From positions 21,745 through 85,744 of the forward strand of contig VMFR01000004.1 of the NCBI GenBank assembly GCA_007376135.1: a stretch of 64,000 nucleotides of DNA, in the 5' to 3' direction. The position numbers were made by a program, and so were the translations under genes. This document shows positions 1-64,000 of the stretch, one piece after another. Origin of the DNA: Parcubacteria group bacterium Gr01-1014_31 (GTDB lineage: Bacteria; Patescibacteriota; Patescibacteriia; Buchananbacterales; GWA2-38-13). Numbering within the stretch: the stretch's first letter is position 1; each line of letters starts with the position of its first letter. The notes under the pieces are model-generated. The model searched no databases. It was not told the origin of the DNA and saw nothing but the letters and a program-made list of their open reading frames with translations.

Positions 1-2929
1 CTTTCTTGCCGTTATTCAGTACGGCATTGCGATAGATGAAGTCAATGCTATTCCCCCGCAACTCGATACCCCCGGCGAAATTGTTCGCGATCGTATTGTT
101 ATACTCGCCGGGCAGCAGCCCGATGGGCCACACCGGGATGTCAAAAAGAGCATAACCATAGCACGGTGAGGTCGGGAATATATCTTCGCACAATGACGAA
201 GCACCAGCACTGTACCCGTAATAGCTGCCCCAGGGAGTATCCGAACCCTGCGTGCCGTATACTCCGCGCCCGTTCACGCTCCCGGAAAACGTATTCAGCC
301 ACAGATAGTTGCTGCGCGAGGATACGTTCCGACCGCCCGTGGATGGGACAAGCACGAGATTATCTCCCCGGCTGTCCGTCACCGTATTCGCGTAGTGCTG
401 CCCGTACTGCGCGCCGTAGAGCAGCAGCCCGATGGCGTCGTTTGCGCCTCCCGTCCCGGTATCGTCGATGGTGTTGTGGTGGGTGATGACCTTGTCCATA
501 TCGTAGACCAGGAGTCCGCCGTTGGCGTTGGCAGAAAAGAGCGCGTTCCACACCAGCAGCCGTTCGGCAACCAGCCCGCGGGATTGCGCCCGCAACCCTT
601 CATCGTTGTTGCTCAGTTGCGACTGCAGGCAGCCTGGACCGGCGCAGCCGATGGTCGTGCTGCTGGTATCGAACAGGAGTACGCCGTACCCGTTGCCGTT
701 GAATTGGCTATTGGCAACCGCGATGTTGTAACTGTTGAGCGCGTACAGCCCGACCTGCGCGCCGCTGACCGCGACGTTCGTGACCTTCTGCGACGAAGCA
801 ACGGTCGTGTCGCACTTCCCGCTGCCCAGGCTCATGCCGACGCACGCCAATTTCAGCGGGTCGCCGTTGGCAAACGCCGCACCGCCGCCGGACAGTCCGC
901 CGAAGTTCCGCACCTCGATGTTCTTCGCGCCCACGATGGTCAGATGCCCGACATTGGCCAGGTACGGGTCAGTCGCGCCGTCGAACACTAAACCATCAAT
1001 GGTCGGGCCGAAGTAGTAGAGCACCTGTTTGCCGCTGACGCCCAGCCAGTTGAACGGCACGGGAGCACCGCCCCCGGGACGATAGGCGGGATTCGCGAAC
1101 ACGTGCCGGTAGTCGTTCAGCCGTAGGCCCGCGGGATAATTGGAGTCAATATCGGGAACGCCGTCCCCGTCCACCCCTTTTTCGCAGTACACTTTGTCAT
1201 TATCATTGTCCGGAAAACAGTCTTGCAGGTGGTCGGACAGGACGTTGTAGTACTGGCCGTAGCGGCCGTTGCGGATGGTCCAGACATTGTTCCAGCGCAG
1301 AAGGAAATCCTCGGTGTTCTCGAGTTTGATACCCGAGCCGAATCCCTCCAGCTCGCAGCCGACAACGGTTCCACGCCGGCGCGTTTGGTAGGTCAGGTCG
1401 ACAAGCCGCGTAGAGGTGGCGTGGATGCCGACCGTGGTGGTGGCGAAGAGATCCGGCACCGCGGGGTTCAGCCGCAGCTTACCGCCGAAATCGGACTGGG
1501 CCTCCCAGTCGCAATCCAAAATGATATTGTCGGCGGCAAAACCAATGGCATCGCGCGTGGCATCCCCCGGCGGATCGGGCGGATCGAACGTATAGAGGGT
1601 ATTGGGGGCCAAACAGGTATTTTCCTGGAGAATGCGCGAGGAGGTCCATGTCCCGCCCGCCAAGCATGCCTTGCGGTAATTTTCAGCATTATAAAAATCG
1701 GTCCGCGGCAATCCGTAGCAGTCAGGGTCGACGGATGGCGTGAAGCAGTCGTAATCGCAGAGATTGTTGCTCGCGGTATTGCAGCTCCCCGGGGTTCCGG
1801 TATCCTGCGGTTCGACGCTCGTGAAAATATTGTACTTTGTGACATCGTTGCCCGGCGGCTGAAAATTGATGTCGTGCCCAACGCCGCTCAGGGACTCCAG
1901 GCGGATACCGACCCCACGGCCCGAAAATACGTTGTTGTAGACGTCGATGTAGTCCATCCGGGGCGTCAAAGCCCCGCCATTGTCGAAATACAGGTCGTTG
2001 AGCGCGCAGTCGGTGCTCATCGGCACGGTCTTGGTCGCGCAATCGATGTAGTTGGAGTGGATGGGCAGCCGGGCGGCGACCTGGCCCAGCGGCGTAGTCA
2101 AGTAGATGCCGGCCTCATTGGTGTAACTGTCGGCCGCCGTCTCGTAGACGGTGATGCGGTTACCCGAGATCTCGCTGTCGGGCATGCGCAGGTTCGCAAG
2201 GGAGATGCCCTGCTGGCCCACCTCCAGGATATCGTTCTCCAAAATTTTGATACCGGTCCCATTGCCGGAACCAAAACTCCCGCGGATACCGATTTCCGTG
2301 GTCGCCAATACGCTGCCGGTCCAGCGGCTGCGAATGGTGTTATTCTGGAGCGTCCAGTCGACCGTGCTCTGAAAGGTGATGCCCTGGCCGAATCCTTCAA
2401 TGACGCAATTTTTGATAGTGACGTTCCGCTTGCAGGCATCCTGGCCGCCGCTGGCACAGGGCTGCGAGCAGGTATCATACTGCCGCGCCTCCGCAAAACA
2501 GGCGGTACACGCCCAGCCCCCCCGGAAGTAATCCCAACGCGCGTCAATGCCAACGCCCGGGATGTTACCGATGTTATTGCGATTTGTGAACAGCCGATGC
2601 CCCTGGCAATCAATGGTGATGGGCGTTGCGTCATCGGTCGCGGCGATGCGCAAACCATAATAGTAATTATCCGACTGCACGTTGCAGTGGCCCGCGCCGG
2701 CGTAGTAATCAGACTCATACCCATCGCACGGCCCCAGGTCGCTGGCGAGCGTAACGTTGCCCACCACATAGCTGCCGCAGGCGCACTGCCCCTGCCCGCC
2801 ACCGCACTCATCGTAGAGGTACTCCTGGGCACCGACCGCGCGGGGCAGCAGGAACATCGCGCCGGCAGCAACCACTGCCGCCGCCCAAAAACGAACCAAA
2901 CTCGCTTGTTCCGGACTACCGTGCCTCAT
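1..2929 (-). CDS. Secreted right-handed parallel beta-helix repeat protein (pectate-lyase-fold-like). The 3' end is truncated by the window edge.
   Basis: Hand translation of the minus strand from the ATG at 2927-2929 gives MRHGSPEQASLVRFWAAAVVAAGAMFLLPRAVGAQE (signal peptide). The frame then stays open to position 1, with recurring N-x-I/V, G-x-G and T/S-rich beta-helix-like repeats. It is absent from the ORF track only because it has no stop inside the window. The long plus-strand ORF 1223..3007 is its antisense shadow. Confidence 0.6.
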   Translation of the reverse strand, partial: MRHGSPEQASLVRFWAAAVVAAGAMFLLPRAVGAQEYLYDECGGGQGQCACGSYVVGNVTLASDLGPCDGYESDYYAGAGHCNVQSDNYYYGLRIAATDDATPITIDCQGHRLFTNRNNIGNIPGVGIDARWDYFRGGWACTACFAEARQYDTCSQPCASGGQDACKRNVTIKNCVIEGFGQGITFQSTVDWTLQNNTIRSRWTGSVLATTEIGIRGSFGSGNGTGIKILENDILEVGQQGISLANLRMPDSEISGNRITVYETAADSYTNEAGIYLTTPLGQVAARLPIHSNYIDCATKTVPMSTDCALNDLYFDNGGALTPRMDYIDVYNNVFSGRGVGIRLESLSGVGHDINFQPPGNDVTKYNIFTSVEPQDTGTPGSCNTASNNLCDYDCFTPSVDPDCYGLPRTDFYNAENYRKACLAGGTWTSSRILQENTCLAPNTLYTFDPPDPPGDATRDAIGFAADNIILDCDWEAQSDFGGKLRLNPAVPDLFATTTVGIHATSTRLVDLTYQTRRRGTVVGCELEGFGSGIKLENTEDFLLRWNNVWTIRNGRYGQYYNVLSDHLQDCFPDNDNDKVYCEKGVDGDGVPDIDSNYPAGLRLNDYRHVFANPAYRPGGGAPVPFNWLGVSGKQVLYYFGPTIDGLVFDGATDPYLANVGHLTIVGAKNIEVRNFGGLSGGGAAFANGDPLKLACVGMSLGSGKCDTTVASSQKVTNVAVSGAQVGLYALNSYNIAVANSQFNGNGYGVLLFDTSSTTIGCAGPGCLQSQLSNNDEGLRAQSRGLVAERLLVWNALFSANANGGLLVYDMDKVITHHNTIDDTGTGGANDAIGLLLYGAQYGQHYANTVTDSRGDNLVLVPSTGGRNVSSRSNYLWLNTFSGSVNGRGVYGTQGSDTPWGSYYGYSAGASSLCEDIFPTSPCYGYALFDIPVWPIGLLPGEYNNTIANNFAGGIELRGNSIDFIYRNAVLNNGKK

Positions 2930-2973
2930 CGCTGGAGTGAAATACCAAACGGCGTTATACTGAAAATGACAGT

Positions 2974-3477
2974 ATGGGAAAAAATCGCGCTCCGCTCGTC
3001 GGCCTGATCGTTGCCCTAGGACTCGTCCTCTTTGGGCTGTTCATGGGCGCGCGCTGGCTGACCACGTCACGCCGTACACCCGTCCCGCCGGTAACCGTCT
3101 GGGGCCGGTTCCTCGAATATACCCCGAGCTCGCTGACGGTAACCATTGACCAAGCCCCCGTGGCGCCGACCGGACAGGATACCCTGCCGCCGGTGGGCAC
3201 GGAACGGCGCACGGTCTTCCCACTCACGCCGCAAACGACCCTGGTGGCGGAATACTTCATGGGCGACGGTGAACGGGCAACCCTCATCCTGTCAGAGCCG
3301 CTGAACTTCATGAATCTCCTTCCCGGCACCGCGCTCCAGATCGAAGCCATCCCGCTCGGCAATGGGAAGTGGCGCACGCTGTCGGTCAGACGCCGCCAGT
3401 CCATTTCTCGGCCAAACGCAGACGACCCCGCTACCGCCGGCGATACGAACATCCCGCCGCCCATCAGCCCCCCGTAA
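2974..3477 (+). CDS. Hypothetical membrane-anchored protein (N-terminal TM helix, Pro/Thr-rich)
   Basis: ATG at 2974, high GC3, N-terminal hydrophobic segment LVGLIVALGLVLFGLFMG. Divergent from the beta-helix gene. No recognisable family. Confidence 0.45.
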   Translation: MGKNRAPLVGLIVALGLVLFGLFMGARWLTTSRRTPVPPVTVWGRFLEYTPSSLTVTIDQAPVAPTGQDTLPPVGTERRTVFPLTPQTTLVAEYFMGDGERATLILSEPLNFMNLLPGTALQIEAIPLGNGKWRTLSVRRRQSISRPNADDPATAGDTNIPPPISPP

Positions 3478-3504
3478 CGGGCATGCCGGCAGCGGGAAAA
3501 TATT

Positions 3505-3534
3505 TTGACAATGGAGGGCATTTTATTTTATAAT
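3505..3534 (+). promoter_or_regulatory. Sigma70-type promoter: TTGACA (3505-3510), 18-bp spacer, TATAAT (3529-3534)
   Basis: Exact consensus -35 and -10 hexamers lie ~65 bp upstream of the lemA ATG at 3601. Confidence 0.6.
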
Positions 3535-3600
3535 GCAGTGGTGGGGACCACTATTTTTTGTCCCTCAAGTCTAATTATTATACCATAAACGCACGAACGT

Positions 3601-4158
3601 ATGAACTTCAACGTGCTCTACGTCGTCCTCGGGGTCGTCCTGGTCGTCGCCGTGTGGCTGATCGCCGTCTACAACGGCCTTATCCGCCTGAAAAACCGGG
3701 TCCAGGAGGCCTGGTCGGACATCGAAGTCCAGCTCAAACGCCGCTACGACCTTATCCCCAACCTGATCGAGACGGTCAAAGGCTACGCCACCCATGAACG
3801 CGAGCTGCTGGAGAAGGTGACCGCGGCCCGCACCGCGGCGATGACCTCAGGGTCCCTGGCGGAAAAAGCGCAGGCCGAGAACATGCTGTCACAGACCTTG
3901 AAATCCTTATTCGCCGTCGCCGAGAATTACCCGTCTCTGCGCGCTTCGGAGAATTTCGCCAAGCTGCAGGATGAACTTTCCGACACCGAGAACAAGATCC
4001 AGGCCGCGCGCCGTTTCTACAACAGCCAGGTGCGCGACTTCAACACCAAGATCCAGGTCTTCCCCAACAATTTGATGGCGTCCAGCCTCGGCTTCAAGTC
4101 CCAGGAATTCTTCGATGCGGAAGCGGAGGCCGAGCAGCCGGTCAAAGTGAAGTTTTAA
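3601..4158 (+). CDS. lemA: LemA family protein
   Basis: 185 aa with N-terminal TM followed by a conserved LemA core: NGLIRLKNRVQEAWSDIEVQLKRRYDLIPNLIETVKGYATHERELLEKVTAAR. Confidence 0.9.
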   Translation: MNFNVLYVVLGVVLVVAVWLIAVYNGLIRLKNRVQEAWSDIEVQLKRRYDLIPNLIETVKGYATHERELLEKVTAARTAAMTSGSLAEKAQAENMLSQTLKSLFAVAENYPSLRASENFAKLQDELSDTENKIQAARRFYNSQVRDFNTKIQVFPNNLMASSLGFKSQEFFDAEAEAEQPVKVKF

Positions 4159-4169
4159 ACAATTTACAT

Positions 4170-4253
4170 TTGACGATTAACCTTTGACCGTTGACCTTTA
4201 ACGCGGTCGTCACCCAAGGTCAAATGGTAAATGTCAAAGGTTAAGTGTCGCGC
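4170..4253 (+). promoter_or_regulatory. Heptad-periodic repeat array: five TTGACNN units, a 14-bp spacer, then five GTCAANN units ending 5 bp before the htpX ATG
   Basis: TTGACGA TTAACCT TTGACCG TTGACCT TTAACGC / GTCAAAT GGTAAAT GTCAAAG GTTAAGT GTCGCGC. The same architecture recurs upstream of clpC and of the ligase-like gene. Confidence 0.5.
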
Positions 4254-4258
4254 CACGC

Positions 4259-5146
4259 ATGTATTCCCAGATCACGGCCAATAAGCGCAAAACCTGGCTG
4301 CTGATCGCGATCTTCACCGTCGTTATCCTGGCGGCCGGGTATGCGTTCGGCGAATACGCCGGCATCGGCTACGGCGGGCTGGCGTTTGCCGCCATCGTTT
4401 CCCTGACGATGACGCTCTTCTCGTATTTCGCCGGGGATAAGGTGGCGCTGGCAACCGCAGGGGCCAAGTTGGTCGACCAACAACAAAATCCCTACCTCTG
4501 CCGGATGGTGGAAAATCTGGCCATCACCGCCGGACTCCCCATGCCCCGAGTCTACGTCATCAACGACGGAGCGATCAACGCGTTTGCGACCGGCCGCGAC
4601 CCGCACCACGCGTCGGTCGCGGTCACCACCGGCGCAATGGAAAAATTGGAGAACGAAGAATTGGAAGGAGTGCTGGCCCACGAGTTGTCCCACATCGGCA
4701 ACTACGACATCCGGCTTATGACGATGGTTATCGTGCTCGTCGGCCTCGCCACCCTGCTGTCCGATCTGTTCTTCCGCGCCCGCTGGTTTCACGGCAGCCG
4801 CGGACGCTCCGACAGCCGCGGCGGCAGCGGCATCATCCTGGTCATCGGTATGATCGCACTCATCCTGGCGCCCATCCTCGGCAAACTCATCCAGCTGGCG
4901 GTGTCTCGCAAACGAGAATTCTTAGCGGATGCGAGCGGGGCCCTGCTCACCCGCTACCCCGAGGGGCTGGCGCGAGCGCTGGAAAAGATCGGTGCCGTAA
5001 ACGTTGCGCCGATGCGCGGCGCGCACGAAGCGACTGCGCACCTCTACATCAGCTCACCGTTCGGTGCGGGAAATCGGGTAGCGAAACTCTTCTCCACCCA
5101 CCCGCCGCTCCAAGAACGTATCAAAGTGCTGCGCCAAATGGCGTAA
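4259..5146 (+). CDS. htpX: Zinc metalloprotease HtpX (peptidase M48)
   Basis: HELSHIGNYD (HExxH) motif, N-terminal TM helices, 295 aa, typical HtpX organisation. Confidence 0.9.
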   Translation: MYSQITANKRKTWLLIAIFTVVILAAGYAFGEYAGIGYGGLAFAAIVSLTMTLFSYFAGDKVALATAGAKLVDQQQNPYLCRMVENLAITAGLPMPRVYVINDGAINAFATGRDPHHASVAVTTGAMEKLENEELEGVLAHELSHIGNYDIRLMTMVIVLVGLATLLSDLFFRARWFHGSRGRSDSRGGSGIILVIGMIALILAPILGKLIQLAVSRKREFLADASGALLTRYPEGLARALEKIGAVNVAPMRGAHEATAHLYISSPFGAGNRVAKLFSTHPPLQERIKVLRQMA

Positions 5147-5157
5147 GACAAACCATT

Positions 5158-5238
5158 GACAATTGACTATCACCCGAAGAACGTCAACGGTGAATGGTCA
5201 ACAGTCAAATGCCAATGGTCAAGGGTCAACGGTGAACA
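5158..5238 (+). promoter_or_regulatory. Heptad-periodic repeat array: two ATTGACN units, then eight consecutive GTCAANN-like units ending 4 bp before the clpC ATG
   Basis: ATTGACA ATTGACT ... GTCAACG GTGAATG GTCAACA GTCAAAT GCCAATG GTCAAGG GTCAACG GTGAACA ccgt ATG. Confidence 0.5.
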
Positions 5239-5242
5239 CCGT

Positions 5243-7717
5243 ATGGACATCCTGGAAAAATTCTCTACCCACGGCCGTGCGGCCCTCCGCCAGGCTTTTT
5301 TGCTCAGCCGTGAGTGCGGGAGCCTGACGGTCGAGCCGGAACACCTGCTGTGCGGTATTGCCTTGCAGCGCGGCTCCATCGGCGCGGAAATGCTGGCGAA
5401 GGCCAACCTGAACATCCAAACCATCCAGCAGGCGCTGCCCACGCAGTCACCCAAAGCCATTTTGCTGCCGCGGCTGTCGGAAACGTCGCGACGCAGTCTG
5501 GAGCGCGCCACGCTGCTGTCCAGCCGCTTCGGACACCGGTACATCGGCACCGAGCACCTGCTCGCGGGGCTCCTGGAGCAATCGGCGGGGCGCCTGGAAC
5601 GACTCCTGGCCGTCCAGGGCGTCTCGCGGGAACAGTTGCGTGACCGGCTGGGCGTAGTGTTCAAAAGCACGACGAAATTCCCTGAACTGGCGGAAGCGCT
5701 GGATATCATGAGTGGAAGCGCCCACGAGGACGAGGGTATGCCCGCGACGACCCGCGTTGCGGCCAAGCCGGGCGCCTCGCCGCTCACCAGCTACGCCATT
5801 GAACTCACCGACGACGTGGTGCAGCGGCGCATTGACCCTCTGATCGGCCGGGAATCCGAGGTGGAACGGCTGGTGCAGATCCTGTGCCGGCGCACGAAGA
5901 ACAACCCCCTGCTTTTGGGCGACCCCGGCGTCGGAAAGACGGCCATTGTTGAAGGCCTGGCAAAAAAGATCGTACAAGGCGACGTCCCCGATCCGCTGCG
6001 GCGCCGTCATATCTGGCAGCTGGATCTGGGACTATTGGTTGCCGGGTCGTCCTACCGCGGTGAGTTCGAGCAACGGCTGAAGCTTTTACTGGCCGAGATC
6101 CGGCATCGTCCTGACGTCATTCTCTTCATTGACGAACTGCATGCGATCGTCGGCGCCGGGTCGGCCAGCGGTTCCATGGATGCGGCTAATCTGATGAAAC
6201 CCGCGCTGGCGCGCGGCGAAGTGCGCTGCATCGGCGCGACGACCCAGGAGGATTACAAACGCCATGTGGAGCATGACGCGGCGCTGGAGCGCCGTTTCCA
6301 GCCCATTCTGGTCCGTCAGCCCGATCAGCGCCAAACGGTGGCGATCCTGCGCGGCCTGCGCCCAAGCTACGAACGCTTCCACGGCGTTGCCATCACCGAT
6401 GACGCCATCAGCGCGGCGGTGCAGCTGGCCGACCGCTATGTGATGGGGAAAGCGCAGCCGGATAAATCCATCGACGTGCTGGATGAAGCCTCGGCGATCC
6501 GCAAGATCGCCAGCGTCAAAACGGGCGGCCGCGATCCGTTGCGGACGGCCGAACAGCAGTTGGATGAACTGCTTGCCGGCAAACAACGCGCGGTGGCAGA
6601 GGAACGATTTGAAGATGCGCTGCAGTTGCGCGACCATGAGGCGCGCCTGCGGACAAAGATGACACGGCTGAAGGAGCGTCGCGCGCAGCTGCCGCCGACG
6701 GCGCTGCCGCGCGTCACCGTTGCCGACGTGCACGCGGTCATCGCGAAAATGACCGGGGTGCAATTGGCCGTGCTGCGCACGGGAGAACGGCAGCAATTAC
6801 GCCGCCTGGAACGGCAGCTGGGAGAACGAATTGCCGGCCAAACCGAGGCGCTCCGCAAGGTCGCCCAAGTCATCCGGCGCGCCAAGACCGGCGTTGCCAG
6901 CGTCCGCCGTCCCCTCGGTTCCTTCCTCTTTCTCGGCCCATCCGGCGTCGGAAAAACCGAATTGGCGCGGGTGCTGGCCGATACCGTCTTTGGGGGTGTG
7001 GATGCGCTGGTGCGGCTGGATATGTCCGAATTCGCCGAACCCTTCACCGTCTCGAGGCTGATCGGAGCGCCCGCCGGGTATGTAGGCTACCGCGACTCAG
7101 CGCAGCTCACCGACCTGGTGCGTAAACGCCCCCACAGCGTCGTGCTATTCGACGAAGTAGAGAAAGCCCATCCGCAGGTGCTCACCCTGCTCTTGCAGAT
7201 CCTCGAAGACGGCATCCTCACCGACGCCACGGGAAAAACCGCCAGCTTCCGCAACGCCGTGGTCATCATGACCGCCAACCTCGGCACCGAGGAATTCCTG
7301 CAGCAAGCCGCCATCGGCTTTGACGACCGCCAGGCGGAGCATGAGGAGCGCTTCGCCGCGGTGCAGCAGGCGGTGCTGGCGACGGTCGCGCAGGAGTTCC
7401 CCCCGGAACTGCTCAACCGCATCGACCAAACGATCATTTTCAATCCTCTTTCACTCCCAACTATCGCGCACATCGCCCACCGCCAGCTGCAGGAGCTGGC
7501 CGCCCGGCTGAAAGAACAGGGCACCCAGCTGCGCTGGGGTCCGGCGGTTTGCCGCGCCATTGCCCAGGCCAGTTTTTCGCCCGACCAGGGCGCACGCGCC
7601 GTTCGGCGCACTATCCAGGACTTGGTAGAGACCCCGGCGGCTGAACGCCTGCTGCGGCAACGACGTCCCCCGCGCTTGACGATCCGCGCGCGCGGCGGCG
7701 TCATTACGCTCTCCTAA
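5243..7717 (+). CDS. clpC: ClpC-type Clp/Hsp100 AAA+ chaperone ATPase (ClpA/B family)
   Basis: Two Clp_N repeats. Two AAA modules with Walker A motifs GDPGVGKTA and [11 protein letters not shown]. Short middle domain containing a UVR-like motif ([18 protein letters not shown]), which argues for ClpC rather than ClpB. The likely start is the internal ATG at 5243, since the ORF-track start at 5156 translates the repeat array. Confidence 0.85.
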
Positions 7718-7723
7718 AACCCT

Positions 7724-8962
7724 ATGGTCCGCCTCCAACGCGCCCTGCTCATCGTCACTTTTGTCCTGGTCACTATCATGCTCGGGGTGTTACTCTACGC
7801 GGTCTTTTTCGGCGGCGGTTTTTCCGACCTCGGTGGCAACGAACAGGTGGGTGGCAGCGGCAGTGCGATCTACGGCAACCAAGAGGTCCCCATCGGGGGC
7901 GGTGGCCAGCTCCCCGCCGGCCGCCCCTCGCCCAGCCCGAGCGCTTCCCCCGTGCGCCAACCCAGTCCGGCGGCTTCAGTGGCGAGCGGCGGCACGACCG
8001 TTACCCAGCGGGTAGTCGACGTCGACGCCCAGCAGCTGACCTTGGATCGCGACGGGGTCAGCGTCCTGTACTACAACCCAACGGATGGACGCTTCTACCG
8101 GTTGACGTCCCGCGGCACCGTCGAAACGCTGGATGACCGGGTGTTCCATAACGTCGAGCGTATCACCTGGTCGGATGACCGCCAGCGGGCGGTGCTGGAA
8201 TACCCGGATGGTGCGAATATCGTGTATGATTTTTCAACGGATCGACAAACCACGCTGCCCAAACACTGGGAAGCCTTTGATTTCGCCCCGGACGGCGAAC
8301 AATTGATCGCCAAGAGCATCGGCTTGGATACCGAGAACCGCTGGCTGGTCGTGACGGATGCGAGCGGCAGCCGGACGCGGCCCATTGTCGCGCTCGGCGA
8401 GAACGCCGACACCGTCATTCCTTCATGGTCGCCCAATGGACAGATGGTTGCCATGCAGGTCGAAACCAGCGGCGAGCAGCGGCAGGAAGTATTTTTTATC
8501 GGCCAGAACGACGAGCGCTTCCCTTCGGCACAGGTGCCGGGCTGGGGATTTGAGGCGGAGTGGACCCCCAGCGGGAACCAGCTCCTTTACTCAGTCTACA
8601 GCAGCCGTTCCGGCAACCGGCCGGAATTATGGCTCTCCGATGCCACACCCTCGAGCGTCGGTACCAACCGCCTGTCGGTGGGATTACAGACCTGGGCCCA
8701 CAAATGCACGTTCAGTAGCCCCTCCGTTGCCTACTGTGCGGTCCCCAGCGAACTCCCGAGCGGCGCGGGCCTGTTCCCGAATGAAATGGATGCCGGTGTG
8801 GACAGCGTCTACCGGGTTGACCTGGCCAGCGGGGCAACTTCGCTCGTCGGTACGCCGGATCAGCCGCACACGATGGGAAATCTCCTGGTCTCCAGCGACG
8901 GACGTTCCCTCTACTACACCGCCAAACAAGACGGCAGCGTTTATCGGCTCCAGCTGAAGTAG
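7724..8962 (+). CDS. Membrane-anchored TolB-like / WD40-like beta-propeller (PD40 repeat) protein
   Basis: N-terminal TM followed by a Gly/Pro/Ser linker. Repeated WSPNGQ / WTPSGNQLLY / SSDGRSLYY motifs are typical of PD40 beta-propeller blades. Confidence 0.55.
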   Translation: MVRLQRALLIVTFVLVTIMLGVLLYAVFFGGGFSDLGGNEQVGGSGSAIYGNQEVPIGGGGQLPAGRPSPSPSASPVRQPSPAASVASGGTTVTQRVVDVDAQQLTLDRDGVSVLYYNPTDGRFYRLTSRGTVETLDDRVFHNVERITWSDDRQRAVLEYPDGANIVYDFSTDRQTTLPKHWEAFDFAPDGEQLIAKSIGLDTENRWLVVTDASGSRTRPIVALGENADTVIPSWSPNGQMVAMQVETSGEQRQEVFFIGQNDERFPSAQVPGWGFEAEWTPSGNQLLYSVYSSRSGNRPELWLSDATPSSVGTNRLSVGLQTWAHKCTFSSPSVAYCAVPSELPSGAGLFPNEMDAGVDSVYRVDLASGATSLVGTPDQPHTMGNLLVSSDGRSLYYTAKQDGSVYRLQLK

Positions 8963-9024
8963 CAACCCGCGCCGACGCAACACCCCGGATTCCAGATTCT
9001 CGTTGCGGGAAATGGAATTTTTTT

Positions 9025-10377
9025 ATGCCCAAAGCCAAAGCCGTGTACGTGTGCGCAAAATGTGACGCCCAGTTCCCGAAGTGGGTCGGGCGCTGCGCGG
9101 AGTGCGGCAACTGGGGTACCGTTGCGACCGCGCCCGTCGCGGTCAGCACACCCACAGCTCCCCGTTCGCCGGCCGGTCAGGTCATCAGTTTCGCCGACGT
9201 CCTCGGTGACAATGTCCAGCGGCTGCCCAGCGGTATGGATGAATTCGACCGGGTCGTGGGCGGCGGCTTGACCCAGGGGTCCGTGACCCTGCTCACCGGA
9301 GAACCCGGCATCGGGAAATCGACGCTGGTGCTCCAGGTGGCTGACCGCATTGCCCGGCACACCGGCAAAACGGTACTCTACGTATCCGGCGAAGAGTCCG
9401 CAGGGCAGATCAAGGATCGCATCACCCGCCTCGGCGTGACGGCGGCTGGCATCTCCTACCTCGGCGCGACGTCCGCGGAGACCATTACGGCCACGATCAC
9501 GGCGCTTCGTCCGCCGCTGGCAATCGTTGATTCCGTCCAGACCATCCGCGCCGACCGGAGCGCCAGCGAACCCGGAAGTGTCGGCCAGATCCGCGCGGCG
9601 ACCGCGGTGCTCATGGAGGCGGCAAAAATTTCGGCGACCGCGGTGCTGCTGATCGGCCATATTACCAAGAGCGGCGACGTGGCCGGGCCAAAAACACTCG
9701 AGCACCTCGTGGATACGGTCATCGGCCTTGAGAGCGATGGTACCCAGCACTACCGACTGCTCCGGACGGTCAAGAACCGCTTTGGCGCTACCAGCGAACT
9801 GGGCGTATTCGAAATGAAAGGCGGCGGCCTGCAGGAGGTCGCGAACCCCTCGGCGATGTTCTTGGCCGGACGGGTGACCCAGCAGCCGGGCGCCGTCGTC
9901 GCCCCGGTCGTGATCGGCACCCGCGTATTTTTGGCCGAGATCCAGGCGCTCGTGTCCTGGACGCGGTTCGGCTACCCGCAGCGCAAGGCGGTGGGTTACG
10001 ACTATAACCGGCTCAATCTCATCGCCACAGTGCTGGACCAGCGGGCCGGCGTCCGGCTCGCGAAAAGTGATATCCACGTGAAGATCGCCGGGGGCCTGCG
10101 GGTCAATGATCCGGCCGCCGACCTGGCAGTCGCGCTCGCCATCATCTCCGCGCAGCGCAAACGGGCGGTCGACCCCCACACCGCCGCGTGCGGCGAACTG
10201 GGATTAAGCGGCGAGATCCGGCCGATCGCGCGCTTAGACGCACGGCTGCAAGAATCCACCAAACTTGGCTTCACATCCGTGCTCTGCCCCCGTTCCGGGG
10301 ATTCCGCCCAGTTGCCGCCCGCGGCGCTCCCGATCGACAGCGTCCAAACCGCGGTGCGCGAGTTGTGGGGTAGCTAG
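9025..10377 (+). CDS. radA: DNA repair protein RadA/Sms
   Basis: N-terminal C4 zinc finger (CAKCDAQF...CAECGNW), Walker A GEPGIGKSTL, RadA-specific KNRFG motif, Lon-like C-terminal domain. Confidence 0.9.
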   Translation: MPKAKAVYVCAKCDAQFPKWVGRCAECGNWGTVATAPVAVSTPTAPRSPAGQVISFADVLGDNVQRLPSGMDEFDRVVGGGLTQGSVTLLTGEPGIGKSTLVLQVADRIARHTGKTVLYVSGEESAGQIKDRITRLGVTAAGISYLGATSAETITATITALRPPLAIVDSVQTIRADRSASEPGSVGQIRAATAVLMEAAKISATAVLLIGHITKSGDVAGPKTLEHLVDTVIGLESDGTQHYRLLRTVKNRFGATSELGVFEMKGGGLQEVANPSAMFLAGRVTQQPGAVVAPVVIGTRVFLAEIQALVSWTRFGYPQRKAVGYDYNRLNLIATVLDQRAGVRLAKSDIHVKIAGGLRVNDPAADLAVALAIISAQRKRAVDPHTAACGELGLSGEIRPIARLDARLQESTKLGFTSVLCPRSGDSAQLPPAALPIDSVQTAVRELWGS

Positions 10378-10386
10378 TCCCGTTGC

Positions 10387-12474
10387 TCACTCCAGGTGAA
10401 CGGAGGCCTGCAACGCGACAACCTGCCGTTGCAGCACGGCATGCTGGGCAAGCTCAGGATCTTTGTGGAGAAGGGCTGCCGCCTCGGTCTTGGCCCATTC
10501 CGCCAGGTCCAGGTCGGCTAATGTCGCCAAACGCAAATGGGTAAAACCGGACTGCAGCGTGCCCAACAGCTGCCCCGGCCCCCGAAATTTCAGATCCATC
10601 TCCGCCAGCGCGAACCCGTCCTCAGCCCGCAGGAATGCAGCCAGGCGCTCGATAACCACGGGATTGGTCGCCTCAGTGCAAAGAAAGCAGTGCGACTGGT
10701 AGCCCGAACGGCCTACCCTTCCGCGCAGCTGATGCAGTTGGCTCAGCCCGAACCGTTCGGCTCCTTCGATGACCATGATCGTAGCATTGGGAACGTCGAC
10801 GCCCACTTCCACGACAGTGGTCGTGACCAGCACCGACGTTCGATTCGCCAAAAAATCCGCCATAGTGGCGGCCTTTTTTTCCGCCGAAAGCTTACCATGG
10901 AGCACGCTGACGCGAAGGTCGGGAAAGACCCGCTGCTGCAGCTCCGCCTGCTCGGCAGTGACCGCCTTGACCCCGAACCGATCCGAGAGGTCGATCAACG
11001 GGCAGACCACGAATGCCTGACGCCCCGCCGCCACCTGGCCGCGAATGAACTGGTAGAGTCGCGGGCGCGCCGCGGCGGAAACCAGCTGGGTCATAATGGG
11101 TTTGCGTTCGCGCGGCCGCTGACGGATGGCGGTGATCGAAAGGTCGCCGTAGAGTACCAGTGCCAGCGAACGCGGGATTGGTGTGGCTGTCAACGACAGA
11201 AAATGCGGGCTGACGCCATTTCCCGCGGCGACCAAAAGCTGGCGCTGCTCGACCCCGAACCGATGCTGCTCATCAACCACGGCCAGCGTTAGCCGTTGCC
11301 ACCGCACCGACTCCTGCAGTAACGCATGCGTACCAACCACAAGGTCGAGTTCGCCTCGGCTGAGCATGGCAAGAATTTCCGATTTTTTCAGACGGTCGGA
11401 TCGAGGTGAGGCGGCGTCGCGCAGCTGCACCAATCGCTGGGTCCGGGTGAATAAGCCGACGGCAACCGGAAAACCGCCGAACCACCGGCAAAAAGTTTGG
11501 AAATGCTGGGCCGCCAAGATCTCGGTCGGCGCCATCACCGCGGTCTGCCCGCCGGACAGGGCGACGTTCAACGCGGCGAGGGCAACCACCACCGTCTTGC
11601 CGGCGCCAACATCGCCCTCCAGCAGCCGGTGCATCGGCACTGATCGCTGGAGATCCTGCAAAATTTTCCACGCCGCCACTCGCTGGTCTTGGGTCAACGT
11701 GAACGGAAGCGACCGCACCAGCCGGGCCGTCGCGTCGCGCTGGAACAAAATGGCCTGAGCGGGAACCTGACGCAGCTGCCAGCGCGCCTGCTGCAGCGCC
11801 AGTTGCAGGACGAAAAGTTCTTCGAATTTTAAACGCCGCAATGCCGCCTCGAGATGACGCCGGTGGTCAGGAAAGTGCAGCTGCTGCAAAGACCACGACC
11901 GTGCCGGCAACGCCGTCCGCTTTCGCAGCTCTGACGGCAAGGGGTCAACCACCTCGCGACATGCCGGCAACGCCTGCTGGATCAGGAACCGGATCTGCCG
12001 CTGCGTTAACCCGGTGGTCGTCGGATAAATGGGAACGAGCCGCGCCGTATGGAGCGTAAAACTTTTCTTTTGCTCGAGACTGGGGTTGATGAACTGGAGC
12101 TGATGGAATTCATACGTCACTTGTCCTGCGAGGTACACCTCATCGCCGGGTTTGAACATTCGCGTCAGGTACGGCTGGTTGAACCACACGGCGCTGATCT
12201 CCCCGCTCGCATCGCTAATCACCGCTTCGGTCAGCATCATCCGCCGCCGCGGACTGCGCCGGTTGGTGATGAGCTCGATCTTGCCGCCCACCGTGGCGGT
12301 TATGCCGGCGGATAATTTCGCGATCGGCAGGATCAACCCAAAATCGTCGTAACGAAAAGGATAGTGCCGCAAGAGCTCGGCAACGATTCTTATGCCGAGT
12401 TTGCCAAGTAGGGTCGCGGTTGACCTCCCGACCCTTGTGAGCTGCTCGATCTTTGTATCCAGTGTCAATAGCAT
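10387..12474 (-). CDS. recG: ATP-dependent DNA helicase RecG
   Basis: 695 aa with a wedge/OB N-domain, Walker A GDVGAGKT, DEQH box (VVDEQHRFGV) and helicase C-domain. Confidence 0.9.
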   Translation of the reverse strand: MLLTLDTKIEQLTRVGRSTATLLGKLGIRIVAELLRHYPFRYDDFGLILPIAKLSAGITATVGGKIELITNRRSPRRRMMLTEAVISDASGEISAVWFNQPYLTRMFKPGDEVYLAGQVTYEFHQLQFINPSLEQKKSFTLHTARLVPIYPTTTGLTQRQIRFLIQQALPACREVVDPLPSELRKRTALPARSWSLQQLHFPDHRRHLEAALRRLKFEELFVLQLALQQARWQLRQVPAQAILFQRDATARLVRSLPFTLTQDQRVAAWKILQDLQRSVPMHRLLEGDVGAGKTVVVALAALNVALSGGQTAVMAPTEILAAQHFQTFCRWFGGFPVAVGLFTRTQRLVQLRDAASPRSDRLKKSEILAMLSRGELDLVVGTHALLQESVRWQRLTLAVVDEQHRFGVEQRQLLVAAGNGVSPHFLSLTATPIPRSLALVLYGDLSITAIRQRPRERKPIMTQLVSAAARPRLYQFIRGQVAAGRQAFVVCPLIDLSDRFGVKAVTAEQAELQQRVFPDLRVSVLHGKLSAEKKAATMADFLANRTSVLVTTTVVEVGVDVPNATIMVIEGAERFGLSQLHQLRGRVGRSGYQSHCFLCTEATNPVVIERLAAFLRAEDGFALAEMDLKFRGPGQLLGTLQSGFTHLRLATLADLDLAEWAKTEAAALLHKDPELAQHAVLQRQVVALQASVHLE

Positions 12475-12556
12475 GGAAAGATTCTTTCTCTTTCATCAGT
12501 ATAACAAAAAATACGGAAGACCAAAGCAAAAAACCATGACCAGCGCAGCGGGGAAA

Positions 12557-12601
12557 TAAAAAAAGACCCAAGGTATGGCACGAACTGTGGCATACCTTGG
12601 G
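12557..12601 (-). terminator. Rho-independent terminator downstream of the plsC-like gene (minus strand)
   Basis: 11-bp perfect stem cccaaggtatg/cataccttggg (12567-12577 / 12591-12601). The adjacent A-run on plus (12557-12566) is a T-run on the minus strand. Confidence 0.6.
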
Positions 12602-12626
12602 CATGAATCCAAGGGGTGGCGGGAAA

Positions 12627-13361
12627 CTACACCGAGGTTTCGTCGGCGAGACGCAGGAGCGACGTGGCAACGTCGCTGGTAATTTCCTCCTTGTGGTCGC
12701 GCCGAGAAAAACGTAATCCCGAACCGACCCGAATTACGACGGTATGCCCGAGAAATTTGGGCACACGGTGGTACAGGACCTTCCGGTCCGGATCATTCGG
12801 CAGCACCGCATCGGTACCATCGACCCAAACCGGCACGACCAGCGCCTGCGTTGTTTGCGCCAGGTACGCTAGCCCTTGTTTGAGCTCGCGCAGGCGTTTT
12901 CCATTCGTGCTCTGAAGAACGGTTCCATTTCCACCCGCCGATGAAGTTCTCCCGCCCTCAGGGAACATCACGACAATACCGCCATCCTCCAGAATGCGCC
13001 GTAAACGGCGCAACGAACGCATTTGCGCTCGGACATCCCCGCGGGGGATAAACACCACGCGCGGCCGCATCCACCACCACCAGAAACCCCCGAAATTGTT
13101 CAGGTCAGGAGTGCTCCATGGGCTGAAAAGGAACGGATGCAGGAGGAACTGCCGCAGAAAAAGAACCGGAAGAATGATGGGCTCCAAGAGCGACGGATGA
13201 TTGGACACCAGGATGACCCCGCGCTGCCACCGCGGGAAACATTCCGGGTGCACCAGCCTGATGAGTCCGCGCCAACGGAGGTACCACACCAGGGCCCCTA
13301 ACACTACCCCCATCGGGTAGGTGAACACCAGAAAGTGCAGAGCTTCGAATAATCTCTTCAT
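12627..13361 (-). CDS. plsC: 1-acyl-sn-glycerol-3-phosphate acyltransferase-like (PlsC/LPLAT family)
   Basis: NHPSLLEP (HxxxxD-like block I) and FPEGGRTSS (FPEGTR block III) motifs, N-terminal TM. Confidence 0.75.
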   Translation of the reverse strand: MKRLFEALHFLVFTYPMGVVLGALVWYLRWRGLIRLVHPECFPRWQRGVILVSNHPSLLEPIILPVLFLRQFLLHPFLFSPWSTPDLNNFGGFWWWWMRPRVVFIPRGDVRAQMRSLRRLRRILEDGGIVVMFPEGGRTSSAGGNGTVLQSTNGKRLRELKQGLAYLAQTTQALVVPVWVDGTDAVLPNDPDRKVLYHRVPKFLGHTVVIRVGSGLRFSRRDHKEEITSDVATSLLRLADETSV

Positions 13362-13573
13362 GACGCCTCCTCATTGTGAAAGGTCCGCGGAAACGCAGGC
13401 GATACGTTACCACCCGGTCGATAAAAAAACAACCCCGCGCTCTCCTCAGGGGAAAAAATTCTGGAACGGAAAACTCGTGGCGACGCCGTTCCTCGTCCTC
13501 TCCCCTTTGCGCCCAATCAGGACTTTCGCCCCACACCTTTTTGGTATGGATGAGGGGTATGTCTTTTTACCTT

Positions 13574-13647
13574 TGCGCCCGGCAGGGCTCGAACCTGCGG
13601 CCTCAAGGTCCGCAACCTTGCGCTCTGTCCAGCTGAGCTACGGGCGC
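13574..13647 (-). tRNA. tRNA-Arg (anticodon read as GCG)
   Basis: GCGCCCGTAGCTCAGCTGGACAGAGCGCAAGGTTGCGGACCTTGAGGCCGCAGGTTCGAGCCCTGCCGGGCGCA has a 7-bp acceptor stem, a D-arm, anticodon loop TTGCGGA, T-loop TTCGAGC and discriminator A. No encoded CCA. A 20-bp perfect inverted repeat extends the acceptor stem. Confidence 0.8.
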
Positions 13648-13791
13648 AAAGGTAAAAAGACAATATGAGAGTACACGGGAAAAAGGTGTGGGGCAAGCCT
13701 GCGAACTTCCCGCCAACGGCGGGACGCTCTGTTCAGCGGAGCCCTGCCGGCAGGCAGCTACGGGCGCAAAGGGGAGACAACGATCGCACTC

Positions 13792-14301
13792 CTACAATTT
13801 CAATAATCGCGAGATCTGATCCAGGACCGGCTCGTCCTCCCGCCGGAGGTCTTCCGGCAAATAATCCAAGAGCGAATGCCGCGCCGTCACCGGATTCTGC
13901 GGACCCAACGGCAGGGGAAGGTATGGCTTGAACGGATTACGGAACTCCAAGTACAGATTCTTCACCTCGGGCGGCTGGTAAATGATCCAAAAACCTTTCA
14001 ACTCCTGGTAGGAATAAAAGGTTTGACCCACGGCAACGCCGTTATCGGTGATGGCCAAAACCAGCGCCTTGGCCGGCTGACGGCGCATCAGCCCAAAGGT
14101 TAAACCGAACAATACCAGTAATCCGGAGAAAAGGAAATCCCTCGTCCACACCCCGTAGGCGATCAGCAATACGGCAACGACACCGGCGATCACATACCAA
14201 CGGCGGCTGCGCGCCTGCTGGGTTCCATCGTCGCATTGCCACTGGATGATCACCCGACCGATACCTGGAGGCAAACTTGGTGACACTGTCGATTCTGCCA
14301 T
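13792..14301 (-). CDS. Hypothetical small membrane protein (two TM helices plus a PH-like soluble domain)
   Basis: ATG at 14301, 169 aa, TM pair VIAGVVAVLLIAYGVW...LLVLFGLTFGL. No confident family call. Confidence 0.45.
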   Translation of the reverse strand: MAESTVSPSLPPGIGRVIIQWQCDDGTQQARSRRWYVIAGVVAVLLIAYGVWTRDFLFSGLLVLFGLTFGLMRRQPAKALVLAITDNGVAVGQTFYSYQELKGFWIIYQPPEVKNLYLEFRNPFKPYLPLPLGPQNPVTARHSLLDYLPEDLRREDEPVLDQISRLLKL

Positions 14302-14515
14302 ATGCCAAATTCCTTACGCTGCGCGTGGACCAAAATTTCTCATCCAGGGCGGTGGGGGTGGGATTCTCTGCCTACGGCAGATCCGCCCGTAACTATCACC
14401 TATGGTGGCGGAGAACCCACGGTACCATTGCTTCCTTTTATACTGAGCGGACCACTCGGGTTTGGTACGCGAAATGTATAGGCAGTATAGAGGTTTTTCC
14501 GCTATTTTTCAAGGC

Positions 14516-15613
14516 TCACGATTGAGGCACGTGGGTCGGGGTTACAGAATTATTTTTTAAGGCATCCGCTTCTTTTAATTGAACAGTGCCTTGTAGCATA
14601 TAATATGGTGCAAATGGTGCTAGCTTCTCAATTATCACCTTGCTCTCATCGCCTGTCAGATACTCATTACATAGAATTGCCCAATCTTTCGAATTGAGGT
14701 GGCCGTAAAGCTGTCTGCGGGCAGCGCTTGCTATTGATCGGTTAATGTGATTTACATCATCCCTGGTTAGTAATAAATTGTGGCTGTTTAGAGGGATTCT
14801 CCGGAATGATAAACAATATTTCGGCGAAATCGTTAATAATACTGTGCCATTTAGAACACCACCAGCTATGTGCGGCGGACAGAACGCTGGCTCTTGGGTT
14901 ACAACAGGATTGTCTGAAGTAATGAAATGGCGATTGTGTGGCGCAATAAGTAAGTGCCATGATTTTTTGCTCATTAGAATTTCATAGATTTCCTTACTCA
15001 AATCCATTGCTTGCTTGAAATAGTGCCCTTCTCCCCCCTCCATCGTAATGGAGTATTTATTGGGGTCTTGCATAAATTTTCTCATCTCTTCAAACTCCTC
15101 GTTAGATGAGAAAGATACCCCTGCTTGTTTAAATTTTTCCCTAAGAGAATCTGGATGTTCAGTTTGAATTTTCTGTAACAATTTAATATGTCCAATATCC
15201 ATATTTTTAAGCCATTCATTAAATGATGGCCCCCGTACCCGCAGTAGGGAAACGAAGGCGGCGATATCAGAACGTTCTCTTTCTGTTGCGGGCAGATTTC
15301 CAATCCTAATTATTTCAGCAAGTACAGCGGCTACAGCACCTTCGTGCTCAGCAAATACCCCCTCCATTACCCTGGTCTTTTGGCCGGTATCCTTTTCCTC
15401 AAAAGTGTATAAATCTTTACTTGTGGCAATATTCGCAATGCTAACTAATAGAGGATTATTTCCTGGTTGATACATGTATATCTGATTACCACCTTCGTTT
15501 GCTGCAAAAAATTTTAAGTAAAATTGCGGAATCCAATGATGGCGCTTGGTGTTCTGAGCAATTTTTTCGTACTTCTCTTTAAATTCTTGGAATGACTCAC
15601 TTACATTTTCCAT
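14516..15613 (-). CDS. Hypothetical protein, DUF4238-like (N-terminal HHWIPQFYLKFF motif). Low GC, likely horizontally acquired.
   Basis: 365-aa ORF with ATG at 15613 in a markedly AT-rich segment. The N-terminal H-x-x-P-x-x-Y-L-x-x-F resembles the DUF4238 signature, but this is a memory-based family call. Confidence 0.55.
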   Translation of the reverse strand: MENVSESFQEFKEKYEKIAQNTKRHHWIPQFYLKFFAANEGGNQIYMYQPGNNPLLVSIANIATSKDLYTFEEKDTGQKTRVMEGVFAEHEGAVAAVLAEIIRIGNLPATERERSDIAAFVSLLRVRGPSFNEWLKNMDIGHIKLLQKIQTEHPDSLREKFKQAGVSFSSNEEFEEMRKFMQDPNKYSITMEGGEGHYFKQAMDLSKEIYEILMSKKSWHLLIAPHNRHFITSDNPVVTQEPAFCPPHIAGGVLNGTVLLTISPKYCLSFRRIPLNSHNLLLTRDDVNHINRSIASAARRQLYGHLNSKDWAILCNEYLTGDESKVIIEKLAPFAPYYMLQGTVQLKEADALKNNSVTPTHVPQS

Positions 15614-15644
15614 ATGTTATATAGTAGACGCAAATATTATCTAT

Positions 15645-15675
15645 GATAAGACCCAGCTATGCAGCTGGGTCTTAT
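15645..15675 (-). terminator. Strong hairpin (14-bp perfect stem gataagacccagct/agctgggtcttatc, loop atgc) downstream of the minus-strand tRNA-Ser region
   Basis: Perfect inverted repeat directly after the pseudo-tRNA/tRNA-Ser transcription unit. The flanking sequence on minus is AT-rich but lacks a clean T-run. Confidence 0.45.
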
Positions 15676-15693
15676 CCGATAAAAAGTTGTTAT

Positions 15694-15830
15694 GGCGATG
15701 GGGCAGGGATTCTCCGCCTTCGGAAGACGACCCGTAGGGTGGAAACCCACCGAACCATTGCTGGTTCAGCAGTTTTTCCGCCTGCGGACTTCGACGGTGA
15801 GCTCAGTCGAACCGCGGATCCGCCGTAATG
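15694..15830 (-). pseudogene. Degenerate tRNA-Ser-like remnant (att-type duplication), not foldable into a canonical cloverleaf
   Basis: Shares AAAACTG..ACCAGCAATGGT..TCG.TGGGTT and a GGAGAATCCC 3' block with the adjacent tRNA-Ser(TGA), but its T-loop and anticodon arm are non-canonical. Confidence 0.35.
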
Positions 15831-15841
15831 TTCATCGAGAA

Positions 15842-15928
15842 CGGAGGGGGTGGGATTCGAACCCACGATACCATTGCTGGTATAACAGTTTTCAAGACTG
15901 TCCGATTCAACCTCTCTCGCACCCCTCC
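15842..15928 (-). tRNA. tRNA-Ser (anticodon TGA)
   Basis: GGAGGGGTGCGAGAGAGGTTGAATCGGACAGTCTTGAAAACTGTTATACCAGCAATGGTATCGTGGGTTCGAATCCCACCCCCTCCG has a 7-bp acceptor stem, anticodon loop CTTGAAA, a long variable arm and T-loop TTCGAAT. Confidence 0.8.
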
Positions 15929-16022
15929 GTTCTCGATGCTATTACACCATGGAGGCGGAGAAGACCCTCGTGCAACACTCTCGCCCGCCTACCGGCAGGC
16001 AGGCCGCTGGATGCGACCTTCC

Positions 16023-16343
16023 CTAGCGCGCCACCGAATTCTTACGATCCAAAAATCTCGTGACCTGGCCCTCCAATTTATCCACTGACAGATCGAGCGC
16101 TTTATGCAGCGCGTGGCTAGTCGCCTGCGCATACCCTTCATCCCATGACGGCACCCCCAACTGCAGCGTGACCTCGAAGGCGTTGTGGTGACGGAAATAA
16201 ACGGCGTGCACCTGCAGACTGACACTGTCGGGCGGGTAGTGCGAGAGCAATTTCTCGAGCCGGGTCTGCTTCTGGTCCAAATAGGCGCGAAAACCATCTT
16301 TCGCATTCTCAGCGACATCCTGGAACGTGACCGTCACCAACAT
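16023..16343 (-). CDS. hpf: Ribosome hibernation promoting factor / ribosome-associated inhibitor A (short HPF/RaiA form)
   Basis: 106 aa. MLVTVTFQDVAENAKDGFRAYLDQKQTRLEKLL...GYAQATSHALHKALDLSVDKLEGQVTRFLDRK matches the S30AE/HPF fold pattern (AIDxxxDKLERQ-like C-terminal helix). Confidence 0.7.
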   Translation of the reverse strand: MLVTVTFQDVAENAKDGFRAYLDQKQTRLEKLLSHYPPDSVSLQVHAVYFRHHNAFEVTLQLGVPSWDEGYAQATSHALHKALDLSVDKLEGQVTRFLDRKNSVAR

Positions 16344-16364
16344 AGAAAAGAGGGAATTAAAAAA

Positions 16365-16774
16365 CGGAGAGGGTGGGATAGTTCGACGGGCTCACTATTA
16401 TTTACCGCCACTCATACTTCGCCAGGCGCAGTACTTTTACTCAACGTTTTAAGTCGAACAAATTCGCCTGCAATCAACGCTTTCTTCTTTGCAACCGACC
16501 AACCTTTCAATTGTCGCTCGCGTGTTTCTGCTTCTTGGTGGGTTGCAAAGCTCTCAGTGTAAACGAGTCGAACACCAGAAAACTTTTTTGTGAAGTTGGA
16601 ATATCCTCTCATATGTTCGTCCAGTCTTCGTTCGACATTATCGGTCATACCAACGTAAAAAGTTTTCTGGTTGCAAAAAAGAATGTAAACATGCCATAAC
16701 ATACCCCAAATTGTGGGCGTAAAGTACTGAGCCATTCGGCACTGAGCTCATGGCCGAAGTGCCTGTCGAAGTAC
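16365..16774 (-). mobile_element. Putative ~0.4-kb low-GC micro-islet at tRNA-Ser(GCT) carrying a GIY-YIG nuclease gene, bounded by a 15-nt duplicate of the tRNA 3' end
   Basis: cggagagggtgggat at 16365-16379 duplicates the tRNA-Ser(GCT) 3' end at 16774-16788. On the minus strand it is followed by TTTTTT. Enclosed DNA is ~43% GC. Confidence 0.4.
16412..16702 (-). CDS. GIY-YIG nuclease superfamily protein (UPF0213/YhbQ-like)
   Basis: MLWHVYILFCNQKTFYVGMTDNVERRLDEH...QLKGWS is a GIY-YIG core with a YhbQ-like N-terminus. The start is chosen at the internal ATG at 16702, with an alternative upstream ATG at 16735. Confidence 0.7.
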   Translation of the reverse strand: MLWHVYILFCNQKTFYVGMTDNVERRLDEHMRGYSNFTKKFSGVRLVYTESFATHQEAETRERQLKGWSVAKKKALIAGEFVRLKTLSKSTAPGEV

Positions 16775-16860
16775 GGAGAGGGTGGGATTCGAACCCACGA
16801 GGGACTTTCATCCCCAACGCCTTAGCACGGCGCCGCTTTCGACCGCTCAGCCACCTCTCC
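16774..16860 (-). tRNA. tRNA-Ser (anticodon GCT)
   Basis: GGAGAGGTGGCTGAGCGGTCGAAAGCGGCGCCGTGCTAAGGCGTTGGGGATGAAAGTCCCTCGTGGGTTCGAATCCCACCCTCTCCG has anticodon loop GTGCTAA, a long variable arm and T-loop TTCGAAT. Confidence 0.8.
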
Positions 16861-16951
16861 CCAGGCGTACTCCGTCAAGGCACGACATCGGCCGTTATTT
16901 TTCCGCGACTGACCGTTTCATCATACCAGAAACGCGGCTTCCTGTCCAGCC

Positions 16952-17665
16952 TTACCCGTGTGCCAGGGCCACGGCGACCACCTCACCGGACCCTGCGTCC
17001 CGCAACGCTTTCGCGCAGGCACGCATCGTGCTGGCGGTCGTGACCACATCGTCCACCAGCAGGACCCGGCGCGGGGCCGCACCGCGGACGACGAACGCTC
17101 CCCTGACGTTATTCTGTCTTATGCGCTGCGGAAGCCCAACCTGCGGACGGGTCGCCCGCCGGCGGAACAGAATATCCTCGCGCAAAGGCCAGCCAAAATG
17201 TTGCGCCACGGGCGCAGCAAGCAGCGCCGCCTGCTGATAGCCACGCGCGAGGAGCCGGCGGCGGTGGAGGGGTATAGGAATGACCGCATCAAATGCGTCC
17301 GACCACGCTGCTGCGTAACGGAGGTGCTCCAGATGTGCAACCAGCAGCCCCGCCAAGGGATTTGCCAGTGCCTGCACCCCGGTGTACTTCAAAGATTCCA
17401 CCGCCTTTACCAAGGTTCCCTGCCGGTACGGACAAGCCGCGAAAAGCTGCGTCAACGGACAGGAGGCGGCGCATACAAAGCACGGCCGGCCATCCGTGGA
17501 CGGCCGTAAACAACCGGGACAAAACCCGCCCGCGCACTGCCGCAGGCCACCCAGGCAGGCTGTACACAGCCAACTGCCCCGCTCCGCGCATCCGACGCAA
17601 TGGGATGGGAACAGTGTTTCCAGAATTTGCTCACGGGCCTTGGCGGCCCATCTCGGTGGGACCAC
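16952..17665 (-). CDS. comFC: ComF family protein ComFC (phosphoribosyltransferase domain with N-terminal Cys-rich zinc-finger-like region)
   Basis: N-terminal CVGC...CTAC...C..C clusters. C-terminal PRTase motif VLLVDDVVTTASTMRACAKALRDAG. Non-ATG (GTG) start at 17665. Confidence 0.8.
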   Translation of the reverse strand: MVPPRWAAKAREQILETLFPSHCVGCAERGSWLCTACLGGLRQCAGGFCPGCLRPSTDGRPCFVCAASCPLTQLFAACPYRQGTLVKAVESLKYTGVQALANPLAGLLVAHLEHLRYAAAWSDAFDAVIPIPLHRRRLLARGYQQAALLAAPVAQHFGWPLREDILFRRRATRPQVGLPQRIRQNNVRGAFVVRGAAPRRVLLVDDVVTTASTMRACAKALRDAGSGEVVAVALAHG

Positions 17666-17715
17666 AAAATTCCGCTTGCCGGAAGTGGCGGGCGCTCAGG
17701 CGCGACGCGTTACGC

Positions 17716-18288
17716 TCACTGCCATGAGGCCCCATCGACGCGCCAGCCGGCGGTGTTCTTCAGTAGAGTCACCGTCAATTTTTGGTAAAATTGCTGCCGT
17801 CCCGCACCGGTCCGGGTTTCGGAACGCTGCGTCTGCACCACGATCTGCGCTTCCGTTTCCTCGCCGTTGAGGGCGACGATCTCGGCCGACAGTACTTTGG
17901 TCGTGACGCCGTAGAAGCCGTCACCCAGCAGCAGCTGTTGCTGAGCGGCGCGCGCCGTGGCGGCGAATTGCTCCGTCATCAACGGCTGGAGTTGCTGTAA
18001 ATTCGTGCTCCCGCCGTCCGTGGAAAAACTTCCGTAGCGTTCCGCAAAAGTCTTGGCCAGCGCCTCGAGCGTCGCCTGGGTCTTTGGCTCTTTGGTCACC
18101 GGCGGCTCCACCGGTTGAGTTACCGCGCCCCCCGCGGGCGGCAACGTCGTACCTGCCCCGGGCAAAGGGGACGGCTGCCCCAGACCCGCTGGGCGCGCCG
18201 GGCGAGGAGCGCGCGCCACCAACACCAGCGCCAACACCACCAGCAGCGCCAAGACGATTATAGTGATGATCTTCGTCCGCTTGGTCAT
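17716..18288 (-). CDS. Hypothetical membrane-anchored protein, last gene of the T4SS-like block (possible VirB8/TcpC-like NTF2-fold ectodomain; speculative)
   Basis: ATG at 18288 overlaps the virB4-like stop (ATGA). N-terminal TM IITIIVLALLVVLALVLV, a Pro-rich linker, then a ~120-aa soluble domain. Confidence 0.5.
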   Translation of the reverse strand: MTKRTKIITIIVLALLVVLALVLVARAPRPARPAGLGQPSPLPGAGTTLPPAGGAVTQPVEPPVTKEPKTQATLEALAKTFAERYGSFSTDGGSTNLQQLQPLMTEQFAATARAAQQQLLLGDGFYGVTTKVLSAEIVALNGEETEAQIVVQTQRSETRTGAGRQQFYQKLTVTLLKNTAGWRVDGASWQ

Positions 18289-20252
18289 ACGCTTTCACTC
18301 CGATTATCGGCAGCTTTCCGCGTCCCCGGAGCGCCGGTCTGCTCTTCCATCGACTGTGCAAAGTCCTTTTTCGCCTGCTCGATCTCCAACAACTGCCGCG
18401 GGTCCGACGTGATCAGCTGGTCTTCGGCGTACGACGCGACGACCTTGATGGCCGCGTGCTTGTCGCCGGCAAAGAAGATCCCCTCCCCGACGCCGCACTC
18501 CAGCAGCAGGTACTTTTCCCCGTCGGTCAGGACGAACGTTTTGGCGATGAGGTCGATGGATGCGGACGACTGACGCATCAACACCTGGATGGAACTGTTG
18601 GTGACGATCGCCGATCCATACGGCGAAAGCAGGAAATCATTGACGTCCTGGGTGATGGTGGTCACCCCCAGGTAGTACTTGCGGCAACGCTTCACGAGGG
18701 CATAGATGAACTTTGCCGAGTCCTCGTACTGCATCAGCCACCAGGCTTCATCGATGACCATGATGCGGCGCTTCAGCTCGGAGCGCACGACGTTCCAGAT
18801 ATAATTGATAATGGTGTAAATGGCGATCGGCCGCAGCTCGTCCTCCAAATCACGGACGGAAAAGACCACCAGCTGGTTATGGACGTCGATGTTGGTGGGA
18901 CTGTTGAACAAACCGGAGAACGTCCCCTGCGTGTACTTCTGTAACCGAATGACCAGGTCGCCGGACCCTTCCATGCCTTCGAGCACCTCCTGGAAGTCCT
19001 GCATGATCGGGGCCTCCACCGTGGCCAGGTCGGAATTGGCGGTGATGTCTTTCTTGGCGTAGGTTTCCAGCAGCGCGCGGTCAATGAGCGAGTCTTCCTG
19101 TGGAGAGAAGCCAAGCTTGCCCGAATCGCCGATCGGCTTGCCCAGCATGATGCGCAGCAGCCCCTTGAGCGTGATGACCGCGCCGCGGATGATGTCGCCG
19201 GCGCGCTGGTCGCCGACGGGCCGCGGCAGGTCGAACGGATTGAGTTTGCTCTCCGAAGACAGCGAAATATTGATGTACGTGCCGCCGACCGCGTCGCACA
19301 GATGCTGGTACTCGCGCTCGGGGTCGATGATGATGACGTCGGTTCCTAGCATCAGCGACCGCAGCACCTCCAGTTTAATAGTGTAGCTCTTACCGGCGCC
19401 GGAGGTCGCGAACACCACCATGTTGGCGTTCTGCAGGCTGAAACGGTCGAACAAGATCAAACTGTTGTTGTGGCGGTTGATGCCATACAGCACGCCATCG
19501 TCCGAGGTCAGTTCCGACGAAATGAACGGGAATGAGCTGGCGATCGGCGACGAATTCATGTTGAACGCGATCATCAGCATATCCTCGCCCAACGGCATCG
19601 TCGAGGTGAACCCCTGCTCGGCCTGATAGAGCACCTTGCGCGAGTACACCAGCTTGCTGCCGAACAGCGCCTCCACGTCGTCGGTCAGCCGCTCCAGCTT
19701 CTTACGGTCCTCGGCGTAGACCGTCACATACAGCCCGAACTGGAAAAAATGCTCGATCCCCTGGGTCAAATCGTCCCGCAGCTGCTCGATGTCGCGCAAG
19801 GCCGTTTCGCGAATGGGGTCGCGGGGAGCACCTTTCTCGCGGTCGGCCAGGATCTGTGCCTCAAGGTTGCCGACCCGCTTCTTTAGCTGCTTGAGGATGA
19901 CATCCGACCGCACGGGATAGAAGTACATCGAAATGTCCAACGGCAAATTGAGGTTGATGATAGGCGCGAACCACCCGACCGTAATGTACCTGGGGTACCC
20001 GATGACAAACAGCGTCCGCACGAACAGGTCGCCCAGCATCAGGAACGACGGCTTGACCTGGAAAGCCGCCGGCGCGATCAGATCCCGGATGGAAATAAGA
20101 CCTTCGCGGTAGATCCGCTCCTCCTCGAGGATGATCTTCTCCTCGGTGATCTGCCGCTGCTCCAGGCGCTTACGCTCCTCGGCCGACAGCGTCGGGGTCA
20201 AGGGCTTGGCCGCCTGTCTTTCCTCGCGTTCAATTTGCTGTGGTTTGAACAT
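18285..20252 (-). CDS. virB4: VirB4/TrbE/CagE-like type IV secretion ATPase
   Basis: 655 aa. Walker A VVFATSGAGKSYTIK. Walker B RRIMVIDEAWWLM. Overall length and architecture of VirB4-family (AAA_10/DUF87) proteins. Confidence 0.85.
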   Translation of the reverse strand: MFKPQQIEREERQAAKPLTPTLSAEERKRLEQRQITEEKIILEEERIYREGLISIRDLIAPAAFQVKPSFLMLGDLFVRTLFVIGYPRYITVGWFAPIINLNLPLDISMYFYPVRSDVILKQLKKRVGNLEAQILADREKGAPRDPIRETALRDIEQLRDDLTQGIEHFFQFGLYVTVYAEDRKKLERLTDDVEALFGSKLVYSRKVLYQAEQGFTSTMPLGEDMLMIAFNMNSSPIASSFPFISSELTSDDGVLYGINRHNNSLILFDRFSLQNANMVVFATSGAGKSYTIKLEVLRSLMLGTDVIIIDPEREYQHLCDAVGGTYINISLSSESKLNPFDLPRPVGDQRAGDIIRGAVITLKGLLRIMLGKPIGDSGKLGFSPQEDSLIDRALLETYAKKDITANSDLATVEAPIMQDFQEVLEGMEGSGDLVIRLQKYTQGTFSGLFNSPTNIDVHNQLVVFSVRDLEDELRPIAIYTIINYIWNVVRSELKRRIMVIDEAWWLMQYEDSAKFIYALVKRCRKYYLGVTTITQDVNDFLLSPYGSAIVTNSSIQVLMRQSSASIDLIAKTFVLTDGEKYLLLECGVGEGIFFAGDKHAAIKVVASYAEDQLITSDPRQLLEIEQAKKDFAQSMEEQTGAPGTRKAADNRSESV

Positions 20253-20335
20253 TGATGTTTGGGGCTAGTACCCGGTGCTCTGTGCCCAGTGCTCCGTGCG
20301 TATCGTCACCGTCGTAACTATACTGAGCACATGCG

Positions 20336-21058
20336 CTAGGGCTCGACCTGCAGTTGGTTAAGATCGGCGAGCTTCTGCCGTTCGGACGCCCCGGGGTTAT
20401 AGGTATTGTAATACAGTTCGATCAACCCCTGGGTGTCCAAGAGTGCTGCTTTCAACCCGATACTGCCCAACGACGCCACAACATGGTCAACCCGCTGCAT
20501 CAGATCACGCCGACGCTGCAAGAACCGTTCGCGCGACAGCCGTACTGACCCCGCCGCCTTGAAGACCTCGAGCAGACGCTTGAACCACCCCTTCTGCTTG
20601 TCCGACAGGGGATTATGCGGCACCACGACATAGAAACGCTTGGTCATGATCTCACCCAGCTCCACCAGCTCGGTGACGTAGTTGCGGTACTCGGCGATCT
20701 GGAGTTTCAGCAACTCATTGGTCTGCTCCTTTTCTTTCTGCTCCAAGCGCGTCAGATATCCGCTGATGTTAAGCTTGCGCGACTGAATGAGAATCTGGAG
20801 GGGAAAATCGATGGCATTCAGAAAATTCACGTAGGCCGCAATGATCGCATTTTGCTCTTCCTCCGACTTGAGCGAAAAATTGATGCTCGACACCAACAGC
20901 ACCGCCCGTAAGGTCCCGTCCTTGAGCACGACGCAATCCTCCTTGACCTCGGCGATCGGCAGATGCCGCTGCGTCGACGGCGTTTTCGCCGCCGGACGAG
21001 CCGGCAATCCGGTGGAAGCGGCGTCCTTTGCCCCTGCGGTCTTCTTGGCTTTTGCCAT
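20336..21058 (-). CDS. Hypothetical protein, T4SS-associated (between the PrgI-like and VirB4-like genes)
   Basis: 240 aa with ATG at 21058, an N-terminal Lys/Ala-rich segment and no TM. Its position suggests an apparatus component. Confidence 0.5.
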   Translation of the reverse strand: MAKAKKTAGAKDAASTGLPARPAAKTPSTQRHLPIAEVKEDCVVLKDGTLRAVLLVSSINFSLKSEEEQNAIIAAYVNFLNAIDFPLQILIQSRKLNISGYLTRLEQKEKEQTNELLKLQIAEYRNYVTELVELGEIMTKRFYVVVPHNPLSDKQKGWFKRLLEVFKAAGSVRLSRERFLQRRRDLMQRVDHVVASLGSIGLKAALLDTQGLIELYYNTYNPGASERQKLADLNQLQVEP

Positions 21059-21071
21059 ACTGTTGTGCAGC

Positions 21072-21509
21072 TCAGTCCTGGGCCGTTTCGCCCTCGTAAA
21101 CGCCGCCGGTATCCACGATCAGGGATAATTCCACCAGCCGCGAACTACCCACGAGCGGTTTATGACGGGGCGGTACGATCGGCTTGGTCGTTATTTCCTT
21201 CATCGCCAGCTGGAGCTCGGCCAGCGTCAATCGTTTGTCCCAGAGGGTCAGGCGCGGCCGCTTTATGGTTTGGATGAAATTGAGGATAAAATAATGGACC
21301 GGGCGACCGTTGATCTTGATGAACGCGAACACAATGGTAAACACCGCGATTACCAGTAACCAGAGCAGGAACAAAGTGAAATCGGAAACCTTATACGCCA
21401 GGAACACCAGCCCGCCGGACACCAGTAAAATAATGAACTGGCGCACCGTGATGGGACCGATGACCTTGTCCTCCACGTCGAGGAATTGCGGAACCACGAA
21501 CTGCTGCAT
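21072..21509 (-). CDS. PrgI/VirB3-like small membrane protein
   Basis: 145 aa. MQQFVVPQFLDVEDKVIGPITVRQFIILLVSGGLVF followed by two TM helices. It lies immediately upstream of the VirB4 region, as PrgI-family proteins do in Gram-positive-type T4SS. Confidence 0.55.
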   Translation of the reverse strand: MQQFVVPQFLDVEDKVIGPITVRQFIILLVSGGLVFLAYKVSDFTLFLLWLLVIAVFTIVFAFIKINGRPVHYFILNFIQTIKRPRLTLWDKRLTLAELQLAMKEITTKPIVPPRHKPLVGSSRLVELSLIVDTGGVYEGETAQD

Positions 21510-21613
21510 TACCGTAGTGCTAGGTACTACGTACTATGTGCAAAGTACTTTTCGTGCGCGGATGAACAACTGCCGACCGAACGCACATAGAACTTAGCAC
21601 TTAGAACGTAATA

Positions 21614-22768
21614 CTAAAACCTCAACGTCCGATTAAAATCCGCAACGGCCTCGAACTCGGCAATGCTCAGCACCGGCGTTCCGGGGGTCGCCTGCGCACC
21701 CAGCATCTCGCTGATCGGCCGCTTCTCCGCCATCGCACGACCGGCCGTCGCCGTGTACAGGTTGAATACTTCGCAGGACCGCCAGGCCGCGATTGCTGCC
21801 GCTTTCTGGGCAAAGGACTGCTGCTCAAGCAGAGCGATCTTTTCGCGTAAGTGTTCCGTGGCGCGGCGCGGATCGGCATCCAAGCGGCGGAAGTCCTGCA
21901 GGGTCATCTGACCGATCTCTTCCAGGGGACCGACCAACTGCGGCCGGTACCGCACTTCCGGCACTTGCTCTGCCGCGGGTTCGGCGGCAGGCGCGGGCGG
22001 TTCCGCCAGTCGCGGTAAAGGAGGCAACATTGCCGGCGGCGCGATGGGTAAAACTGCGGGCTCAGGCTGCAGGGACCTCGTCGGCACCAATAACGACGGC
22101 AACTCTGGCGGTAGCGCGGACGGACCCGGCGGAACGGCGACGGACGGACGGCTGATCAACGATGGACGCTTGGGCGGGGGCGGTGGTACCGTCATCCGGG
22201 CGGGAGCGGCGGGCGGGAGCGGCTGCAAGGACATGCGCCGCGGCGGCGCGATCGGCGCGGTTGAGATGGGGATGGAGGGCCCTTGCGGTATGACCCCGCT
22301 GACGTTGGCCTGCAACTGGGCGACGGCCTGGTCCTGCTGCTGACGGCTGCCCTCGCTGAACTGGCGGTAGTATTTTTCAATGACCGCAGAGGCTGTTTCC
22401 GCCTGCTCGGCAGCGAACCCCAACCCGCCGACCTTCACCGGTCGGGCCATCGCTTCGCGAGTTTCAATGGCATCCCGAATGTCTTTGAACCGCGCCAAAA
22501 CCTGGGTGCGCAGCCGTTTCTGCAATATTGGGTCGGGCAATGGCAGCGCCAATTCTTTAATGACCTGGCCAACGAACGATTCCACTGGGGATGGTTGAGG
22601 GGAAAGCGGCACGGGAGGGGATGCGAGAACCGATGGCGCGGCCGTCGGCTGCGCGGCACTGCGCCACGGCTCTACGATGCCGCCGCGCAACACCTTCAGC
22701 TGCCCATCAGCATCCTTGAAGAGTACCTCCTCGCTGCCGGTGAACGGGTTGTATACAGCCTCAGGCAT
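21614..22768 (-). CDS. Proline-rich hypothetical protein
   Basis: Long Pro/Ala low-complexity core flanked by structured N- and C-terminal regions. Start chosen at the ATG at 22768 (ORF-track start 22792 is GTG). Confidence 0.5.
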   Translation of the reverse strand: MPEAVYNPFTGSEEVLFKDADGQLKVLRGGIVEPWRSAAQPTAAPSVLASPPVPLSPQPSPVESFVGQVIKELALPLPDPILQKRLRTQVLARFKDIRDAIETREAMARPVKVGGLGFAAEQAETASAVIEKYYRQFSEGSRQQQDQAVAQLQANVSGVIPQGPSIPISTAPIAPPRRMSLQPLPPAAPARMTVPPPPPKRPSLISRPSVAVPPGPSALPPELPSLLVPTRSLQPEPAVLPIAPPAMLPPLPRLAEPPAPAAEPAAEQVPEVRYRPQLVGPLEEIGQMTLQDFRRLDADPRRATEHLREKIALLEQQSFAQKAAAIAAWRSCEVFNLYTATAGRAMAEKRPISEMLGAQATPGTPVLSIAEFEAVADFNRTLRF

Positions 22769-22779
22769 GAATAGAAGGT

Positions 22780-24072
22780 TTACGGCAACCACTTGAAAGT
22801 CTTTTCCCGCACATCAAAGTACGCCAACTTTTCATACTGATGCCGCCCGCGCTGCTTGAAGATGTTGGACAGCTGCGCTCCGACACGAGCGGCGTCATGC
22901 TCGGGCACATCCAAACGCTCCTGTAGAACGTATTGTATAAACAACTGCACCGACTGTCTACTTAACGGCTGCTGCGCAAGGGTATCCGCCGCCGCCTGGC
23001 CGTACAACGATGGCCACACGGACAGCAAATGCTGCCGCAAAGCCTGATCCTCGGCCAGCATTCGCTCCAACTGGTCGGCCTGCGCCAATAAACGCAGCGC
23101 CGCCACCGCGCGAGGCACATTCCGCGACTGTACCGCCGCGAAGAATTCGGCGGCCAATTTTTTTGGGTCATCACCGACCTTGGCCCGGATACCGGACGCC
23201 GCTTCGGTGACTGCCCGCTGGTCGGCGTCGCCGCCGCGGTAGGCGGCCACGATATGTCCCAAAGCGGGGGCCGTCACCGTTGCAGCGGCAGGCTCCGTTA
23301 TCGCTCTGCCGCCGACGCGCTCCACTACTGGCTCCAGTGCGGCGCGCTCTTCCACGATAGGCGCCTTATGCGGAAAGCGCAGCAGATCGTAGGTCTCCAA
23401 AAGCTTCGTCAAGATCTCTCGGTCGGCATTATTCAACCGTTTCACGTTGGCATCGCGCTGCAAAAAATGGGCTCGCTCCACCGGTCCGCGTTCCTGGTTC
23501 AACGGGAACGAACCGTTGTAGACCCGCAGCCAGTTCTGTACCGTCGGGTCTATGCGTTCCGGACTCTCCGGCACGGTCAGGGGCGTTTCACCGATCGTTT
23601 CCGCATTCAATCCGATCACCCGGAGAATGATATTGCTCACGTTCACCGCCAGGTCGGGCTCGCCATAGCTGATGAGCGCCGCCTGCATCCCTGAGGCCAG
23701 GTCCAACCCTGCCCGCAACGCCATCACGGTGCTGGACTGGAATACCTCCTCGACGTCGCGAACCCGCAGTACGGCGACACCGGCCACCTTCAGGAGCGCG
23801 ATGATCTGCTGCAGGCGCTCTTCATCGGTTACATCCAGGAGCGTCCGGTCCGAGGACGGGGAAAGCAGACCCTGCAACCGATGCGCCAACTGTAACGCCA
23901 ACCCCCATTCATGTGCTGCGTCCAGGTAAAGTAGGGTGGCATACAGGCGGTCGAAGGCCTTGGGCTGTTTCACCCAGCGCACGTCGACAAATCCGAACTC
24001 TTCCTCGGTCAAACCCTGATCGAGGTCCGGCTTCCGGTTCGCCAAAAAATGGTAACTCAATCGCTCGGCCAT
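22780..24072 (-). CDS. Hypothetical protein (T4SS-like block)
   Basis: ~430 aa with no recognisable motifs. Start chosen at the ATG at 24072 (MAERLSYHF), just after the upstream stop. The ORF-track ATG at 24165 would overlap the giant gene. Confidence 0.5.
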   Translation of the reverse strand: MAERLSYHFLANRKPDLDQGLTEEEFGFVDVRWVKQPKAFDRLYATLLYLDAAHEWGLALQLAHRLQGLLSPSSDRTLLDVTDEERLQQIIALLKVAGVAVLRVRDVEEVFQSSTVMALRAGLDLASGMQAALISYGEPDLAVNVSNIILRVIGLNAETIGETPLTVPESPERIDPTVQNWLRVYNGSFPLNQERGPVERAHFLQRDANVKRLNNADREILTKLLETYDLLRFPHKAPIVEERAALEPVVERVGGRAITEPAAATVTAPALGHIVAAYRGGDADQRAVTEAASGIRAKVGDDPKKLAAEFFAAVQSRNVPRAVAALRLLAQADQLERMLAEDQALRQHLLSVWPSLYGQAAADTLAQQPLSRQSVQLFIQYVLQERLDVPEHDAARVGAQLSNIFKQRGRHQYEKLAYFDVREKTFKWLP

Positions 24073-24076
24073 AAAA

Positions 24077-27000
24077 TTAAATGGTGGGCCGGCTTTTCGG
24101 CGGTTCACCGGGTAATGATTCCGGCGGGATCGAAGGGATCTCCGAGGCGCCAGCCGACCCTTCATTACGCTGTGCCATCTCCTGCAGAGACCTATTGATC
24201 TGGAAGAGAATATCTGCGAGTTCGTCGGCTTGTTCCTGGGTCACCCCCGTCCCCATTGCCGCCGCTGACTCGAAATCTTGGACGCGACCCATCCCTTCCC
24301 GCAGATTCTTGCTCAGGGTATCGAACTTCTTCGCCGCATCTTTTTCGTCCTTACCGGCGCTCTCGCTGGCCCCCTCCTGCACCGCCTGCAGCGATTGGAT
24401 CCCATTGGCGACCTCCTGTAAACCGGTAGCCATCGACTTCAGCGTCGTCTCCAACGATTTAACATCAACTGACGGTAACTGCTTTGCCGCCCGCGTCTGG
24501 GTATCGACTTCCTCCACCACCGCCTGCACCGCAGCGGTACGCTGCCCGGTCGGCGAACCTGCGGGTGCCGCCGATCGCGTTTCTCCCGCTGCCGCGAAAC
24601 CGGCCGACGACTCGCGGGATGTAGGCGAAGGGGCTGCCGCAGCGGATGGCGCAGGTTTGGCTTTCGGCGGCGGAACGGCCCGCACCGACGGCGGCGCAAT
24701 GCCCTCGGCCGCAGCCTCGGCTGCGCGGCCGACATTTTCTTCTGCCGCGGTGGCGATATTCTCGGCCTGCTCAACCAGATCCATAAGACCCGCAGAGAAA
24801 CCCTGGATCTCTCCCATGCGCTGTTCGATCTGCTCCATCTCTCCGCTCTGTTCGGCGATCGCTTGCTGCGCCTTACGCAGTGCGGCGACATTACCCGTTG
24901 ACTGGGCCCGCTGCGCCGCAGCACTCTGCTGCTGCAAGGCAGCCCCTACCGCGAGACGGCGCTTGTCCAGATGCTCATACTCCTTGCTCATGGCCGGGAG
25001 CTCCTGCTCCCCCATCGTCTTTGCTTCCCCGAGCCGCCGCCGAGCGATCGCCAACTCCTCCTGTGCGAGAACAAGATCACTTACGTCAGCAGCGTTCTTT
25101 AATACCAAATCATCCCATTCGCCGATCTCTTTATCGACGCCTTTGATCTGACTGCCCACCGCGTTGAAACGGTCTTGTGCGGTTTTCACGGCGTCATTGG
25201 CGCGCTTGCGTTCCGCACCCGGCGCGGCCTTGGCCTGGCGCGCTTGCTGCTTTTGCAGGTCTTTCTCTGCGGCTTGATGCTGTTGGACCAATCCCGACCG
25301 TTTCTCAGTGAGCTCACGATAGTTGAAATCGCGCTTTGTTTTTGCGGTCGAGAGTTCCTGACCCGCTTCTTTCAGGCCGCTGCCCCTTGCCTTGGGAGCG
25401 AGGCCCAAACGGCGGCGCTTCACGGTGTAATCAAGCTGGTCCCGAATGATCTGTGCTCGCTGGGCGCGGTCGTGGGCTGCCCGGGCCCCGGCATCATCCC
25501 CCTGGGTTGCCTTTTCCTCCGCTTCCTTATTGTTCGCTTCCAATTCGGATTGGGCATTGCTTAATTGCTGGGCGAGCTCGTCCTTGCTCAAAGTACCCGC
25601 GGCGTCACGGACCGCGGCAGCGAACGTTTCCAGGGATTGCACAGATTCCTCAACCCGGCGCCGGTAATCGGCTTGAACGCCATCAAACGCCTGGGAATCC
25701 TTCGCGACAACGCCTTGTTGTTCGGTAACGGCGTCGGCGGCGGCGACAACCTCCTGCTGCTTGACCCGCGCGAGCGTTTGGGCTTCTTCCTGGGCCTGAT
25801 AATTCCCCTCTTCGGCGGCCTTGCGGGCCTGCGCGTTCAATTCCGCGAGTTCAACCTGCCGTTGGTCGCGCACCTTAACGCGATTCCCCAATTCCAGTTG
25901 GCTGGCCTGTAATGCTTGCTCCTTGGCCCCGATCTCCTGCTTGGCGCCAACCACTTCCTCGCGGTTTCCCTGGCGCGCCGCCAAAAACTTCTCTTCCACG
26001 GCAGTCAGCGCCTGCTGGCCCTTACTGACCGGTACGGGCTTGGGTTGCTGCGCCTGCACCGCGCGCTCCTTGGCCTGCACCTCCTGCTGCTGTTTTGCGA
26101 TGCGCTGTTGTGCGGCACGCAAATCCCGTTCCGCGGCCTGGGCCAGGCGCTCCTGCCTCCCGGCTTCTTCCTGGTTGCCTTGGTCTGCGGCCCGCTTCCT
26201 CAATCGGTGATGCACCTGGGCGCGACGGGCAAGCTCATCGTGATTCTGTTCCAATTCCGCCAATTTGCCGCGGCTTCCCGATAGCTCCTGCTGCGCGCGC
26301 GCCGCTACATTCTCAGGCTTTGCCGCCTCACGACGTTCTTGGGTGTATCGAACGCGCTCCTGCAGCGTCGTCAAGAGTTCAGGGAAAGCCTGGTCGGCCT
26401 GCCGCGCGTTGTCCAGCGCCTCTTCCTTGCCCGCCACGTCGCGACGCTTGGTGCTGATTTGCTGGTCAAGTTGCGCCAGCTGCTGAGCGGACTGGTCGGC
26501 CTGCTGGCGCGCTGCCGCGATCTCCTGGGGCGTCAGACCAATACCTGCCTGCTGCACCGCCGCCTGGTTGATCTGCACCGCCTCGCCCAACGCCTGCTGG
26601 TCAGCACGATGCTGTACGAGCGTACGCCTGGACTCCTGCAGGCGAAGGTACTCGGCGTCGTAGGCCTGACGCTTTACGCCAACGTCCTGGCGCGCCCTTC
26701 CATGATGTTCGACAGCCGCCGCAACGCGCGTTTCCTGTGCGGCCTTGGCGGCGTTCTGCGCGTCGATCTGCTCGTTCAGCTGCGCCAACGGTGCGGCGAT
26801 CTTTTCCTCGGCGGTGGCGGCCAGCGCCTGCTCACGGGTCGCTTCCTCAAGCGCCTGCTGTTCGGCCAAAGCATTACCACTCGCCCTCGCGGCGTTCAAA
26901 CGCTGGCTCGCAGCGTTCTGGTTGGTGAGATGTTGGTCGCGTTCACGAGTCAAGACATCGCGATTTCCCATCAACGTCGTCAACTGGGTTTGTATCGCCT

Positions 27001-30000
27001 GCAAAGCTGATCCCTCTTGTCCCACTGCTGCGGCCGCTGCGGGCAGCTCCACCTTAGCGTTCTGCAGCTCAATGCGGGCATGCTCAACATTTTCCTCCTG
27101 GGTCTGCACCACCTGCTCCTGTTCGTTGACGCGTTGATTGGCCGCGCCCAACTGCCCCGCGCTGCGGTCATAGGCCTCTTGAGCGGCGTTCACATCGCGC
27201 GCCTCCGCATACCGGGCAGCCTGCTGGCGCACGAGCGTCGAGGATTTCAGCTTACTGCGGTCGGCCTCCAGCGCTGCCAGCTCCCCGCGCTCTCCCTCGA
27301 GCGCCGCTTGCGCCCCCTCGGTCGCCGACCCCCACTGCGGACTGACCTCGGCCAAAACTTTTTCAGCGATATCATCCAGCTCCGCATCCGGCAGCTGGTC
27401 GAGCGATTTTTGCAATGCCGCAATGAACGCCTGACTGTTGGGCCCCGCACTCGCGGCTGCCCTCTGGCGCAACGCCTCGGCTTGCCGCAGAGCCTCCTGG
27501 CGCTGGTCCACCACGCCCCGCTGGTCTGCGACCTGTTTGTTGAGGGCGTCCAACTGCGGCTGCACCTTGGCCTGGGAATCGCGCGCCAGATCGCGTTCCT
27601 TGATGGCTTCCCGGTCATTCACGGTAAAACCCAATTGGTCGCCGCGCGCTTTTGCCTGCTCCGCCCGCTGGCGCGCCGCCTGGCCTTTGGCGATATGTGC
27701 ATCCGTTTCCCCAAGCAACTCGCCGCGCTGGCCTTCCAGCTGATCGAGTTTTTGCTGTTCCGCGGTCAGCGCGGTATTTGCCTGCCGCACCTGCGCTTCG
27801 GCCCGGGTGGACTCCTGGGCGCGCGAACCTTGCTGGCCCGCTGCGCCCGTCAAAAGTTTTCCGATCTGTACATCCGGCTTTTGCTGCCGTCGGCGATGAA
27901 TTTCTACGATCTCCTCGTCGGTGATGGCGCGCTCCGACTTCTCCTGCGGCGGCAGCGTTTCATCGGGCTTGAGCGTGCGACCGCGGTAGCGGGCACCCTT
28001 TGCTTTATTGCCGGCCTTATCGGTCACCTCCAGTTCATCCAGGAACTTCCGCGTCTGCTCGGACAACGTGTGGGCGTTATCGTTCACGCCCAACGAGTGC
28101 GCCAGATATTCTTCCGGCGTTTCCTGGTCGAACAGTTGCTGCTGCTCCTCGGACAACGTGCCTCGGAACGCCTGACGCTGCTCGTCGTTCAGCTGATTGG
28201 CAAGAGTATGACCGTACTCGTGGCGACGGGCGGTGAAGCGGCTACCGAACGCGGCGTTGTTATGCAGGGACAGCGTTGAAGCGGTATCCAACCGTTTTTT
28301 GAATTCTGCCTCGCGCTGCTGGGCGCTGACCTCTCCGGCCGCCAGTGAGGAAACGTCCTTATCCTGGGACATCTGCCGCAGCGCCTCACCCTGCTGATTC
28401 TCCGCTATCGCGGCATCCTTGTAGCGATAGCCGGAAACGGCACCCGACGCATCGCGGAGCTCCTCAACGCGGCCAGCGGCATTGCCCTCCTTGAACTCCG
28501 CCGCTGCCCATTGCCCGACCACGCGGTCAGCGTACTGCTTGTCCGCGTCGGCTGGTTTCAATGTTTGATACTTCGCAGCATAGGCATCGTGCAATTCTTC
28601 ATTCGTCACAGCGTGGGGCTGCTTACCCAACCGTTGCGCGGTTTCCTGACGGAAGGCAACCCCTCTGCCAACCAGCTCTTTCCTGTAATCCTCCGCCAAA
28701 TTCTTGGCGACGATATCCTTGTTCAATTTCCGCTCCGCGGTTGACTCATCGTAGTTGACGGCGGTCATCCCCGGAACGACGCCATACCGCTGACCGGCTT
28801 CGGCGGACTCGAAGTTCACGCCGATACCGGCCACCGCCCTGCGTCCATATTCTGCCAATGGGCCTTCGGCGTAGCCCTCGGCTGGCCGCCGCTCGATGGA
28901 GGCAACACCCCGCATCGCATCAAGGCTCTCGCTCCGCTTTTCTTCCACCTGCTCATGGCGGACGATCGCCGACGCCGCATACAGCGTCCCGGCGCGAATC
29001 TCTTCCTGGTGCAGGCGTCCATACGCTTCATTGGCCTCGGGCTCCGACATCCCGGCGGCAATCAGCCGCTGATACGCTTCCTGCGAAGCGGCCTGGACCT
29101 CGGGGCTGTAGGTTTCCATCAACGGCCGTCCACCCTTCGGGGCGTACCCATCATGCAGCCGCCATTCTTCGGGGACCTCCTCATCTTGCAGCGCCGCAGG
29201 TTTTCCGTTGATATCGGTCGCCCCTGGTATACCATGTTGCAAATATTCCAGCCATTTAGCGGCGGTTCGGCTTTTGACGTAGGTTTCCAACTCGGGCGAG
29301 AGCGGCCCCGTACGAGCGGCGGCATAACTTGTAGGTTCGTAGGTCTTTCCTGATTTTGTAAACTGCTCCTCTGTATACTTATCTAATTCAATCCCAGGGG
29401 TGCCATCGTAGTTTTTCACCCCAGCCAAATTCATGATCCTTTCAACCGCTACCGCCTGCTGAGAGGAGATATTCTTCTGCCCAAAAAGGTTGGCTACCCC
29501 ATGGTGGCCCTTCGCCTTCAGCTGGTCGTAGACCGACCTGATATCCAGTGCCATGGAACCGGTTTTTTGGTCAAAACGGAAGCCGGCGAATTCCGCGGCG
29601 CGGGGCTGCAGGCCATGGCCGCGTTGCGCCACCACGCGACCGAAAAAGACGGTATCGAACTTCGCCGACGCGATCTTACCCAAGCGGTCCATCCGGCCCA
29701 TGCGAGAATGGACGACCTTTCCGCCCGACAGCACGTCTTCAAACGGCTGCGCGGTGGGATGGAATTTGAAAAAGGCTTTGCCTTCAGTCTTGGCAACAAA
29801 ATTTTCCATTTTTCCGCGGCCGATGATCGTACCGAACTCTTCGCCGAACTTCTCCTCGAGTTTCCGCAATACATTCGCGCGGATATTCGGGTTGTTATGG
29901 ATGGTCGGAGCCGCTTTGTGCTCCGCCGCCAGCTCTTCCCGGGCGCTGTCTTCAGACACCAGGACGTTTTCCACGTCCCCGGTGGGGCGCCCCTTGCTGT

Positions 30001-31822
30001 CCAGCACGGGGCGCGTGAACCCATAGCCAAACCCGCGCAGAAGCGCGCCCTCTTCCGATTGGTCCTTGAGCAGTACCCCGAGGTCGCCCGCGGACCGCTT
30101 GCCGAATGCCCCGCCGATGCGCTTCATCAAATGTTCACGGAAACTGGTTTGTGAGTGTTCTTTATCTCCGTACTCATCGGGGTACCGCTGCGCCATGTAG
30201 CCCATGTAGTCGTCGGTTTGGTTGGCCTTGTTCAACGCAAGCGCGGCCGCGAACGCGCGTACCTGGTTCTTGTTCTTGATGGCCAGATCGAACTCGCTGG
30301 CCTTTTCCGTTTCCGTCAAGGAATGCAGCTCGGACATTTCCTTATTGACGAGCGAACGGAATGCCTTGTCCCCTTCCTTGGTTTTTTCGCCCTCCAGCCG
30401 AGGAATAGCTCCGACGGTCACCCCCGCGACCTTGAGCCGCTGCCAACGCAAGCGCGGCTTGGTCGTACTGTTGAAAAAGTCGGCCATGTCGCCAACCGAT
30501 TTACCGAACGATTGCTGCTCAGAGAGCTGCCGCGCGCGCGTCCAACCCTGCCGACGAAGGGTGGGGCTCAATATCCCGGCAATCGGCGAATACCACCGTT
30601 TGTCCTGAACGCGCCGACCGAGCCATCGGTCAGTCAGCCGGCCCGCGGCGAAAGTACCCTCGCGCGCCAGCCAGCCGGCGCCGCGCAACGGAGAGGTACC
30701 CGCGCGGATGCCGGCGCGGGCCATGCGCTGGCCGTACGACCGTAGACTTCCCATGACCGAGCCGGCAAACTGCGAACCGGCAACTCCGGCCTTCTGGGCG
30801 GCCACCAGCCCGCCCAGCATCAGGCAGGTCATCACCAAAAACTTCAACACGTTCTCTTTCTCTCCGGCCTTGCCGATGCCCACCCGCAATGACGGTTCCA
30901 GTTGGGCAACACCCCCTTCGCTCAAGGTGGTGGTCGGCGCACGCGTGGTATCCAGCGTTTCCGTGAAGGCCTGTTCCGATGTGGCGATGGCCAACCAGAA
31001 GAAGAACATCAAGATCGGCCCGACGGTTACATATTTGGAGAAAGTCTGCCACCACTCGCGGCTGTAGCGCTCCCCCTGCGGGAACGCCGACAGTACGTAC
31101 GCCAAGGGTGAAAGGATGATGAGGATCCACAACGCGACGATGCGCAGCGCGAACACCACGAGGTACGCCAAGATGACGGAAAACGCGATGATGAGCATGA
31201 TGGTCGCCAGCAGCAGCGACAGGAAGAGATAGAACAGCGCGATATTCTCCTCGCCCGAACCGGGGAGGAACGCATCCTGGCTGATGGCGAACAGCTCTGC
31301 CAGCCCAAACTTGGCGTAGAGGTTGCCGGCCGTCACCTGCACGATGGCGTTGGCGAACGTCAGGGTCACCACCTGGGCGGCATCAATGAGCAGGCCGGAG
31401 ATGACCTTGCTGAAGTTGACGAGGATCGCCATCAACAGCAATTTAGGTAGCAACCGTTTGAGGTTGTACGACTCCAGGCGCAGGATGGTCGCGACCGCAA
31501 TGAGCAGCAGCACGACCACGAAGAACATGTTGCCAATGTCGCGCACCAGCACCCACCCGAGGTTGACCGCTTCAAAATTGATGAAATCGTTGTAGACGAT
31601 GACCGACGTCAGCAGACCCGTGATCATCACGGTCAGCTGCCCGACGAGACCGGCGACCGCCTGCAGCACGTAGCTCAGGATGAGGTAGACGTACCCCGAC
31701 AGGTTGCGGATGAACGTCTGCGCCGACGCGGGCTGCGCGAACAGCAAACCCATGACCAGCAGCGCGGGCCACCAGCGGCGGCTCGTTGCGGTCAGCACTA
31801 TGGTCAATCGGCGTAAGCGCAT
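24077..31822 (-). CDS. Giant (~2,580 aa) protein with an N-terminal VirB6/TrbL-like polytopic membrane domain fused to a long hydrophilic region that includes >1,000 aa of Gln/Ala/Glu/Arg-rich coiled coil
   Basis: Signal-peptide-like N-terminus (MRLRRLTIVL...AQPASAQ), then ~6 TM helices over ~300 aa. Residues ~1,200-2,300 are heptad-like and Q/A/E/R-rich, followed by a Pro/Ala/Ser-rich segment and an acidic C-terminus. Start at the ATG at 31822, with an alternative at 31846. Confidence 0.7.
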   Translation of the reverse strand: MRLRRLTIVLTATSRRWWPALLVMGLLFAQPASAQTFIRNLSGYVYLILSYVLQAVAGLVGQLTVMITGLLTSVIVYNDFINFEAVNLGWVLVRDIGNMFFVVVLLLIAVATILRLESYNLKRLLPKLLLMAILVNFSKVISGLLIDAAQVVTLTFANAIVQVTAGNLYAKFGLAELFAISQDAFLPGSGEENIALFYLFLSLLLATIMLIIAFSVILAYLVVFALRIVALWILIILSPLAYVLSAFPQGERYSREWWQTFSKYVTVGPILMFFFWLAIATSEQAFTETLDTTRAPTTTLSEGGVAQLEPSLRVGIGKAGEKENVLKFLVMTCLMLGGLVAAQKAGVAGSQFAGSVMGSLRSYGQRMARAGIRAGTSPLRGAGWLAREGTFAAGRLTDRWLGRRVQDKRWYSPIAGILSPTLRRQGWTRARQLSEQQSFGKSVGDMADFFNSTTKPRLRWQRLKVAGVTVGAIPRLEGEKTKEGDKAFRSLVNKEMSELHSLTETEKASEFDLAIKNKNQVRAFAAALALNKANQTDDYMGYMAQRYPDEYGDKEHSQTSFREHLMKRIGGAFGKRSAGDLGVLLKDQSEEGALLRGFGYGFTRPVLDSKGRPTGDVENVLVSEDSAREELAAEHKAAPTIHNNPNIRANVLRKLEEKFGEEFGTIIGRGKMENFVAKTEGKAFFKFHPTAQPFEDVLSGGKVVHSRMGRMDRLGKIASAKFDTVFFGRVVAQRGHGLQPRAAEFAGFRFDQKTGSMALDIRSVYDQLKAKGHHGVANLFGQKNISSQQAVAVERIMNLAGVKNYDGTPGIELDKYTEEQFTKSGKTYEPTSYAAARTGPLSPELETYVKSRTAAKWLEYLQHGIPGATDINGKPAALQDEEVPEEWRLHDGYAPKGGRPLMETYSPEVQAASQEAYQRLIAAGMSEPEANEAYGRLHQEEIRAGTLYAASAIVRHEQVEEKRSESLDAMRGVASIERRPAEGYAEGPLAEYGRRAVAGIGVNFESAEAGQRYGVVPGMTAVNYDESTAERKLNKDIVAKNLAEDYRKELVGRGVAFRQETAQRLGKQPHAVTNEELHDAYAAKYQTLKPADADKQYADRVVGQWAAAEFKEGNAAGRVEELRDASGAVSGYRYKDAAIAENQQGEALRQMSQDKDVSSLAAGEVSAQQREAEFKKRLDTASTLSLHNNAAFGSRFTARRHEYGHTLANQLNDEQRQAFRGTLSEEQQQLFDQETPEEYLAHSLGVNDNAHTLSEQTRKFLDELEVTDKAGNKAKGARYRGRTLKPDETLPPQEKSERAITDEEIVEIHRRRQQKPDVQIGKLLTGAAGQQGSRAQESTRAEAQVRQANTALTAEQQKLDQLEGQRGELLGETDAHIAKGQAARQRAEQAKARGDQLGFTVNDREAIKERDLARDSQAKVQPQLDALNKQVADQRGVVDQRQEALRQAEALRQRAAASAGPNSQAFIAALQKSLDQLPDAELDDIAEKVLAEVSPQWGSATEGAQAALEGERGELAALEADRSKLKSSTLVRQQAARYAEARDVNAAQEAYDRSAGQLGAANQRVNEQEQVVQTQEENVEHARIELQNAKVELPAAAAAVGQEGSALQAIQTQLTTLMGNRDVLTRERDQHLTNQNAASQRLNAARASGNALAEQQALEEATREQALAATAEEKIAAPLAQLNEQIDAQNAAKAAQETRVAAAVEHHGRARQDVGVKRQAYDAEYLRLQESRRTLVQHRADQQALGEAVQINQAAVQQAGIGLTPQEIAAARQQADQSAQQLAQLDQQISTKRRDVAGKEEALDNARQADQAFPELLTTLQERVRYTQERREAAKPENVAARAQQELSGSRGKLAELEQNHDELARRAQVHHRLRKRAADQGNQEEAGRQERLAQAAERDLRAAQQRIAKQQQEVQAKERAVQAQQPKPVPVSKGQQALTAVEEKFLAARQGNREEVVGAKQEIGAKEQALQASQLELGNRVKVRDQRQVELAELNAQARKAAEEGNYQAQEEAQTLARVKQQEVVAAADAVTEQQGVVAKDSQAFDGVQADYRRRVEESVQSLETFAAAVRDAAGTLSKDELAQQLSNAQSELEANNKEAEEKATQGDDAGARAAHDRAQRAQIIRDQLDYTVKRRRLGLAPKARGSGLKEAGQELSTAKTKRDFNYRELTEKRSGLVQQHQAAEKDLQKQQARQAKAAPGAERKRANDAVKTAQDRFNAVGSQIKGVDKEIGEWDDLVLKNAADVSDLVLAQEELAIARRRLGEAKTMGEQELPAMSKEYEHLDKRRLAVGAALQQQSAAAQRAQSTGNVAALRKAQQAIAEQSGEMEQIEQRMGEIQGFSAGLMDLVEQAENIATAAEENVGRAAEAAAEGIAPPSVRAVPPPKAKPAPSAAAAPSPTSRESSAGFAAAGETRSAAPAGSPTGQRTAAVQAVVEEVDTQTRAAKQLPSVDVKSLETTLKSMATGLQEVANGIQSLQAVQEGASESAGKDEKDAAKKFDTLSKNLREGMGRVQDFESAAAMGTGVTQEQADELADILFQINRSLQEMAQRNEGSAGASEIPSIPPESLPGEPPKSRPTI

Positions 31823-31835
31823 GGTTGACAGTTCA

Positions 31836-32837
31836 TTATGCGGCAACGCGATACTCCTCCTCCGCTTCTTCCGAGGCCAACTGCTCGTCTTCCATCACCG
31901 TAGTGGCGTATTCGGATTCCAGCATGGCTCCCTGGGATGCGCGTTTTTTTCGCTGGTGCCGGGCATACGACCACACGTACAGGGCCGAAATCGTCCAGGT
32001 CGGGATAATGCCAACGATCGGTATCCACTCCACCAGCATCGTAAAAAGCTTGCTCGCCACCCACGCCATCCAGCCGATCTCATGCTGTTTAATGAAGAGC
32101 CTCGCCCCCAGCATCAGCGCAAGACACGCGAAATCGAACAGCTGGTCAATGCCCAGCCCGATACTGACGTCAAAGATATCCACCAGATCGTTGATGATGG
32201 AAACTGCCAGCACCAGCAGATACGGCCAATCGGAGTTCTGCGCCGCGCCGCTGATGAACCCGGCGACCGAGCGTCCTTGGGCCGCCACTTTTTGCTTATT
32301 ATCTTTCGATAAACGCCCGCCCATACCTCCCATGCGGCGCAACTCCCGCAGGCTCGCAGCTTGCTCACGGCGCAAGGCCACTTCCCGTTCCAGCGCTTGC
32401 TGGAGAGCGTCGCTCTCTTCTGTTGCCTGCGCCTGCTGCTGAGTCTCCACGCCTGCCTCCTTGTTCCCCCGCCGCTGCGCCATCGTGTCGGTGAACTGTT
32501 CCAGCTTCGGCGCCAGGGTCATCTCCCCGGGACGCGACGGCCGTTGGCCTGCATTCCTGAATGTTTCCGCTTCATGTTGCTGCCGGACCGCCACGAATGC
32601 ATCCCGCGCGCTGGCAAACCCATCCGGACCGCCCCGGGACGCCTTTCCGCGGTTTGCCCGCTGCCGGTCGCGCTGGCGCATCGCGGCAAGCTCTTGCGCA
32701 TATCGCTGCTCGGGTACCGCCGTTTCCATCTCCATCACCGGAACGTCCAGCTCCCCTTCGGCCTGGGCGGACGCGCCTTTCCCCGGCCGCGGTGGCGGCG
32801 GTGGTGCTGCGGGTCGGCGTGTCGTAAGGTCTGCCAT
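31836..32837 (-). CDS. Hypothetical membrane protein (C-terminal four-TM bundle, Pro/Ala/Gln-rich N-region)
   Basis: Start chosen at the ATG at 32837 (MADLTTRR), 5 nt after the giant gene's stop. The C-terminal hydrophobic segments begin WPYLLVLAVSIINDLV... Confidence 0.5.
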   Translation of the reverse strand: MADLTTRRPAAPPPPPRPGKGASAQAEGELDVPVMEMETAVPEQRYAQELAAMRQRDRQRANRGKASRGGPDGFASARDAFVAVRQQHEAETFRNAGQRPSRPGEMTLAPKLEQFTDTMAQRRGNKEAGVETQQQAQATEESDALQQALEREVALRREQAASLRELRRMGGMGGRLSKDNKQKVAAQGRSVAGFISGAAQNSDWPYLLVLAVSIINDLVDIFDVSIGLGIDQLFDFACLALMLGARLFIKQHEIGWMAWVASKLFTMLVEWIPIVGIIPTWTISALYVWSYARHQRKKRASQGAMLESEYATTVMEDEQLASEEAEEEYRVAA

Positions 32838-32842
32838 ATGCT

Positions 32843-35800
32843 CTACCGTCCGCACAATTCCGGCCGAGCCGAGTCGCAGACACGCACCAGAGCCGACCGG
32901 GCCTCCACCCACGCGCCGTTATTATCATCGGCGATCGCCGGTGTCCCATCATCGGGGCAAGTATTACAGGCGAGGTTGGTCGTATTCACGTCCGCAAAAA
33001 TGGCGTTGGAACACCAGCACCAGTTGTCGCGCACCAACACGCCGACCTGGAAATCGCAGTAGCCGTCCGGAGTACCACTCCCGCCAGGAAGCACCCCCTT
33101 GTCACAGGTGGTCTGCACGTACTTATAGGTATGGGTGAACTGGAACGGGTCGGCCGGGTCGGACTTATCGCGCAACCCCGAACGCCAGTCGTTGTCGGTT
33201 ACCATCGTATCGCGGTTCTCCATATCCCAGCGCACGCGCAGCAACCGCAGCGGAAGCTGGTCGTTGTCCACCTTGACGTTGAAACTCAAGGTCACGTTCC
33301 CTTGGCCGACGATGTAGAAGATCGGGGCTTCGGCGTTCTCGATCTTGACGTTGAATACTTCGGGCGACACGCCGCACCAGTCCCCGCTGCCGTCCGGGTC
33401 GGTGAGCGGCGTTTCCGTGAACCGCGAGGGGCGGATATTGTCACGGCAACGGTCAGCCGGCGGCCGCCAGGCGGTCGTTTCCTGGCAGCTGCCCGATACC
33501 TGGCATTCGACGTCGGTGATGCAGGTGCCCGGGTTTTTAGCCGACCCCGCGGAACACTGCCCGACGCAGCTGGCCTGGTGGGCGGCCGGGTTCCAACAGT
33601 CACCAATATTCTGGCAGGCTCCCAGCACATTCACGCCGGCTGAACAGTAGCCATAGGTGCCATTGGCCGGTGCCTGGCCATCCGGGTCCTCGCCGACGCA
33701 GGTGCCAACGCCGCTGCCGTCGGACTTGGTATTGCACATTTCATCATTGAAGCAAGCCACGCCGCGCAAGGGGTAGGTGGGGCTGGCGTCATCGCACCGT
33801 CCGTAGATGAAGCCGGTGATATCGCACGTTTCGCTTCCGCCACCCGGGCAGTCGGCGGTGGTGCGGCACGGCACTTCCGAATCGTTCAGGTCATTGCCGT
33901 CGCCAAATGACCCGCAGCGGCCGGTCGCACAGAAGATCTTGGGATTCCCGGCGCACGCGGTATCCGAGGTGCAGGTGATGTTGAGCGCCGTTTCCGCGTT
34001 CTCGGGCTCGCCGGTCGGGTAGTAGGCGCAGTACCCGCCGCTCTTCACGCACACCGACGTAGAATCCACACAATCGTTGGACCCCGGGGCGCAACTGTCG
34101 CCCGACCTCGGGCCGCCCGCGCAGTAGTTGGTCGGCACGGTGTAGGTCTCATAGGCACTGCCGTTCCAGCGCCAGTCGCCGTAGCTGGTCGCAAACAGGC
34201 GCTTGAGGCGTTCGCGCGCGGTATGGAACGACGCCACCTCCACCGAGTCGTTCGGCAAACGGCCCGCCGCGGCCGACCACCGATCGTAGAAATGATCAAA
34301 GTAGACTTGCCCCGCCTGGTCGCCCGGGTATTCGTACGGATGGCCGAAATCCGCGGCCTGCACGCGGTCGGAAACCAGCGGCCACTTGGTCGGGTCGCCG
34401 ACGAAATTGCGTCCGATGACGCCGAACGGCGCAGCCAGGTCGGAAACCTTGTAGTTGAGGGTAGGCACCTGGTAATCGGCGGACAAAAAGTCCTGCACGG
34501 TTTCCAGGCGCTCCTGCCAGCCGCGCTGCGCGCCGTCTTCATCCACCACCTGCACCACCTCGTGGCAGGCACGCTGCCAGTAGGTGGGCACCCGCCGCTG
34601 TTCTTCACTGTTGAAGCCGAAAATGGTCGTCGGGTCTTCGGGGTCCCACAACACCAGCCCGGTGGCGCCGCATTTCGGGCAGAACATCAGGTGTTTCTTG
34701 GTCGGCCGATCGCTGGCATCCTCGCGCGCCTTGTAGTCGTACCATTGGTTACTCTCGGTATCCGTCAGGTAAAGGTCGGATTGGTCGGGCGTGCAGTACC
34801 AGCGGCAGCGAATACCGGGCTCGAAGAAATTCCCGCATTTTGAACGCCGCTGTTCCGGGAGGTAGCCGGGCGGGCAGGAAACCGTACCGCAGGTCATGGA
34901 ATTACGTTCGGCGTGGTTGGCCGCGGTCTCGGCGATCGCGCCGATCGGATTGAACATCCCCCACCAGCCGAAGTCCGTCTGGTAGCAATGATTTAATTCG
35001 AACCGCCCCGGCCGCCGGGTTTCCAAAATGACCGACTCATTGCACATGAAGGTCGACGCCCGCAAGTTGCCGCGCCAGCCGGTGATGCCGACCCAGCCGC
35101 CGGTCAATTCGTCCACGGGCAGCCAGTTGAGGCACAGGTACGGGCTGCGCGGGTCTTTCTCCACGCAGAACCCGTAGAGGCCGAGGAATTCGCTCCGGCC
35201 CTGCACGTAGTGGCATTCGCTCGCCTCCGCCAGCGACGTTTGCGACAGCAAACTGCCCGTCAACGGGTCGGTCAGCGGGTCATTGATATCGACGATCTGG
35301 GATTTGGCGGGCTCGTCGCCGGTATCCACCGGAGCCTGCGCGGTCCAGCGCGGAGCGCTGCCCGACGGATAGACGCGGCAGGATTCAAAGATAAGGTCCT
35401 CGGTAGGGTTGGTGCCGACCTGCAGCACCGGCTGGCAGACGCCGTCACGCTCGTCGCCGGTATGGCAATCCGCGTCCTCCAGGCATGCCGCGCCGCGGTT
35501 GCCGGCCACGCAGACCTTGCGCTGGGTCATCACGCCGTAGGGGAAATACCCGTCCACCTTGGTATCCGCGTCCCACTGGAAACCGACCTTGGCGTAACCG
35601 CTGAAGAATTGGCTCAGTTGCACGCTGCCGGCATCAAAGGTGAGCGCCTGCAATTCCTCGGTCGGGTAGCTGGAACAGCGGCCCGAGATCGAGTCCAAAC
35701 GGTCGCAGGTGGCGATCTGCTGGCAGAACTCCTGGACCTGGCCGGTGCGGAAGCTAACCTGCTTGCGGCTGGAGATACAGTCGAGCCAGCGCGCGCAGGT

Positions 35801-38800
35801 CCGGTCCGGCGCGACTTTCACCAGCAGATTGCTATCGCAGGTACCGGGCCGGCAGATGCCGCCCGCACCGCAGTCGCCGTCCGAGGTGCAGCCCGCCCCC
35901 GGACGCGTCCCGCCGACGCACTGCTGGGGCTGGCAGACCGATGGCGGCTGGCCGGCAACGGTCGCCGTAGTGCTGTATTTGAGTGTCGGGTCGCTGGTGT
36001 CATTCACCAGAACGCATCCCTGCGCCGGGTCATACACCCCGTTGCAGGAACTGCGCTCGATGCTGTCAGCCAGGTAATGGTAGACTCCCGTCGGCTTGAG
36101 GTCGACGTCATCGTAGGTGCCGGCGTTCACGATCTTCACGGTCACTGCCCGATCGCTTTCCAGGACGAAGAATCGGCCGGTGAAGCGCCGGAATGTTGAT
36201 TCCGTTACGCCACCGACCGGCAGCACGACCGTGTCGCCGCGGGTCGCCAGCACCCCGTTCGAGAAGATCGCCACCGAATGGTCGAATTGGGTGAAGATCG
36301 GACGTTTGCTGCCATCGACGGTGGTCACGACGATGGACGCATCGCGCGCCGAATTCTTCACGGACGCGGTGACCGTATAGAGCGTGCCGCCGTTCAACCC
36401 GAGACTCTGCCGGACCTCGGTACCCGCCGGGGTCGGGGCCGTCACCCGCACGGCGGAACTGCGGTTGACTCCCTCGCCGCGCTGGTGGTCGGCCGGAGAC
36501 CCCGCCAAATTCCACGAATTCAGTTTACTCGCGCTGCAGACGGAAAGTTCGCACGCCTCGCCGCCGCAATCGACAGGCCCGCTGCAAAGTGTGCCGTCGG
36601 CACAGAACCGCAACCCGCCGCTGGCCGCCGAGCAATCAGTGTCCAGACGGCAGACCGTTTGCGCGTCATGACTGCAAACCCGGAAGAACCCCTCAAAATT
36701 ACTGTTGGGGAGCATCCCGGCCTGCGGGTCAGACATCGGATCGACGTAGGCGGTGCAACTGGCGTACTCGGCTGGACACTGGCCCACCCACGTGCGGCAG
36801 TCGCCGCCCGATGTTTCGCAGACCCCCGTGCCACAATCGATATTGCTGTCGCACCGCGCACCCTCGAAGGTTCCGCCGCCGCGGCACACTTTAAAACTGC
36901 AATCCGCATCGCTGGTACACACCTGGCCCTCGAGGTCGCCGCCCTGGCAGGTTTTCCCCGGCTGTGTTTGGCCGAATCGCGTGGTAATGGCCGGACAGTC
37001 GGGCACCGACGAGGTGCTGCCGGTGATGAACCAACCGAAATCCTGACGATGCGGGATCTGCTTGTACTCGCAAGTGCGCGCACCCGGATCGCGGAAATAG
37101 ACCGTGCCGACCTGCGGCGAGACATACTCACGGCAACCGACCTGGTCTTCGGTGCACAAGCTGACCCCGTACCGTTCCGGATCGTTGACGAGGTAGCGCG
37201 TTTGGTACCCGCTGATTTGGCCACGCGCGTCCTGGACGGGCAGCCCGAACGCCTGGCAGCCCTCCGCCGCGGCGGCACACTCCTTGCTCAGGTCGCGCAC
37301 ATAGTACGCCAGGGTGTCGGCCGGCACCGTCACTTCTGCCTGCGCATGGCCGACATTGAACGGTTCGGCGAGCGCGCTGGTCGAATTCTTCGTGTCCACA
37401 AATTCCTCGCAGCCCACGGAGCTGTCGCGGCACAGCCGTTCGAACGACTTCAGGTAGGTTACCTGCCCTTTGCTGGTCGTGTATTCCTGGCAGCCGAGCG
37501 CGAACTGCGGAGAATTCGGCGCCGGGAAGCGAACCGGGTCCAGCGTCGGATCGGTGTCGCAGATGAGCGGCGTGCGCCAGGAATTCTTGACGAGGTAGCT
37601 GTACTCCTGCACTTCCGTCAGGGATACGAAGTCCACGGCCACCGGCGTCCCGCCAGCGGTCGTGAGCCGTAGGGTGGCGACCGGGTTGACGCTGGTCACC
37701 AAAATCGGCTCGGTAGTATACTCCTCCCAGTCCGTCAGTACCCGCAGGTTGTTCTTCAGTTCGCAGGAAGTGCCGTCCTGGCCGCAGTCCACCCCCAACA
37801 TGTTCACATTCACCGTGACAATACCGGTCTGCGCCTTGGCCCAGAACGTCAATTGGTAATTCCGTCCGGGAACTAAACGCTCCCGCAGGAACCCGCACCC
37901 GAGCTCCAAATTTTTCGCCCGGCATTCCTGGCCGGTGTTGAAAAGCCGACAGGTATCGGGCTCGGTGGAGGCATCAAAACAGTCAGCGGTCGATCCTGCG
38001 ACACAAGCAGGCAAAGCATTGCTGCAGACAGTGGCCTGCCGCATGGTCTCCATGGTTGTACCGGCGATCGAATGGCCGCCGATGGTCACCGCATCGCTAG
38101 AAATGGAGCCGACCATCCATCCCAACGTGTCGCCATCCTCAAAATCGTCATACCACACCGTGCGCAAATTACCGCCGGCATTGCCGCGGTACTCGCGGCA
38201 GCCGCTCTGTGCGGCCGGGCAGGCGATACTTTCATTGGGTACTGCCTGATAGATACACTCATTGCGCGGCTCGAACTCCTGGCCCCCAATGCCGACGCAG
38301 TCGTCCTGGTGCATGAAGCAGTCACTGCCGCCTACCAGCTGCATGCCGCCCTGTGCCAGGCAGTTGGCAAGCGGCGCATCGATGTCGCCGTCGGTGTCGG
38401 TGTCATCGCCGCACACGCCCCAGTACCCGCCACTGCCTTCGCAGGCCCCTTGCGACGAATCGATGAGGCGGAACGGATGGCATTCGTCTGAGCAGCTCAC
38501 CGTCTCGCGCAGTAACCGATAGTACACATTGCCATTCGTTGCATGGAATTCACGGCAGTTGGGGTTGATGACAGCGTCAAGAGCCGTCGCACACTGCCCC
38601 AGGTCAAGGAACGCATCTACCCAGTCCGGCTCGTCCGTATCGCCAACCGTCCCGCCGCTGACCGCCGGAACGCGGTCGGCAACGTCCCGCCGCAGTGTGT
38701 AGCTCTTCAGCTGATAGCCGTTCACTTCCGAGCCGACCCACGTGTAGTAGGTGCGGCAGACATTGGCGTCGGGCTTGGTGCACTGGCGCAGATACGTATA

Positions 38801-41800
38801 GCTGCCCCGCCCCTCGCCGCCGCGTGCCACCTCGTCAAGATTGGTGAACTGCTCACAGCCGGCAAAACGAGCCTCGCACGAACGGGCCGTGTCCGCGATG
38901 AAATACAGGAAGTCGGGCTGCCGCGCGGATGGGACCGCATCGGCAAAGAACGTCTCCGTCTGCGAAAACGCGCTGTAGTCCACGCACGCGGCCGGGCACA
39001 TATCGCCCGCCGTCGTGATACCCGGCAACGGCGGTTCGCCGTTGGTCGGCGTGTAGCGTTCGCACCCGACCTCGTCGGCGCGGCAGACCTGGCTGTAACG
39101 GCTGCACGCCGAGTGGTCGGTCTGCGGGTCGCCGGTACACCCAAGGTACGCGGGCGACGTTTTCAGATGCACCACGGGGTTGCTGATGAAGTCCCGGTAC
39201 GCCAACGCCGCGGGCTCCGCGCGCGGAGCGACCTCGACGATGTGCACTCCGTCCACGGCAATGTCGCTGGCCGCGGTCGAACCAAAGCGGAGACGGAATT
39301 CACGATGGCCGCTCGGTGCCGCCATCGGCTCGAAGAGGAAACGCTGCCATTCCGCGGTCAGCGGCAGCGGGCTGTGGCAGCTGCCTGCCCCCGCCGTAGT
39401 GCAATCCGCCTCGCGCCGGCAGGCCGGATTGGCGCCACCGTCGCACACCCCCAACCCGTCCGCGATCAATTCCAGACTGCGCGCCGTACCGCCGCTATCC
39501 ACGCTGTCCAGCCACGCCCGCCAGGTGACATTCGCGGTATTGGCCTTGGCGAAAAATGATACCTGGTAGGTCGCGCCGGATTTCAGGAGCGGCAAGGCGG
39601 CGGTGCGAAAATCTTCCGACGTGGCGTCACTGTCGGTGTAGTGCAGGTACGTACTGCCGAATGCCGCGCCTTCCGTTTCGCGCGCCACGATGTCGCCGGC
39701 GGTGTCCCCGCCATGCCGTTCCCAATTTGGCGGGAAACGGCTCGACGGGTCTGGCCACTGCTCAAAACTAGAATTGTAGATGAAATTAACCAAGCCCTGG
39801 GTGGCCGGGATGAGCGCGCGGCAGCCGCTTTCCTCCTGGCTGCAGGCGGCAATATCGCGGTCGAAGTAGAGCTTGCTGCCGTCGGCATCCTGGGTGCCTT
39901 CAAGGTAGACGGTCACATCCTGCAACGGACAAGCGCGCTCCAGCCGGACCTCATCGAACCAGACGGTTCCCACCGGATTAATGCCCGCGACGGCCTCCAC
40001 CACCATCCGCACGCGCCCGCCCGCCAGCGGATCGGAAGTGGTGCAGCTGACGGTTGCCCACTGCCCCTTGGCATAATCCGCGTCGATGGTACTGCAACCC
40101 CCGCTCGAGGACGGCACCACCTCAACGTAGGCACGGCCGAACTGTAGCGTGCTATAAATGCGCGCCGTCAAGGTGTAGGGCGGGTTCGCGGTCGGTGGCA
40201 CGGAAAGCGGATCGGATTGCGCGACCATCTGCGCAACGGTGCCGTCGGGATCGATCCGCACGGCGTAGTTGCCGACCGCCACTTGGTTGTTGACGCCGGC
40301 GATCCGTTGCCAACGGCTGCCGCCGCCGACCACGTCGTTGGTCGACCAACTGGCCGCGAAGATGACGCGGCCCGCCTGCACGCTCAAGTCGGCGCTCTCG
40401 GTCTCAAATCCGCTGTTGTCGGCAAAACTTTCCGCGGCCCCGCAGCGCGGTACCGTGCAAGCGACCGCCCCGTAGGGGATCTGACAACTGATACCCGTTG
40501 CTACGTCAGTCGCCAGGCAACTCGCCCCCTGGCAGGTTTCTCCGCGCGGGCATTCGGCGTCCTGGGCGCAGGAGCGGCCGCTCACGCTGCAGCGCCCCAG
40601 CTGCTGGCACGGTTTACGCACGCGCTCGGCTTCGCCGACGCACGACCACACCCCCGAACCCACATTGAAATCACGGCAGTACCACTGGCACCCGACGGCA
40701 TTGGCATCGCAGCCGCCGGCATCCAACGTGTCGCCGAGGTAGCTGACCGCGCGGTTGGCGTCATCCTCGTAGCTCCGGCAGCTGTCGTACTGCGGCGGAC
40801 ACTGGGTCCCGGCGAATTTCCAGACCGGGGTCTCCTGAGTGCACAGACCGTAGGCGCGACAGGTGCCGTTCGCATCCTCCACGATGCAGGATCGCGTATC
40901 GGTGCAGGTATTTTCGCGGGACACGGTCCGGCGTTCGAACTGGTAGCTGGGCAGCTGCCCCGTCAACGGGTCGGCGGGCTTGTTGCGCTGCACGATCGTC
41001 TCTTCGCGCGAGTAGACGCTGGTAAATTTATCCCCGGGCCCGGTCAGCCGGCAGTAGGTCTCGGGGGCCTTGAGCACCCAGCCGTCATCCACCAGCCCGT
41101 AGAACGGCGAATCGGGGTTACCGAAAGCGCGGATGATATCGTTGAGCGAGTAGGCCTGCCGCTGCTCCAGTTGGCCGATATACGCGGCCGCCAACTCCCA
41201 ACCGACGGGCAGGATGCGGTACTTGCGCAGAATGACGAATGACGAGTGCGCGTACCCATCATTGGCGGTCGGCTGCGTGCCCGCGCGCGTGTAGCCGAAG
41301 GTCGAACCCGGACCATCGGCGAACAACAATCCTTCCTGGATCGCCTGGCGCACCGTCAGTTTGCGGTCAATGGCCGTCTTGAATGATTGGTTGATAACGC
41401 CGTCGCCGACCAGGAGCGAGGTCACGTCCATTCGATTGAGGCGAGGGTCGCCAATGGCGAGGTTGGTGGAAAAGAACGCCTCAAAATCCTGGCGCGCGTC
41501 GGTCCGCAGTGCATTGGGGTCGGCGGTCGGCGAACGCAGACCCTCCAATTTGCTCCAGTTGAACTTATCCGGCTTGCTGCTGCCGCCGCCAAATCCCTTA
41601 GTGTACAGCCGCTGCAGCATCTTGGATACCAGCGTGGAGGTGAACGCGTCCACCGCATCAGCCACGGCCTCGCCGGTATACGTGAAGTAGACGTCACCCA
41701 GCGTACCGGGGGAAAGCGCATCGGCAGACCACTCCTTAACCAGCGACCCAGGCGTCAAAATATTTCCGGCGATGTCCACCACGGGCTTCAGCCCCTGGCT

Positions 41801-42589
41801 TTCCAGCCGGCTTAAGATCTGCTCCTCGTGGGCCTCGGCCTGCTTGGAGTAGAAGCTCGACCATACTCCGATGCCGATGCCAAAGTCATTCTGGTTGGGC
41901 GAGAACGAATCATGGATGATCTGGTCGAGCTTGGGCGGATTGTCGATGAACTGCTCCCAGTTGTCAGCCAGCTGTGTGAACGTACACGATGGTTCCGCCG
42001 GCGGCTGCGCGGCGTCCAAAAGCCCCAGGGACAGCTTTAACTTCAGGTCAAGCCGCGGCCGGCAGAGGTTGGGCAGCCCGACGCCTTCAGCGAACGACTG
42101 GATGAAGTGTCCGGCGGCCGAATCGCCGACGCGCGACAGGTACGCACCCCAGCCTTCCGTTTCATACAACGGCTTTTTTCCTTTACCACCCTCAGCTAAT
42201 TGCGTCGCCGTATCCACGGCCAGCCGCCGCAGAAAATAGCTCAAGGCGTTCTTATAGGCTACGGCCGCGGCGGTCTTCGCATACTTCTCCGCATTTTTTT
42301 TGATCCACTCCCAAACTTGCTGGAACAGATTCGGCTCGTCGCGATTATCCACTTCCTGGCCGGTGCGCGGCTGCGTTGGCGGGCTATCAAAGGAGCCGCC
42401 ATCACCGCTAAAAGTTGCCTCCCCGCCGCCATCAAAAGACCCGGCCCCGAAGCTTCCTTGGGCGAACGCAACCGGAGCAAGCGTGAAACTCTGAAGAGTA
42501 AACAGCGCAAGTAGCGACGCAGCACACCATTTCCGCCAGCGCAGGGCGCGACGGCGCGACGATCGAACCGAATATACCATCAGTCTCAT
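32843..42589 (-). CDS. Giant (3,248 aa) cysteine-rich secreted or surface protein
   Basis: ATG at 42589 overlaps the upstream stop (ATGA). N-terminal signal peptide (LLALFTLQSFTLAPVAFAQG). Hundreds of Cys residues in CxxC / C-x(n)-C patterns throughout, Gly/Thr/Asp-rich, no TM beyond the signal. Confidence 0.7.
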   Translation of the reverse strand: MRLMVYSVRSSRRRALRWRKWCAASLLALFTLQSFTLAPVAFAQGSFGAGSFDGGGEATFSGDGGSFDSPPTQPRTGQEVDNRDEPNLFQQVWEWIKKNAEKYAKTAAAVAYKNALSYFLRRLAVDTATQLAEGGKGKKPLYETEGWGAYLSRVGDSAAGHFIQSFAEGVGLPNLCRPRLDLKLKLSLGLLDAAQPPAEPSCTFTQLADNWEQFIDNPPKLDQIIHDSFSPNQNDFGIGIGVWSSFYSKQAEAHEEQILSRLESQGLKPVVDIAGNILTPGSLVKEWSADALSPGTLGDVYFTYTGEAVADAVDAFTSTLVSKMLQRLYTKGFGGGSSKPDKFNWSKLEGLRSPTADPNALRTDARQDFEAFFSTNLAIGDPRLNRMDVTSLLVGDGVINQSFKTAIDRKLTVRQAIQEGLLFADGPGSTFGYTRAGTQPTANDGYAHSSFVILRKYRILPVGWELAAAYIGQLEQRQAYSLNDIIRAFGNPDSPFYGLVDDGWVLKAPETYCRLTGPGDKFTSVYSREETIVQRNKPADPLTGQLPSYQFERRTVSRENTCTDTRSCIVEDANGTCRAYGLCTQETPVWKFAGTQCPPQYDSCRSYEDDANRAVSYLGDTLDAGGCDANAVGCQWYCRDFNVGSGVWSCVGEAERVRKPCQQLGRCSVSGRSCAQDAECPRGETCQGASCLATDVATGISCQIPYGAVACTVPRCGAAESFADNSGFETESADLSVQAGRVIFAASWSTNDVVGGGSRWQRIAGVNNQVAVGNYAVRIDPDGTVAQMVAQSDPLSVPPTANPPYTLTARIYSTLQFGRAYVEVVPSSSGGCSTIDADYAKGQWATVSCTTSDPLAGGRVRMVVEAVAGINPVGTVWFDEVRLERACPLQDVTVYLEGTQDADGSKLYFDRDIAACSQEESGCRALIPATQGLVNFIYNSSFEQWPDPSSRFPPNWERHGGDTAGDIVARETEGAAFGSTYLHYTDSDATSEDFRTAALPLLKSGATYQVSFFAKANTANVTWRAWLDSVDSGGTARSLELIADGLGVCDGGANPACRREADCTTAGAGSCHSPLPLTAEWQRFLFEPMAAPSGHREFRLRFGSTAASDIAVDGVHIVEVAPRAEPAALAYRDFISNPVVHLKTSPAYLGCTGDPQTDHSACSRYSQVCRADEVGCERYTPTNGEPPLPGITTAGDMCPAACVDYSAFSQTETFFADAVPSARQPDFLYFIADTARSCEARFAGCEQFTNLDEVARGGEGRGSYTYLRQCTKPDANVCRTYYTWVGSEVNGYQLKSYTLRRDVADRVPAVSGGTVGDTDEPDWVDAFLDLGQCATALDAVINPNCREFHATNGNVYYRLLRETVSCSDECHPFRLIDSSQGACEGSGGYWGVCGDDTDTDGDIDAPLANCLAQGGMQLVGGSDCFMHQDDCVGIGGQEFEPRNECIYQAVPNESIACPAAQSGCREYRGNAGGNLRTVWYDDFEDGDTLGWMVGSISSDAVTIGGHSIAGTTMETMRQATVCSNALPACVAGSTADCFDASTEPDTCRLFNTGQECRAKNLELGCGFLRERLVPGRNYQLTFWAKAQTGIVTVNVNMLGVDCGQDGTSCELKNNLRVLTDWEEYTTEPILVTSVNPVATLRLTTAGGTPVAVDFVSLTEVQEYSYLVKNSWRTPLICDTDPTLDPVRFPAPNSPQFALGCQEYTTSKGQVTYLKSFERLCRDSSVGCEEFVDTKNSTSALAEPFNVGHAQAEVTVPADTLAYYVRDLSKECAAAAEGCQAFGLPVQDARGQISGYQTRYLVNDPERYGVSLCTEDQVGCREYVSPQVGTVYFRDPGARTCEYKQIPHRQDFGWFITGSTSSVPDCPAITTRFGQTQPGKTCQGGDLEGQVCTSDADCSFKVCRGGGTFEGARCDSNIDCGTGVCETSGGDCRTWVGQCPAEYASCTAYVDPMSDPQAGMLPNSNFEGFFRVCSHDAQTVCRLDTDCSAASGGLRFCADGTLCSGPVDCGGEACELSVCSASKLNSWNLAGSPADHQRGEGVNRSSAVRVTAPTPAGTEVRQSLGLNGGTLYTVTASVKNSARDASIVVTTVDGSKRPIFTQFDHSVAIFSNGVLATRGDTVVLPVGGVTESTFRRFTGRFFVLESDRAVTVKIVNAGTYDDVDLKPTGVYHYLADSIERSSCNGVYDPAQGCVLVNDTSDPTLKYSTTATVAGQPPSVCQPQQCVGGTRPGAGCTSDGDCGAGGICRPGTCDSNLLVKVAPDRTCARWLDCISSRKQVSFRTGQVQEFCQQIATCDRLDSISGRCSSYPTEELQALTFDAGSVQLSQFFSGYAKVGFQWDADTKVDGYFPYGVMTQRKVCVAGNRGAACLEDADCHTGDERDGVCQPVLQVGTNPTEDLIFESCRVYPSGSAPRWTAQAPVDTGDEPAKSQIVDINDPLTDPLTGSLLSQTSLAEASECHYVQGRSEFLGLYGFCVEKDPRSPYLCLNWLPVDELTGGWVGITGWRGNLRASTFMCNESVILETRRPGRFELNHCYQTDFGWWGMFNPIGAIAETAANHAERNSMTCGTVSCPPGYLPEQRRSKCGNFFEPGIRCRWYCTPDQSDLYLTDTESNQWYDYKAREDASDRPTKKHLMFCPKCGATGLVLWDPEDPTTIFGFNSEEQRRVPTYWQRACHEVVQVVDEDGAQRGWQERLETVQDFLSADYQVPTLNYKVSDLAAPFGVIGRNFVGDPTKWPLVSDRVQAADFGHPYEYPGDQAGQVYFDHFYDRWSAAAGRLPNDSVEVASFHTARERLKRLFATSYGDWRWNGSAYETYTVPTNYCAGGPRSGDSCAPGSNDCVDSTSVCVKSGGYCAYYPTGEPENAETALNITCTSDTACAGNPKIFCATGRCGSFGDGNDLNDSEVPCRTTADCPGGGSETCDITGFIYGRCDDASPTYPLRGVACFNDEMCNTKSDGSGVGTCVGEDPDGQAPANGTYGYCSAGVNVLGACQNIGDCWNPAAHQASCVGQCSAGSAKNPGTCITDVECQVSGSCQETTAWRPPADRCRDNIRPSRFTETPLTDPDGSGDWCGVSPEVFNVKIENAEAPIFYIVGQGNVTLSFNVKVDNDQLPLRLLRVRWDMENRDTMVTDNDWRSGLRDKSDPADPFQFTHTYKYVQTTCDKGVLPGGSGTPDGYCDFQVGVLVRDNWCWCSNAIFADVNTTNLACNTCPDDGTPAIADDNNGAWVEARSALVRVCDSARPELCGR

Positions 42590-43404
42590 GGGCTTTCCGT
42601 GCCTCCTCGCAACGCTTCGAGCATCATCTGCTGGAGCTGTTCATCGGACAGTCGGTCAAGCGTTTCCTTGGGCAACCCCTGCTGGAGCAGCAACTGACGT
42701 AGGCCATCACCGGTGGGCGGTTGACCATCCGGCGCAGAGGGCGCCGTCCCGGACGCGGCCACGCCGGAGGACGCTTGCTCCTGTACGACTTCTCGGTATA
42801 CCTCTTCCAACTGCTGGTCGGAAAATCCGGCAAGCAATTCATCCGAAAGCCCAGCGCGCCGCAGCTGGTCGCGGACCGCAACTGGGTCGAATCCCGGGGC
42901 GCCGACCGAAGGGATGGCCGCTGGAGTTGGCGCAATTTCCGGTGCGACCGCCGTCACACAGGTTTGCCCCTCAGGGCAAGTCGGGTCCGTTCCCGCGGTC
43001 ACTTCGGCGCGGTCGGGCTGGCCGTCGGAATCGGTGTCTTCAAGATACGCCGACGTGCCAAGCGCCTGTTCCTCAAGGTCGGTCAGACCATCGCCATCGG
43101 TATCGGGAGCCTCACCGAGCGCCAACGATGCCGGGTTGAGCGCCGTAAAATCGCTCAAGCTCGGCGGCGCCAACTGGGAAATCCTTGCCACCGGGAAGCG
43201 CAGGCTGGCGCGCAGCTGCACCACCCCTACCACCAGCGTCAACACGCCAAATCCGATGGTCAGCGGCGCCACAACATTGGCGAAACGAAAACGTTCCCTG
43301 CGGTTCGCTTTGGGGCGCGAACCGGCGCGACCGTTCCCCGACTGGCGGTAAATCTCCTCCAGTACCGTCAGCGTACGTTCCGAATTTTGCCCGCTCAAAG
43401 ACAT
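42586..43404 (-). CDS. Membrane-anchored protein with thrombospondin-type-3-like Ca-binding Asp repeats. First gene of the block.
   Basis: TM FANVVAPLTIGFGVLTLVVGVV. Repeats DTDGDGLTDLEE and DTDSDGQPDRAE. A duplicated C-terminal helical motif: LSDELLAGFSDQQLEEV and LSDEQLQQMMLEAL. Confidence 0.55.
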   Translation of the reverse strand: MSLSGQNSERTLTVLEEIYRQSGNGRAGSRPKANRRERFRFANVVAPLTIGFGVLTLVVGVVQLRASLRFPVARISQLAPPSLSDFTALNPASLALGEAPDTDGDGLTDLEEQALGTSAYLEDTDSDGQPDRAEVTAGTDPTCPEGQTCVTAVAPEIAPTPAAIPSVGAPGFDPVAVRDQLRRAGLSDELLAGFSDQQLEEVYREVVQEQASSGVAASGTAPSAPDGQPPTGDGLRQLLLQQGLPKETLDRLSDEQLQQMMLEALRGGTESP

Positions 43405-43488
43405 TTTTGCCCGCTCAAATATCGAGAAATTACGTCAGAAAAACACCCAAAATACGGGGTTTGTACACCATCCCCAGAATATGAAGCA

Positions 43489-43497
43489 ATTATAACA
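43489..43497 (-). promoter_or_regulatory. Candidate extended -10 promoter (TGTTATAAT on minus) for the 26-kb minus-strand block
   Basis: The reverse complement of plus 43489-43497 is TGTTATAAT. It lies ~85 nt upstream of the ATG at 43404, and the -35 is weak. Confidence 0.4.
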
Positions 43498-43541
43498 AAT
43501 TTCCGACTATGCGGAAACAAAAAAAGACCCCCGAAAGGGCC

Positions 43542-44420
43542 TTAATTAAGATAATTTTTTACCTTTTTGGCAAGAGTTATCCACTGGGGGACGGTCAGCT
43601 CCTGGGCACGGGCATTTGGCGTCAAATCGCAAGACCGAATCATTTCGTCCAGCGACATTTTGCCTTGCCGATGCGCTGAGGAGAGAGCGGCCCACGCCCG
43701 CAGGTTGTTCGTCAGCGTTTTGCGGCGTGAAGCAAATCCGATCTTGCATACCCGCAGGACGGTTTCCGCCTCCAGCCCATCGCCGCACAACGTTGCCAGC
43801 TCGGGAAGCGAGCGCAGGCGCAGACGGACAATGGCGGAATCAACCGCCGGCACGGGCCAAAAACTTTTTCGCGGTACCGAGGCAACGATTTCCATGTCGG
43901 CATGGAGCTGGCACAGCACGGAAAGCATGCTCATCTTCCCCGGCGGCGTCGTCATGCGCTCGGCCACCTCGCGCTGCACCATTAGGACAGCGAGCTGTGG
44001 TCGCGGTACCTCGGTCAAAAGACGCCGCAGGAACCTCCCGGTAATCCCGTAGGGCAGGTTGCTGATCGCCTTGAACCCGTCAGGCACGCCAAGCGCAAGC
44101 CAGTCCAAGCGCAGCGCATTCCCTTGATGGAGGGAAACGTTCGCATGACTCGCGAGCAGTTCGCGCGCCGCCGCGGCAAGCGTCGGGTCCGCCTCAATGG
44201 CGACTACTCGACCGGCCTGCGGAGCGAGCGCCTGCGTGAGTGTGCCGAAGCCCGGCCCGACCTCCAATACGACGTCGCTCAATGTCAATTCGCCCGCCGC
44301 CACCGCCGCGGACAAAGCCGCCCCGTCCACCAAAAAATTCTGTCCGGCGCTAGCACTTGGACGTACGCCAAAACGGCGGCACAGCTCTCGCAGATCGTCG
44401 GGATCGGTAAGCGTTGGCAT
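43542..44420 (-). CDS. rsmA: 16S rRNA (adenine1518/1519-N6)-dimethyltransferase RsmA/KsgA
   Basis: SAM-binding motif GQNFLVD...VLEVGPGFGTLT. NLPY motif ISNLPYGITGRFL. Start chosen at the ATG at 44420 (ORF-track start 44441 is TTG). Confidence 0.9.
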   Translation of the reverse strand: MPTLTDPDDLRELCRRFGVRPSASAGQNFLVDGAALSAAVAAGELTLSDVVLEVGPGFGTLTQALAPQAGRVVAIEADPTLAAAARELLASHANVSLHQGNALRLDWLALGVPDGFKAISNLPYGITGRFLRRLLTEVPRPQLAVLMVQREVAERMTTPPGKMSMLSVLCQLHADMEIVASVPRKSFWPVPAVDSAIVRLRLRSLPELATLCGDGLEAETVLRVCKIGFASRRKTLTNNLRAWAALSSAHRQGKMSLDEMIRSCDLTPNARAQELTVPQWITLAKKVKNYLN

Positions 44421-44570
44421 ACCCGGTAGGACAACGGTCAAACGGTATTGTTCTCAAAATGAATTTAAGTACTCCCGTCCTGGTTGAGGTGTTCTACCAC
44501 CCGTCCGTTGTACTGCCGGGCATACCCTTAACCACCACGGTGTTCCCATGGTATACTCGTGGCAGACAAC

Positions 44571-44975
44571 ATGGCTATGAAAAAATTACTTTTTGCGCGA
44601 TTACACTGGGGAGTGGCACTGGGAATTATCTCATTGGCGACCATGGTCGCGGGAACGCTGGTCGCCTACCAGTCGGTCGGCGCCTTCGGCTTGAACGTCG
44701 GCGGCCGAATCACTTTTGCACAACCATGCGTGGTTGACAATATCTCACTGCGTTGCGAGGAATGCGCCCTCTGCTCCAACCTCCTCGGACCAGCTTGCGG
44801 CGGGTACACCGAGATCCAGTGGATCCCCAGCGGCGGAACACCCGGACAAAATTATATTTGCGTCCCGAAAGGCTACCTCTACCGCGGCGGCGGAAAGCAG
44901 CCCCGCATCGGCGCGTGGCTCTGGGCCAAAATGTTAGCGCCGCAAATTCCGATCCAGGTCGGCATCAGCCCTTAG
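44571..44975 (+). CDS. Small Cys-containing secreted or membrane hypothetical protein
   Basis: An extended -10 (TGGTATACT, 44549-44557) lies immediately upstream. The ATG at 44571 implies a near-leaderless mRNA. N-terminal hydrophobic helix. The 3' end overlaps tsaC convergently by ~40 bp. Confidence 0.4.
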   Translation: MAMKKLLFARLHWGVALGIISLATMVAGTLVAYQSVGAFGLNVGGRITFAQPCVVDNISLRCEECALCSNLLGPACGGYTEIQWIPSGGTPGQNYICVPKGYLYRGGGKQPRIGAWLWAKMLAPQIPIQVGISP

Positions 44976-45542
44976 CCGAACCGATCCCGCCCGAATGATT
45001 TTCAGCGCTCCGCGCCCGTCAACCCGCACCACGGTTGACGGCTTTCTTTTTGGTAACGTCCCTCCATTCAGGAGCAGGTCAGGCGGTATCTCTCGTAATT
45101 GGCTGCATACAGCCGAAAAACGGTACGGCGTTCTCCCCCCCGTACGATTGGCGGAACTCGCGATGAGCGGTGCCCCCGCACGCTGCGCTAACTGTCGCGC
45201 AAGAGAATGTGCAGGTACTCGCACCGCAAAACGACGGCTGACGACGATAGAGAGCGGCCCTGGCCAAAAACGGCGTGCCAATGCCAGTGCCGCGGGCCGC
45301 AGCCAAAAGTGACGCTGCACCTGGGCGAGGCTGGCGGCAACTAACGTGAATCGACGGTCGCTTCGACCCTTTATCTCCAACACACGACGGGTTACCGCCG
45401 ACCGGTCATAACGGCCGCCCACGGCATAGGCAGTATCCGTCGGGAATACGATAACCCCGCCGCGGCGCAGCGTACGGCCGATGTCGCGTAGCTCGGAGGG
45501 ACGCAAGCGCCGGCAATTCAATGTTTGGATTTCCTGCCGCAT
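44934..45542 (-). CDS. tsaC: L-threonylcarbamoyladenylate synthase TsaC (YrdC/Sua5 family)
   Basis: VIVFPTDTAYAVGG (YrdC signature), ~200 aa. Start chosen at the ATG at 45542. Confidence 0.85.
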   Translation of the reverse strand: MRQEIQTLNCRRLRPSELRDIGRTLRRGGVIVFPTDTAYAVGGRYDRSAVTRRVLEIKGRSDRRFTLVAASLAQVQRHFWLRPAALALARRFWPGPLSIVVSRRFAVRVPAHSLARQLAQRAGAPLIASSANRTGGRTPYRFSAVCSQLREIPPDLLLNGGTLPKRKPSTVVRVDGRGALKIIRAGSVRLRADADLDRNLRR

Positions 45543-45560
45543 AACCACCGCCCATACGAA

Positions 45561-45589
45561 CGTGGCTGAAATCCGCGATTTCAGCCACG
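45561..45589 (-). terminator. Hairpin (13-bp stem cgtggctgaaatc/gatttcagccacg) downstream of the FN3-domain gene
   Basis: Perfect inverted repeat between the stop of 45617..46447 and the tsaC start. The T-run is weak. Confidence 0.4.
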
Positions 45590-45616
45590 TCGTGCGTTAT
45601 CGCCTTCAGCAAAAGT

Positions 45617-46447
45617 CTAGTACGGGACGGCACCTTCCGGAGTGTTTGCCACATCCTTCACGCAGAACGCCTCAACCGATGCCCTGCAACTGTTGATTTT
45701 ATGGCCGGTGACATCAAAGCCCAGCCATTCACCAAGCAGCGCGACAACCTCGGGCGGTATGTCAACGCATGTTGGCGTATCAGTTTTTGGTGGTTTAGGT
45801 TTATAGTACCGCTTGCAAGGGTTGGCACAGGTAAACTTCTGCATTTCGGTTGCCAGCGTTACCTGGGCCTCGGTACAGATGGCGGTATTATTATTCGCCG
45901 AACATTGCGGAACGGTTCGGGTTGCATCCCCGACGATGGTTTTTGATTTTACGCAAGTAACAACCAGCGGCGGAGTCGTCACAGTCTTACTGCCGGATTT
46001 TTTGGAGGTAGTGCCGTCCGCTCCCATCGCCGCGACCTGGAGCAGGTACGTGGTACCAACGGAAAGATAATTCAAACCGTAGAACCCAGACGCGACGGGA
46101 ACGAAAGTCTCAAACACCGATCCGGAGTTATATACCCGATACTCCGTCGCGCCGGCAACCGCGTCCCATTGCAGCACGGCGTGGGTCGTTCCCACGCTGG
46201 ATACCCCAAAATTACCAGGTGTTGCAAGGACCGGAACCGGCGTTGGGCTCGGGGACGGAGTCGGCGTGACCGTCGCATAGTACGCGATACGCACCTGGCC
46301 GCTGTTGTTGCGCGCGGAAATAACGCCGAGCGCTGCGGCAAATACACCAAGAGGCACGGCCAGCGCCGCAGCGATGATGACTTGCGACACAATAAGTGAA
46401 GTTTCGGTCGCCTCTCGGGTCTTTGTCCTCACCGCTACCTGGCGCAT
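45617..46447 (-). CDS. Membrane-anchored fibronectin type III domain protein with a Cys-rich C-terminus. Paralogue of 55147..55764.
   Basis: Conserved N-terminal segment VAVRTKTREATETSLIVSQVIIAAALAVPLGVFAAALG. FN3-like block GNFGVSSVGTTHAVLQWDAVAGATEYRVY. Confidence 0.55.
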   Translation of the reverse strand: MRQVAVRTKTREATETSLIVSQVIIAAALAVPLGVFAAALGVISARNNSGQVRIAYYATVTPTPSPSPTPVPVLATPGNFGVSSVGTTHAVLQWDAVAGATEYRVYNSGSVFETFVPVASGFYGLNYLSVGTTYLLQVAAMGADGTTSKKSGSKTVTTPPLVVTCVKSKTIVGDATRTVPQCSANNNTAICTEAQVTLATEMQKFTCANPCKRYYKPKPPKTDTPTCVDIPPEVVALLGEWLGFDVTGHKINSCRASVEAFCVKDVANTPEGAVPY

Positions 46448-46536
46448 ACGTTGCTCCGTTAAAATAATTATCCCCGCAGTTTATTATACCATAAAATCAT
46501 TACCCTGTCGGCTTCAATATCTTCCGTGTGGATAAG

Positions 46537-47529
46537 CTAGCGGTGAACGAATGCCGCCGCCCGACGAATGGATCGAAACAACGCGTACTCCCAGGGACGC
46601 ACCGGCAGCTCCCAAAGACCGCTGTAGCTGGTGAAGGCCGTCTCCGGAGCAAACCCCTGCTTGAAGCGGGTGATGCCGGCCCACGCCGCATTGGTCAAAG
46701 AAACGCCGCCGAAATTATAGGCACGGCATTTTTTTCTCTGCGCCAAAGCGATTCCCTCGGCGTGCAGCGCATACGGCGCCATCAATTCCTGCTGCGAATC
46801 CGTGCTGCCGCCATGCAGAAAGGTGAGCACGCCGTTGAATTCCGCCAGCATTGCGCACGCCAGCACGATATCGCTTCCGTAGGCTGTTAACAGGTGAACT
46901 TCGGGGAGGGTACGGGCAATTTCCAGGTAATAACGCCGGGGGTGCGGCCGGATGCCCTGGCGGACAGCGGTCGCGGAAAGCAGCCGCCAAAAATCCTCAA
47001 AGATTGCTCCGTCCGGGACAACGGACTGTACGCGTATGCCGTGGCGCTGGGCGAGACGGATATTGTAGCGGGTCTTCTGCTTCATGGCGGACAGCAGGAC
47101 ATCCATGGGTTTATGCACGTCGATGATCAACTCTTCGTGGGGCTGTACAGCTCCCGCCACTGAAGAAAAACCGGGAGCCGACCACGGGAGTGTTGCCGGG
47201 GCGTCCACGCGCACAAAAACCGCGCCGGCGCGGCTGGCAACACCGTGAATCCCGGCGACCAGCGCTGCTGACGCCTGACCGGAGGAACAGGGTCGAGGGC
47301 AGTACCAGTAGCGACGGTGGAACGGTAAAGCGTGCTCAAACAGCTGCCAACCGGCAACCAAACGGCCGTTCTCCAGCTGCGCCGCGTGGCGCACCGGCCG
47401 GTGGTAAGCGCGCTGCACTTCTCCCCACCCGAACGACTGGAGCAGTCCTCCATCGGGGCCGGCATTGGACGCGACGTACTGGTCCCAGGCCGCGCGATCG
47501 GAGAAATCGGCGACGAATTCCTTGGACAT
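46537..47529 (-). CDS. FemAB-family peptidyltransferase (peptidoglycan interpeptide bridge formation)
   Basis: FemAB-like core ...HLLTAYGSDIVLACAMLAEFNGVLTFLHGGS...ELMAPYALHAEGIALAQRKKCRAYNFGGVS. Start chosen at the ATG at 47529, after the upstream stop at 47538. Confidence 0.75.
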   Translation of the reverse strand: MSKEFVADFSDRAAWDQYVASNAGPDGGLLQSFGWGEVQRAYHRPVRHAAQLENGRLVAGWQLFEHALPFHRRYWYCPRPCSSGQASAALVAGIHGVASRAGAVFVRVDAPATLPWSAPGFSSVAGAVQPHEELIIDVHKPMDVLLSAMKQKTRYNIRLAQRHGIRVQSVVPDGAIFEDFWRLLSATAVRQGIRPHPRRYYLEIARTLPEVHLLTAYGSDIVLACAMLAEFNGVLTFLHGGSTDSQQELMAPYALHAEGIALAQRKKCRAYNFGGVSLTNAAWAGITRFKQGFAPETAFTSYSGLWELPVRPWEYALFRSIRRAAAFVHR

Positions 47530-47537
47530 AGGCAGCC

Positions 47538-49265
47538 TTACGGCAGCTTCCCCCGCAGCGTGCCGATAGGAATTTTCTCCAATGTGGCGGTGGTCGCCCC
47601 CAGACTGCGGTACCGCATCAGCCAGTAGGCCGCATCGCCGTCCCGCAGATAGTACCGATGGCCATCCGCGGGATTGAGGTACCACGCCTCGCCGGATTCA
47701 TCGACCGACAGCAGGATATGGCCGGATAAACGCTTGACCAGCGCCGCGTCGCCGCGGTCATCGGTGCCGGCGCGCGGAATTTCAGCCAGGTCTGCCGCGC
47801 TCACGCCAAGGCTCAGGTACCGCATCGCGGCATAGGCGATCTTCCCGTTGCGGAGGTAGTAGCGCTCCCCGCGCGTCGGGTGCACCCACCAGGCTTCCCC
47901 GCGCCGGTCCACCTGCAGGAGGATCTTGCCGGCCACGCGCTGGACCAGCCGGCGGTCGATGGTACGGGCGGTCGGCGGCCGCAACGGGTCGTACCCCGCG
48001 GCCACCTCCTGTCCGTCATCATAGCTGTCGTAGTCGGTGTCCGGATCGCCCGGGTCGGTCCCGTACTGTAGTTCATCGTAGTTTCGCAACCGATCGTGGT
48101 CGGGGTCCATGCGCTTGAGCAGTTCTTCGCCGCGCACTGTCAGCACGCTGCCGCGGGCGAAACCCGCAAGCGCGCTGGCCGGAACCAGCAGAATATCATC
48201 GCCGGAGAGGCCCAGCTCCTCGGGGGTGACGGTACTCTCGAGCGGCAAAAGGCTTCCGCCCTCCACCAGAAAAATGGTGCCGCTGCCATCGGTCACCAGG
48301 CTGCCGTCCGACGGCGGTGGCAAGAGCGCTGCGGAAACGACGGCGGACGCGCTGCTATTGGCCGCATGGTCGTAGGTGAACGCGGCGTACGTGTAGGTCG
48401 TGCCGGCCGCAACCGCGGCATCCGCGGTACTCGTCCCGAGGCCAATGAACACGGAGGTACCGTCCGTCGGGCTCGAGGGCGTGCTGCCGCTGGCGCGAAC
48501 GATCGCGACGCGCACGATCCCGGGGTCTGAAGGCATGGTCCATCGCAGGGTGATGTCCCCGTACCCCGACACGGCGTAAAAATCGGCGACGGACGCTGGT
48601 GGGGTCTCATCGGACGCCGTTCCCTGCCCATCGGGAGTGCTGGCCTCCGGCGGCAACGTTTGCGTCGAAATGACCGAGGACTGGGCGACCACGCTGCCGG
48701 CAGCGTCAATGACGCGTACCCCAAAATAATACGTCGTTGCCGGTTGCAGGCCGATGGCCGTGTACGTTTCTTGCGCCCCCGGAAACCCGGGCGATGGCGC
48801 CCCGGACAGAAAAGTCGCGCTGTCCATGGATGCCGCATCAAGCGGCGTTGCCGAACTGCGCAGATCGTAGCGGTAGGTCACGCCGGGAAGCACCGGGAAT
48901 TGTGCGGCGGTCCACCGCAGATCCACGGAAACGGCCCGGACCGTCGCCGCCGTGAGGTCCGTGATGACCGCCACGGACGGCGAGATACAGGATTGCTCGT
49001 CGATATTCGCATCACAGTTATCATCGACGGCGTTGCCGCAGCGCTCCAACAGCTGGGGGGATACGAACGGATTGCCGTCGTCGCAATCACCTTGTGCCGC
49101 GGTCACCCCATCCCCATCCCCGTCGCTGGCGGTCGTCTGGGTCGGGTTGCCGCAAGTCAAAATATCCGGCGGGCACAGCGGTGGCAATGCCCACGCGGTC
49201 AGTGCGAACGACGCGATGGCGCCCGCGCCTGCCACCGCCGCCAGCTTCCGTCCGGCAAACCTCAT
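47538..49265 (-). CDS. Secreted protein with an N-terminal Cys/Asp-rich putative metal-binding motif, FN3-like domains and a duplicated C-terminal ~45-aa repeat
   Basis: Signal peptide. DGDGDGVTAAQGDCDDGNP...CGNAVDDNCDANIDEQ resembles the DCDDxNxxxxPG...CDGxDNDC motif. The C-terminal repeats ILLQVDRRGEAWWVHPTRGERYYLRNGKIAYAAMRYLSLGVSAADLAEIP and ILLSVDESGEAWYLNPADGHRYYLRDGDAAYWLMRYRSLGATTATLEKIP are near-identical. The ATG overlaps the leuS stop (ATGA). Confidence 0.6.
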   Translation of the reverse strand: MRFAGRKLAAVAGAGAIASFALTAWALPPLCPPDILTCGNPTQTTASDGDGDGVTAAQGDCDDGNPFVSPQLLERCGNAVDDNCDANIDEQSCISPSVAVITDLTAATVRAVSVDLRWTAAQFPVLPGVTYRYDLRSSATPLDAASMDSATFLSGAPSPGFPGAQETYTAIGLQPATTYYFGVRVIDAAGSVVAQSSVISTQTLPPEASTPDGQGTASDETPPASVADFYAVSGYGDITLRWTMPSDPGIVRVAIVRASGSTPSSPTDGTSVFIGLGTSTADAAVAAGTTYTYAAFTYDHAANSSASAVVSAALLPPPSDGSLVTDGSGTIFLVEGGSLLPLESTVTPEELGLSGDDILLVPASALAGFARGSVLTVRGEELLKRMDPDHDRLRNYDELQYGTDPGDPDTDYDSYDDGQEVAAGYDPLRPPTARTIDRRLVQRVAGKILLQVDRRGEAWWVHPTRGERYYLRNGKIAYAAMRYLSLGVSAADLAEIPRAGTDDRGDAALVKRLSGHILLSVDESGEAWYLNPADGHRYYLRDGDAAYWLMRYRSLGATTATLEKIPIGTLRGKLP

Positions 49266-51823
49266 GACGTCACAAAATTTATCAGCCGGTCGGGCACGAA
49301 TACCACTCGCACCGCGGCCGCTGGCGCCAGATGGCGCTGAATATTGGGCAGTTGCCGCGCCTGGACGACGGCTTCCGTCTCACCGGTGCCGGCGGGCAGA
49401 ACAAGCCGGTCGCGCACCCGGCCGTTGACCTGCACCACGACGGTGACCGCGGCGGCCTGCGCTTTTGCCGCTTCATACCGCGGCCAGGATTGCGCAAAAA
49501 TACTGCCGCGGTGAGCGCGGTCGCAGCCTTTGTGTCCAAGCGTCTCCCACAATTCCTCCGCGAGATGCGGCGCGAACGGGGAAAGCAGCAGCAGGTATGC
49601 TTCCAATTGGGACAGGCTGGCGCGCTGCGCCTGCTGGCGGGCAGCCGACAGCGCGTTCCGCGCGATCATCAGCGCAGCTACCGCGGTATTGAACCGCATG
49701 GCTTCAATGTCCTCGCTGATCTTGAGTACCGCCGTCTGCAGCGCCTGATCAAGGTCGGGCGCTTCCGGGAGTTTGGCGGCCGACATCCACCAGGCAACGT
49801 ACTCCGCCACGCCGTCCAGGAACCGCTTCACGCCGATGATGCCCTTGGTGTCCCACGGCGACGGCTGGTCGAACGGCCCGATGAACATCTCGTAGACGCG
49901 CAAAACGTCCGCCCCGTACTCCGCGATGACCGCGTCGGGGTTGACGACGTTGCCGCGCGATTTCGACATTTTTTCGCCGCCCTCGCCCAGAATGAGCCCG
50001 TGGGACGTGCGCTTCTTGTACGGCTCGGGACCGCACTCCGGAGGAACGGCGCCGATGTCCCACAGGAATTTATAAATGAAGCGCGAATATAATAAGTGCA
50101 AAGTTGTGTGTTCCATGCCGCCGTTGTACCAATCCACCGGCAGCCAATACCGAAGCTTGGCGGGATCGGCTAACAGCTCGCCGTTCTCCGGGTCGGTATA
50201 CCGCAAGAAATACCAGTTGCTGCCCGCCCAATTCGGCATGACGTCGGTCTCGCGCCGCGCAGGCCCGCCGCACTGTGGACAGGTCGCCGCCACCCACTTG
50301 CCCACGGCCGCCAACGGCGATTCCCCGTTCGCGGTCGGCTCATACCGCTTCACTTTGGGCAACTCCAAGGGGAGCTGGTCTTCGGAAATCGGCACGACCG
50401 TGTGCTCGCGCCCGTCGAGCACCACCATATGGACGCCCGGCGTATTCTCGCCGCTCGCCAGCCGGCGGTTGCGGCACTCATCGGAATGGCAGTAGACCAG
50501 CGGTATCGGCTCTCCCCAGTAGCGCTGCCGGGAGAACACCCAATCGCGCAATTTATAGGTAATGGCCCGCTTGCCCACGCCCCGGTACTCGAGCCACGCG
50601 GTGATCTTGGGAACCGCTTCGGTGACGCTCAACCCGTTGAACTGGGTAGAGTTGATGATCGTTCCTCCCTGCGTGGCGACGTAGGCCGCCGTCAACGGCG
50701 CCCCATTCCCCGCGGGGTTAGCGACCACGGGAACGATCGGCAGCCGGTAGGCGCGGGCAAATTCGAAATCACGCTGATCGTGCGCGGGGACGGCCATGAT
50801 CGCGCCGGTCCCGTAGCTGGACAGCACGTAGTCGGCGACATAAATCGGGATCTCTTTCCCGGTCGCGGGGTTGACGGCAGAAAGCCCATCCAGACAAACG
50901 CCGGTCTTCGACTTAGCCAGGTCCGTGCGCTCCAGGTCCGACTTGCTCCGCGCGGCCTGCACGTAGCGCTGAACCTCGTCCAGATTCTTCAACAGTGCCG
51001 CGTGCTGAGAGATGAGCCCATGCTCGGGGGCGACCACCATAAAGGTGGCGCCGAAAATGGTATCGGGCCGCGTCGTGAAGACCGTCAACGCGCCGGAGGG
51101 CGTGGCGCCATTCACGCGCATCGGGAAGGTGATCTCCGCACCCTCGGAACGACCGATCCAGTTCAACTGCGACTGCCGCACCCGCTCGGGGTAATCCACG
51201 AGCTGCAGGTCATCGATCAGCCGCTGGGCGTAGACGGTGATTCGCAGGAGCCACTGGGCCTTCGTACGCTTCGACACCGGTCCTCCGCACCGCTCGCAAC
51301 GCCCATCCACGACCTCCTCATTGGCCAGCCCGATCGTGCAATGCTCGCACCAGTTGATCGGGATCTCGGCGCGGTAGGCCAGGCCGCGGCGATAGAGCTG
51401 CAAAAAGATCCACTGGGTCCAGCGGTAGTACTCCGGCTCGGTGGTGGCAAACGCGCGCGTCCAATCGAACGACAGCCCAAGCGCTTTGAGCTGCCGCATG
51501 AAATTCTTGATATTGGCGGCCGTCGTGACGGCCGGATGGGTTTTGGTCTTAATCGCATAATTCTCCGCGGGCAGACCGAACGAGTCAAAACCGATGGGGA
51601 AGAGTACGTTGACCCCCTCCATCCGCCGCTTGCGGCAGATGATGTCCATCGCGGTGTACGACCGCGGATGCCCAACGTGCAGGCCTTCGCCGGACGGATA
51701 GGGGAACTCGACCAGGGCGTAAAACTTTGGCCGCGGATCAAAATCAGCGGCTTGGTCAAGTTTCCCGGCAGCCCAACGCTTTTGCCATTTGCGTTCGGTC
51801 TTTTGTGGGTTTACGCGCCGCAT
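49262..51823 (-). CDS. leuS: Leucine--tRNA ligase
   Basis: HIGH motif (HVGHPRSY), KMSKS motif ([12 protein letters not shown]), 853 aa, canonical N-terminus [17 protein letters not shown]. Confidence 0.95.
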
Positions 51824-51855
51824 AAACTCATTGTACCGCCCCCACTGCTCCCCGC

Positions 51856-54765
51856 CTAGACCGCCGATGCGCGGGCGGTCATCAATTCCTTGAGGTACTG
51901 GCCCGTGAAGCTGCGCTTGACGGCGGCAACCTGCCGCGGCGTTCCGGCCGCAACGACCTCACCGCCCTTATCGCCGCCCTCCGGCCCCAGGTCGATGACC
52001 CAGTCGGCGCACTTGATGACGTCCAAATTGTGCTCGATGACCAGCACCGTATTGCCCTTGTCCACCAATTGGTTGAGGATGGCGAGCAGCCGCTTGATGT
52101 CGTCGAAATGCAGACCGGTGGTCGGCTCATCCAGGATGTAGAGCGTGCGGCCGGTGGCGCGGCGCGATAATTCCGTCGCCAGTTTGACGCGCTGCGCCTC
52201 GCCGCCCGACAGCGTCGTTGCCGGCTGCCCCAGCTTCAGGTAACCCAGGCCGACGTCGCGCAGCGTCTGCAATTTCTCCCGGATGATGGGGTGGCGGTGG
52301 AAGAATTCATAAGCCTCGTCGACGGACAGATCCAGCACGTCGGCGATATTTTTTCCGTTGCGGTGGATCTCCAGCACTTCCGGCTTGTAGCGCCGCCCGT
52401 GGCAGTACTCGCAAGGCAAGAACACGTCCGGCAAAAACTGCATCTCGATCTGCACCGCCCCGTCGCCGGCGCAGTGCTCACAGCGCCCTCCGCGGGCGTT
52501 GAAACTGAACTTGCCCACATCGTAACCGCGGATCTTTGCCTCCGGCGTTTCGGCGTAGAGGTCGCGGATGTAGGTGAACAGCCCAGTGTACGTTGCGGGG
52601 TTACTGCGCGGGGTACGGCCGATCGGCGACTGGTCAATGGAAATAACCTTGTCCACATGCTCCAGACCCTCGATCTTTTTGTGCGCGCCCGGCCGCTCCT
52701 TGGCGCGGTAGAAATGCTGGGCCAGCGCTCGCACCAAGATGTCCAACATCAACGTGGATTTGCCGGAACCCGATACCCCAGTAACGCACGTCAGGGTCGC
52801 CAACGGTATAGCGACGGTCACCTGCTTGAGATTGAATTCCGACGCCTCCACCACGGTCAGCTGTTTGCCGCTGCCGGGCCGGACTTTCGCCGGGGCCGGG
52901 ATCTCTTCGCGTCCGGACAGGTAGCGGCCGGTCAGCGATTGTTTGGCGGCCATGATCTGCTTGAGCGTACCCTGGGCAACCACCAATCCGCCGTATTCGC
53001 CCGCGCCCGGACCGATGTCCACGATCTGGTCGGCCGCGGCCATCATCATCGGGTCGTGTTCGACCACGATCACCGTATTGCCCAGATCGCGCAATTGCTT
53101 CAGGGTGGCAATCAATTTGGCGTTATCCTTCTGGTGCAGCCCGACGGACGGCTCATCCAGGATGTAGACGACCCCCGACAGCTGCAATGACAATTGCGTC
53201 GCCAGCCGGATGCGCTGCGCCTCCCCGCCGGAGAGCGAAACCGCCGACCGGTCCAGCGTCAGGTAGCTTAATCCCACGTCGCGCAGGTTATACAAACGCG
53301 TCTGGATCTCTTTCAGGAGCAGCGGGACCAGCTTCATCTCCCGCGCCGGGAGCGGGGTAACCCCGTTGCGCCGGCCGTTGGACTTGCCGTTCCCGCCCGA
53401 AAGCGCGGCAACGTAGGCGGCCACGGCGTCCACCGAACCGGCGGCGACCTCGGCGATCGTTTTGCCGCCGACGGTCACCCCCAGCACCTCCGGCCGCAGC
53501 CGGCAGCCCTTGCAGGCCGGGCACGTGAACACGCGCATGTACTGTCCGATCTCCTTGCGCAGATAATCCGACGACGTTTCGGCGTACTTCTGCTCCAGGA
53601 GCGCCATCACGCCGGGAAATTTTTTCTCCGTGCCGTCGGAGATCGGGTAGGATTGGTCGCCGCTGCCCGACAGCAGCACCGCCCGGGCCTTGGGCGTCAG
53701 TTCGCCGACGGGGGTGTCCATCGTGAACCCGTGCTGCTTGGCCACCAGCTCCATCAGTTCCCAGTACCAGTTCTGATTGAAAAAGTTGCGCGCCCACGGC
53801 TTGATCGCGCCCTGGGCCAGGGTCAGACGCGGATTGGGCATGACCAGCTCCGGGTCGACTTCCAGCCGGGTACCCAGGCCGAGGCACTTGGGGCAGGCGC
53901 CGGCCGGACTGTTGAACGAGAACGTCCGCGGCTCGATCGGCGGCAGGGTTACGCCGCAATCGGGGCAATGGTAGAAACGGCAATACACCAGGTCCTCCCC
54001 GACGCGACCCTTCCCCGCGATGATCGTCATGACGGTCATCCGCCCGTTGCCCAAATCCATTGCCGCGCGAATACTGGAATCCAGCGTTTCTCGCGGCCAC
54101 GCCTTCCGTTTGCCGCTCGGGGGGACGGTCAGGGACGCGACGACCGCTTCCAGCCGCTCCGCGCCGCTCCCCTTGGGACGCGCCGCGGCGGCGCTGATGG
54201 TCAGCAGCTCGCTGTTGAAACGCACCTGCTGGTAGCCCGCCTTGGCGGCTTCGGCCAGCACCCGGCTGCGGTCGGCCGCCGACGTCACCGGCAGGGGAGA
54301 CAGCAGCACGAACGTCTGCTCGCGGTCGGCAGCGGCGGAAATCAGGTCATCGGCGATCTGCGCCGCGGAATGCTGCTGGGTCACTTTGCCGCACTGCGGG
54401 CAATGCACCACCCCCACGCGCGCGTACAGCAGCCGCAGGTAATCGTAGATCTCGGTCATGGTGCCGACCGTGGAGCGGGGGTTGGCGGATGCCGTGCGCT
54501 GGTCGATGGCAATGGCTGGCGACAGGCCCTCAATGCGGTCCACGTCTGGCTTATCCATCACGCCCAAAAACTGCCGCGCGTACGAGGACAGCGATTCCAC
54601 GTACCGGCGCTGCCCTTCGGCGTAAAGCGTGTCGAACGCCAGGCTCGACTTCCCGGAACCCGAGATGCCGGTGAACACCACCAGCTGGTTCTTCGGGATA
54701 TCCAGGTCGATGTTTTTCAAATTATGAACGCGAGCCCCACGGATGCTGATGAAAGCGCTCGGCAT
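51856..54765 (-). CDS. uvrA: Excinuclease ABC subunit A
   Basis: Two ABC ATPase modules (GISGSGKSSLAFDTLYAEGQRRYVESLS and GVSGSGKSTLM), zinc-finger Cys clusters and a tandem ABC signature. Start chosen at the ATG at 54765 (MPSAFISIRGARVHNLK); the ORF-track start at 54777 is TTG. Confidence 0.95.
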   Translation of the reverse strand: MPSAFISIRGARVHNLKNIDLDIPKNQLVVFTGISGSGKSSLAFDTLYAEGQRRYVESLSSYARQFLGVMDKPDVDRIEGLSPAIAIDQRTASANPRSTVGTMTEIYDYLRLLYARVGVVHCPQCGKVTQQHSAAQIADDLISAAADREQTFVLLSPLPVTSAADRSRVLAEAAKAGYQQVRFNSELLTISAAAARPKGSGAERLEAVVASLTVPPSGKRKAWPRETLDSSIRAAMDLGNGRMTVMTIIAGKGRVGEDLVYCRFYHCPDCGVTLPPIEPRTFSFNSPAGACPKCLGLGTRLEVDPELVMPNPRLTLAQGAIKPWARNFFNQNWYWELMELVAKQHGFTMDTPVGELTPKARAVLLSGSGDQSYPISDGTEKKFPGVMALLEQKYAETSSDYLRKEIGQYMRVFTCPACKGCRLRPEVLGVTVGGKTIAEVAAGSVDAVAAYVAALSGGNGKSNGRRNGVTPLPAREMKLVPLLLKEIQTRLYNLRDVGLSYLTLDRSAVSLSGGEAQRIRLATQLSLQLSGVVYILDEPSVGLHQKDNAKLIATLKQLRDLGNTVIVVEHDPMMMAAADQIVDIGPGAGEYGGLVVAQGTLKQIMAAKQSLTGRYLSGREEIPAPAKVRPGSGKQLTVVEASEFNLKQVTVAIPLATLTCVTGVSGSGKSTLMLDILVRALAQHFYRAKERPGAHKKIEGLEHVDKVISIDQSPIGRTPRSNPATYTGLFTYIRDLYAETPEAKIRGYDVGKFSFNARGGRCEHCAGDGAVQIEMQFLPDVFLPCEYCHGRRYKPEVLEIHRNGKNIADVLDLSVDEAYEFFHRHPIIREKLQTLRDVGLGYLKLGQPATTLSGGEAQRVKLATELSRRATGRTLYILDEPTTGLHFDDIKRLLAILNQLVDKGNTVLVIEHNLDVIKCADWVIDLGPEGGDKGGEVVAAGTPRQVAAVKRSFTGQYLKELMTARASAV

Positions 54766-54993
54766 AGGATGTGACAAAATCCCTCGTTAAAAGGTTGCTT
54801 GCCCCGCACCAATTTTACCGTTCTCGGCAGCCCTGGTAGTACTGGACGAAAACCGCTGGTCAACGCTTGCAACCCGCGGGTGCAAAGCAGGCACCCCCCT
54901 CTGTTGGCGAAGCGGGTTGCCGTTGGAGACCGAGGTAAAATTGGTGCTGGGGTGGACGCGCGCTCCGCGGATGCTGATGGCTGGCTGTGGCAT
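54738..54993 (-). repeat. Duplicated uvrA 5' end (~16-bp direct repeat plus a pseudo-start ORF MPQPAISIRGARVH) bracketing a ~200-bp segment that carries an 18-bp inverted repeat
   Basis: ccacggatgctgatga (54738-54753) is matched by ccgcggatgctgatgg (54961-54976). The inverted repeat is ccccgcaccaattttacc (54797-54814) with ggtaaaattggtgctgggg (54926-54944). The small ORF 54787..54993 begins with the same ISIRGARVH peptide as uvrA. Confidence 0.5.
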
Positions 54994-55093
54994 AGCGTCG
55001 GGTAAAGAGGACGATCAACCGGGATAGATAGGTGGTACAAATGGACATTCTAGACGAAAAACGCCGTCCCGTCAACACTTGCGCCGCAGGACT

Positions 55094-55125
55094 AAAAAAA
55101 ACGGCGGGAGGAGCGCTCCCGCCGC
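55094..55125 (-). terminator. Rho-independent terminator for the minus-strand gene 55147..55764
   Basis: GC-rich hairpin cggcgggag-gagcg-ctcccgccg (55102-55125) is preceded on plus by an A-run (55094-55101), which is a T-run on minus. Confidence 0.55.
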
Positions 55126-55146
55126 TGATGAAAATCACGTTACCGG

Positions 55147-55764
55147 CTACTTTTTGGGCTTGGGCCCGGGTTTCCAGGTCTTCCCGTCGCCGTCGGGGTC
55201 TTTTGTATCGCAACGGTACTGCACGGAAATATCGCAACTGGAATTGTAGGGGTTAGAGGCCAAAAGTTGCTCGCCGCCCTCGTAGATCAGCCCGCCGGGG
55301 AACAGTACGACGTCGAACAATGCGATCTCCCACCACTCGGTCATCTCCCATGCGGAGCAATCGCGAACAATGGTCGCCGGCGCCTTCAGATACAGGCTGC
55401 AACCGCTCGCGCACGCGCCGATATCGTCAAGCGCCTCGCGTAACGCGTCGGGACAGGCCCGATTATCGGATGAAGCCGGGTCGGGACAGTCGGGCGCGGC
55501 CTTTTCCGCGTCGCCGTTGGCCGTGCCGCTCCGCACGCAGCTGGGGGTAGGCGTTGGCGATGTGGCAGACGATGTGTTGGTCCCGCCCAAAGCGATTCGC
55601 ACCTGGCCGACCTGGCTGCGGACCGACACCATGCCCAGCGCCGCGGCGAACATCCCGATGGGCACGGCCATAGCTGCCGCCACCACGACCTGCGTCACGA
55701 TCAGCGCAGCCGACGTTGCCGCCCGGGTTTCCGTTCTCACCGCCAATCTCTTCCCTCCCGCCAT
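55147..55764 (-). CDS. Membrane-anchored Cys-rich hypothetical protein. Paralogue of 45617..46447.
   Basis: N-terminus MAGGKRLAVRTETRAATSAALIVTQVVVAAAMAVPIGMFAAALG aligns with that of 45617..46447. Start chosen at the ATG at 55764 (ORF-track 55803 is GTG). Confidence 0.55.
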   Translation of the reverse strand: MAGGKRLAVRTETRAATSAALIVTQVVVAAAMAVPIGMFAAALGMVSVRSQVGQVRIALGGTNTSSATSPTPTPSCVRSGTANGDAEKAAPDCPDPASSDNRACPDALREALDDIGACASGCSLYLKAPATIVRDCSAWEMTEWWEIALFDVVLFPGGLIYEGGEQLLASNPYNSSCDISVQYRCDTKDPDGDGKTWKPGPKPKK

Positions 55765-56055
55765 AGAAGATTTGCTTAAGAATTGATAGACAAAGTATAC
55801 CACCGCGGCCGCGCGCGGATGTGGATAAAACGCCTACCGACCATTAAATGAACTGTATCCGTTGCGTCGCAGGAGTCCGATAACCTCCGCAATCAGATTC
55901 GCCACTCGGCGGTGTACTAAACGACCTCGCAACCTATCAAGGTTGACAAGACGAATGGGTTACCACCGGCTTTTTAATCGTAGCACACAATTCTCGGGCG
56001 GAAAACGTAGGTTATGCAGCCTTGGGCCGCACAACTCATCATCCGGCATGCTCTC

Positions 56056-57075
56056 TCACTGTACCCCGGTGACGATACCGGCATCACAAGGCCACACCGA
56101 GGGCTGCATTCTCTGAGCCTCCACACAGGTACCGATATAGGTATTCCAACGAAGCCCGTACTGGGATATCGATCGCGGATCGTACCATGAATAAAAATAG
56201 CTCTCGCAACTTTCCTGCTCGTTCCCAGTTGGTATTCGGAAACATTTTTGCCGCCCATAGAAAGAAGCGACCAGATCCGAAGCGCCGAACACATCCGTCT
56301 TGTCATTGGTTATTCCACAGCACGACTGGTTGTAAGGACCCAGCGAAATAACGCTCTGTGGGGTAGAATTGGCACCCTGGCAGGACCCATAATAATGCAT
56401 CTGGCTCATCGGTTTATTCCACTTCATATGGGTGGCCTGGCTCAGGAGAAATGGACTTGTACAACTGAAAGAATGCTGGGCATTGAACACACTAGCACCG
56501 TAGGTTCCCGCACCTGCCAACTGGCCGCAGACCATATTTTCGCAATTCTCAGGGGCACACGCCCCAATAACCCCTTGATCGGCAAACCCGGTAAAGCAAC
56601 AGCAGCCCGCATCGGCCAGCCCGGTCGGCCGCTTGGGCTGGATGGGTTGGAACACCACCAGCGCTGGGTTCACCGTTTGTAAAATAACGAACGAGGTCAT
56701 CGCCACCACCAGCCCGGTCAGCGCCGAGGTGATGTAGCTTTTGGCGTTCTCCACCCGCGAGGGGTTCCCGCCGGCGATGACCCATAAAAATCCGCCCACC
56801 ATCATCATGAAAATCGTCAAAAAAATGGACAGCCAGATGCCAAACCGGTAAATGGCCACCACGTAGTTACCCAGCAGGTTGGCGTTCACCACCTTATTGC
56901 CCTGGATCGCTCGGGCCTGCTCTGAACTGCCGGGAATTTGGACCTGGGCGTTGTAATTCAGCACCGGCGCGGATGCTTGCTGCCCCAGCGCGATGGCAGG
57001 CACCACGACCGCGACCAGCACCGCGACCAGCAGCACGGCGCGGATAACGACGGATGTTCTTTCTTTGGACAACAT
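56056..57075 (-). CDS. Exported protein with VirB2/TrbC-pilin-like topology (signal peptide, then two TM helices) fused to a ~190-aa cysteine-rich C-terminal domain
   Basis: Signal VLLVAVLVAVVVPAIALGQQA. TM1 GIWLSIFLTIFMMMVGGFLWVIA, loop GGNPSRVENAKSYI, TM2 TSALTGLVVAMTSFVILQTV. The C-terminal region contains a CCCF triplet and ~20 further Cys residues. Confidence 0.5.
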   Translation of the reverse strand: MLSKERTSVVIRAVLLVAVLVAVVVPAIALGQQASAPVLNYNAQVQIPGSSEQARAIQGNKVVNANLLGNYVVAIYRFGIWLSIFLTIFMMMVGGFLWVIAGGNPSRVENAKSYITSALTGLVVAMTSFVILQTVNPALVVFQPIQPKRPTGLADAGCCCFTGFADQGVIGACAPENCENMVCGQLAGAGTYGASVFNAQHSFSCTSPFLLSQATHMKWNKPMSQMHYYGSCQGANSTPQSVISLGPYNQSCCGITNDKTDVFGASDLVASFYGRQKCFRIPTGNEQESCESYFYSWYDPRSISQYGLRWNTYIGTCVEAQRMQPSVWPCDAGIVTGVQ

Positions 57076-57078
57076 AGG

Positions 57079-57798
57079 TTATGGCACCAGCGCGGCGGTG
57101 ATCGCCTGCTCAAGCTGCACCCTGGTCGGCAGCCCCGAAATCATATTTCCATTAATGAAATACGTCGGCGTCCCCTCCACCCCGGCCCGCACCCCGGCCC
57201 GCCAATCCTGCTCCACCGCCGTATAGGACGCGGGGTCAGCAAGGCACTGGGAGAAACGGGCTTCGTCAAGCTGCAGCTGCCGCGCATACTGGGGAAGATC
57301 AGCGGCGCGCAATCGCGCTTGGTTGGCAAAGAGGAGCTGGCGCATCTCCATGAATTTCCCCTGCAAATAGGCGCATTCCGCCGCGCGCGCGGCCGGAATG
57401 GCGTTGGGATGGGCGTCAGGGATTGGAAAATGTCGGAACACAAATCGAACTTTGCCTGCCCACGCCGGGTCGGCGGCTACCTGATCAACAATGGGGGCTG
57501 CCTCGCGGCAAAACGGGCATTCAAAATCGTAGAACTCGACGATCGTCACCGGTGCGTTCGCCGAACCCACGGATGGCCGGCCCTTCCCCTCGATCGGGTC
57601 GGCCCCGCGCGCCGCAGCCTCGGGCCGCGGCACACTCTCCTCACGAATTTGGCGCACGACCGCGAGCGTGAACGCTATCAGTATTGCCCCGGCAATGATT
57701 GCCGCCGCGACCCCGAACCGTTTCACCCAACGCCGCGGACGTCGGGGTGAAGACGTGGGGAAATCAGGGTAAGAAAAGGCCGAGTGGTCCATAGCCAT
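57079..57798 (-). CDS. DsbA-like thiol:disulfide oxidoreductase (thioredoxin fold), membrane-anchored
   Basis: CxxC active site FYDFECPFCRE. Signal-anchor VAAAIIAGAILIAFTLAVV. Start chosen at the internal ATG at 57798 (ORF-track start 57942 is TTG). Confidence 0.8.
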   Translation of the reverse strand: MAMDHSAFSYPDFPTSSPRRPRRWVKRFGVAAAIIAGAILIAFTLAVVRQIREESVPRPEAAARGADPIEGKGRPSVGSANAPVTIVEFYDFECPFCREAAPIVDQVAADPAWAGKVRFVFRHFPIPDAHPNAIPAARAAECAYLQGKFMEMRQLLFANQARLRAADLPQYARQLQLDEARFSQCLADPASYTAVEQDWRAGVRAGVEGTPTYFINGNMISGLPTRVQLEQAITAALVP

Positions 57799-58020
57799 CT
57801 GTGCGCCGTTCGCATCTTTACTATACCACAGGCAAGTACCAGGCGAAAAACCAGAGCCACTAAAATTCCTCGGGTTGCCTCCCGTATTGACATTGGCCAC
57901 GTTCTCTGGTATGGTTGCAATATTCCGCGCCACCGCCAGCAACGGCGGATAACGTGCGCACCCTCTGGACGATAGCGGACCGGACTGCTACCATCCTGGT
58001 ACCGCAAGTGCATTTTTTGT

Positions 58021-58338
58021 ATGAGCATTATTCCTATCATTCAATTTACAGCGGCGATCCTGCTGGTTGCCGCGATTCTCCTGCAGAGCCGCGGCACGGG
58101 TTTGGGCACGGCATTCGGCGGTGAAGGGAATATCTACCGCACCAAACGGGGATTGGAAAAATCCCTCTTTAAGGCGACCGTAGCGCTGGCCGTAGTGTTC
58201 CTGGGTGCGGCGCTTGCCAATACGCTGGCGAAACGCGACGGCGTCTCACTGCCCAACGTTGTCCCTGACGTGATGGACGTTGCCGCGTCACCGACCCCGA
58301 CCACGGCACCCGACCCAAGCCCTACCCCGACCCCATAA
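58021..58338 (+). CDS. secG: Preprotein translocase subunit SecG
   Basis: MSIIPIIQFTAAILLVAAILLQSRGTGLGTAFGG matches the typical SecG N-terminus. Two TM segments, 105 aa. Confidence 0.8.
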   Translation: MSIIPIIQFTAAILLVAAILLQSRGTGLGTAFGGEGNIYRTKRGLEKSLFKATVALAVVFLGAALANTLAKRDGVSLPNVVPDVMDVAASPTPTTAPDPSPTPTP

Positions 58339-58386
58339 ACCAAACTGGTACGGCCGTACATTGCCGGCCGCGCCGCCCCACCGTTC

Positions 58387-60354
58387 GTGCGTACCCTGAT
58401 CGCGTCGCTCCGCTGGCGGGTAAAAACCGCCTGGCACCGACTGACTGCCGCGCGGCGAAATCCGCCGGGGGTGGACGCTGCTGCCGCGCCTTCCGGCGTC
58501 GATTTGGACCAACAATTGGTGACCAAACTGTCGCGGCCGCAACGATTGACCCTAAGCCATCTTCGCCACCTGCCGCGGCTGCTCAACTCCCGGGAACGCC
58601 GTCAGGTCAACGCCTTGCTGATCCTCGCCCTCATCAGCTTGGCCTACTTGGGCTACCGCTGGTACGGACGCAACGTGGTCCAAATCCCGCTCCACCGGGG
58701 CAGTTATACGGAGGCGTTGGTGGGCGCACCGCAGTACCTTAACCCGCTGCTCCTCTCCACCAACGACGTCGACGCGGACATCGCGAGCCTATTGTTTGCC
58801 GGCTTGTTCCGCTACGACCGCCGCCTCACCCCGGTACCCGACCTAGCGGAAAGTTATACGACCAGCGAAGACGGCACTCGCTACGTCGTCAAACTCAAAC
58901 CCAACCTCCGCTGGCATGACGGCAACCCCGTCACCGCCGACGATGTCGTGTTCACCTTCACGAGCGCGCAGCTCCCCGAATTCAATAGCGCCCTGCGCCA
59001 CAGCCTGAGCGGCGTGAAGGTGAGCACAACCGGCGAACGCGAGGTCACATTCCAACTGCCGGAACGGCATGAACGATTCCTCGATCTGCTGACGACCGGG
59101 CTTTTGCCCGAGCACCTCTGGGGAGAGATCCCGCCGATCCACGCCACCCTCAACGAGTACAATCTGAACAATCCGATCGGCGCGGGCGCCTGGCGGTTCA
59201 AATCACTGACCAAGGACCGCCACGGCAACATCAAATCATACACCCTGGTGCCGTTCATCGATGCGGCGGGATCCAAACCCTACCTGCAGGAGATCACGTT
59301 CAAATTTTACGCCGACTACACCGACGCAGTGGCCGCGTTGAATAACCGTTCCGTGGATGGCGTCGGGTTCCTCCCCGTGAAAGAGGAAGGCGCGATCACC
59401 GATCCGCAGGTGAAGCGCTACCCCTTGGCCCTGCCGCAGTATACGGCGATCTTTTTCAACCCGAACGAGCAACCCGCGCTGAAGGAAAAGAATATTCGCC
59501 TGGCGCTCGCGCATGCGGTCGACCGGGCCAAGATCCTCAGCGAGGCGTTGAACCTGCGCGGCGAACCGGCCATTGGACCGCTCCTGCCGACCGCCCCGGG
59601 GTTCGACCCGGACCTCAAAGCGCCGGCCTACGACCAGGCCGCGGCGGCGCAGCTCTTGGATGACGCGGGATGGACGCGCCTGGAAAGTTCGGCCTACCGC
59701 GAACTGCTCGCGGCGACCAGCACCGCGACCACCACCCCCGCCACGGCGCCATCGGATACCACCACGACCGCGGCGGCGCCCGAAACCGCGAAAGAAGCAA
59801 CCGACCCCCAGCCCTATTACCGCCGTAACAAGGCCGGGACCATCCTGGAACTTGCGCTCACGACCGTCGACCGTCCCGAGAACGTTTCGGTGAGCGAGCT
59901 GGTTGCCAACGCCTGGCGCGCCATTGGCGTCAAGGTAGTGGTCAACCTCGTGCCGCCGCGACTGATCGCCCGCGAGGTCCTCAAACCGCGCGCCTACCAG
60001 GCGTTACTGTACGGCGAGGCGATCGGCGCCGACCCCGATCCGTACCCGTTCTGGCACTCGTCGCAAGCGGCCGACCCGGGGCTGAATCTCGCGCTGTTTG
60101 CCAACCGCCAGGCCGACAAGCTGCTGGAGGAAGCGCGGGCGGCCAGCGACAGCGAGGGTCGGGCGCTGAAATACCGAGAATTCGCCAATCTCATTGCCGC
60201 GGAAACGCCAGCCGTCTTCCTCTACATCCCGAATGCCACTTACGCGCTCCACGGAAAAATCAAAGGATTCACCATCAAACAAATTCTGCTGCCGCAGGAC
60301 CGGTTTCTCAACCTCCCCGAATGGTATGTAGCGACCGGCCGGCGCCTTCGCTAG
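58387..60354 (+). CDS. ABC transporter substrate-binding protein, family 5 (peptide/nickel type), N-terminally membrane-anchored
   Basis: 655 aa. GTG start at 58387. TM RQVNALLILALISLAYLGY. The SBP_bac_5-like core spans ~400 aa (LRWHDGNPVTADDVVFTF... through ...DPDPYPFWHSSQA). Confidence 0.7.
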   Translation: MRTLIASLRWRVKTAWHRLTAARRNPPGVDAAAAPSGVDLDQQLVTKLSRPQRLTLSHLRHLPRLLNSRERRQVNALLILALISLAYLGYRWYGRNVVQIPLHRGSYTEALVGAPQYLNPLLLSTNDVDADIASLLFAGLFRYDRRLTPVPDLAESYTTSEDGTRYVVKLKPNLRWHDGNPVTADDVVFTFTSAQLPEFNSALRHSLSGVKVSTTGEREVTFQLPERHERFLDLLTTGLLPEHLWGEIPPIHATLNEYNLNNPIGAGAWRFKSLTKDRHGNIKSYTLVPFIDAAGSKPYLQEITFKFYADYTDAVAALNNRSVDGVGFLPVKEEGAITDPQVKRYPLALPQYTAIFFNPNEQPALKEKNIRLALAHAVDRAKILSEALNLRGEPAIGPLLPTAPGFDPDLKAPAYDQAAAAQLLDDAGWTRLESSAYRELLAATSTATTTPATAPSDTTTTAAAPETAKEATDPQPYYRRNKAGTILELALTTVDRPENVSVSELVANAWRAIGVKVVVNLVPPRLIAREVLKPRAYQALLYGEAIGADPDPYPFWHSSQAADPGLNLALFANRQADKLLEEARAASDSEGRALKYREFANLIAAETPAVFLYIPNATYALHGKIKGFTIKQILLPQDRFLNLPEWYVATGRRLR

Positions 60355-60394
60355 CTGCGGAGGCGGAGGGACAACACGATGACGTCCTTTCAAA

Positions 60395-60783
60395 TTTCTG
60401 CTGCAGAACCGCGACGATTCAGCCCGGGTGGTAGAATTGGTAGATTCACCCCACACCTTTAGCCCCTTCAAAAAATATCCGACGCACAATTAGTAAATCA
60501 TCAAGCCGCGGTGGTGGAATTGGTAGACACGCATGGTTCAGGGCCATGTGATCGCAAGGTCGTGAGAGTTCGAGTCTCTCCCGCGGCAATTATCGTTGGA
60601 TATCGTCATGATAGGGGCTAAAGGTGTGGGGCAAGCGTCCCGCCAACGGCGGGATGATCGCAAGGTCGTGAGAGTTTCCCGCCACCGAGATTCCCCACAT
60701 TAATGGACGGCGGGACCCCGCCAACGGCGGTGGCGAGTCTCTCCCCGGGCATATCCCAACTTCTGCAGCAGAAATTTGAAAGG
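60395..60783 (+). repeat. Inverted-repeat-bounded tRNA cassette: 24-bp perfect outer inverted repeats and ~19-bp inner inverted repeats enclose tRNA-Leu(CAG), which is nested inside a split tRNA-Leu-like pseudogene
   Basis: Outer repeats are tcctttcaaatttctgctgcagaa (60395-60418) and ttctgcagcagaaatttgaaagga (60760-60783). Inner repeats are ccccacacctttagcccct (60446-60464) and aggggctaaaggtgtgggg (60612-60630). There is a pseudo 5' half GCCCGGGTGGTAGAATTGGTAGATTCACC (60420-60448) and pseudo 3' pieces gatcgcaaggtcgtgagagtt (60655-60675) and cgagtctctccccgggca (60734-60751). Confidence 0.6.
60505..60588 (+). tRNA. tRNA-Leu (anticodon CAG)
   Basis: GCCGCGGTGGTGGAATTGGTAGACACGCATGGTTCAGGGCCATGTGATCGCAAGGTCGTGAGAGTTCGAGTCTCTCCCGCGGCA has anticodon loop TTCAGGG, a long variable arm and T-loop TTCGAGT. 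Confidence 0.85.
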
Positions 60784-60996
60784 AAATCACAACCTCGCAG
60801 CACGCACGGCACGATCGGCGCATGCGGAGTACCGTCGTGCCCGCCCTCCTGACGTTAGCGCACCGGGCGACCTCGATCCGCGCGCTCCTCATCCCGCCAC
60901 CCTCACTTTATCTCGTCGGCGCTTTGACGCCGGCACGCTCACCCGACAATTAATCAATCCGAATACTTCGAGGCGATTTCGCCTCGCCAAACCGTT

Positions 60997-62805
60997 ATGG
61001 TTGTCAAACACACACCGGCGCGTCCTGACGTAACGTCAGGAGCGCGTCCATCGTCGTCGCGGCCTCCGCGGCGGCGCGATCGCCGTCCTTCCCGCCCCGT
61101 GGCGGTCAGTGCGGCACCACACCCGAAAATCGCTCCCGTTGCCAGCGATACGCTGCGCATCATCCCCCTCGGCGGCCAGGAAGAGGTCGGCCGCAACTGC
61201 ACCGTATTCGAATACGGTAACGACATCATCGTGCTGGACATGGGGTTGCAGTTCCCCGAGGAAGACATGCCGGGGATCGACTACATCATCCCCAACATGA
61301 ACTACCTGAAGGGGAAAGAGCGCAACATCCGCGCCGTCATCCTCAGCCATGGCCACCTCGACCACATCGGCGCCGCCCCTCACCTCCTGCCCCAGCTGGG
61401 CTGGCCGCCGGTCTACGCCAGCAAACTGACGCTGGCGCTGGTGCGCAAACGCCTCGAGGAATCCCATCTGACCCAGCAACTCAAGGCCCACGAGATCAAA
61501 TCCAGCCGCGAGCAGTTCCAATTCGGTAAGCTGCGCGTGAATTTTTTCGATGTTACCCACTCCATCATGGACGCGATGGGCGTCGTAGTCAGCACGCCCG
61601 ACCTGTCGGTCATCCACATGGGCGACTGGCGCTATGACCTGGACCCGGTGGAGGGCCGTCCCACCGACTTCTCGGCGCTGGCCCGCTGGAACACCAAGCA
61701 GCGACCCAGTCTCCTAATGATGGAAAGCCTCGGTTCGACCAAAGAAGGCCACCAAGGCTCCGAACGCGAGGTCTTTGAAACCATCCGCCGCATCGTGACC
61801 AACGCCAAAGGCCGCGTCATCATCGGCACGTTCTCCTCGATGCTGGAGCGCGTCGGACAGATCATCCGCATTGCGGAGGAAACCGGTCGCAAAGTCGCGC
61901 TCGACGGCTTCTCGATGAAGACCAACGTCGAGATCGGCAAACGCATCGGTTACCTGCGCTTCCGCCCGCAGACGCTCATCGACATTTCCCGCATCCACGA
62001 CTACCCGAAGAATCGGGTGGTAGTGATCTGCACGGGCGCCCAGGGCGAGGACCGGGCGGTGCTGATGCGCATTGCCACCGGCGAACACCGCCACGTCAAG
62101 GTGGAACCGCAGGACACCATCGTCTTTTCCTCTTCCATCATCCCGGGCAACGAGCGCACCATCCAGCGCCTCAAGGATACGCTCTACCGCCAAGGCGCCG
62201 AGGTCTACCACAAGGAGATCATGGACGTGCACGCCGGCGGCCATGCGTTCATCGAGGACATCAAACTGTTGCTGCGACAGGTCAACCCCACCTACCTGAC
62301 GCCGGTGTACGCCAACCACTACCTGCTGCGCGAGGCGACCAAGGTTGCCAAGTCGATCGGTTTCCCCGAAGAGCATATCTTCCTACTGGATAACGGCTCG
62401 ATCCTCGAGATCCGCGGCAACCGCTTGCGGGTGCTGCCCGAAAAGGTGCCGACCAACTACGTCTTTGTCGACGGGCTGGGCGTGGGCGACGTATCGCACG
62501 TCGTGCTGCGCGACCGCCAGATGATGGCGGAGGACGGCATGATCGTGGTCATCGCCACCATCGACGAACGCCGCGGCCGGCTGGTGCACAATCCCGATCT
62601 CATCTCCCGCGGGTTCGTCCACATGAAGGAAAACCGCAAGCTCATCGAGCAGACGCGCGCCAAGGTCAAGCAGATATTTGCGGGCAACCTCAAGGAAATG
62701 GACGAGAATTTCTACCGGGACAAGATCCGCAATGAGGTCGGCGAATTCCTCTACCAAAAAACGCAGCGCCGCCCGATGGTCCTCCCGGTCATCATCCAGG
62801 TGTAA
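60997..62805 (+). CDS. rnj: Ribonuclease J (metallo-beta-lactamase / beta-CASP)
   Basis: IIPLGGQEEVGRNCTVFEYGNDIIVLDMGLQFPE and HGHLDHIG motifs, beta-CASP and C-terminal domain. The annotated ATG at 60997 adds a ~55-aa Arg/Pro/Ser-rich extension containing a 13-bp palindrome, so the true start may be downstream (e.g. GTG ~61100). Confidence 0.85.
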   Translation: MVVKHTPARPDVTSGARPSSSRPPRRRDRRPSRPVAVSAAPHPKIAPVASDTLRIIPLGGQEEVGRNCTVFEYGNDIIVLDMGLQFPEEDMPGIDYIIPNMNYLKGKERNIRAVILSHGHLDHIGAAPHLLPQLGWPPVYASKLTLALVRKRLEESHLTQQLKAHEIKSSREQFQFGKLRVNFFDVTHSIMDAMGVVVSTPDLSVIHMGDWRYDLDPVEGRPTDFSALARWNTKQRPSLLMMESLGSTKEGHQGSEREVFETIRRIVTNAKGRVIIGTFSSMLERVGQIIRIAEETGRKVALDGFSMKTNVEIGKRIGYLRFRPQTLIDISRIHDYPKNRVVVICTGAQGEDRAVLMRIATGEHRHVKVEPQDTIVFSSSIIPGNERTIQRLKDTLYRQGAEVYHKEIMDVHAGGHAFIEDIKLLLRQVNPTYLTPVYANHYLLREATKVAKSIGFPEEHIFLLDNGSILEIRGNRLRVLPEKVPTNYVFVDGLGVGDVSHVVLRDRQMMAEDGMIVVIATIDERRGRLVHNPDLISRGFVHMKENRKLIEQTRAKVKQIFAGNLKEMDENFYRDKIRNEVGEFLYQKTQRRPMVLPVIIQV

Positions 62806-62813
62806 AAAAACAA

Positions 62814-62848
62814 TTGACCATGAACAATTGACAATTAACATTGAGACG
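62814..62848 (+). promoter_or_regulatory. TTGACNN heptad array (5 units) immediately after the rnj stop. Distal half of the third heptad-array pair.
   Basis: TTGACCA TGAACAA TTGACAA TTAACAT TGAGACG. Confidence 0.4.
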
Positions 62849-62985
62849 GCAGAAAAATGAGTGAAAAGTCAAAAAATGTAGTCTTCGAGCTGGTCGAGAA
62901 GCTACATTTCGGCCAACTTCTCGACTCGTCCGCCTGCGGCGGACTCGCTCGAAGTATAAAAAATCCTTTTTCTACAGTCTCAACC

Positions 62986-63051
62986 TTTGACCTCTGACTG
63001 CGGTCAAGGGTCGCAAGTCAAATGTCAACGGTCAACGGTCAACGGTCAAAT
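62986..63051 (+). promoter_or_regulatory. GTCAANN heptad array, including a perfect (GTCAACG)x3, overlapping the annotated start of the ligase-like gene
   Basis: TTGACCT CTGACTG ... GTCAAGG GTCGCAA GTCAAAT GTCAACG GTCAACG GTCAACG GTCAAAT. Confidence 0.5.
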
Positions 63052-64000
63052 CCTACTCCCTGGCTCCGCCTGGCCGAACTTGGCGTGCTGGCCGGGGCGC
63101 TCACGCCGCTGGCGTTCAGCAGCCACTTCATGTACCCGCTGGTGTTCCCGCGGGTCATGATCTTCCGCGCCATCGCGGTCCTGACCGTACTGGCGTGGTT
63201 CGCGGCATCCCGTCGCGACCCCGGGCTGCGCATTGACTTCCGCTCCCCGCTGGCTTCGGCGTGGCTCGGCTTCCTCGGCGTGCAAACGATCGCCGGCATC
63301 CTCGGAGTGAACCCGTACGCGAGTTTTGCCTCCAGCATCAGCCGGGGTGATGGGATCATCACCCTCGCCCATCTGGTGGCATTCGGGCTCGTGGCAACGG
63401 CGCTCCTGCGCGACCCGCAACGCCGGCAGCGGTTGTTCACCGCAGTTATTGGCATGCTCGCTCTCCAGGCGGTGCTGGGGCTGGCACAAACGCTCCGCTT
63501 GCCCGCGGTACCGCTGTTTGGCAGCGACCGTCCCACGGGCCTGACCGGCAACCCTTCCTACTTCGCCACGCTGATGATCTTTGGCATTTGGCTGCCGTTC
63601 GCGCTCTCGGTCCTGCCCGCAGCTGCGGCAAACCGAGAACGCCTGCGCCAAGTTGCCTACTACGCCGTTACCACCCTCTGCGCACTCGCACTTTGGCTGA
63701 CGCAAATCCGCGGCGCCATCCTCGCGACGCTGGCCGTCGGGGTCGTGGTTCTGGCCTACGCCGTTCGTCGGGCGAAAACCCCCGTTCTGCGAAAACGCGC
63801 CGGTGTGGCGCTGGCAACGCTGTCGGTCATCATCGCCGGTGCTTGGGTTGCCCGCAATACGGCGCTCGTGGCCTGGGACCGCACGCTCAAACGCGTTAGT
63901 GAAACGACGCTCTCGGCCATCACCGTCCAAAACCGCCTGATGACCTGGGGCGCAGGGCTGCAGGCTTTCCGCGAACACCCGTTCCTGGGTTGGGGACCGG
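63025..64000 (+). CDS. O-antigen ligase / O-antigen polymerase-like (Wzy_C) polytopic membrane protein. The 3' end runs off the window.
   Basis: Multiple TM helices. RPTGLTGNPSYFATLM (NPxY-type loop motif) and C-terminal WGAGLQAFREHPFLGWGP. The ATG at 63025 lies inside the heptad array, so the true start may be the in-frame GTG at 63088. Not in the ORF track because there is no stop inside the window. Confidence 0.7.

Follow-up and report, generated by a model that had tools for sequence, protein, structure and literature searches.

CtsR sites consist of two heptads that are set in a 10-bp register and overlap a promoter, and the heptads of the omega system of plasmid pSM19035 follow the consensus WATCACW. 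The heptads at the ctx locus of Vibrio cholerae recruit ToxT and H-NS from a position upstream of the -35 box, as is also stated in a preprint abstract. Roles in mRNA stability and processing are known for dispersed intergenic palindromes of the REP/BIME type and for the hairpins that RNase III acts on between cistrons, for instance in phage T7 early mRNA. The omega (ParB) heptads that form parS of pSM19035 occur as seven to ten contiguous units in mixed orientation, at least four contiguous units being needed (PMC9499535), and the TTTTGAT heptads of V. cholerae ctxAB vary in copy number between strains, a variation that is linked to expression according to the abstract (bioRxiv 10.1101/2021.05.14.444153). 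TAACTGA heptamer repeats are known from marine Beggiatoaceae, cyanobacteria and Bacteroidetes (MacGregor 2015, PMC4679880), where they end about 1 nt before start codons that have no Shine-Dalgarno (SD) sequence (PMC4679880), and heptamer repeats near start codons of Nostoc PCC 7120 showed effects in reporter assays (bioRxiv 10.1101/2022.06.06.494920).

For Parcubacteria (CPR), our literature search found no report of start-proximal heptamer repeats. Gene regulation in the CPR is hardly known; these organisms have few transcription factors, and SD sequences are few in the DNA analysed here. This DNA, a 64-kb stretch from a Parcubacteria group bacterium that is referred to as the window at its full length, carries heptad arrays that belong to a lineage-typical Parcubacteria class of cis-element, in which 7-nt units (8-nt in some relatives) form two opposed arrays within same-strand gaps.

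Heptad arrays at four gene junctions

Array 1 fills the lemA–htpX gap (4159–4258, plus strand). Its left arm (4163–4204) begins 4 nt past the lemA stop codon and is made of six in-phase TTRACNN heptads (TTTACAT TTGACGA TTAACCT TTGACCG TTGACCT TTAACGC), with a TRF period of 14. A 14-nt spacer (4205–4218, GGTCGTCACCCAAG) leads to the right arm (4219–4253), whose five GTYAANK-type heptads (GTCAAAT GGTAAAT GTCAAAG GTTAAGT GTCGCGC) end 5 nt short of the htpX ATG at 4259. As read from the sequence, this spacer starts with a GCG-GTC hinge that is common to array 3 and includes a TCACCC motif that is also present in array 2. The htpX–clpC gap, on the same strand, holds array 2, in which a left arm of two heptads (5155–5168, ATTGACA ATTGACT) begins 8 nt past the htpX stop codon and is followed by a 14-nt spacer (5169–5182, ATCACCCGAAGAAC) and by a right arm (5183–5238) of eight contiguous GTYAANK heptads, five of them exact GTCAANN and three with one core mismatch, ending 4 nt short of the clpC ATG at 5243. 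The end of this arm together with the 4-nt linker (5229–5242, ACGGTGAACACCGT) is predicted to form a small hairpin before the clpC ATG.

The initial annotation had named both flanked genes correctly, as confirmed by Pfam (Peptidase_M48 of the HtpX type for htpX; Clp_N and two AAA domains for clpC), and most of the layout it gave stands: the 14-nt spacer, five right heptads and 5-nt distance to the ATG at htpX, and the two left heptads, eight right heptads and 4-nt distance at clpC. The left arm at htpX, however, has six heptads and not five, and the spacer ATCACCCGAAGAAC at clpC had been overlooked. The two orientations had further been described as a composite palindrome, and the arms are indeed complementary, because they consist of oppositely oriented units; this complementarity has no unique register, however, since shifts by one or two heptads pair 14–17 of 28 positions compared to 17–18 of 28 in the best register and about 6 in non-unit registers. 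No unique dyad was seen at the arrays, given the near-equal pairing of the unit-shifted registers.

Two further elements had escaped the initial annotation, namely a third GTYAA element in the gap between the RNase J and Wzy_C genes (62813–63051) and a fourth palindrome (21514–21620, minus strand), also made of heptads but of an unrelated unit.

In array 3 (plus strand), the distal left arm (62813–62840; ATTGACC ATGAACA ATTGACA ATTAACA) begins 7 nt past the RNase J stop codon, and the left arm is split by a structured insert of about 146 nt (62841–62983) from its proximal part (62986–62999; TTTGACC TCTGACT), which is followed by a GCG hinge (63000–63002). The edges of the insert are inverted heptads (TTGAGAC...GTCTCAA), its predicted fold reaches -52 kcal/mol (z=-5.0), and it has no Rfam match; it is present in strain L209 and missing from L207, and the two halves of the left arm are contiguous in the sister strain. 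The right arm (63003–63051) consists of seven GTYAANK heptads that run into the Wzy_C/TPR open reading frame (ORF). Its ATG (63022–63024), also the start chosen by the gene caller, falls within the heptad GTCAAAT/G, so that the last four heptads are coding (MSTVNGQRSN); this context is kept in L207 and L209, and the ATG lies within a heptad in three strains. Array 4, recognised from a lag-7 peak, its sequence and Pfam, has the unit TANGTRC, with a left arm (21620–21579, minus strand) that overlaps the upstream gene's stop codon and a right arm (21548–21514) ahead of a PrgI/TcpE-like type IV secretion gene (ATG at 21509). Right arms thus end 5, 4 and 4 nt before the ATG in arrays 1, 2 and 4, and array 3 contains the ATG. 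The junctions of arrays 1–3 are similar (stop codon, 3 nt and AACCATTGACAATT), at three loci in 64 kb that share one unit.

Searching the 64-kb window for GTCAANNGTCAANNGTCAA (GTCAANN × 3) with up to two mismatches gave 17 matches where 0.11 were expected, a number reached in 0 of 100 shuffles, and motif-free autocorrelation of the window showed that, once multiples of 3 are set aside, only lags 7 and 14 reach at least 24/35. The arrays are thus non-random and heptad-periodic, as had been proposed, with lag 7 as the sole non-codon periodicity that has outliers. All 17 matches in the window fall in three intergenic regions. A scan of reference genomes for GTCAANN × 4 returned matches in many phyla, mostly cyanobacteria (STRR-type repeats) and Bacteroidota among the matches listed; the source species was not among these, and the scan yielded no regulon information.

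Within the unit (G 1.0, T.94, Y, A.90, A.90, N, K), only the core is constrained, and identity between adjacent units is non-uniform along its positions (p=3e-8); the unit is position-constrained and therefore under selection rather than in neutral decay. Counts of sense-strand G·U versus A·C mismatches (42:63, 20:36 and 10:9) gave no wobble excess in three data sets, in a test of low power because most mismatches sit in free spacer positions.

Comparing strains showed that the arrays lengthen and shorten by whole units via replication slippage. The left arm of array 2 has two heptads here and four in the sister strain, with an aligned indel of exactly 14 nt, and the Wzy_C ORF here exceeds that of L207 by 21 nt, an in-frame difference of 3 heptads or 7 codons. 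Set against contingency loci, copy number therefore differs between strains by 14 nt in non-coding and by 21 nt in coding DNA; the reading frame survives the coding change, and on/off switching was not observed. Annotators should be aware that heptad arrays may enter ORFs, altering N-termini seven codons at a time.

Architecture and distribution in related genomes

The orthologous htpX and clpC gaps of L003 and L001 (HtpX identity 73–79%) have an alike architecture, from which the GTCAA unit is missing; they are built instead from CCAAR/TTTGG, TGCAAA/TTTGCA or GGAATT, and the two adjacent gaps of L003 use different units. The CAA-type strand forms the right arm in the source genome and the left arm in L003. 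More distant htpX loci likewise carry inverted arrays, of period 7–8 and with many different units. This shows that unit sequence turns over fast between lineages and loci, and that the architecture stays at the same gene junctions. Loci of one genome mostly have unrelated units, as seen across the CPR loci and at the type IV secretion locus of the window, which argues against a single sequence-specific trans factor.

In 639 kb of CPR DNA, of which 84% is coding, we counted 62 intergenic and 17 coding arrays of period 7, 8, 14 or 16, an intergenic enrichment of about 19-fold. Array density was 1.0 per kb in co-directional gaps compared to 0.12 per kb in divergent promoter gaps, with arrays in 31 of 184 co-directional and 1 of 38 divergent regions (p=0.02). 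A signal in convergent gaps was left aside: array 3 had been misassigned by crude gene calls, the signal is partly an artefact, and of the gap-type results we use only the depletion in divergent gaps.

The association with proteostasis genes noted at this locus extends over the lineage. Where the upstream gap measures 60 nt or more, an array lies in front of 8 of 30 HtpX and 3 of 7 ClpC genes, compared to 10 of 168 others (OR 6.7, p=1.5e-4), and one GroEL gene with an upstream array was found in a relative. An association with the 3' side of htpX was ruled out (p=0.76). Other genes preceded by such elements encode Wzy_C, type IV secretion (T4SS), Mur ligase and GatA proteins; the stress-regulon operator of the initial annotation fares poorly in the window itself, where the GTCAA unit also precedes the Wzy_C gene and a different unit precedes the type IV secretion gene. 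Across the CPR loci, right arms end 0–20 nt from the next start codon. L198 and L134 have direct-only arrays with no inverted partner, direct-only arrays of some relatives ending 0–6 nt from the ATG, and some arrays of L134 and L152 lie in 3' regions with no start nearby. Overall, the arrays are fast-evolving, repeat-built inverted elements that fill same-strand gaps and favour protein-quality-control genes.

These data also bear on the idea that the arrays have no regulatory function and are selfish or neutral products of slippage and template switching, a REP/MITE-like dispersed family that would be tolerated only in existing gaps and whose effects on htpX and clpC are incidental. Heptanucleotide repeats are reported to outnumber all other long simple repeats of prokaryotes (Mrazek 2007, as cited in PMC4679880), GTCAANN × 4 runs occur in many phyla among the matches listed, and whole-unit indels, quick unit turnover, junction sequence shared by arrays 2 and 3 beyond the heptads, the insert that breaks up array 3 and the missing G·U excess are all in line with this idea. 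It nevertheless appears unlikely to us: the positions of the unit differ strongly in conservation (p=3e-8), the same gene junctions bear arrays repeatedly despite replaced sequence, the enrichment upstream of htpX and clpC holds after conditioning on gap length, divergent gaps of similar length are depleted of arrays, and no RAYT/IS200-type Y1 transposase was found by Pfam in the window ORFs.

Transcription, regulators and RNA folding

A sigma70-type promoter upstream of lemA (3505–3534, plus strand; TTGACA-N18-TATAAT, 12/12 match) is, judged by its sequence, the likely promoter of a putative lemA–htpX–clpC transcript, on which arrays 1 and 2 would be intercistronic. A promoter scan found no sigma70-like sites within these two arrays, and manual checking of TTGAC as a -35 box at every spacing gave no acceptable -10. 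The scan for intrinsic terminators found none at arrays 1–3, its only matches lying at 3537–3555. Starts adjoining the arrays have no SD core, in agreement with the remark that the arrays leave no room for one; this is nothing special in the window, however, where an SD core is present at only 7 of 33 gene starts and is missing from lemA as well.

The initial annotation had likened the arrays to a CtsR-type stress operator, a proposal that our searches contradict. The CtsR pattern RGTCAAANANRGTCAAA with up to two mismatches is absent from the arrays, its single match in the window being a chance coding-region match at 19445, and the arrays keep a strict 7-nt register, unlike the 10-bp register of CtsR. 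The CIRCE pattern TTAGCACTC-N9-GAGTGCTAA with up to three mismatches gave 0 matches in the window, Pfam detected no CtsR, HrcA or other regulator domain in the 50 window ORFs, and no ctsR (typically the leading gene of a clpC operon) or hrcA homologue or other regulator domain was found beside clpC in L001, L003 and L124. Taken with a unit that changes between relatives and with the lack of sigma70-like sites in arrays 1 and 2, a GGTCAA heptad upstream of clpC is no evidence for a CtsR regulon and should not be annotated as such.

A broader form of DNA operator would have a small multimerising repressor, for example a winged-helix protein similar to CtsR or an RHH protein such as the omega of pSM19035, bind each GTYAA heptad in whichever orientation, coat the ~90-bp gap and roadblock htpX and clpC until stress. 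A conserved 5-bp core with a free spacer is what protein sites look like, three loci in 64 kb have one and the same unit in both orientations, periods of 7–8 bp match known RHH operators (PMC9499535), and both the enrichment upstream of htpX and clpC and the missing G·U excess would fit constraint at the DNA level. We nevertheless hold this operator to be likewise unlikely, since arrays 1 and 2 contain no promoter-like hexamers, divergent promoter gaps hold almost no arrays, and no regulator domain is encoded in the window or beside clpC of relatives. The unit also changes between close relatives, between the adjacent gaps of L003 and at the T4SS locus of the window, which would call for several co-evolving proteins; from core to core, the hinge is spanned by 21, 20 and 9 bp in arrays 1, 2 and 3, no fixed multiple of 7, and array 3 extends into an ORF.

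At the RNA level, the array hairpins are predicted to be more stable than shuffles (z -1.8 to -3.2), with energies of about -29 to -37 kcal/mol at 37 °C; array 1 (4159–4264) folds at -31.7 kcal/mol (z=-3.2) and array 4 at -37.5 kcal/mol (z=-2.5), and the L207 hairpin (z -2.25) has a predicted perfect 12-bp stem that takes in spacer positions. In the predicted folds of arrays 2 and 3, the left arm is short and leaves most heptads of the right arm unpaired. Rfam searches at gathering and permissive thresholds (E up to 1) returned only four tRNAs in the window.

The position of elements before htpX and clpC, and before groEL in one relative, brings to mind a classical RNA thermometer, a hairpin that would hide heat-shock gene starts in the cold and melt on heat shock; the periodic internal loops of the hairpins would suit this, as would the outermost predicted stem of array 1, in which UACAU pairs with the start-codon AUGUA. 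Such structures are, however, far too stable, alike elements precede Wzy_C, T4SS, Mur ligase and GatA genes, and no ROSE, fourU or other Rfam family matched. Additionally, predicted start accessibility (-15 to +10) of array genes was not lower than that of 30 other genes at 10 to 55 °C (Mann-Whitney p about 0.8–1.0), and warming brought no particular opening. Given this lack of difference, we reject the thermometer as highly improbable; on the reading favoured below, the arrays are neither a CtsR-like or other promoter operator nor a simple RNA thermometer.

The unpaired stretches point to another RNA-level possibility, in which single-stranded GUYAANK repeats would serve as a platform for the ribosome (S1), a cold-shock-type protein or a TRAP/HutP-like oligomer, promoting or blocking SD-independent initiation, with the inverted arm as an anti-platform sequestering the repeats. 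The right arms of arrays 2 and 3 are longer than the left and unpaired up to the AUG in the predicted folds, direct-only arrays in some relatives end 0–6 nt from the ATG, the genome is SD-poor, the unit core is conserved, and precedents exist in the TAACTGA repeats (PMC4679880) and in the Nostoc heptamers with reporter effects (bioRxiv 10.1101/2022.06.06.494920). What makes this platform quite improbable in our judgement is that arrays are rare in divergent gaps, whose first cistrons also need initiation, that units differ among loci of one genome, that orientation to the gene is not kept among relatives (the CAA strand being the right arm here and the left in L003), and that some arrays lie in 3' regions with no nearby start (L134, L152).

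The reading we favour, tentatively and at a probability of roughly 0.4, is that the arrays are slippage-built intercistronic RNA stem-loops acting post-transcriptionally, in line with the RNA-level element that had been offered as an alternative and with the depletion of arrays from divergent promoter gaps. The arrays would be transcribed within polycistronic mRNA, here most likely lemA–htpX–clpC from 3505–3534, as modular, multi-register stem-loops beside the SD-less start of the downstream cistron, whose expression they might set in three ways: as a substrate of a double-strand-specific RNase that leaves a short leader before the AUG, by protecting the upstream message, or by gating ribosome access or coupling after termination at the stop codon 4–8 nt before the left arm. 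The 5-nt core and free 2-nt spacer could be read as 5-bp helices with internal loops between them, and with all units interchangeable, pairing would withstand frequent register shifts.

Several observations point this way: the architecture is kept without the sequence at orthologous htpX and clpC gaps; arrays are intergenic, common in co-directional and rare in divergent gaps; arrays 1 and 2 have no promoter or terminator and a perfect promoter lies upstream of lemA; right arms are close to start codons, with enrichment 5' but not 3' of htpX; and the unit is position-constrained, the hairpins are stabler than shuffles and strains differ by whole units. Counted against the stem-loops are the lack of a G·U excess, start accessibility like that of other genes, the unpaired right-arm heptads of arrays 2 and 3 and the direct-only arrays of L198 and L134; the unit and junctions shared by three loci would also fit dispersed repeats or one binding protein.

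A wider and distinctly doubtful extension is that Patescibacteria may control internal cistrons, notably htpX, clpC and groEL, by undescribed palindromes of 7–8-nt repeats that replace conserved operators, with free sequence, slippage-tuned length and a partner that senses structure or period, be it an RNase, the ribosome or a co-evolving multimerising nucleic-acid-binding protein. If true, this would be lineage-specific stress and expression control in organisms with very few transcription factors. The architecture that recurs at htpX and clpC junctions with replaced sequence is a testable candidate for control of internal cistrons and proteostasis genes.

Comparison with known repeat systems

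The arrays resemble the CtsR operators of Firmicutes clpC, clpP and clpE in a core similar to RGTCAAA and in their position upstream of clpC, which is followed by radA here as in Firmicutes; they differ from them in having 5–8 contiguous heptads, a 7-bp register and an inverted arm. With the ctxAB heptads and contingency loci they share whole-unit indels between strains, but not the promoter context. Like REP/BIME elements, they are genome-specific imperfect palindromes between co-directional genes, with several copies sharing junction sequence, whereas REPs are without tandem 7-nt units and are tied to RAYT transposases, none of which was seen in the window.

At the DNA level, the omega heptads of pSM19035 are, by analogy, the best structural analogue, with 5–8 contiguous 7-bp units per arm in both orientations here. 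Omega sites, however, overlap plasmid promoters and have their cognate RHH protein encoded nearby, whereas Pfam found no RHH domain in the window ORFs, arrays 1 and 2 have no promoter, and the arms stand 3–14 nt apart in no fixed phase.

Start-proximal heptamer repeats are matched by the contiguous 7-nt units (2–10 copies), which are mostly intergenic, face the downstream gene and end a few nt before, or overlap, an SD-less start in an SD-poor lineage. The TAACTGA type consists of one exact heptamer at many loci, with inverted copies very rare; the window has one degenerate unit family at three loci in 64 kb, always with an inverted arm, and a second family at the fourth. The unit here, a 5-nt core with two free positions, is degenerate and varies by locus and lineage, an upstream opposed array creates a composite palindrome, and array distribution is skewed towards htpX and clpC and away from divergent gaps. 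Besides Beggiatoaceae, cyanobacteria and Bacteroidetes, heptamer repeats at start codons are thus present in a fourth SD-poor lineage, in which inverted array pairing, a constrained core and depletion from promoter-only gaps are new compared to the known heptamer repeats.

Heptad arrays and their units

Heptad arrays take up nearly all of the 100-nt lemA-htpX gap (array 1, 4163–4253, plus strand) and the 96-nt htpX-clpC gap (array 2, 5155–5238, plus strand) in this window of 61% GC. The surrounding genes, for a small membrane protein (2974–3477), LemA (3601–4158), an M48/HtpX peptidase (4259–5146), ClpC (ATG 5243–7717) and, near clpC, a PD40-repeat protein followed by RadA, all lie on the plus strand. 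The initial annotation reported both arrays, and the sequence confirmed them just as described; its layout of two oppositely oriented arms, gene-distal (left) and gene-proximal (right), also holds, with two amendments: six units are in phase in the left arm at htpX, and a 14-nt spacer is present in the clpC element as well.

Searching the window for three consecutive GTCAANN heptads with at most two mismatches gave 17 matches against 0.11 expected, all 17 in three intergenic regions. Motif-free autocorrelation of the window, with multiples of 3 set aside, showed outliers only at lag 7 and its harmonic 14, the lag-7 regions being 4154–4205, 5180–5245, 21577–21627 and 62996–63068. Since outliers fall outside the htpX and clpC gaps, two elements had been overlooked: a third GTYAA element (array 3, 62813–63051, plus strand) between the genes for RNase J and a Wzy_C/TPR membrane protein, and a fourth heptad-periodic composite palindrome (21514–21620, minus strand) with an unrelated unit, TANGTRC, which stops 4 nt short of the ATG of a PrgI/TcpE-like type IV secretion (T4SS) gene. 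Arrays 2 and 3 have a common 5' junction right after the upstream stop codon (stop, 3 nt, then AACCATTGACAATT; 5147–5168 in the window, 3937–3960 in the sister strain L207), and the hinge TTTAAC(T)-GCG-GTC is common to arrays 1 and 3, indicating that the copies are paralogous members of a dispersed family and not independent inventions.

A unit profile built from 31 heptads of the Gr01-1014_31 species reads G(1.00) T(.94) Y(C.68 / T.26) A(.90) A(.90) N K, and both arms are built of this one unit, reversed in orientation. Identity between adjacent units at positions 1–7 (1.0/.84/.48/.84/.84/.40/.36) is strongly non-uniform (chi-square p = 3e-8), so the core is constrained while the two spacer positions are free. 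The arrays are real, and selection acts on the core of their unit.

The T4SS/conjugation-like genes (16952–24165 and 55147–57075; PrgI/TcpE-like, TraC-like, TraG P-loop ATPase, T4SS pilin) include another start-proximal repeat, a period-14 direct repeat (CCCAGTGCTCCGTG x2.1, 20271–20299) that precedes the ATG of a TraG/VirB4-like ATPase gene (18285–20252, minus strand) by 18 nt. Also present are two giant ORFs, of 2589 aa (24077–31846) and 3248 aa (32843–42589), and relatives carry an additional giant beta-helix/NosD-type protein upstream of lemA.

Whole-unit change and replacement

In the sister strain (GCA_030648715.1, HtpX 98% identical), the arrays are almost the same as in the window; the clpC left arm is longer by exactly 14 nt, or two heptads, and the off-consensus heptad GCCAATG of the window reads GTCAATG. 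Its RNase J/Wzy_C gap is a compact 64 nt in which a GCG hinge joins four left to four right heptads and nothing else is present, and the Wzy_C ATG lies inside the last heptad (GTCAA-ATG). The same ATG is found in the window and in a third strain, L209, but with an additional 21 nt (three heptads, seven codons) just 3' of it, so that the N-terminus reads MSTVNGQRSN... there and MSQSN... in the sister strain. Differences of 14 and 21 nt imply that the arrays change by whole units, and the three heptads gained or lost as seven Wzy_C codons imply that surviving change inside an ORF keeps the reading frame. The arrays are built and resized via whole-unit slippage. That they are simply a dispersed family of slippage palindromes with no function we consider unlikely.

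Heptads run into the Wzy_C/TPR ORF in all three strains (window 63022–63051; L207 4001–4020; L209 766–806), and adding or losing just one heptad would put this surface-polysaccharide gene out of frame, giving it a potential for phase variation; no frameshifted allele was seen in the three strains. A structured insert of ~146 nt (62841–62983), present in the window and L209 and missing from L207, interrupts array 3 within its left arm. Flanked by inverted heptads (TTGAGAC...GTCTCAA) and folding at -52 kcal/mol (z = -5.0), it has no match in Rfam, contains a doubtful 46-aa ORF (62857–62997) and could be a small structured RNA or a miniature mobile element.

Relatives with 73–79% HtpX identity retain the lemA-htpX-clpC order. 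The matching gaps of one (L003) hold period-7 inverted arrays of CCAAR/TTTGG and TGCAAA/TTTGCA units, while another (L001) has GGAATT-type units before clpC and no evident array in the htpX gap. Many of 80 metagenomic htpX loci (51–64% identity) show a run of units, a loop, a run of reverse-complement units and the ATG. Their 7- or 8-nt units are different in every lineage, and at some loci the array is direct-only and abuts the ATG. Array sequence is replaced while the architecture stays at the same junctions. In a scan of reference genomes, four other CPR genomes (L084, L092, L106, L119) showed (GTCAAAA)n runs in apparent coding sequence that would encode VKSQKSK-type repeats; L041 has GTCAAAA x4 opposite TTTTGAC-type units as an inverted pair.

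Placement relative to genes

Across 639 kb of CPR DNA (84% coding) analysed with TRF, arrays of period 7, 8, 14 or 16 were intergenic in 62 cases versus 17 coding, a ~19-fold intergenic enrichment per base; multiple-of-3 periods were mostly coding. In 22 of the 62 intergenic arrays, the end lies no more than 20 nt from the start codon that follows. Under strict criteria, an element precedes 3/12 ClpC, 5/77 HtpX, 1/58 LemA and 6/372 other genes. When only genes with 60 nt or more of upstream gap are counted, arrays precede HtpX in 8/30, ClpC in 3/7, LemA in 3/26 and other genes in 10/168 cases (HtpX and ClpC versus other genes, OR 6.7, p = 1.5e-4). An association with the 3' side of htpX was rejected (4/28 vs 19/151, p = 0.76), the 5' side holding instead. 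Array density is 1.0 per kb in co-directional and 0.12 per kb in divergent gaps; among regions of at least 60 nt, 31/184 co-directional versus 1/38 divergent ones have an array (p = 0.02), the sole divergent match being no true heptad array. The signal in convergent gaps is in part a gene-calling artefact. Arrays cluster between genes of the same strand, are over-represented upstream of htpX and clpC, and are avoided in gaps that are promoter-only.

Such an element also abuts the ATG of a GroEL gene (L168), but the same holds for genes of a Mur ligase, GatA, a HicB-like protein and, in the window, Wzy_C and T4SS. Genuine arrays lie 3' of genes in L134 and L152; in L134 (2300–2421), direct heptads CAATTTC/CAAATCC sit between the htpX stop and a canonical GC-stem/T-run terminator, so such arrays can occupy 3' untranslated regions too.

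Candidate mechanisms and known systems

The CtsR-like stress-regulon operator initially proposed for htpX and clpC was not borne out: the 10-bp-register consensus is not in the arrays, the motif is not kept in relatives, and neither the window nor the neighbourhood of clpC in relatives yielded a ctsR gene. CIRCE is likewise absent. Arrays 1 and 2 contain no acceptable sigma70 promoter, array 3 has a weak site (9/12) overlapping its distal left arm, and the only strong site nearby is a perfect TTGACA-N18-TATAAT (3505–3534) upstream of lemA. A DNA-binding repressor that multimerises and forms a roadblock is about as improbable as a functionless family. A terminator-like hairpin and T-run (3537–3560) follow the lemA promoter within 3 nt (span 3505–3560), ~40 nt before the ATG, and the pair may form an attenuator or 5' stabiliser.

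A terminator scan at the arrays and a comparison with known RNA families returned no match. Arm registers shifted by whole units pair almost as well as the best register (14–17 versus 17–18 of 28 Watson-Crick positions), non-unit registers averaging ~6, and predicted RNA hairpins of the four elements exceed shuffled controls in stability (z -3.2, -1.9, -1.8, -2.5). As a sign of RNA-specific pairing, an excess of G.U over A.C was sought on the sense strand and not seen (42:63), a weak test because mismatches sit mostly in spacer positions. An RNA thermometer is very improbable, as the hairpins are too stable and, at 10–55 C, the -15 to +10 region matches 30 other genes in accessibility. Most gene-proximal heptads of arrays 2 and 3 have no pairing partner in the predicted fold. 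A platform of single-stranded RNA to which the ribosome or an RNA-binding oligomer would bind seems less probable than a repressor.

A Shine-Dalgarno (SD) core occurs at only 7/33 starts in the window versus ~11% of random windows, making SD-less starts the rule. A short RCGT motif (acgtATG, ccgtATG, agcgtATG) stands right before many ATGs (among them 3601, 5243, 17716–18288 minus, 45617–46447 minus, 60997) and may be a lineage-specific initiation context. We favour, at a probability of roughly 40%, a reading in which the arrays would be transcribed as part of polycistronic mRNAs, where modular stem-loops or repeat platforms would act on the SD-less cistron that follows by way of processing, stability or ribosome access.

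Heptamer direct repeats ending beside SD-less start codons have been described in Beggiatoaceae, cyanobacteria and Bacteroidetes, with a mechanism that is still unknown (PMC4679880), and near start codons in Nostoc (bioRxiv 10.1101/2022.06.06.494920). In our reference-genome scan, GTCAANN runs were commonest, among the matches listed, in these phyla, above all cyanobacteria and Bacteroidota. As we found no description of such elements in the Patescibacteria literature, we regard the arrays as a variant of this known but unexplained phenomenon. They resemble the CtsR heptad only superficially; at the DNA level, the omega/ParB heptad operator of pSM19035 (PMC9499535) offers the best analogue, and the nearest described phenomenon is the heptamer direct repeats of Beggiatoaceae, cyanobacteria and Bacteroidetes.

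Follow-up and report, generated by a model that had tools for sequence, protein, structure and literature searches.

Four tRNA genes lie in the window, the whole 64-kb stretch of DNA that was analysed, and three of them, tRNA-Arg(GCG), tRNA-Leu(CAG) and tRNA-Ser(TGA), are bracketed by inverted repeats, see Table 1. The organising fact of these loci is nesting: every bracketed tRNA lies within an older, disrupted copy of the same gene. This was absent from the earlier note on this DNA, which had described a shared, non-random architecture of inverted repeats and hairpins around tRNA-Arg and tRNA-Leu. The architecture itself is clearly there, with all of its features present far above chance, but several had been placed 1-8 nt off; the left Arg arm, for example, had been put at 13521-13534. 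The motif is not carried by every tRNA. Two of the four genes (Arg and Leu) have what we call A-type arms, tRNA-Ser(TGA) has arms of another family and tRNA-Ser(GCT) has none.

Table 1. Positions of the nested tRNA loci and of their parts in the window.
Feature	Position	Strand	Basis or remark
Arg: inner intact tRNA-Arg(GCG)	13573-13648	-	ARAGORN; Rfam tRNA, 68.7 bits
Arg: left A-type arm CCCCACACCTTTTT	13529-13542		motif count and repeat search
Arg: right A-type arm AAAAAGGTGTGGGG	13680-13693		motif count and repeat search
Arg: closing stem, trailer side on minus strand	13560-13581		pairs with 13641-13662; inverted repeat I1, 22 nt, 100%
Arg: closing stem, leader side on minus strand	13641-13662		pairs with 13560-13581
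Arg: AGCTACGGGCGCAAAGG, two copies	13636-13652; 13756-13772		100% identical
Arg: outer 5' leader and first acceptor bases	13762-13783	-	inverted repeat I2 with 13493-13514, 22 nt, 91% complementary
Arg: outer tRNA, 5' portion	13694-13769	-	repeats D2, D3; collinear blastn-short fragments; alignment A1
Arg: outer acceptor 5' strand	13756-13768	-
Arg: outer D-arm remnant	13725-13742	-	palindromic insert at 13741-13755
Arg: 17-nt hairpin TCCCGCC-AAC-GGCGGGA	13708-13724		GTT loop on tRNA sense strand
Arg: outer T-stem 5' strand and CTTG	13694-13707	-
Arg: outer tRNA, 3' portion (decayed T-loop CGAAAG, T-stem and acceptor 3' strands)	13507-13528	-	alignment A1
Arg: outer acceptor 3' strand and trailer	13493-13514	-	pairs with 13762-13783
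A-type core CCCCACACCTTT, inverted pairs	13529-13540/13682-13693; 60449-60460/60620-60631	+/-; +/-
Ser: relic, variable arm to 3' end	14354-14432	-
Ser: third nest, tRNA-Ser(TGA)	15690-16000	-	repeats versus inner gene; alignment A2
Ser: inner intact tRNA-Ser(TGA)	15841-15929	-
Leu: outer tRNA, 5' portion (acceptor GCCCGGG, D-arm, TCA)	60422-60448	+	direct repeat D1 to inner gene, 24 nt, 88%
Leu: left A-type arm, core CCCCACACCTTT and AGCCCCT	60449-60467		inverted repeat I1, 19 nt, 100%
Leu: inner intact tRNA-Leu(CAG)	60505-60588	+	ARAGORN; Rfam
Leu: right A-type arm	60613-60631		pairs with 60449-60467, 19-nt perfect inverted repeat
Leu: 17-nt hairpin TCCCGCCAACGGCGGGA	60638-60654		in anticodon-arm region of outer tRNA-Leu
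Leu: outer variable arm and T-stem 5' strand	60655-60676	+	direct repeat D2 to inner gene, 22 nt, 100%
Leu: two hairpins splitting outer T-loop	60677-60733		between TT and CGA
Leu: B-type hairpin TCCCGCCACC...ACGGCGGGA in outer T-loop	60677-60715
Leu: second hairpin CCCCGCCAACGGCGGTGG in outer T-loop	60716-60733
Leu: outer rest of T-loop, T-stem 3' strand, acceptor 3' strand (CCCGGGC A)	60734-60751	+	direct repeat D4, 18 nt, 89%

At the Arg locus, a 165-bp insert carrying tRNA-Arg is lodged in the T-loop (between T-stem and T-loop) of the older copy. Its arms belong to a 15-nt perfect inverted repeat (13528-13542/13680-13694, repeat search), and the letters of the right arm are the same in the relatives L002, L005, L021 and L026. 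Inside the arms a closing stem lengthens the acceptor stem of the inner tRNA to 22 bp; the earlier note had seen this perfect repeat but given it as 20 bp. The outer copy is recognised by direct repeats to the inner gene (D2, 17 nt, 100%; D3, 18 nt, 89%). The 17-nt duplicate reported before is confirmed, but its identity as the 5' end of the outer Arg copy had been missed. The 5' portion of this copy also holds a 17-nt hairpin and a variable region. Although the hairpin had been read as a continuation of the right arm, it instead substitutes for the anticodon arm of the outer copy: it occupies the 17 anticodon-arm columns in which L005 retains CAAGGTTGCGGACCTTG (alignment A1), and it is identical at 17/17 positions in L002 and L021. 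The sequence that follows the right arm and the 17-nt duplicate are two halves of the outer gene. The counterpart of the decayed 3' portion is an intact TTCGAGCCCTGCCGGGCGCA in L012/L021. The nest as a whole consists of collinear inner and outer repeats and three concentric inverted repeats, and the pair formed by the outer leader and trailer is the outermost helix in its predicted fold.

The Leu nest is built from a 183-bp insert with tRNA-Leu at the junction of D-arm and anticodon stem of an older tRNA-Leu. The same core flanks this gene, as had been claimed, and the small hairpin does recur here, also as a near-copy in the outer T-loop, though again not as part of the downstream arm. The acceptors of the inner and outer Leu alleles read GCCGCGG and GCCCRGG, respectively. 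In the window the outer acceptor GCCCGGG is complementary to 60745-60751, and in the predicted fold of the whole nest the last outer segment (60734-60751) pairs with 60422-60428. The hairpin TCCCGCCAACGGCGGGA is at this locus limited to the lineage of the window; in L003, L015 and L017 its place is taken by an anticodon arm in decay (..TGGTTCACCCC..). An independent Logan assembly, built from raw reads, matches the 643-bp Leu intergenic region base for base.

In the third nest, the tRNA-Ser(TGA) cassette has arms of the form TCCGCC...GGCGGA (B-type) and is set in the anticodon loop of an older Ser copy. The outer copy is identical to the inner gene at 26/33 positions in its 5' part and at 42/50 in its 3' part, and it has an additional hairpin in the T-loop. 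In a separate tRNA-Ser relic nearby, two hairpins interrupt the T-loop, a small one (14367-14381) and an empty B-type one of 31 nt (14382-14412), and the empty 31-mer is 27/30 identical to both arms of the loaded Ser(TGA) cassettes of the window and L002. Between these two assemblies the inner Ser tRNA and its immediate flanks are 79% identical, and the neighbouring DNA about 91%. The outer Ser 5' part of L021 is identical to the live Ser gene of L005. A low-GC DUF4238 islet was also observed between the Ser relics.

The fourth gene, tRNA-Ser(GCT), has a 394-bp GIY-YIG insert after its T-loop, and 15 nt of its 3' end are duplicated; the site in L002 is empty. Fungal mitochondrial GIY-YIG insertions likewise come with a duplicated gene end. 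Free-standing homing-endonuclease genes also insert in this manner (T4 seg/mob, PMC2988022), and the tRNA-Ser(GCT) insert resembles them. Such insertions differ from the Arg and Leu cassettes, in which no nuclease is encoded and an entire gene is duplicated.

Two families of arms can be distinguished. The A-type is CCCCACACCTTT...AAAGGTGTGGGG, and its palindrome, CCCCCACACCTTTT, is present in several CPR assemblies; the B-type is TCC(C)GCC...GGC(G)GGA. Each family is seen both empty and loaded with a tRNA, and the hairpin cccgcc-aac-ggcggg is the minimal empty B form. Exactly four copies of CCCCACACCTTT exist in the 64 kb, as two inverted pairs, one per tRNA locus, where 0.29 are expected by chance (0/100 shuffles reach four), and even with one mismatch allowed there are just two pairs of A arms. 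The 13-mer CCGCCAACGGCGG has three copies against 0.02 expected, and TCCCGCCAACGGCGGGA is found at 13708-13724 and 60638-60654, with a near-copy at 60716-60733. That the pattern is due to chance, low-complexity GC-rich sequence or an assembly chimera can be regarded as already refuted. It has the high GC content of the window in its favour and nothing more, while it is contradicted by these counts (4 vs 0.29 and 3 vs 0.02), by the same architecture in independent NCBI, ENA, JGI and Logan assemblies, and by the exact reproduction of the sequence in a separate assembly. Within the 64 kb the motif is at two tRNA sites only, and elsewhere in CPR it is a recurrent palindrome and not noise of low complexity.

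The 12-nt A core is identical at both window loci, in L001-L005 and in L010-L013, and it is also found in unrelated CPR assemblies of 32-53% GC, there empty or with non-tRNA cargo. The arms are empty in L004 and L010 and enclose non-tRNA cargo in L001, L010, L011 and L013, and the interiors of different copies are unrelated. The spacing between arms varies from near zero (the compact hairpins of L004 and L010) to about 160 nt. One element is nested within another in L013 and in L003. Further metagenome matches (L006/L009, L007/L014 and L008) are probably long, unrelated palindromes in which the 11-mer occurs by chance; they were set aside because they do not have the extra C's and their palindrome is extended outward. 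The compact copies in L004, L010 and L001 have short T runs and lie downstream of genes, so the element may serve as a terminator elsewhere. Stems of the type CCCGCC/GGCGGG that look like terminators were seen in L001, L004 and L024.

In being short, non-coding and nestable, with terminal inverted repeats that share a core, unrelated interiors and both empty and cargo-loaded forms, the cassettes resemble MITEs, foldback elements and Pack-MITEs, which are non-autonomous and may hold captured host sequence. However, the element is not a high-copy one: a genome scan gave at most two A-arm hits per MAG, the lineages seen have only two A-type copies in each genome, and both copies in the 64 kb are at tRNAs. 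No clear target-site duplication could be defined when the flanks of the window and of the low-GC copies were compared: the low-GC copies are flanked by TTTAC on both sides, and those of the window by TTCG/TTCA on the left and CAAG on the right, without a direct repeat. A further difference is that no matching autonomous element was found among the window ORFs or the viral contigs. In a Pfam search of 30 ORFs the 64-kb window has no transposase, integrase or reverse transcriptase, and the small GIY-YIG gene at tRNA-Ser(GCT) is its only mobility enzyme. Scans of viral contigs for compact and loaded arms gave no match, and a phage vector is therefore without evidence. Finally, the arms are conserved at orthologous positions over saturating divergence, which is not expected of dead transposon ends.

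Several described types of element were considered and rejected. With four arms in 64 kb the motif is not a DNA-uptake sequence, and the variable arm spacing (near zero to about 160 nt) does not fit an operator of a dimeric repressor. In an integron attC site the cargo would lie beside the hairpin, and here it lies between the arms. REP/REPIN elements do not agree with the low copy number, with single arms that are not palindromic and with a window without a Y1 transposase. Consensus scans gave no terminator-like site at the Arg and Leu loci, which speaks against an intrinsic terminator there. Rfam searches, at gathering thresholds and at a permissive E-value, covered the window loci and the non-tRNA cargo of L001, L004, L010, L011 and L013 and returned only tRNA and rRNA, so that the outer shells and cargos do not belong to any described RNA family (Y RNA-like RNAs, introns and the like).

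The Arg nest has orthologs in four further organisms (L002, L005, L012/L021 and L026) and the Leu nest in three (L003, L015 and L017), all related Parcubacteria in independent assemblies. Plain tRNA-Leu(CAG) genes at the syntenic SecG-SBP-tRNA-RNase J position are present in the more distant relatives L018, L019 and L020. Among these, L018 is as close as some of the nest-bearing relatives and has an inner-type allele without a nest, and the polarity of change at the Leu locus is for this reason uncertain. In L021 there are even three nested tRNA-Arg layers, each with its own leader/trailer stem and with different flanks, the outermost of which is confirmed by L027.

Structurally, the cassettes and whole nests are predicted to be much more stable than shuffled sequences. 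The Arg cassette folds at -90.9 kcal/mol (z = -10.1 versus shuffles) and the Leu cassette at -86.8 kcal/mol (z = -8.8), and the whole nests are predicted as nested cloverleaves at -166.5 kcal/mol (z = -11.9, Arg) and -156.7 kcal/mol (z = -6.6, Leu). The flanks of the mature tRNA are able to form a long helix, consisting of the 22-bp perfect stem and an arm helix of 14-19 bp. Several other CPR tRNAs also have leader/trailer pairing, but it is shorter, and a long closing stem on every tRNA is not supported, as leader/trailer duplex z-scores are strong in the cassettes alone. Such helices around a mature RNA are known from stable-RNA precursors cut by RNase III, of which the predicted cassette helix is reminiscent. 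In bacterial rRNA intervening sequences, too, a hairpin loop of a stable-RNA gene has given way to an insert whose ends form a long helix; there, however, the host RNA works after excision, while in the nests the host copy is defunct and the product comes from the payload.

Arms, hairpin and closing stems are also conserved, or covary, amid neighbouring DNA that is saturated with changes. When the window is compared with L021, the neighbouring acyltransferase has 47% identity at third codon positions, and by eye the intergenic flanks outside the Arg nest have no recognisable similarity. Inside the nest, the arms (27/28), the hairpin (17/17), the 5' spacer (29/31) and the proximal stem (12/13) are nearly identical, and the distal 3' spacer is identical at 9/18 positions only. 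Outside the 12-bp core the stem covaries, with 8 pairs changed on both sides, part of which come from non-orthologous palindromes that are complementary by descent; the covariation score is 0.273 versus 0.102 in shuffles, and 0/500 reach 0.273. The constraint on the A arms is not uniform, since they are decaying in two Leu orthologs, with two A.C mismatches in L015 and one in L017.

From the stability of the folds, the covariation, the conservation of arms and closing stems amid saturated DNA and the shorter pairing at other CPR tRNAs, it could be argued that the stems are purely a matter of RNA. They would then have evolved in place as precursor-processing stems (e.g., for RNase III), the tRNA-like pieces would be remnants of local duplications, and nothing would ever have been mobile. 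We regard this as rather unlikely. One 12-nt core surrounds two different tRNAs and is also present, empty or with non-tRNA cargo, in unrelated CPR of 32-53% GC, and the same B-type hairpin, including its interior, is found in the T-loop at one site and in the anticodon loop at another. The outer halves are exactly complementary and split at a single point, which argues for insertion rather than tandem duplication. Also, the flanks differ layer by layer in L021, and plain orthologous sites exist. Of the three explanations offered in the earlier note, a mobile element and recombination scars point in the right direction, and precursor processing is probably why the stems are kept now.

A different origin to be considered is that of scars left by integrase-type islands. 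Tyrosine-integrase attachment sites lie in the T-loop, the anticodon loop or the 3' end of tRNA genes, and tRNA loops are reportedly classical attachment sub-sites of integrative elements. As in such islands, a tRNA gene is targeted at the T-loop or anticodon loop, the incoming DNA keeps the tRNA function and displaced gene fragments adjoin the live gene. In a series of integrations, each with a replacement segment, followed by deletion, the hairpins would be former terminators of the island ends, with which the terminator-like CCCGCC/GGCGGG stems agree. The serial displaced tRNA 3' fragments beginning in the T-loop of L019 and the islet between the Ser relics fit as well. Integrase events, however, duplicate one segment as direct repeats and normally displace the 3' part only. 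Here, a cassette of about 170 bp, with no integrase gene in the window, carries a whole tRNA gene and not just a 3' segment, its junctions are inverted and not direct repeats, and the old gene lies as a 5' half and a complementary 3' half around the complete new one. Each of the nests, at least four in number, would have required two independent events whose break points match exactly, and we find this origin quite improbable.

To our knowledge, bacteria have neither the bulge-helix-bulge motif nor a splicing endonuclease. In archaea, disruption of tRNA genes by mobile elements is described, as are mobile non-canonical tRNA introns in which the same insert is found in different tRNAs and positions (Fujishima 2010 via PMC10714607; Sugahara 2012, PMC3293823). 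The likeness to the nests extends to helical GC-rich inserts in various cloverleaf loops, fragments beside live genes and a link to mobile DNA. The inserts studied here, which are GC-rich helices too, sit in the anticodon loop between 35/36 and 37/38, the T-loop and the D-arm region, and one insert is shared by different tRNAs and positions as in the archaeal case (PMC10714607; PMC3293823). Could the outer genes be functional, the hairpins and cassettes being removed from the RNA and the inner tRNA being an intron-encoded gene? In silico removal of the cassette from L005 let ARAGORN call tRNA-Arg(GCG) in 33/169 junction variants, with a mutated T-loop, so there the outer Arg is restorable. For the window, L002 and L021 the same removal gave 0/169 tRNA calls each, and in all three the outer Arg has no anticodon arm. 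The outer Leu copy has none either, outer copies have mutated T-loops (TGAAAGC, CGAAAGT), and lineage-specific insertions distinguish them among relatives (alignment A1). Rfam intron families, ribozymes included, gave no match even at E up to 5, and bacteria are not known to have a splicing endonuclease. From the sequences it appears that the insert carries the working gene and that the interrupted one, in a bacterial host, is not restored by splicing, and an intron-like origin is thus very improbable.

We suggest instead, as a reading that is somewhat likely to be right, that replacement tRNA cassettes bounded by hairpins were inserted into loops of tRNA genes, and that the nested fold is now kept as a structure of the precursor RNA. 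The inverted repeats would mark the ends of short inserts, about 165-185 bp long, each of which holds a whole tRNA gene and its own leader/trailer closing stem and would have entered as a unit at the T-stem/T-loop of Arg, the D-arm/anticodon-stem junction of Leu and the anticodon loop of Ser(TGA). The insertion would inactivate the older copy, and the cell would survive because the insert supplies a working replacement. As this replacement is needed for survival, selection would let only events of the same tRNA in the same tRNA persist. The nesting recurs, with up to three generations per locus, the live gene of one lineage is the relic of another, and cargo is exchangeable between conserved arms. 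The order of events may have been the insertion of a loaded cassette or, instead, the later addition of cargo to a hairpin already in place.

Most likely, the locus would be transcribed as a single precursor, a cloverleaf inside a cloverleaf. Co-transcription is an assumption, as consensus scans found no promoter or terminator at the Arg or Leu locus. Candidate -10-like boxes in the 5' spacers were seen by eye. In such a precursor, the arms and closing stems would keep the inner pre-tRNA away from the outer halves, to which it is homologous, and provide long duplex sites for processing, and this proposed role would account for their conservation or covariation amid saturated neighbouring DNA.

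A literature search by sequence words and topic turned up archaeal analogies only (PMC3293823, PMC10714607); neither the motif nor any nesting of tRNA genes in bacteria was described there. The nests point to a mode of tRNA-gene replacement for which we found no description. More tentatively, and with the balance of our own judgement against it, it can be speculated that CPR bacteria have a system inserting small hairpin-bounded units, of at least two arm families and empty or tRNA-loaded, into tRNA-gene loops. A loaded unit would be self-rescuing, destroying the resident gene and replacing it, and the invariant 12-nt core would be the recognition site of a factor common to CPR lineages. Such a system would yield successive nested generations and horizontal sweeps of tRNA alleles. 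It would be a natural element for RNA genes of the "cleave-and-rescue" kind and a bacterial counterpart of the archaeal mobile tRNA introns.

For annotation, the nests call for caution, as tRNA finders list only the inner genes, the relics swell the "intergenic" space, and the arms can be mistaken for terminators or transposon ends. The A-type palindrome is a sequence with a conserved core common to several CPR assemblies, and it implies a putative binding partner. Disruption of tRNA genes has so far been debated mainly for archaeal introns and split tRNAs. If the proposed replacement is right, it would offer a direct and datable view of such disruption and of the origin of hairpin inserts in tRNA loops. 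The tRNA genes of bacteria with tiny genomes would then not be static, as cassettes would land within the gene that they replace and stack the earlier generations in readable form.

The window (about 61% GC) is bacterial, belongs to a member of the candidate phyla radiation (CPR) and carries core genes (ClpB, RadA, RecG, KsgA, Sua5, LeuRS, UvrA and RNase J) together with four tRNA genes. CPR membership follows from its RNase J, a 100% match to the RNase J of 'Parcubacteria group bacterium Gr01-1014_31'. All the inverted-repeat and hairpin elements listed in the earlier note are present. The shared arm CCCCACACCTTT occurs exactly four times in the window, forming one inverted pair that brackets tRNA-Arg and one that brackets tRNA-Leu, against a chance expectation of 0.29, and none of 100 shuffles gets to four. 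The 13-mer CCGCCAACGGCGG of the small hairpin is found three times (0.02 expected). Chance as an explanation fails on specific tests. The arms are perfectly complementary over 15 nt at Arg and 19 nt at Leu, and the whole Leu intergenic region is identical in an independent assembly from raw reads. Some details had to be corrected: the left Arg arm does not lie at 13521-13534 (other coordinates were off by at most 1 nt), and the perfect inverted repeat that extends the acceptor stem is 22 nt long, not 20 bp. The cassette architecture proposed for the two tRNAs is there; what had been missed is that each cassette is nested inside an older copy of the same gene. The 17-nt duplicate of the tRNA-Arg 5' end is exact, and it is the 5' end of this older copy.

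Positions of tRNA genes, nests and other features (window positions unless a locus in another assembly is named)
Feature	Position	Strand	Basis
tRNA-Arg(GCG)	13573-13648	-	ARAGORN, Rfam
tRNA-Ser(TGA)	15841-15929	-	ARAGORN, Rfam
tRNA-Ser(GCT)	16774-16860	-	ARAGORN, Rfam
tRNA-Leu(CAG)	60505-60588	+	ARAGORN, Rfam
Left Arg arm	13529-13542		
17-nt duplicate	13636-13652 / 13756-13772		
Further Ser relic	14354-14432		
Low-GC patch	14354-15790		
DUF4238 ORF	14516-15613	-	
tRNA-Ser(TGA) nest	15690-16000		
Ser(GCT) locus	16365-16860		
ATCCCACCCTCTCCG, in gene / displaced	16774-16788 / 16365-16379		
394-bp insert	16380-16773		
GIY-YIG nuclease gene	16412-16735	-	
TraG-like ATPase gene	18285-20252		
Two giant ORFs	24077-42589	-	
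Outer tRNA-Leu D-loop/left-arm junction	60440-60462		
TCCCGCC-type hairpins (starts 60638, 60677, 60716)	60638-60733		
L001, tandem repeat	5055-5213		
L002, Ser(TGA) locus	5030-5450		
L003 / L017 / L015, small element	7305-7410 / 2315-2420 / about 2715		
L004, downstream of 16S rRNA gene	4150-5861		
L013, arm pair within arm pair	528-703		
L019, tRNA-Leu and fragments	1938-2320		

Read along the tRNA-Arg strand, the Arg locus consists of a leader, GCGCCCGTAGCT (acceptor and D-arm start), a palindromic insert, a D-arm remnant, TCCCGCCGTTGGCGGGA, a variable region, the T-stem 5' strand followed by CTTG, then the cassette, in which spacers separate the intact tRNA-Arg from the left arm before it and the right arm after it, and finally a decayed T-loop, the T-stem 3' strand, the acceptor 3' strand and a trailer. 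A 165-bp cassette splits the older tRNA-Arg between T-stem and T-loop. When four orthologs are aligned, the 17-nt hairpin (cccgcc-aac-ggcggg type) occupies exactly the 17 columns of the true anticodon arm CAAGGTTGCGGACCTTG of L005.

The Leu locus is organised on the same logic: GCCCGGGTGGTAGAATTGGTAGA (88% identity to the inner gene), arms enclosing the intact tRNA-Leu, CAAGCG, the 17-nt hairpin, a variable arm with a T-stem strand (matching the inner gene at 22/22 positions), a T-loop split by two hairpins, and CGAGTCTCTCC-CCGGGC-A. The outer (GCCCGGG/CCCGGGC) and inner (GCCGCGG/CCGCGGC) acceptors differ by compensated changes, and the two copies therefore were separate functional alleles before one broke. 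The TCCCGCC-type hairpins at this locus start exactly 39 nt apart, and the loop of the middle one, gagattccccacattaatgg, is similar to the junction tagattcaccccacacctttag of the outer D-loop and left arm. In L003, L017 and L015, the D-loop of the outer tRNA-Leu contains a small element whose inverted ends are CCCCGTTAGACAATGG / CCATTGTCTAACGGGG, with GGTAGAC duplicated, and an end similar to those of this element follows the decayed anticodon loop.

In the tRNA-Ser(TGA) nest, an older Ser copy has TCCGCC...GGCGGA arms in its anticodon loop (cTTG|AAAAc), and its 5' part (26/33) and 3' part (42/50) match the live gene between these arms. A 31-nt hairpin splits the T-loop of a further Ser relic and matches, at 27/30 positions, the joined arms of the loaded Ser cassette minus cargo, so a second arm family (B) exists, with both loaded and empty forms at differing loop positions. 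The shortest B form is the cccgcc-aac-ggcggg hairpin. Not every tRNA carries the same arms: two of the four in the window have arms of the first family (A), one has B arms and tRNA-Ser(GCT) has neither. With L002, a close relative at about 91% DNA identity, the window shares 79% identity in the live Ser(TGA) segment, about 90% in the flanking relic DNA and full identity at the outer arm ends, which suggests that the cargo was swapped between conserved arms.

Several further features were observed. The Ser(TGA) locus of L002 has an additional outer layer of about 86 nt. A low-GC patch (47%) with a DUF4238 ORF between two tRNA-Ser relics resembles a small island that integrated at tRNA-Ser. After the T-loop of tRNA-Ser(GCT) follows a 394-bp insert that encodes a small GIY-YIG nuclease gene; 15 nt of the tRNA gene, ATCCCACCCTCTCCG, recur as a displaced copy, and the site is empty in L002, with flanks 91% identical. 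Downstream of a TraG-like ATPase gene there are two giant ORFs, of 2589 and 3248 aa.

An arm-pair scan of the genome collection gave matches in CPR MAGs only, and a metagenome scan added more loci, including the Arg ortholog L012. L010, L011 and L013 look like CPR members of the family, judged by motif and flanks. The remaining five metagenome loci (L006/L009, L007/L014 and L008) are probably long palindromes of no relation to the family, in which the 11-mer occurs by chance. Orthologous nests with the same junctions exist for Arg (L002, L005, L012/L021, L026) and Leu (L003, L015, L017). A plain tRNA-Leu without outer fragments stands at the same SecG-SBP-tRNA-Leu-RNase J position in L018, L019 and L020, so the Leu nest may be the derived state. 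In the Kerfeldbacteria ortholog L019, two displaced 3' fragments (exact over 21 nt and 12 nt) come one after the other behind the plain tRNA-Leu(CAG); both start in the T-loop, a pattern as from repeated 3'-end-replacing insertions.

L021 contains three tRNA-Arg generations in one locus, each with its own leader/trailer stem. The middle copy interrupts the outermost one, confirmed by L027, at the D/anticodon junction, and itself has an A-type cassette with the live gene in its T-loop. The outer Arg 5' part of L005 is identical to the inner gene (54/54), and when the cassette is deleted in silico ARAGORN calls a tRNA-Arg; the same deletion in the window, L002 and L021 gives no tRNA-Arg call. 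The outer Ser 5' part of L021 is identical to the live Ser gene of L005. Judged from this match, a gene alive in one lineage is a relic in another.

The acyltransferase next to the Arg nest has 70% protein identity between the window and L021, its third codon positions agree at 47%, and the intergenic DNA beyond the Arg nest shows no similarity recognisable by eye. Alignment of the nest itself gives 27/28 identities for the arms, 17/17 for the 17-nt hairpin, 29/31 for the 5' spacer, 12/13 for the proximal closing stem and 9/18 for the distal 3' spacer. The outer leader/trailer stems are lineage-specific in sequence, and by eye complementarity is kept in each (UCUCCCCUU/AAGGGGAGA in the window, CUUACUCUCCUCUCCUU/AAGGAGAGGAGAGUAAG in L021, CUUCUCCUU/AAGGAGAAG in L005). 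The RNA of cassettes and whole nests is predicted to fold far more stably than shuffled controls: MFE -90.9 kcal/mol (z-score -10.1) for the Arg cassette, -86.8 (-8.8) for the Leu cassette, -166.5 (-11.9) for the whole Arg nest and -156.7 (-6.6) for the whole Leu nest. The fold predicted for the whole nests places one cloverleaf within another: the outer acceptor is the closing helix, the 17-nt hairpin takes the place of the anticodon arm, and the outer T-stem leads inward through the A-arm helix and closing stem to the inner tRNA.

Outside the lineage, the A core is mostly CCCCCACACCTTTT/AAAAGGTGTGGGGG, in compact hairpins. In the Uhrbacteria MAG L004, two of these, about 100 nt apart, stand between a 16S rRNA gene upstream and a protein-coding gene downstream; neither a spacer tRNA nor a 23S gene follows the 16S rRNA gene in this segment. 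On the 32%-GC contig L010, they flank an aldolase gene on both sides. The core also encloses 50-110 nt of non-tRNA cargo in L001, L010, L011 and L013, mostly between convergent genes, and Rfam recognised no family in these cargos. In L013 one A-type arm pair lies within another, and in L001 the right arm and its TTTACAT flank are in tandem repeat.

The 12-nt core is invariant across CPR assemblies of 32% to 61% GC; the 12-bp core of the helix hardly varies, and its inward continuation is element-specific yet complementary. Eight pairs of the stem beyond the core changed on both sides, with a covariation score of 0.273 against 0.102 shuffled (reached in 0 of 500 shuffles), a count that is not proof of selection, because non-orthologous palindromes are complementary by descent. 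In orthologous Leu cassettes, the arm extension is AGCCCCT, TGCCC or TGTTCCT, paired in each. L017 has one compensated pair within the core; uncompensated A.C mismatches occur too, in the Leu-cassette arms of L015 and L017.

Hairpin-bounded segments with whole tRNA genes thus lie inside split older copies, repeatedly and at loop positions of the cloverleaf, and their arms form families that also exist empty. We suggest that the segments arrived by insertion, as units; cargo may have entered hairpins already in place, or the empty hairpins may be cassettes that lost theirs. The finding of the same tRNA within the same tRNA could then be a survival filter, because a single-copy essential tRNA gene tolerates an insertion only if the insert replaces the gene. 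The alternative that processing stems formed in situ, with no mobility, fails on specific tests. The locus would be transcribed into a single precursor, whose arms and closing stems may keep the inner pre-tRNA apart from the homologous outer halves and may supply double-stranded processing sites; these roles would account for the conservation of both.

Integrative elements at tRNA genes share target sub-sites and the replacement principle with the cassettes, but lack their inverted ends and complete nested gene; a reading as integrase scars fails on specific tests, and no recombinase is present within the window. MITE-like foldback elements have arms and both empty and loaded forms in common with the cassettes, but the cassettes fail other membership tests, and their copy number is low. 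No target duplication is definable at the cassettes. Also among the closest known systems are rRNA intervening sequences and, in Archaea, mobile tRNA introns and tRNA disruption driven by mobile elements (PMC3293823; PMC10714607); the explanation as true introns also fails on specific tests. Literature searches gave no account of either nested bacterial tRNA genes or the A-arm palindrome. The architecture is real and unusual, and we class it as a new form of mobile-DNA-mediated tRNA gene replacement, with a putative inserting activity.

What the first reader, a model, noticed from the sequence alone, without database searches (positions are those of the whole stretch)
14345..15842. Low-GC micro-islet carrying a DUF4238-like gene inserted at tRNA-Ser(TGA), flanked by duplicated tRNA 3' ends
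The 14516..15613 gene and its surroundings are ~40% GC, in a ~65% GC genome.

The 3' terminus of tRNA-Ser(TGA) (GAATCCCACCCCCTCCG) reappears in degenerate form at two places:
- 15694-15716, within a tRNA-like remnant sharing ~85 nt with the real tRNA;
- 14348-14370 (GAATCCCACCCCCACCG), on the far side of the gene.

The two remnants are also homologous to each other. This is the classic attL/attR signature of integration into a tRNA 3' end, possibly two successive events. No integrase remains, so this is a relic or a trans-mobilised cargo.

An N-terminal HHxP-x-x-YL-x-xF motif marks the cargo protein. Proteins of this type are often found in defence-island contexts.
Basis: partly seen in the sequence, partly recalled or inferred. 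Interest (0 to 1): 0.65.

Follow-up and report, generated by a model that had tools for sequence, protein, structure and literature searches.

The report
Defence-gene islet at tRNA-Ser hotspot
A 1.3-kb piece of foreign, low-GC DNA carrying one anti-phage-type gene (DUF4238) sits beside a serine tRNA gene of an uncultured Patescibacterium, bounded by tRNA-derived repeats; it is the stripped-down remnant of a serine-recombinase mobile element, ordinary in kind, but it lies among unusual nested tRNA-gene fragments.

Summary
The DUF4238 ORF (14516-15613, minus strand) has 40.4% GC against 61.7±2.8% for the window (z -7.7). It is flanked by two tRNA-Ser-like remnants, R1 (15693-15776) and R2 (14348-14432).

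A sister population (flanks 93-94% identical) lacks the gene and keeps a single remnant, so this is a true insertion. A related species carries a different low-GC gene at the same spot.

The same DUF4238 subfamily follows a tRNA-Ser 3' end in seven independent Patescibacteria loci, always through one conserved junction motif. That motif also follows tRNA-Ser in viral contigs that carry a large serine recombinase (LSR) but no DUF4238. Two DUF4238 islands still hold that LSR.

The islet is therefore best read as a relic or cargo module of a tRNA-Ser-specific LSR element. Its cargo belongs to a family with a validated single-gene anti-phage member.

Refinements:
- The target was an older pseudo-tRNA remnant, not the live tRNA.
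- R1 and R2 each carry a two-hairpin insert exactly in the T loop.
- The live tRNA-Ser, tRNA-Arg and tRNA-Leu genes each sit inside a split older copy of themselves. This nesting is unexplained.

In kind, this is a new member of a known class.

The parts
14516..15613 (-). Cargo gene: 365-aa DUF4238 protein, foreign composition
   Evidence: Pfam PF14022 E 6.2e-37 covering 1-278 of 281 model positions. PADLOC DUF4238-Pers E 2.5e-9. GC 40.4%, GC3 0.37. Closest relatives are all Patescibacteria, at 55-85% identity.
15614..15692 (-). Element left end and leader. It holds the conserved junction motif TAACAACTTTTTATCGG (15676-15692) and a 14-bp perfect hairpin (15645-15676), followed by the ATG.
   Evidence: The motif RACWAYYTWKTATCGK occurs once in the window against 0 expected. 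Among 235 loci it occurs only directly 3' of tRNA-Ser ends, including the LSR-bearing viral contigs L204 and L208. The hairpin folds at -27.4 kcal/mol, z -7.5, and covaries with L084 and L191.
15693..15776 (-). R1: 3' half (anticodon-loop nt 36 to an encoded CCA) of a superseded tRNA-Ser(TGA) copy; attL-type junction with the islet
   Evidence: Alignments. The 5' part and the insert are orthologous to the single remnant of L197. The 3' end CGCCA carries an encoded CCA, which native tRNAs of this lineage lack.
15713..15743 (-). 31-nt two-hairpin insert in the T loop of R1
   Evidence: Read from the sequence. The same insert type is found in L197, L199 and L084.
14433..14515 (-). 3' untranslated end of the islet
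   Evidence: Low-GC sequence between the stop codon and R2.
14348..14432 (-). R2: variable arm to 3' end of a tRNA-Ser-like remnant; attR-type junction. From 14356 outward it is resident DNA.
   Evidence: Homology with the empty-site contig L199 (93.8%) resumes at 14356. The trailer CTGGATGAG is shared with L199.
14367..14412 (-). 46-nt two-hairpin insert in the T loop of R2 (GGGTTC^...^GAATCC)
   Evidence: It aligns with the L197 35/36 insert once that insert's tRNA is removed: score 56.6 against 17.3±3.8 for shuffles.
15841..15929 (-). Live tRNA-Ser(TGA), no encoded CCA, with a 10-bp leader/trailer extension of the acceptor stem (15833-15849 / 15922-15938)
   Evidence: ARAGORN and Rfam, 55.2 bits. 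17-nt perfect inverted repeat I5.
15777..15959 (-). 183-nt hairpin-ended insert (TCCGCC ... GGCGGA plus a second hairpin) that carries the live tRNA and splits an older tRNA-Ser copy between nt 35 and 36
   Evidence: Sequence. The orthologous 156-nt insert is in L197. With the inserts removed, ARAGORN calls the outer copy of L197 tRNA-Ser(TGA).
15960..16003 (-). Decayed 5' half of the older tRNA-Ser copy, ending ...GGGTCTTC in the anticodon loop
   Evidence: Comparison with the 5' halves in L197 and L199.
16364..16789 (-). Second one-gene islet. A GIY-YIG ORF (16412-16735, 42% GC) lies between the 3' end of tRNA-Ser(GCT) and a 15-16-nt direct repeat of that end (16364-16379).
   Evidence: Pfam GIY-YIG E 1e-15. 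L197 has the clean empty site. GC z -7.1.

Best explanation
The islet is a stripped-down remnant, or a detached cargo module, of a Patescibacteria integrative element. That element family uses a large serine recombinase (LSR) and targets the 3' part of tRNA-Ser genes.

**Structure of the full elements**
- The order is: tRNA-Ser 3' end, conserved element end (..CCGCCA|TrACwAyyTwkTATCGG plus hairpin), DUF4238, sometimes a second gene, then a convergent LSR and the rest of the element.

**What remains in the window**
- Only the element end, the DUF4238 gene and 83 nt of 3' sequence are left.
- The target was a resident pseudo-tRNA-Ser remnant ('R') downstream of the live tRNA. That remnant was itself left by earlier visits to this site.
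- R1 is therefore a hybrid of the resident 5' part and an element-borne 3' end with an encoded CCA (attL-like).
- R2 is a hybrid of an element-side tRNA-like arm and the resident 3' end plus host trailer (attR-like).

**Present state**
- No recombinase gene remains, and both remnants have a hairpin insert at the centre of the T arm. The islet is probably immobile now, except through homologous recombination of the whole block.

**Cargo**
- The cargo most likely acts as a single-gene anti-phage defence. Its biochemical mechanism is unknown.

**Shown**
- Foreign origin of the islet.
- Presence/absence polymorphism.
- Family membership of the cargo.
- The recurrent tRNA-Ser link and its shared junction motif.
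- The association of the LSR family with tRNA genes.

**Inferred**
- That an LSR performed this particular insertion.
- The hybrid make-up of R1 and R2.
- The defence function in this host.
For: **Foreign origin and polymorphism**
- GC 40.4% against 61.7±2.8%; GC3 0.37 against about 0.7.
- Empty site in L199, L200 and L201, with flanks 93-94% identical. The variable block is 1619 nt in the window (15975-14357) and 263 nt in L199. All three contigs have a 375-nt HPF-to-169-aa spacing.
- L197, a relative whose 169-aa protein is 88% identical, has a different low-GC 320-aa gene bounded by inverted repeats of about 21 nt at the same junction.

**Recurrent link to tRNA-Ser**
- The DUF4238 subfamily lies 80-300 nt 3' of a tRNA-Ser or of a tRNA-Ser remnant, on the same strand.
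- This holds in the window, L084 (GCT), L091 (TGA), L094 (GCT), L098 (TGA), L191 (GGA) and L196.
- More distant DUF4238 genes are not linked to tRNA-Ser.

**Shared junction motif**
- The motif is shown.
- It is unique in the window against 0 expected by chance.
- In about 2.4 Mb of fetched loci it occurs only at these junctions, and in LSR-bearing viral contigs L204 and L208 that lack DUF4238. L206 is a near match.
- It is absent from the trailers of island-free tRNA-Ser genes.

**The recombinase**
- L091 and L196 carry 73%-identical LSRs 1.4-1.7 kb beyond the DUF4238 gene.
- L094 has the same two-gene cargo as L196 (74% identity) but no LSR, and it ends in a tRNA-3'-like remnant.
- The LSR family is abundant in Patescibacteria.
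- In viral contigs the LSR lies convergent to a tRNA. Relatives at 67% identity or more lie next to tRNA-Ser.

**Make-up of R1 and R2**
- R1's 5' part and insert match the resident remnant of L197 and L199. R2's 3' end and trailer match the resident type. R1's 3' end differs and carries CCA.

**Cargo**
- Pfam and PADLOC matches.
- DUF4238 protects against T7.
- The only structural neighbour is a protein of the P2-like phage Smp131.
Against: - No LSR or other recombinase was found among the window ORFs tested. The rest of the genome could not be searched.
- No complete element with both ends was recovered. The recombinase's crossover point and true attR are therefore unknown.
- LSRs normally leave only a 2-bp identity, whereas here 85-100 nt of tRNA-like sequence is repeated. 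I explain this by an attP that mimics the tRNA 3' half, and that is an inference.
- The exchange between strains covers the tRNA itself. The window lineage may therefore have received the block by homologous recombination rather than by integration.
- The match to the validated defence protein is remote (PADLOC E 2.5e-9, partial coverage).
- The fold has no solved relative.
Confidence: 0.66

Rival explanations
1. Allelic replacement by homologous recombination. The window lineage acquired the whole hot-spot block (pseudo-5' half, tRNA-Ser, R1, DUF4238, R2) from a related strain through natural transformation and RecA. The recombination was anchored in the conserved HPF and 169-aa flanks, or in the tRNA-like repeats. 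No site-specific recombinase ever acted in this genome. This reading is compatible with an LSR origin of the module in some earlier donor.
For: - Against the empty-site contig the break points are 15976 and 14356. The tRNA itself is a different allele: GGAGGGG... in the window, GGTGGGT... in L199.
- The tRNA-Arg inner segment also differs between the window and L199, while the outer parts are conserved.
- A competence-type ComF gene is adjacent.
- R1 and R2 are only about 80% alike, which is more diverged than the strains' flanks.
Against: - It does not explain why DUF4238 follows a tRNA-Ser 3' end through the same junction motif in seven unrelated genomic contexts and three isoacceptors.
- It does not explain why that motif is shared with LSR elements.
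- It leaves the first insertion unexplained.
Confidence: 0.2
2. The hairpin-ended inserts are the active agents. A small non-autonomous element has ends of the type TC-NNNN-triloop-NNNN-GA. It inserts without target duplication into the anticodon loop (35/36) or T loop (56/57) of tRNA genes and can carry a tRNA gene. This element created the R copies and also brought or trapped the DUF4238 gene.
For: - Inserts sit at exactly 35/36 or in the T loop in the window, L197, L199, L084 and L025.
- The outer copies become recognisable tRNA-Ser once the inserts are removed.
- R2's insert is homologous to the tRNA-carrying insert.
- Both islet borders carry such an insert.
Against: - The islet's own borders are the 3' end of R1 (…CGCCA|TAAC…) and the 5' edge of R2, not the hairpins.
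- In L084, L091, L094 and L191 the same gene follows an intact tRNA with no hairpin insert.
- No transposase was found.
- The empty-site allele already has the hairpin-bearing remnant.
Confidence: 0.08
3. R1 and R2 are functional structured RNAs, for example tRNA-like regulators or processing signals of the tRNA/DUF4238 transcripts, and are not recombination scars.
For: - The two hairpins keep their shape with different stem sequences in different copies.
- A 5'-half-plus-insert unit is 97% identical between L197 and L199.
- Fold z-scores reach -2.1 to -3.2.
Against: - No Rfam family matches at E up to 5.
- In R1 the T stem and second hairpin are broken by uncompensated changes relative to L197.
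- Copy number and length vary between close strains: one copy in L199, two in the window.
- On the tRNA strand the z-scores are only -1.2 and -2.1, as expected for tRNA-derived sequence.
Confidence: 0.04
4. There is no insertion at all. The gene is native with odd composition, or the region is an assembly chimera.
For: The sequence is metagenome-derived, and low-GC stretches can come from mis-joins.
Against: - Identical arrangement in independent assemblies.
- The empty site is seen in three further assemblies.
- The junctions fall in homologous tRNA-like repeats, and the gene has its own conserved leader.
Confidence: 0.01

Closest known systems
Genomic islands integrated in tRNA genes (Islander-type islands; displaced tRNA fragment marks the far end)
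   Same: - Foreign composition.
- Sits 3' of a tRNA gene.
- Bounded by direct repeats derived from the tRNA 3' part.
- Present or absent between close strains.
- Defence cargo.
   Different: - No integrase inside the islet.
- Only 1.3 kb with one gene.
- The repeats flank the islet downstream of the live tRNA, because the target was an older pseudo-tRNA remnant.
- The associated recombinase in relatives is a large serine recombinase, whereas the classical cases use tyrosine integrases (PMC4383910).
Tycheposons of Prochlorococcus (Hackl et al., bioRxiv 10.1101/2020.12.28.424599)
   Same: - Streamlined genomes.
- Cargo elements at a few island tRNAs, including tRNA-Ser(TGA).
- Full tRNA on one side and a partial tRNA on the other.
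- Successive integrations pushing older ones inward.
- Degenerate remnants and scattered partial tRNAs.
- A minority use large serine recombinases.
   Different: - Different phylum.
- No integrase and no replication module here.
- Much smaller.
- No sequence relationship was tested.
CIMEs / decayed integrative elements (att-flanked cassettes without recombination genes, mobilisable in trans by a related element; Streptococcus thermophilus ICESt1 family; from my own knowledge)
   Same: att-like repeats flank the cargo with no recombinase. Related full-length elements with the matching recombinase circulate in the same phylum.
   Different: - Trans-mobilisation is untested.
- Both att-like sites are interrupted by 31-46-nt inserts and would probably not be substrates.
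DUF4238 single-gene anti-phage system from the P2-prophage hotspot (Rousset et al. 2022, PMC9122126; PADLOC 'DUF4238-Pers')
   Same: - Same Pfam family.
- Single gene.
- Carried at a variable cargo slot next to the attachment end of a mobile element.
- The only structural neighbour found is a P2-like phage protein.
   Different: - Remote sequence relationship (PADLOC E 2.5e-9 over residues 22-239).
- Patescibacterial host.
- Activity untested and mechanism unknown.
Group I introns at position 35/36 of Patescibacteria tRNA genes (Nakagawa et al. 2026, PMC13011429)
   Same: The older tRNA-Ser copy is interrupted at exactly 35/36, in the same phylum.
   Different: - The insert is 156-183 nt.
- It has no group I intron match in Rfam.
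- It follows a G, not a U.
- It contains a complete tRNA gene.
- The interrupted copy is decayed.

Membership tests
Pfam DUF4238 (PF14022) | Profile match above the gathering score over the whole domain | tested here: met
   128 bits against a cut-off of 27. E 6.2e-37. Residues 24-305 match model positions 1-278 of 281.
DUF4238 anti-phage defence system | Match to the defence-system model | tested here: met
   PADLOC DUF4238-Pers: E 2.5e-9, 35 bits, residues 22-239. The relationship is remote.
DUF4238 anti-phage defence system | Protection against phage when expressed | not testable with these tools
   Shown only for an E. coli P2-hotspot member.
tRNA-integrated genomic island | Foreign composition and presence/absence between close relatives | tested here: met
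   GC z -7.7. Empty site in L199, L200 and L201.
tRNA-integrated genomic island | Bounded by an intact tRNA gene and a displaced 3' fragment in direct orientation | tested here: inconclusive
   Both borders are tRNA-Ser-derived direct repeats. However, the left one is a pseudo-tRNA (R1), and the live tRNA lies 65 nt further upstream.
tRNA-integrated genomic island | Integrase gene inside the island | tested here: not met
   The islet holds one ORF. No recombinase domain appears in the neighbouring ORFs scanned.
Patescibacteria tRNA-Ser large-serine-recombinase elements (defined here) | Conserved element end RACWAYYTWKTATCGK within 5 nt of a tRNA-Ser(-like) 3' end | tested here: met
   Present at 15676-15691, unique in the window against 0 expected. 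Shared with L091, L196, L204 and L208.
Patescibacteria tRNA-Ser large-serine-recombinase elements (defined here) | Resolvase + Recombinase + Zn_ribbon_recom gene convergent to the tRNA | tested here: not met
   Present in L091, L196 and L204-L208. Absent from the window islet.
CIME-type cis-mobilisable element | Functional att sites recognised in trans by a related recombinase | not testable with these tools
   The att-like repeats are present but interrupted by T-loop inserts. No excision product could be sought.
Known structured RNA families (Rfam 15) | Covariance-model match on R1 or R2 | tested here: not met
   Across 13000-17500, only the three tRNA genes and chance-level hits appear at E up to 5.
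Group I intron in a tRNA gene | Intron_gpI model match within the 35/36 insert | tested here: not met
   No such hit. The insert contains a tRNA gene instead.

The most novel reading that the evidence does not exclude
In this Patescibacteria lineage, and at least one distant one, tRNA genes are renewed by a previously undescribed kind of small cassette.

- The cassette holds a live tRNA gene with long complementary leader and trailer, closed by short GC-rich hairpin ends of the type TC-NNNN-triloop-NNNN-GA.
- It inserts without target duplication into the anticodon loop (35/36) or the T loop of the resident gene for the same tRNA, and so supersedes it.
- R1 and R2 are the 3' halves of such superseded tRNA-Ser genes.
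- Their T-loop 'two-hairpin' inserts are collapsed cassettes.
- These scars then serve as landing pads for serine-recombinase elements such as the DUF4238 islet, or are inactivated landing pads.
Probability: 0.3. Interest if true: 0.75.

Novelty: new member of a known kind. Interest (0 to 1): 0.45.

Why it matters
**As a defence islet it is ordinary.** It does show three things:
- Ultra-small Patescibacteria genomes have tRNA-linked hot spots where single defence genes are swapped between near-identical populations.
- The vehicle is an abundant, highly conserved family of large serine recombinase elements whose subfamilies track different tRNAs.
- The DUF4238 defence family extends into this phylum.

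This gives a practical handle for finding cargo and defence genes in Patescibacteria: look 3' of tRNA-Ser for the TATCGG end motif.

**The unexplained part is potentially more important.** Three of the four tRNA genes in the window lie inside split older copies of themselves, with precise hairpin-ended inserts. If that reflects a mobile tRNA cassette, it would be a new way for essential RNA genes to turn over. It would also affect tRNA annotation in this phylum.

Tried and rejected
**Searches that found nothing useful**
- Rfam at a permissive threshold over 13000-17500: only the tRNAs.
- RecG-anchored scan of species-representative genomes: nothing closer than 45% identity, so no use for synteny.
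- Metagenome scan with the DUF4238 alignment: mostly distant family members with no tRNA link, which served as a negative control.
- Viral-contig scans for the two-hairpin motif and for DUF4238: no motif, and only relatives at 27% identity or less (one 44% fragment).
- Search for the two-hairpin motif as a dispersed repeat: it occurs only in the tRNA-Ser remnants.
- Promoter/terminator scan: nothing above chance.
- PADLOC and Pfam on the genes that accompany DUF4238 elsewhere: no informative hits.

**Cargo structure**
- Sequence search against solved structures: nothing.
- AlphaFold model (pLDDT 78.5) against PDB by Foldseek: best E 2.3, so no fold assignment.

**Readings considered and dropped**
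- The hairpin inserts as CRISPR repeats. Rejected: there are two copies only, with the wrong spacing.
- The hairpin inserts as archaeal-type or group I introns. Rejected: no model match, and the interrupted copies are decayed.
- Classical tyrosine-integrase attL/attR for the 5' and 3' halves. Rejected: the halves abut at 35|36 with no shared overlap.
- The LSR as the right border of the L091 and L196 islands. Rejected: in viral contigs the LSR sits near the tRNA end of larger elements.
Full report
**Source and setting**

The window comes from an uncultured Patescibacterium. The cargo protein is 100% identical to a protein of 'Parcubacteria group bacterium Gr01-1014_31'. The same locus is present in ENA and Logan assemblies.

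Read on the minus strand, the local gene order is:
- a ComF-like gene
- tRNA-Ser(GCT)
- a GIY-YIG gene
- a hibernation factor (HPF)
- tRNA-Ser(TGA)
- R1
- DUF4238
- R2
- a 169-aa membrane protein
- tRNA-Arg
- an acyltransferase
- RecG

These assignments rest.

**Checking the observation**

The ORF at 14516-15613 is a full-length DUF4238 domain: E 6.2e-37, 128 bits against a cut-off of 27.

Its composition is clearly foreign:
- GC is 40.4%, against 61.7±2.8% for 1.1-kb windows elsewhere. The lowest of those is 53.4%, and z is -7.7.
- GC3 is 0.37, against 0.69-0.73 in neighbouring genes.

- R1 (15693-15776) runs from the 3' side of an anticodon loop (AAAACTGC...) to ...GAATCCCTGCCCCATCGCCA.
- R2 (14348-14432) runs from the variable arm (AGCAATGGTACC...) to ...GAATCCCACCCCCACCGCC.
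- Each is interrupted exactly in the T loop, between GGGTT(C) and GAATCC. The insert is 31 nt in R1 and 46 nt in R2, and in both it is made of two short GC-rich hairpins.

**Is it an insertion?**

Yes. The 169-aa protein has a 98%-identical homologue on four short contigs.
- In three of them (L199, L200, L201) HPF and the 169-aa gene are 375 nt apart. The gap holds a tRNA-Ser(TGA) and a single remnant, with no DUF4238.
- BLAST puts the break points at window 15976 and 14356. The flanks are 92.8% and 93.8% identical.
- The variable block is 1619 nt in the window and 263 nt in L199.

L197 is a more distant relative whose 169-aa protein is 88% identical.
- It has the same pseudo-5' half, tRNA and remnant as the window.
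- After the remnant it carries a different low-GC gene of 320 aa with no family match. That gene is bounded by inverted repeats of about 21 nt.

The site is therefore a hot spot with exchangeable cargo.

**What moved it?**

The 24 closest DUF4238 proteins (44-100% identity) that carry an organism name are Patescibacteria. I obtained contexts for nine of them.

In seven independent loci the gene lies 80-300 nt downstream of a tRNA-Ser, or of a tRNA-Ser remnant, on the same strand:

| Locus | tRNA-Ser upstream of DUF4238 |
|---|---|
| window | R1 (pseudo-tRNA remnant) |
| L084 | GCT |
| L091 | TGA |
| L094 | GCT |
| L098 | pseudo-copy after TGA |
| L191 | GGA |
| L196 | contig starts inside the tRNA 3' end |

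Distant DUF4238 genes from soil and water metagenomes show no such link.

The junction is conserved. After ...CCGCCA comes T[A/G/C]AC[A/T]A[C/T][C/T]T[A/T][G/T]TATCG[G/T], followed by a hairpin whose stem covaries.
- This 16-nt pattern occurs once in the window, at 15676-15691, against 0 expected.
- In about 2.4 Mb of fetched loci it occurs only at such junctions.

Two of the islands, L091 and L196, carry 73%-identical large serine recombinases (Resolvase + Recombinase + Zn ribbon). These lie 1.4-1.7 kb beyond the DUF4238 gene.

L094 has the same DUF4238-plus-564-aa pair as L196 (74% identity) but no recombinase. It ends in a tRNA-3'-like remnant followed by a native-type terminator.

The recombinase family is very abundant and well conserved in Patescibacteria.

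In IMG/VR contigs its members lie convergent to a tRNA gene 0.1-2.9 kb away:
- Relatives at 67% identity or more are next to tRNA-Ser.
- More distant relatives are next to tRNA-Asp, Glu, Asn, Trp or Gln.

Three of the tRNA-Ser(TGA) cases carry no DUF4238. L204 and L208 have the junction motif exactly, and L206 nearly so. The motif was derived beforehand from the DUF4238 loci.

Trailers of tRNA-Ser genes without an island lack the motif.

The motif is therefore the end of the recombinase element, not a feature of the cargo gene. DUF4238 occupies the cargo slot between the attachment end and the recombinase.

**Reading R1 and R2**

Aligning the four remnants gives the following picture.
- R1's 5' part and its hairpin insert are of the resident type. 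They match the single remnants of L197 and L199.
- R2's 3' end and trailer (CCCACCGCC|CTGGATGAG) are also resident. They match L199, and 94% homology resumes there.
- R1's 3' end (CCCTGCCCCATCGCCA) is divergent and ends in an encoded CCA.
- Native tRNA genes of this lineage (Ser, Arg, Leu) do not encode CCA. The tRNA-Ser genes next to DUF4238 in other genomes do.
- R2's 5' part carries a different, 46-nt version of the insert.

This is the pattern expected if a circular module with a tRNA-Ser-3'-half-like attachment site recombined with the resident remnant 3' of the T loop. R1 would then be attL-like and R2 attR-like. This step is an inference.

The exchange between strains also includes the tRNA allele itself. 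The window lineage may therefore equally have received the finished block by homologous recombination. That rival differs only in where the site-specific step took place.

**Are the repeats a functional RNA?**

Probably not.
- There is no Rfam match.
- Fold z-scores on the tRNA strand are -2.1 and -1.2.
- R1's T stem and second hairpin are broken by uncompensated changes relative to L197.
- Copy number differs between near-identical strains.

**The cargo**

A DUF4238 protein from a P2-prophage hot spot gives strong resistance to T7. Its molecular function was stated to be unknown (PMC9122126). PADLOC lists it as a defence system, and the window protein matches that model at E 2.5e-9.

An AlphaFold model built from 17 sequences reached pLDDT 78.5 and pTM 0.77.
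- It has no credible neighbour among solved structures; the best Foldseek E is 2.3.
- Its only significant match is an uncharacterised protein of the P2-like Stenotrophomonas phage Smp131, at E 7.8e-8.

The subfamily has about 50 invariant positions. These include the H26-W27 region, FxTSDNP (residues 230-236) and KSWHLL (217-222). I cannot assign a mechanism.

**The unexpected context**

The remnants are part of a nested architecture.

In the window and in L197, the live tRNA-Ser(TGA) sits inside an insert together with its leader and trailer. Leader and trailer extend the acceptor stem by 10 bp.
- The insert is 183 nt in the window and 156 nt in L197.
- It begins TCCGCC and ends GGCGGA plus a second hairpin.
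- It splits an older tRNA-Ser copy exactly between nucleotides 35 and 36 (CTTG^AAAAC). The 5' half lies upstream, and R1 is the 3' half.

With the inserts removed in silico, ARAGORN recognises the outer copy as tRNA-Ser(TGA). This holds for L197 and for L025, a distant Patescibacterium with the same design.

The 46-nt T-loop insert of R2 aligns with the L197 insert once that insert's tRNA is removed (score 56.6 against 17.3±3.8 for shuffles). It therefore looks like a collapsed copy of the same insert.

Units made of a tRNA-Ser 5' half followed by a two-hairpin insert also precede the tRNA in L199 and L197, and in L084, which is unrelated and low in GC.

The same design recurs at two other tRNA genes in the window.
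- **tRNA-Arg.** The outer copy has a hairpin in the D loop. A 17-nt hairpin stands in place of the anticodon arm. The live gene, flanked by 15-bp inverted repeats, sits in the T loop.
- **tRNA-Leu.** It has 18-bp inverted repeats, the same 17-nt hairpin and a further T-loop insert.

The 5' and 3' fragments abut with no shared overlap and no target duplication. These are therefore not classical integrase attL/attR pairs.

No recombinase domain was found in the window ORFs scanned. Group I introns are known at 35/36 in Patescibacteria tRNA-Asn and tRNA-Asp (PMC13011429), but no intron model matches here.

I leave this unexplained. The most novel reading is a hairpin-ended tRNA cassette that supersedes its cognate gene.

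**A second islet**

The neighbouring tRNA-Ser(GCT) carries its own one-gene islet.
- It is a 107-aa GIY-YIG protein (42% GC).
- It lies between the tRNA 3' end and a 15-16-nt direct repeat of that end.
- L197 shows the clean empty site, and L199 has the islet.

**Verdict**

The feature is a new member of a known kind: a tRNA-linked, integrase-less defence islet. It can now be attached to a specific serine-recombinase element family of Patescibacteria.

Its interest is moderate. The nested tRNA fragments around it deserve a separate, genome-wide look.

Noticed in passing
window 16364-16789: A second single-gene low-GC islet. A 107-aa GIY-YIG protein (16412-16735) lies between the 3' end of tRNA-Ser(GCT) and a 15-16-nt direct repeat of that end. 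L197 has the clean empty site, and L199 carries the islet.
   Followed up: yes
window 13493-13783: tRNA-Arg(GCG) is nested in an older copy of itself. The outer copy has a hairpin in the D loop and a 17-nt hairpin, TCCCGCC-GTT-GGCGGGA (13708-13724), in place of the anticodon arm. The live gene sits in its T loop, flanked by 15-bp inverted repeats (13528-42 / 13680-94). This is conserved in L197. L199 has a different inner segment.
   Followed up: partly
window 60389-60782: tRNA-Leu(CAG) is nested in the same way. It has 21-nt outer and 18-bp inner inverted repeats (60450-67 / 60615-32). The same 17-nt hairpin is at 60638-54, and a 60-nt hairpin insert lies in the T loop of the outer copy (60677-60736). 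The outer acceptor stem is self-complementary (GCCCGGG/CCCGGGC).
   Followed up: partly
window 13560-13662 and 15833-15938; L070 6143-6260; L025 1303-1415: Leader and trailer of tRNA genes pair for 9-15 bp beyond the acceptor stem, with the discriminator base included in the helix. This is seen in the window lineage and in a few other Patescibacteria (Uhrbacteria-labelled contigs), but not in most of the 111 tRNAs scanned.
   Followed up: partly
L197 8842-9950: At the same hot spot, a relative carries a 320-aa low-GC gene with no Pfam or PADLOC match. It is bounded by inverted repeats of about 21 nt, AGATGTCCAACTTTGAACC / GGTTCAAAGTTCCGGACATCT, which makes it a different, transposon-like cargo.
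   Followed up: partly
L193 867-2486: A 527-aa large serine recombinase gene overlaps the 3' end of a tRNA-Asp gene by about 40 nt. A DUF4238 gene lies 7.5 kb further on, in what looks like an 11.6-kb island.
   Followed up: no
L203-L235 (IMG/VR): Subfamilies of one serine recombinase family track different tRNA genes (Ser, Asp, Glu, Asn, Trp, Gln). The recombinase is always convergent to the tRNA. This suggests a tRNA-targeting LSR radiation in Patescibacteria viruses and elements.
   Followed up: partly
window 18285-22792 and 24077-42589: A type IV secretion/conjugation-like cluster (VirB4/TraG-like ATPase, TraC-like and PrgI-like proteins) lies next to two giant ORFs of 2589 and 3248 aa.
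   Followed up: no
window 63020-63046: A short tandem repeat, (GTCAACG)n, i.e. gtcaacggtcaacggtcaacggtcaa, lies in an intergenic region. A perfect TCCGCC-TGC-GGCGGA hairpin is nearby at 62929-62943.
   Followed up: no
L137 8274-8364: ARAGORN calls a 91-nt tRNA-Ala(TGC), about 15 nt longer than usual, next to a distant DUF4238 gene in a soil metagenome contig.
   Followed up: no
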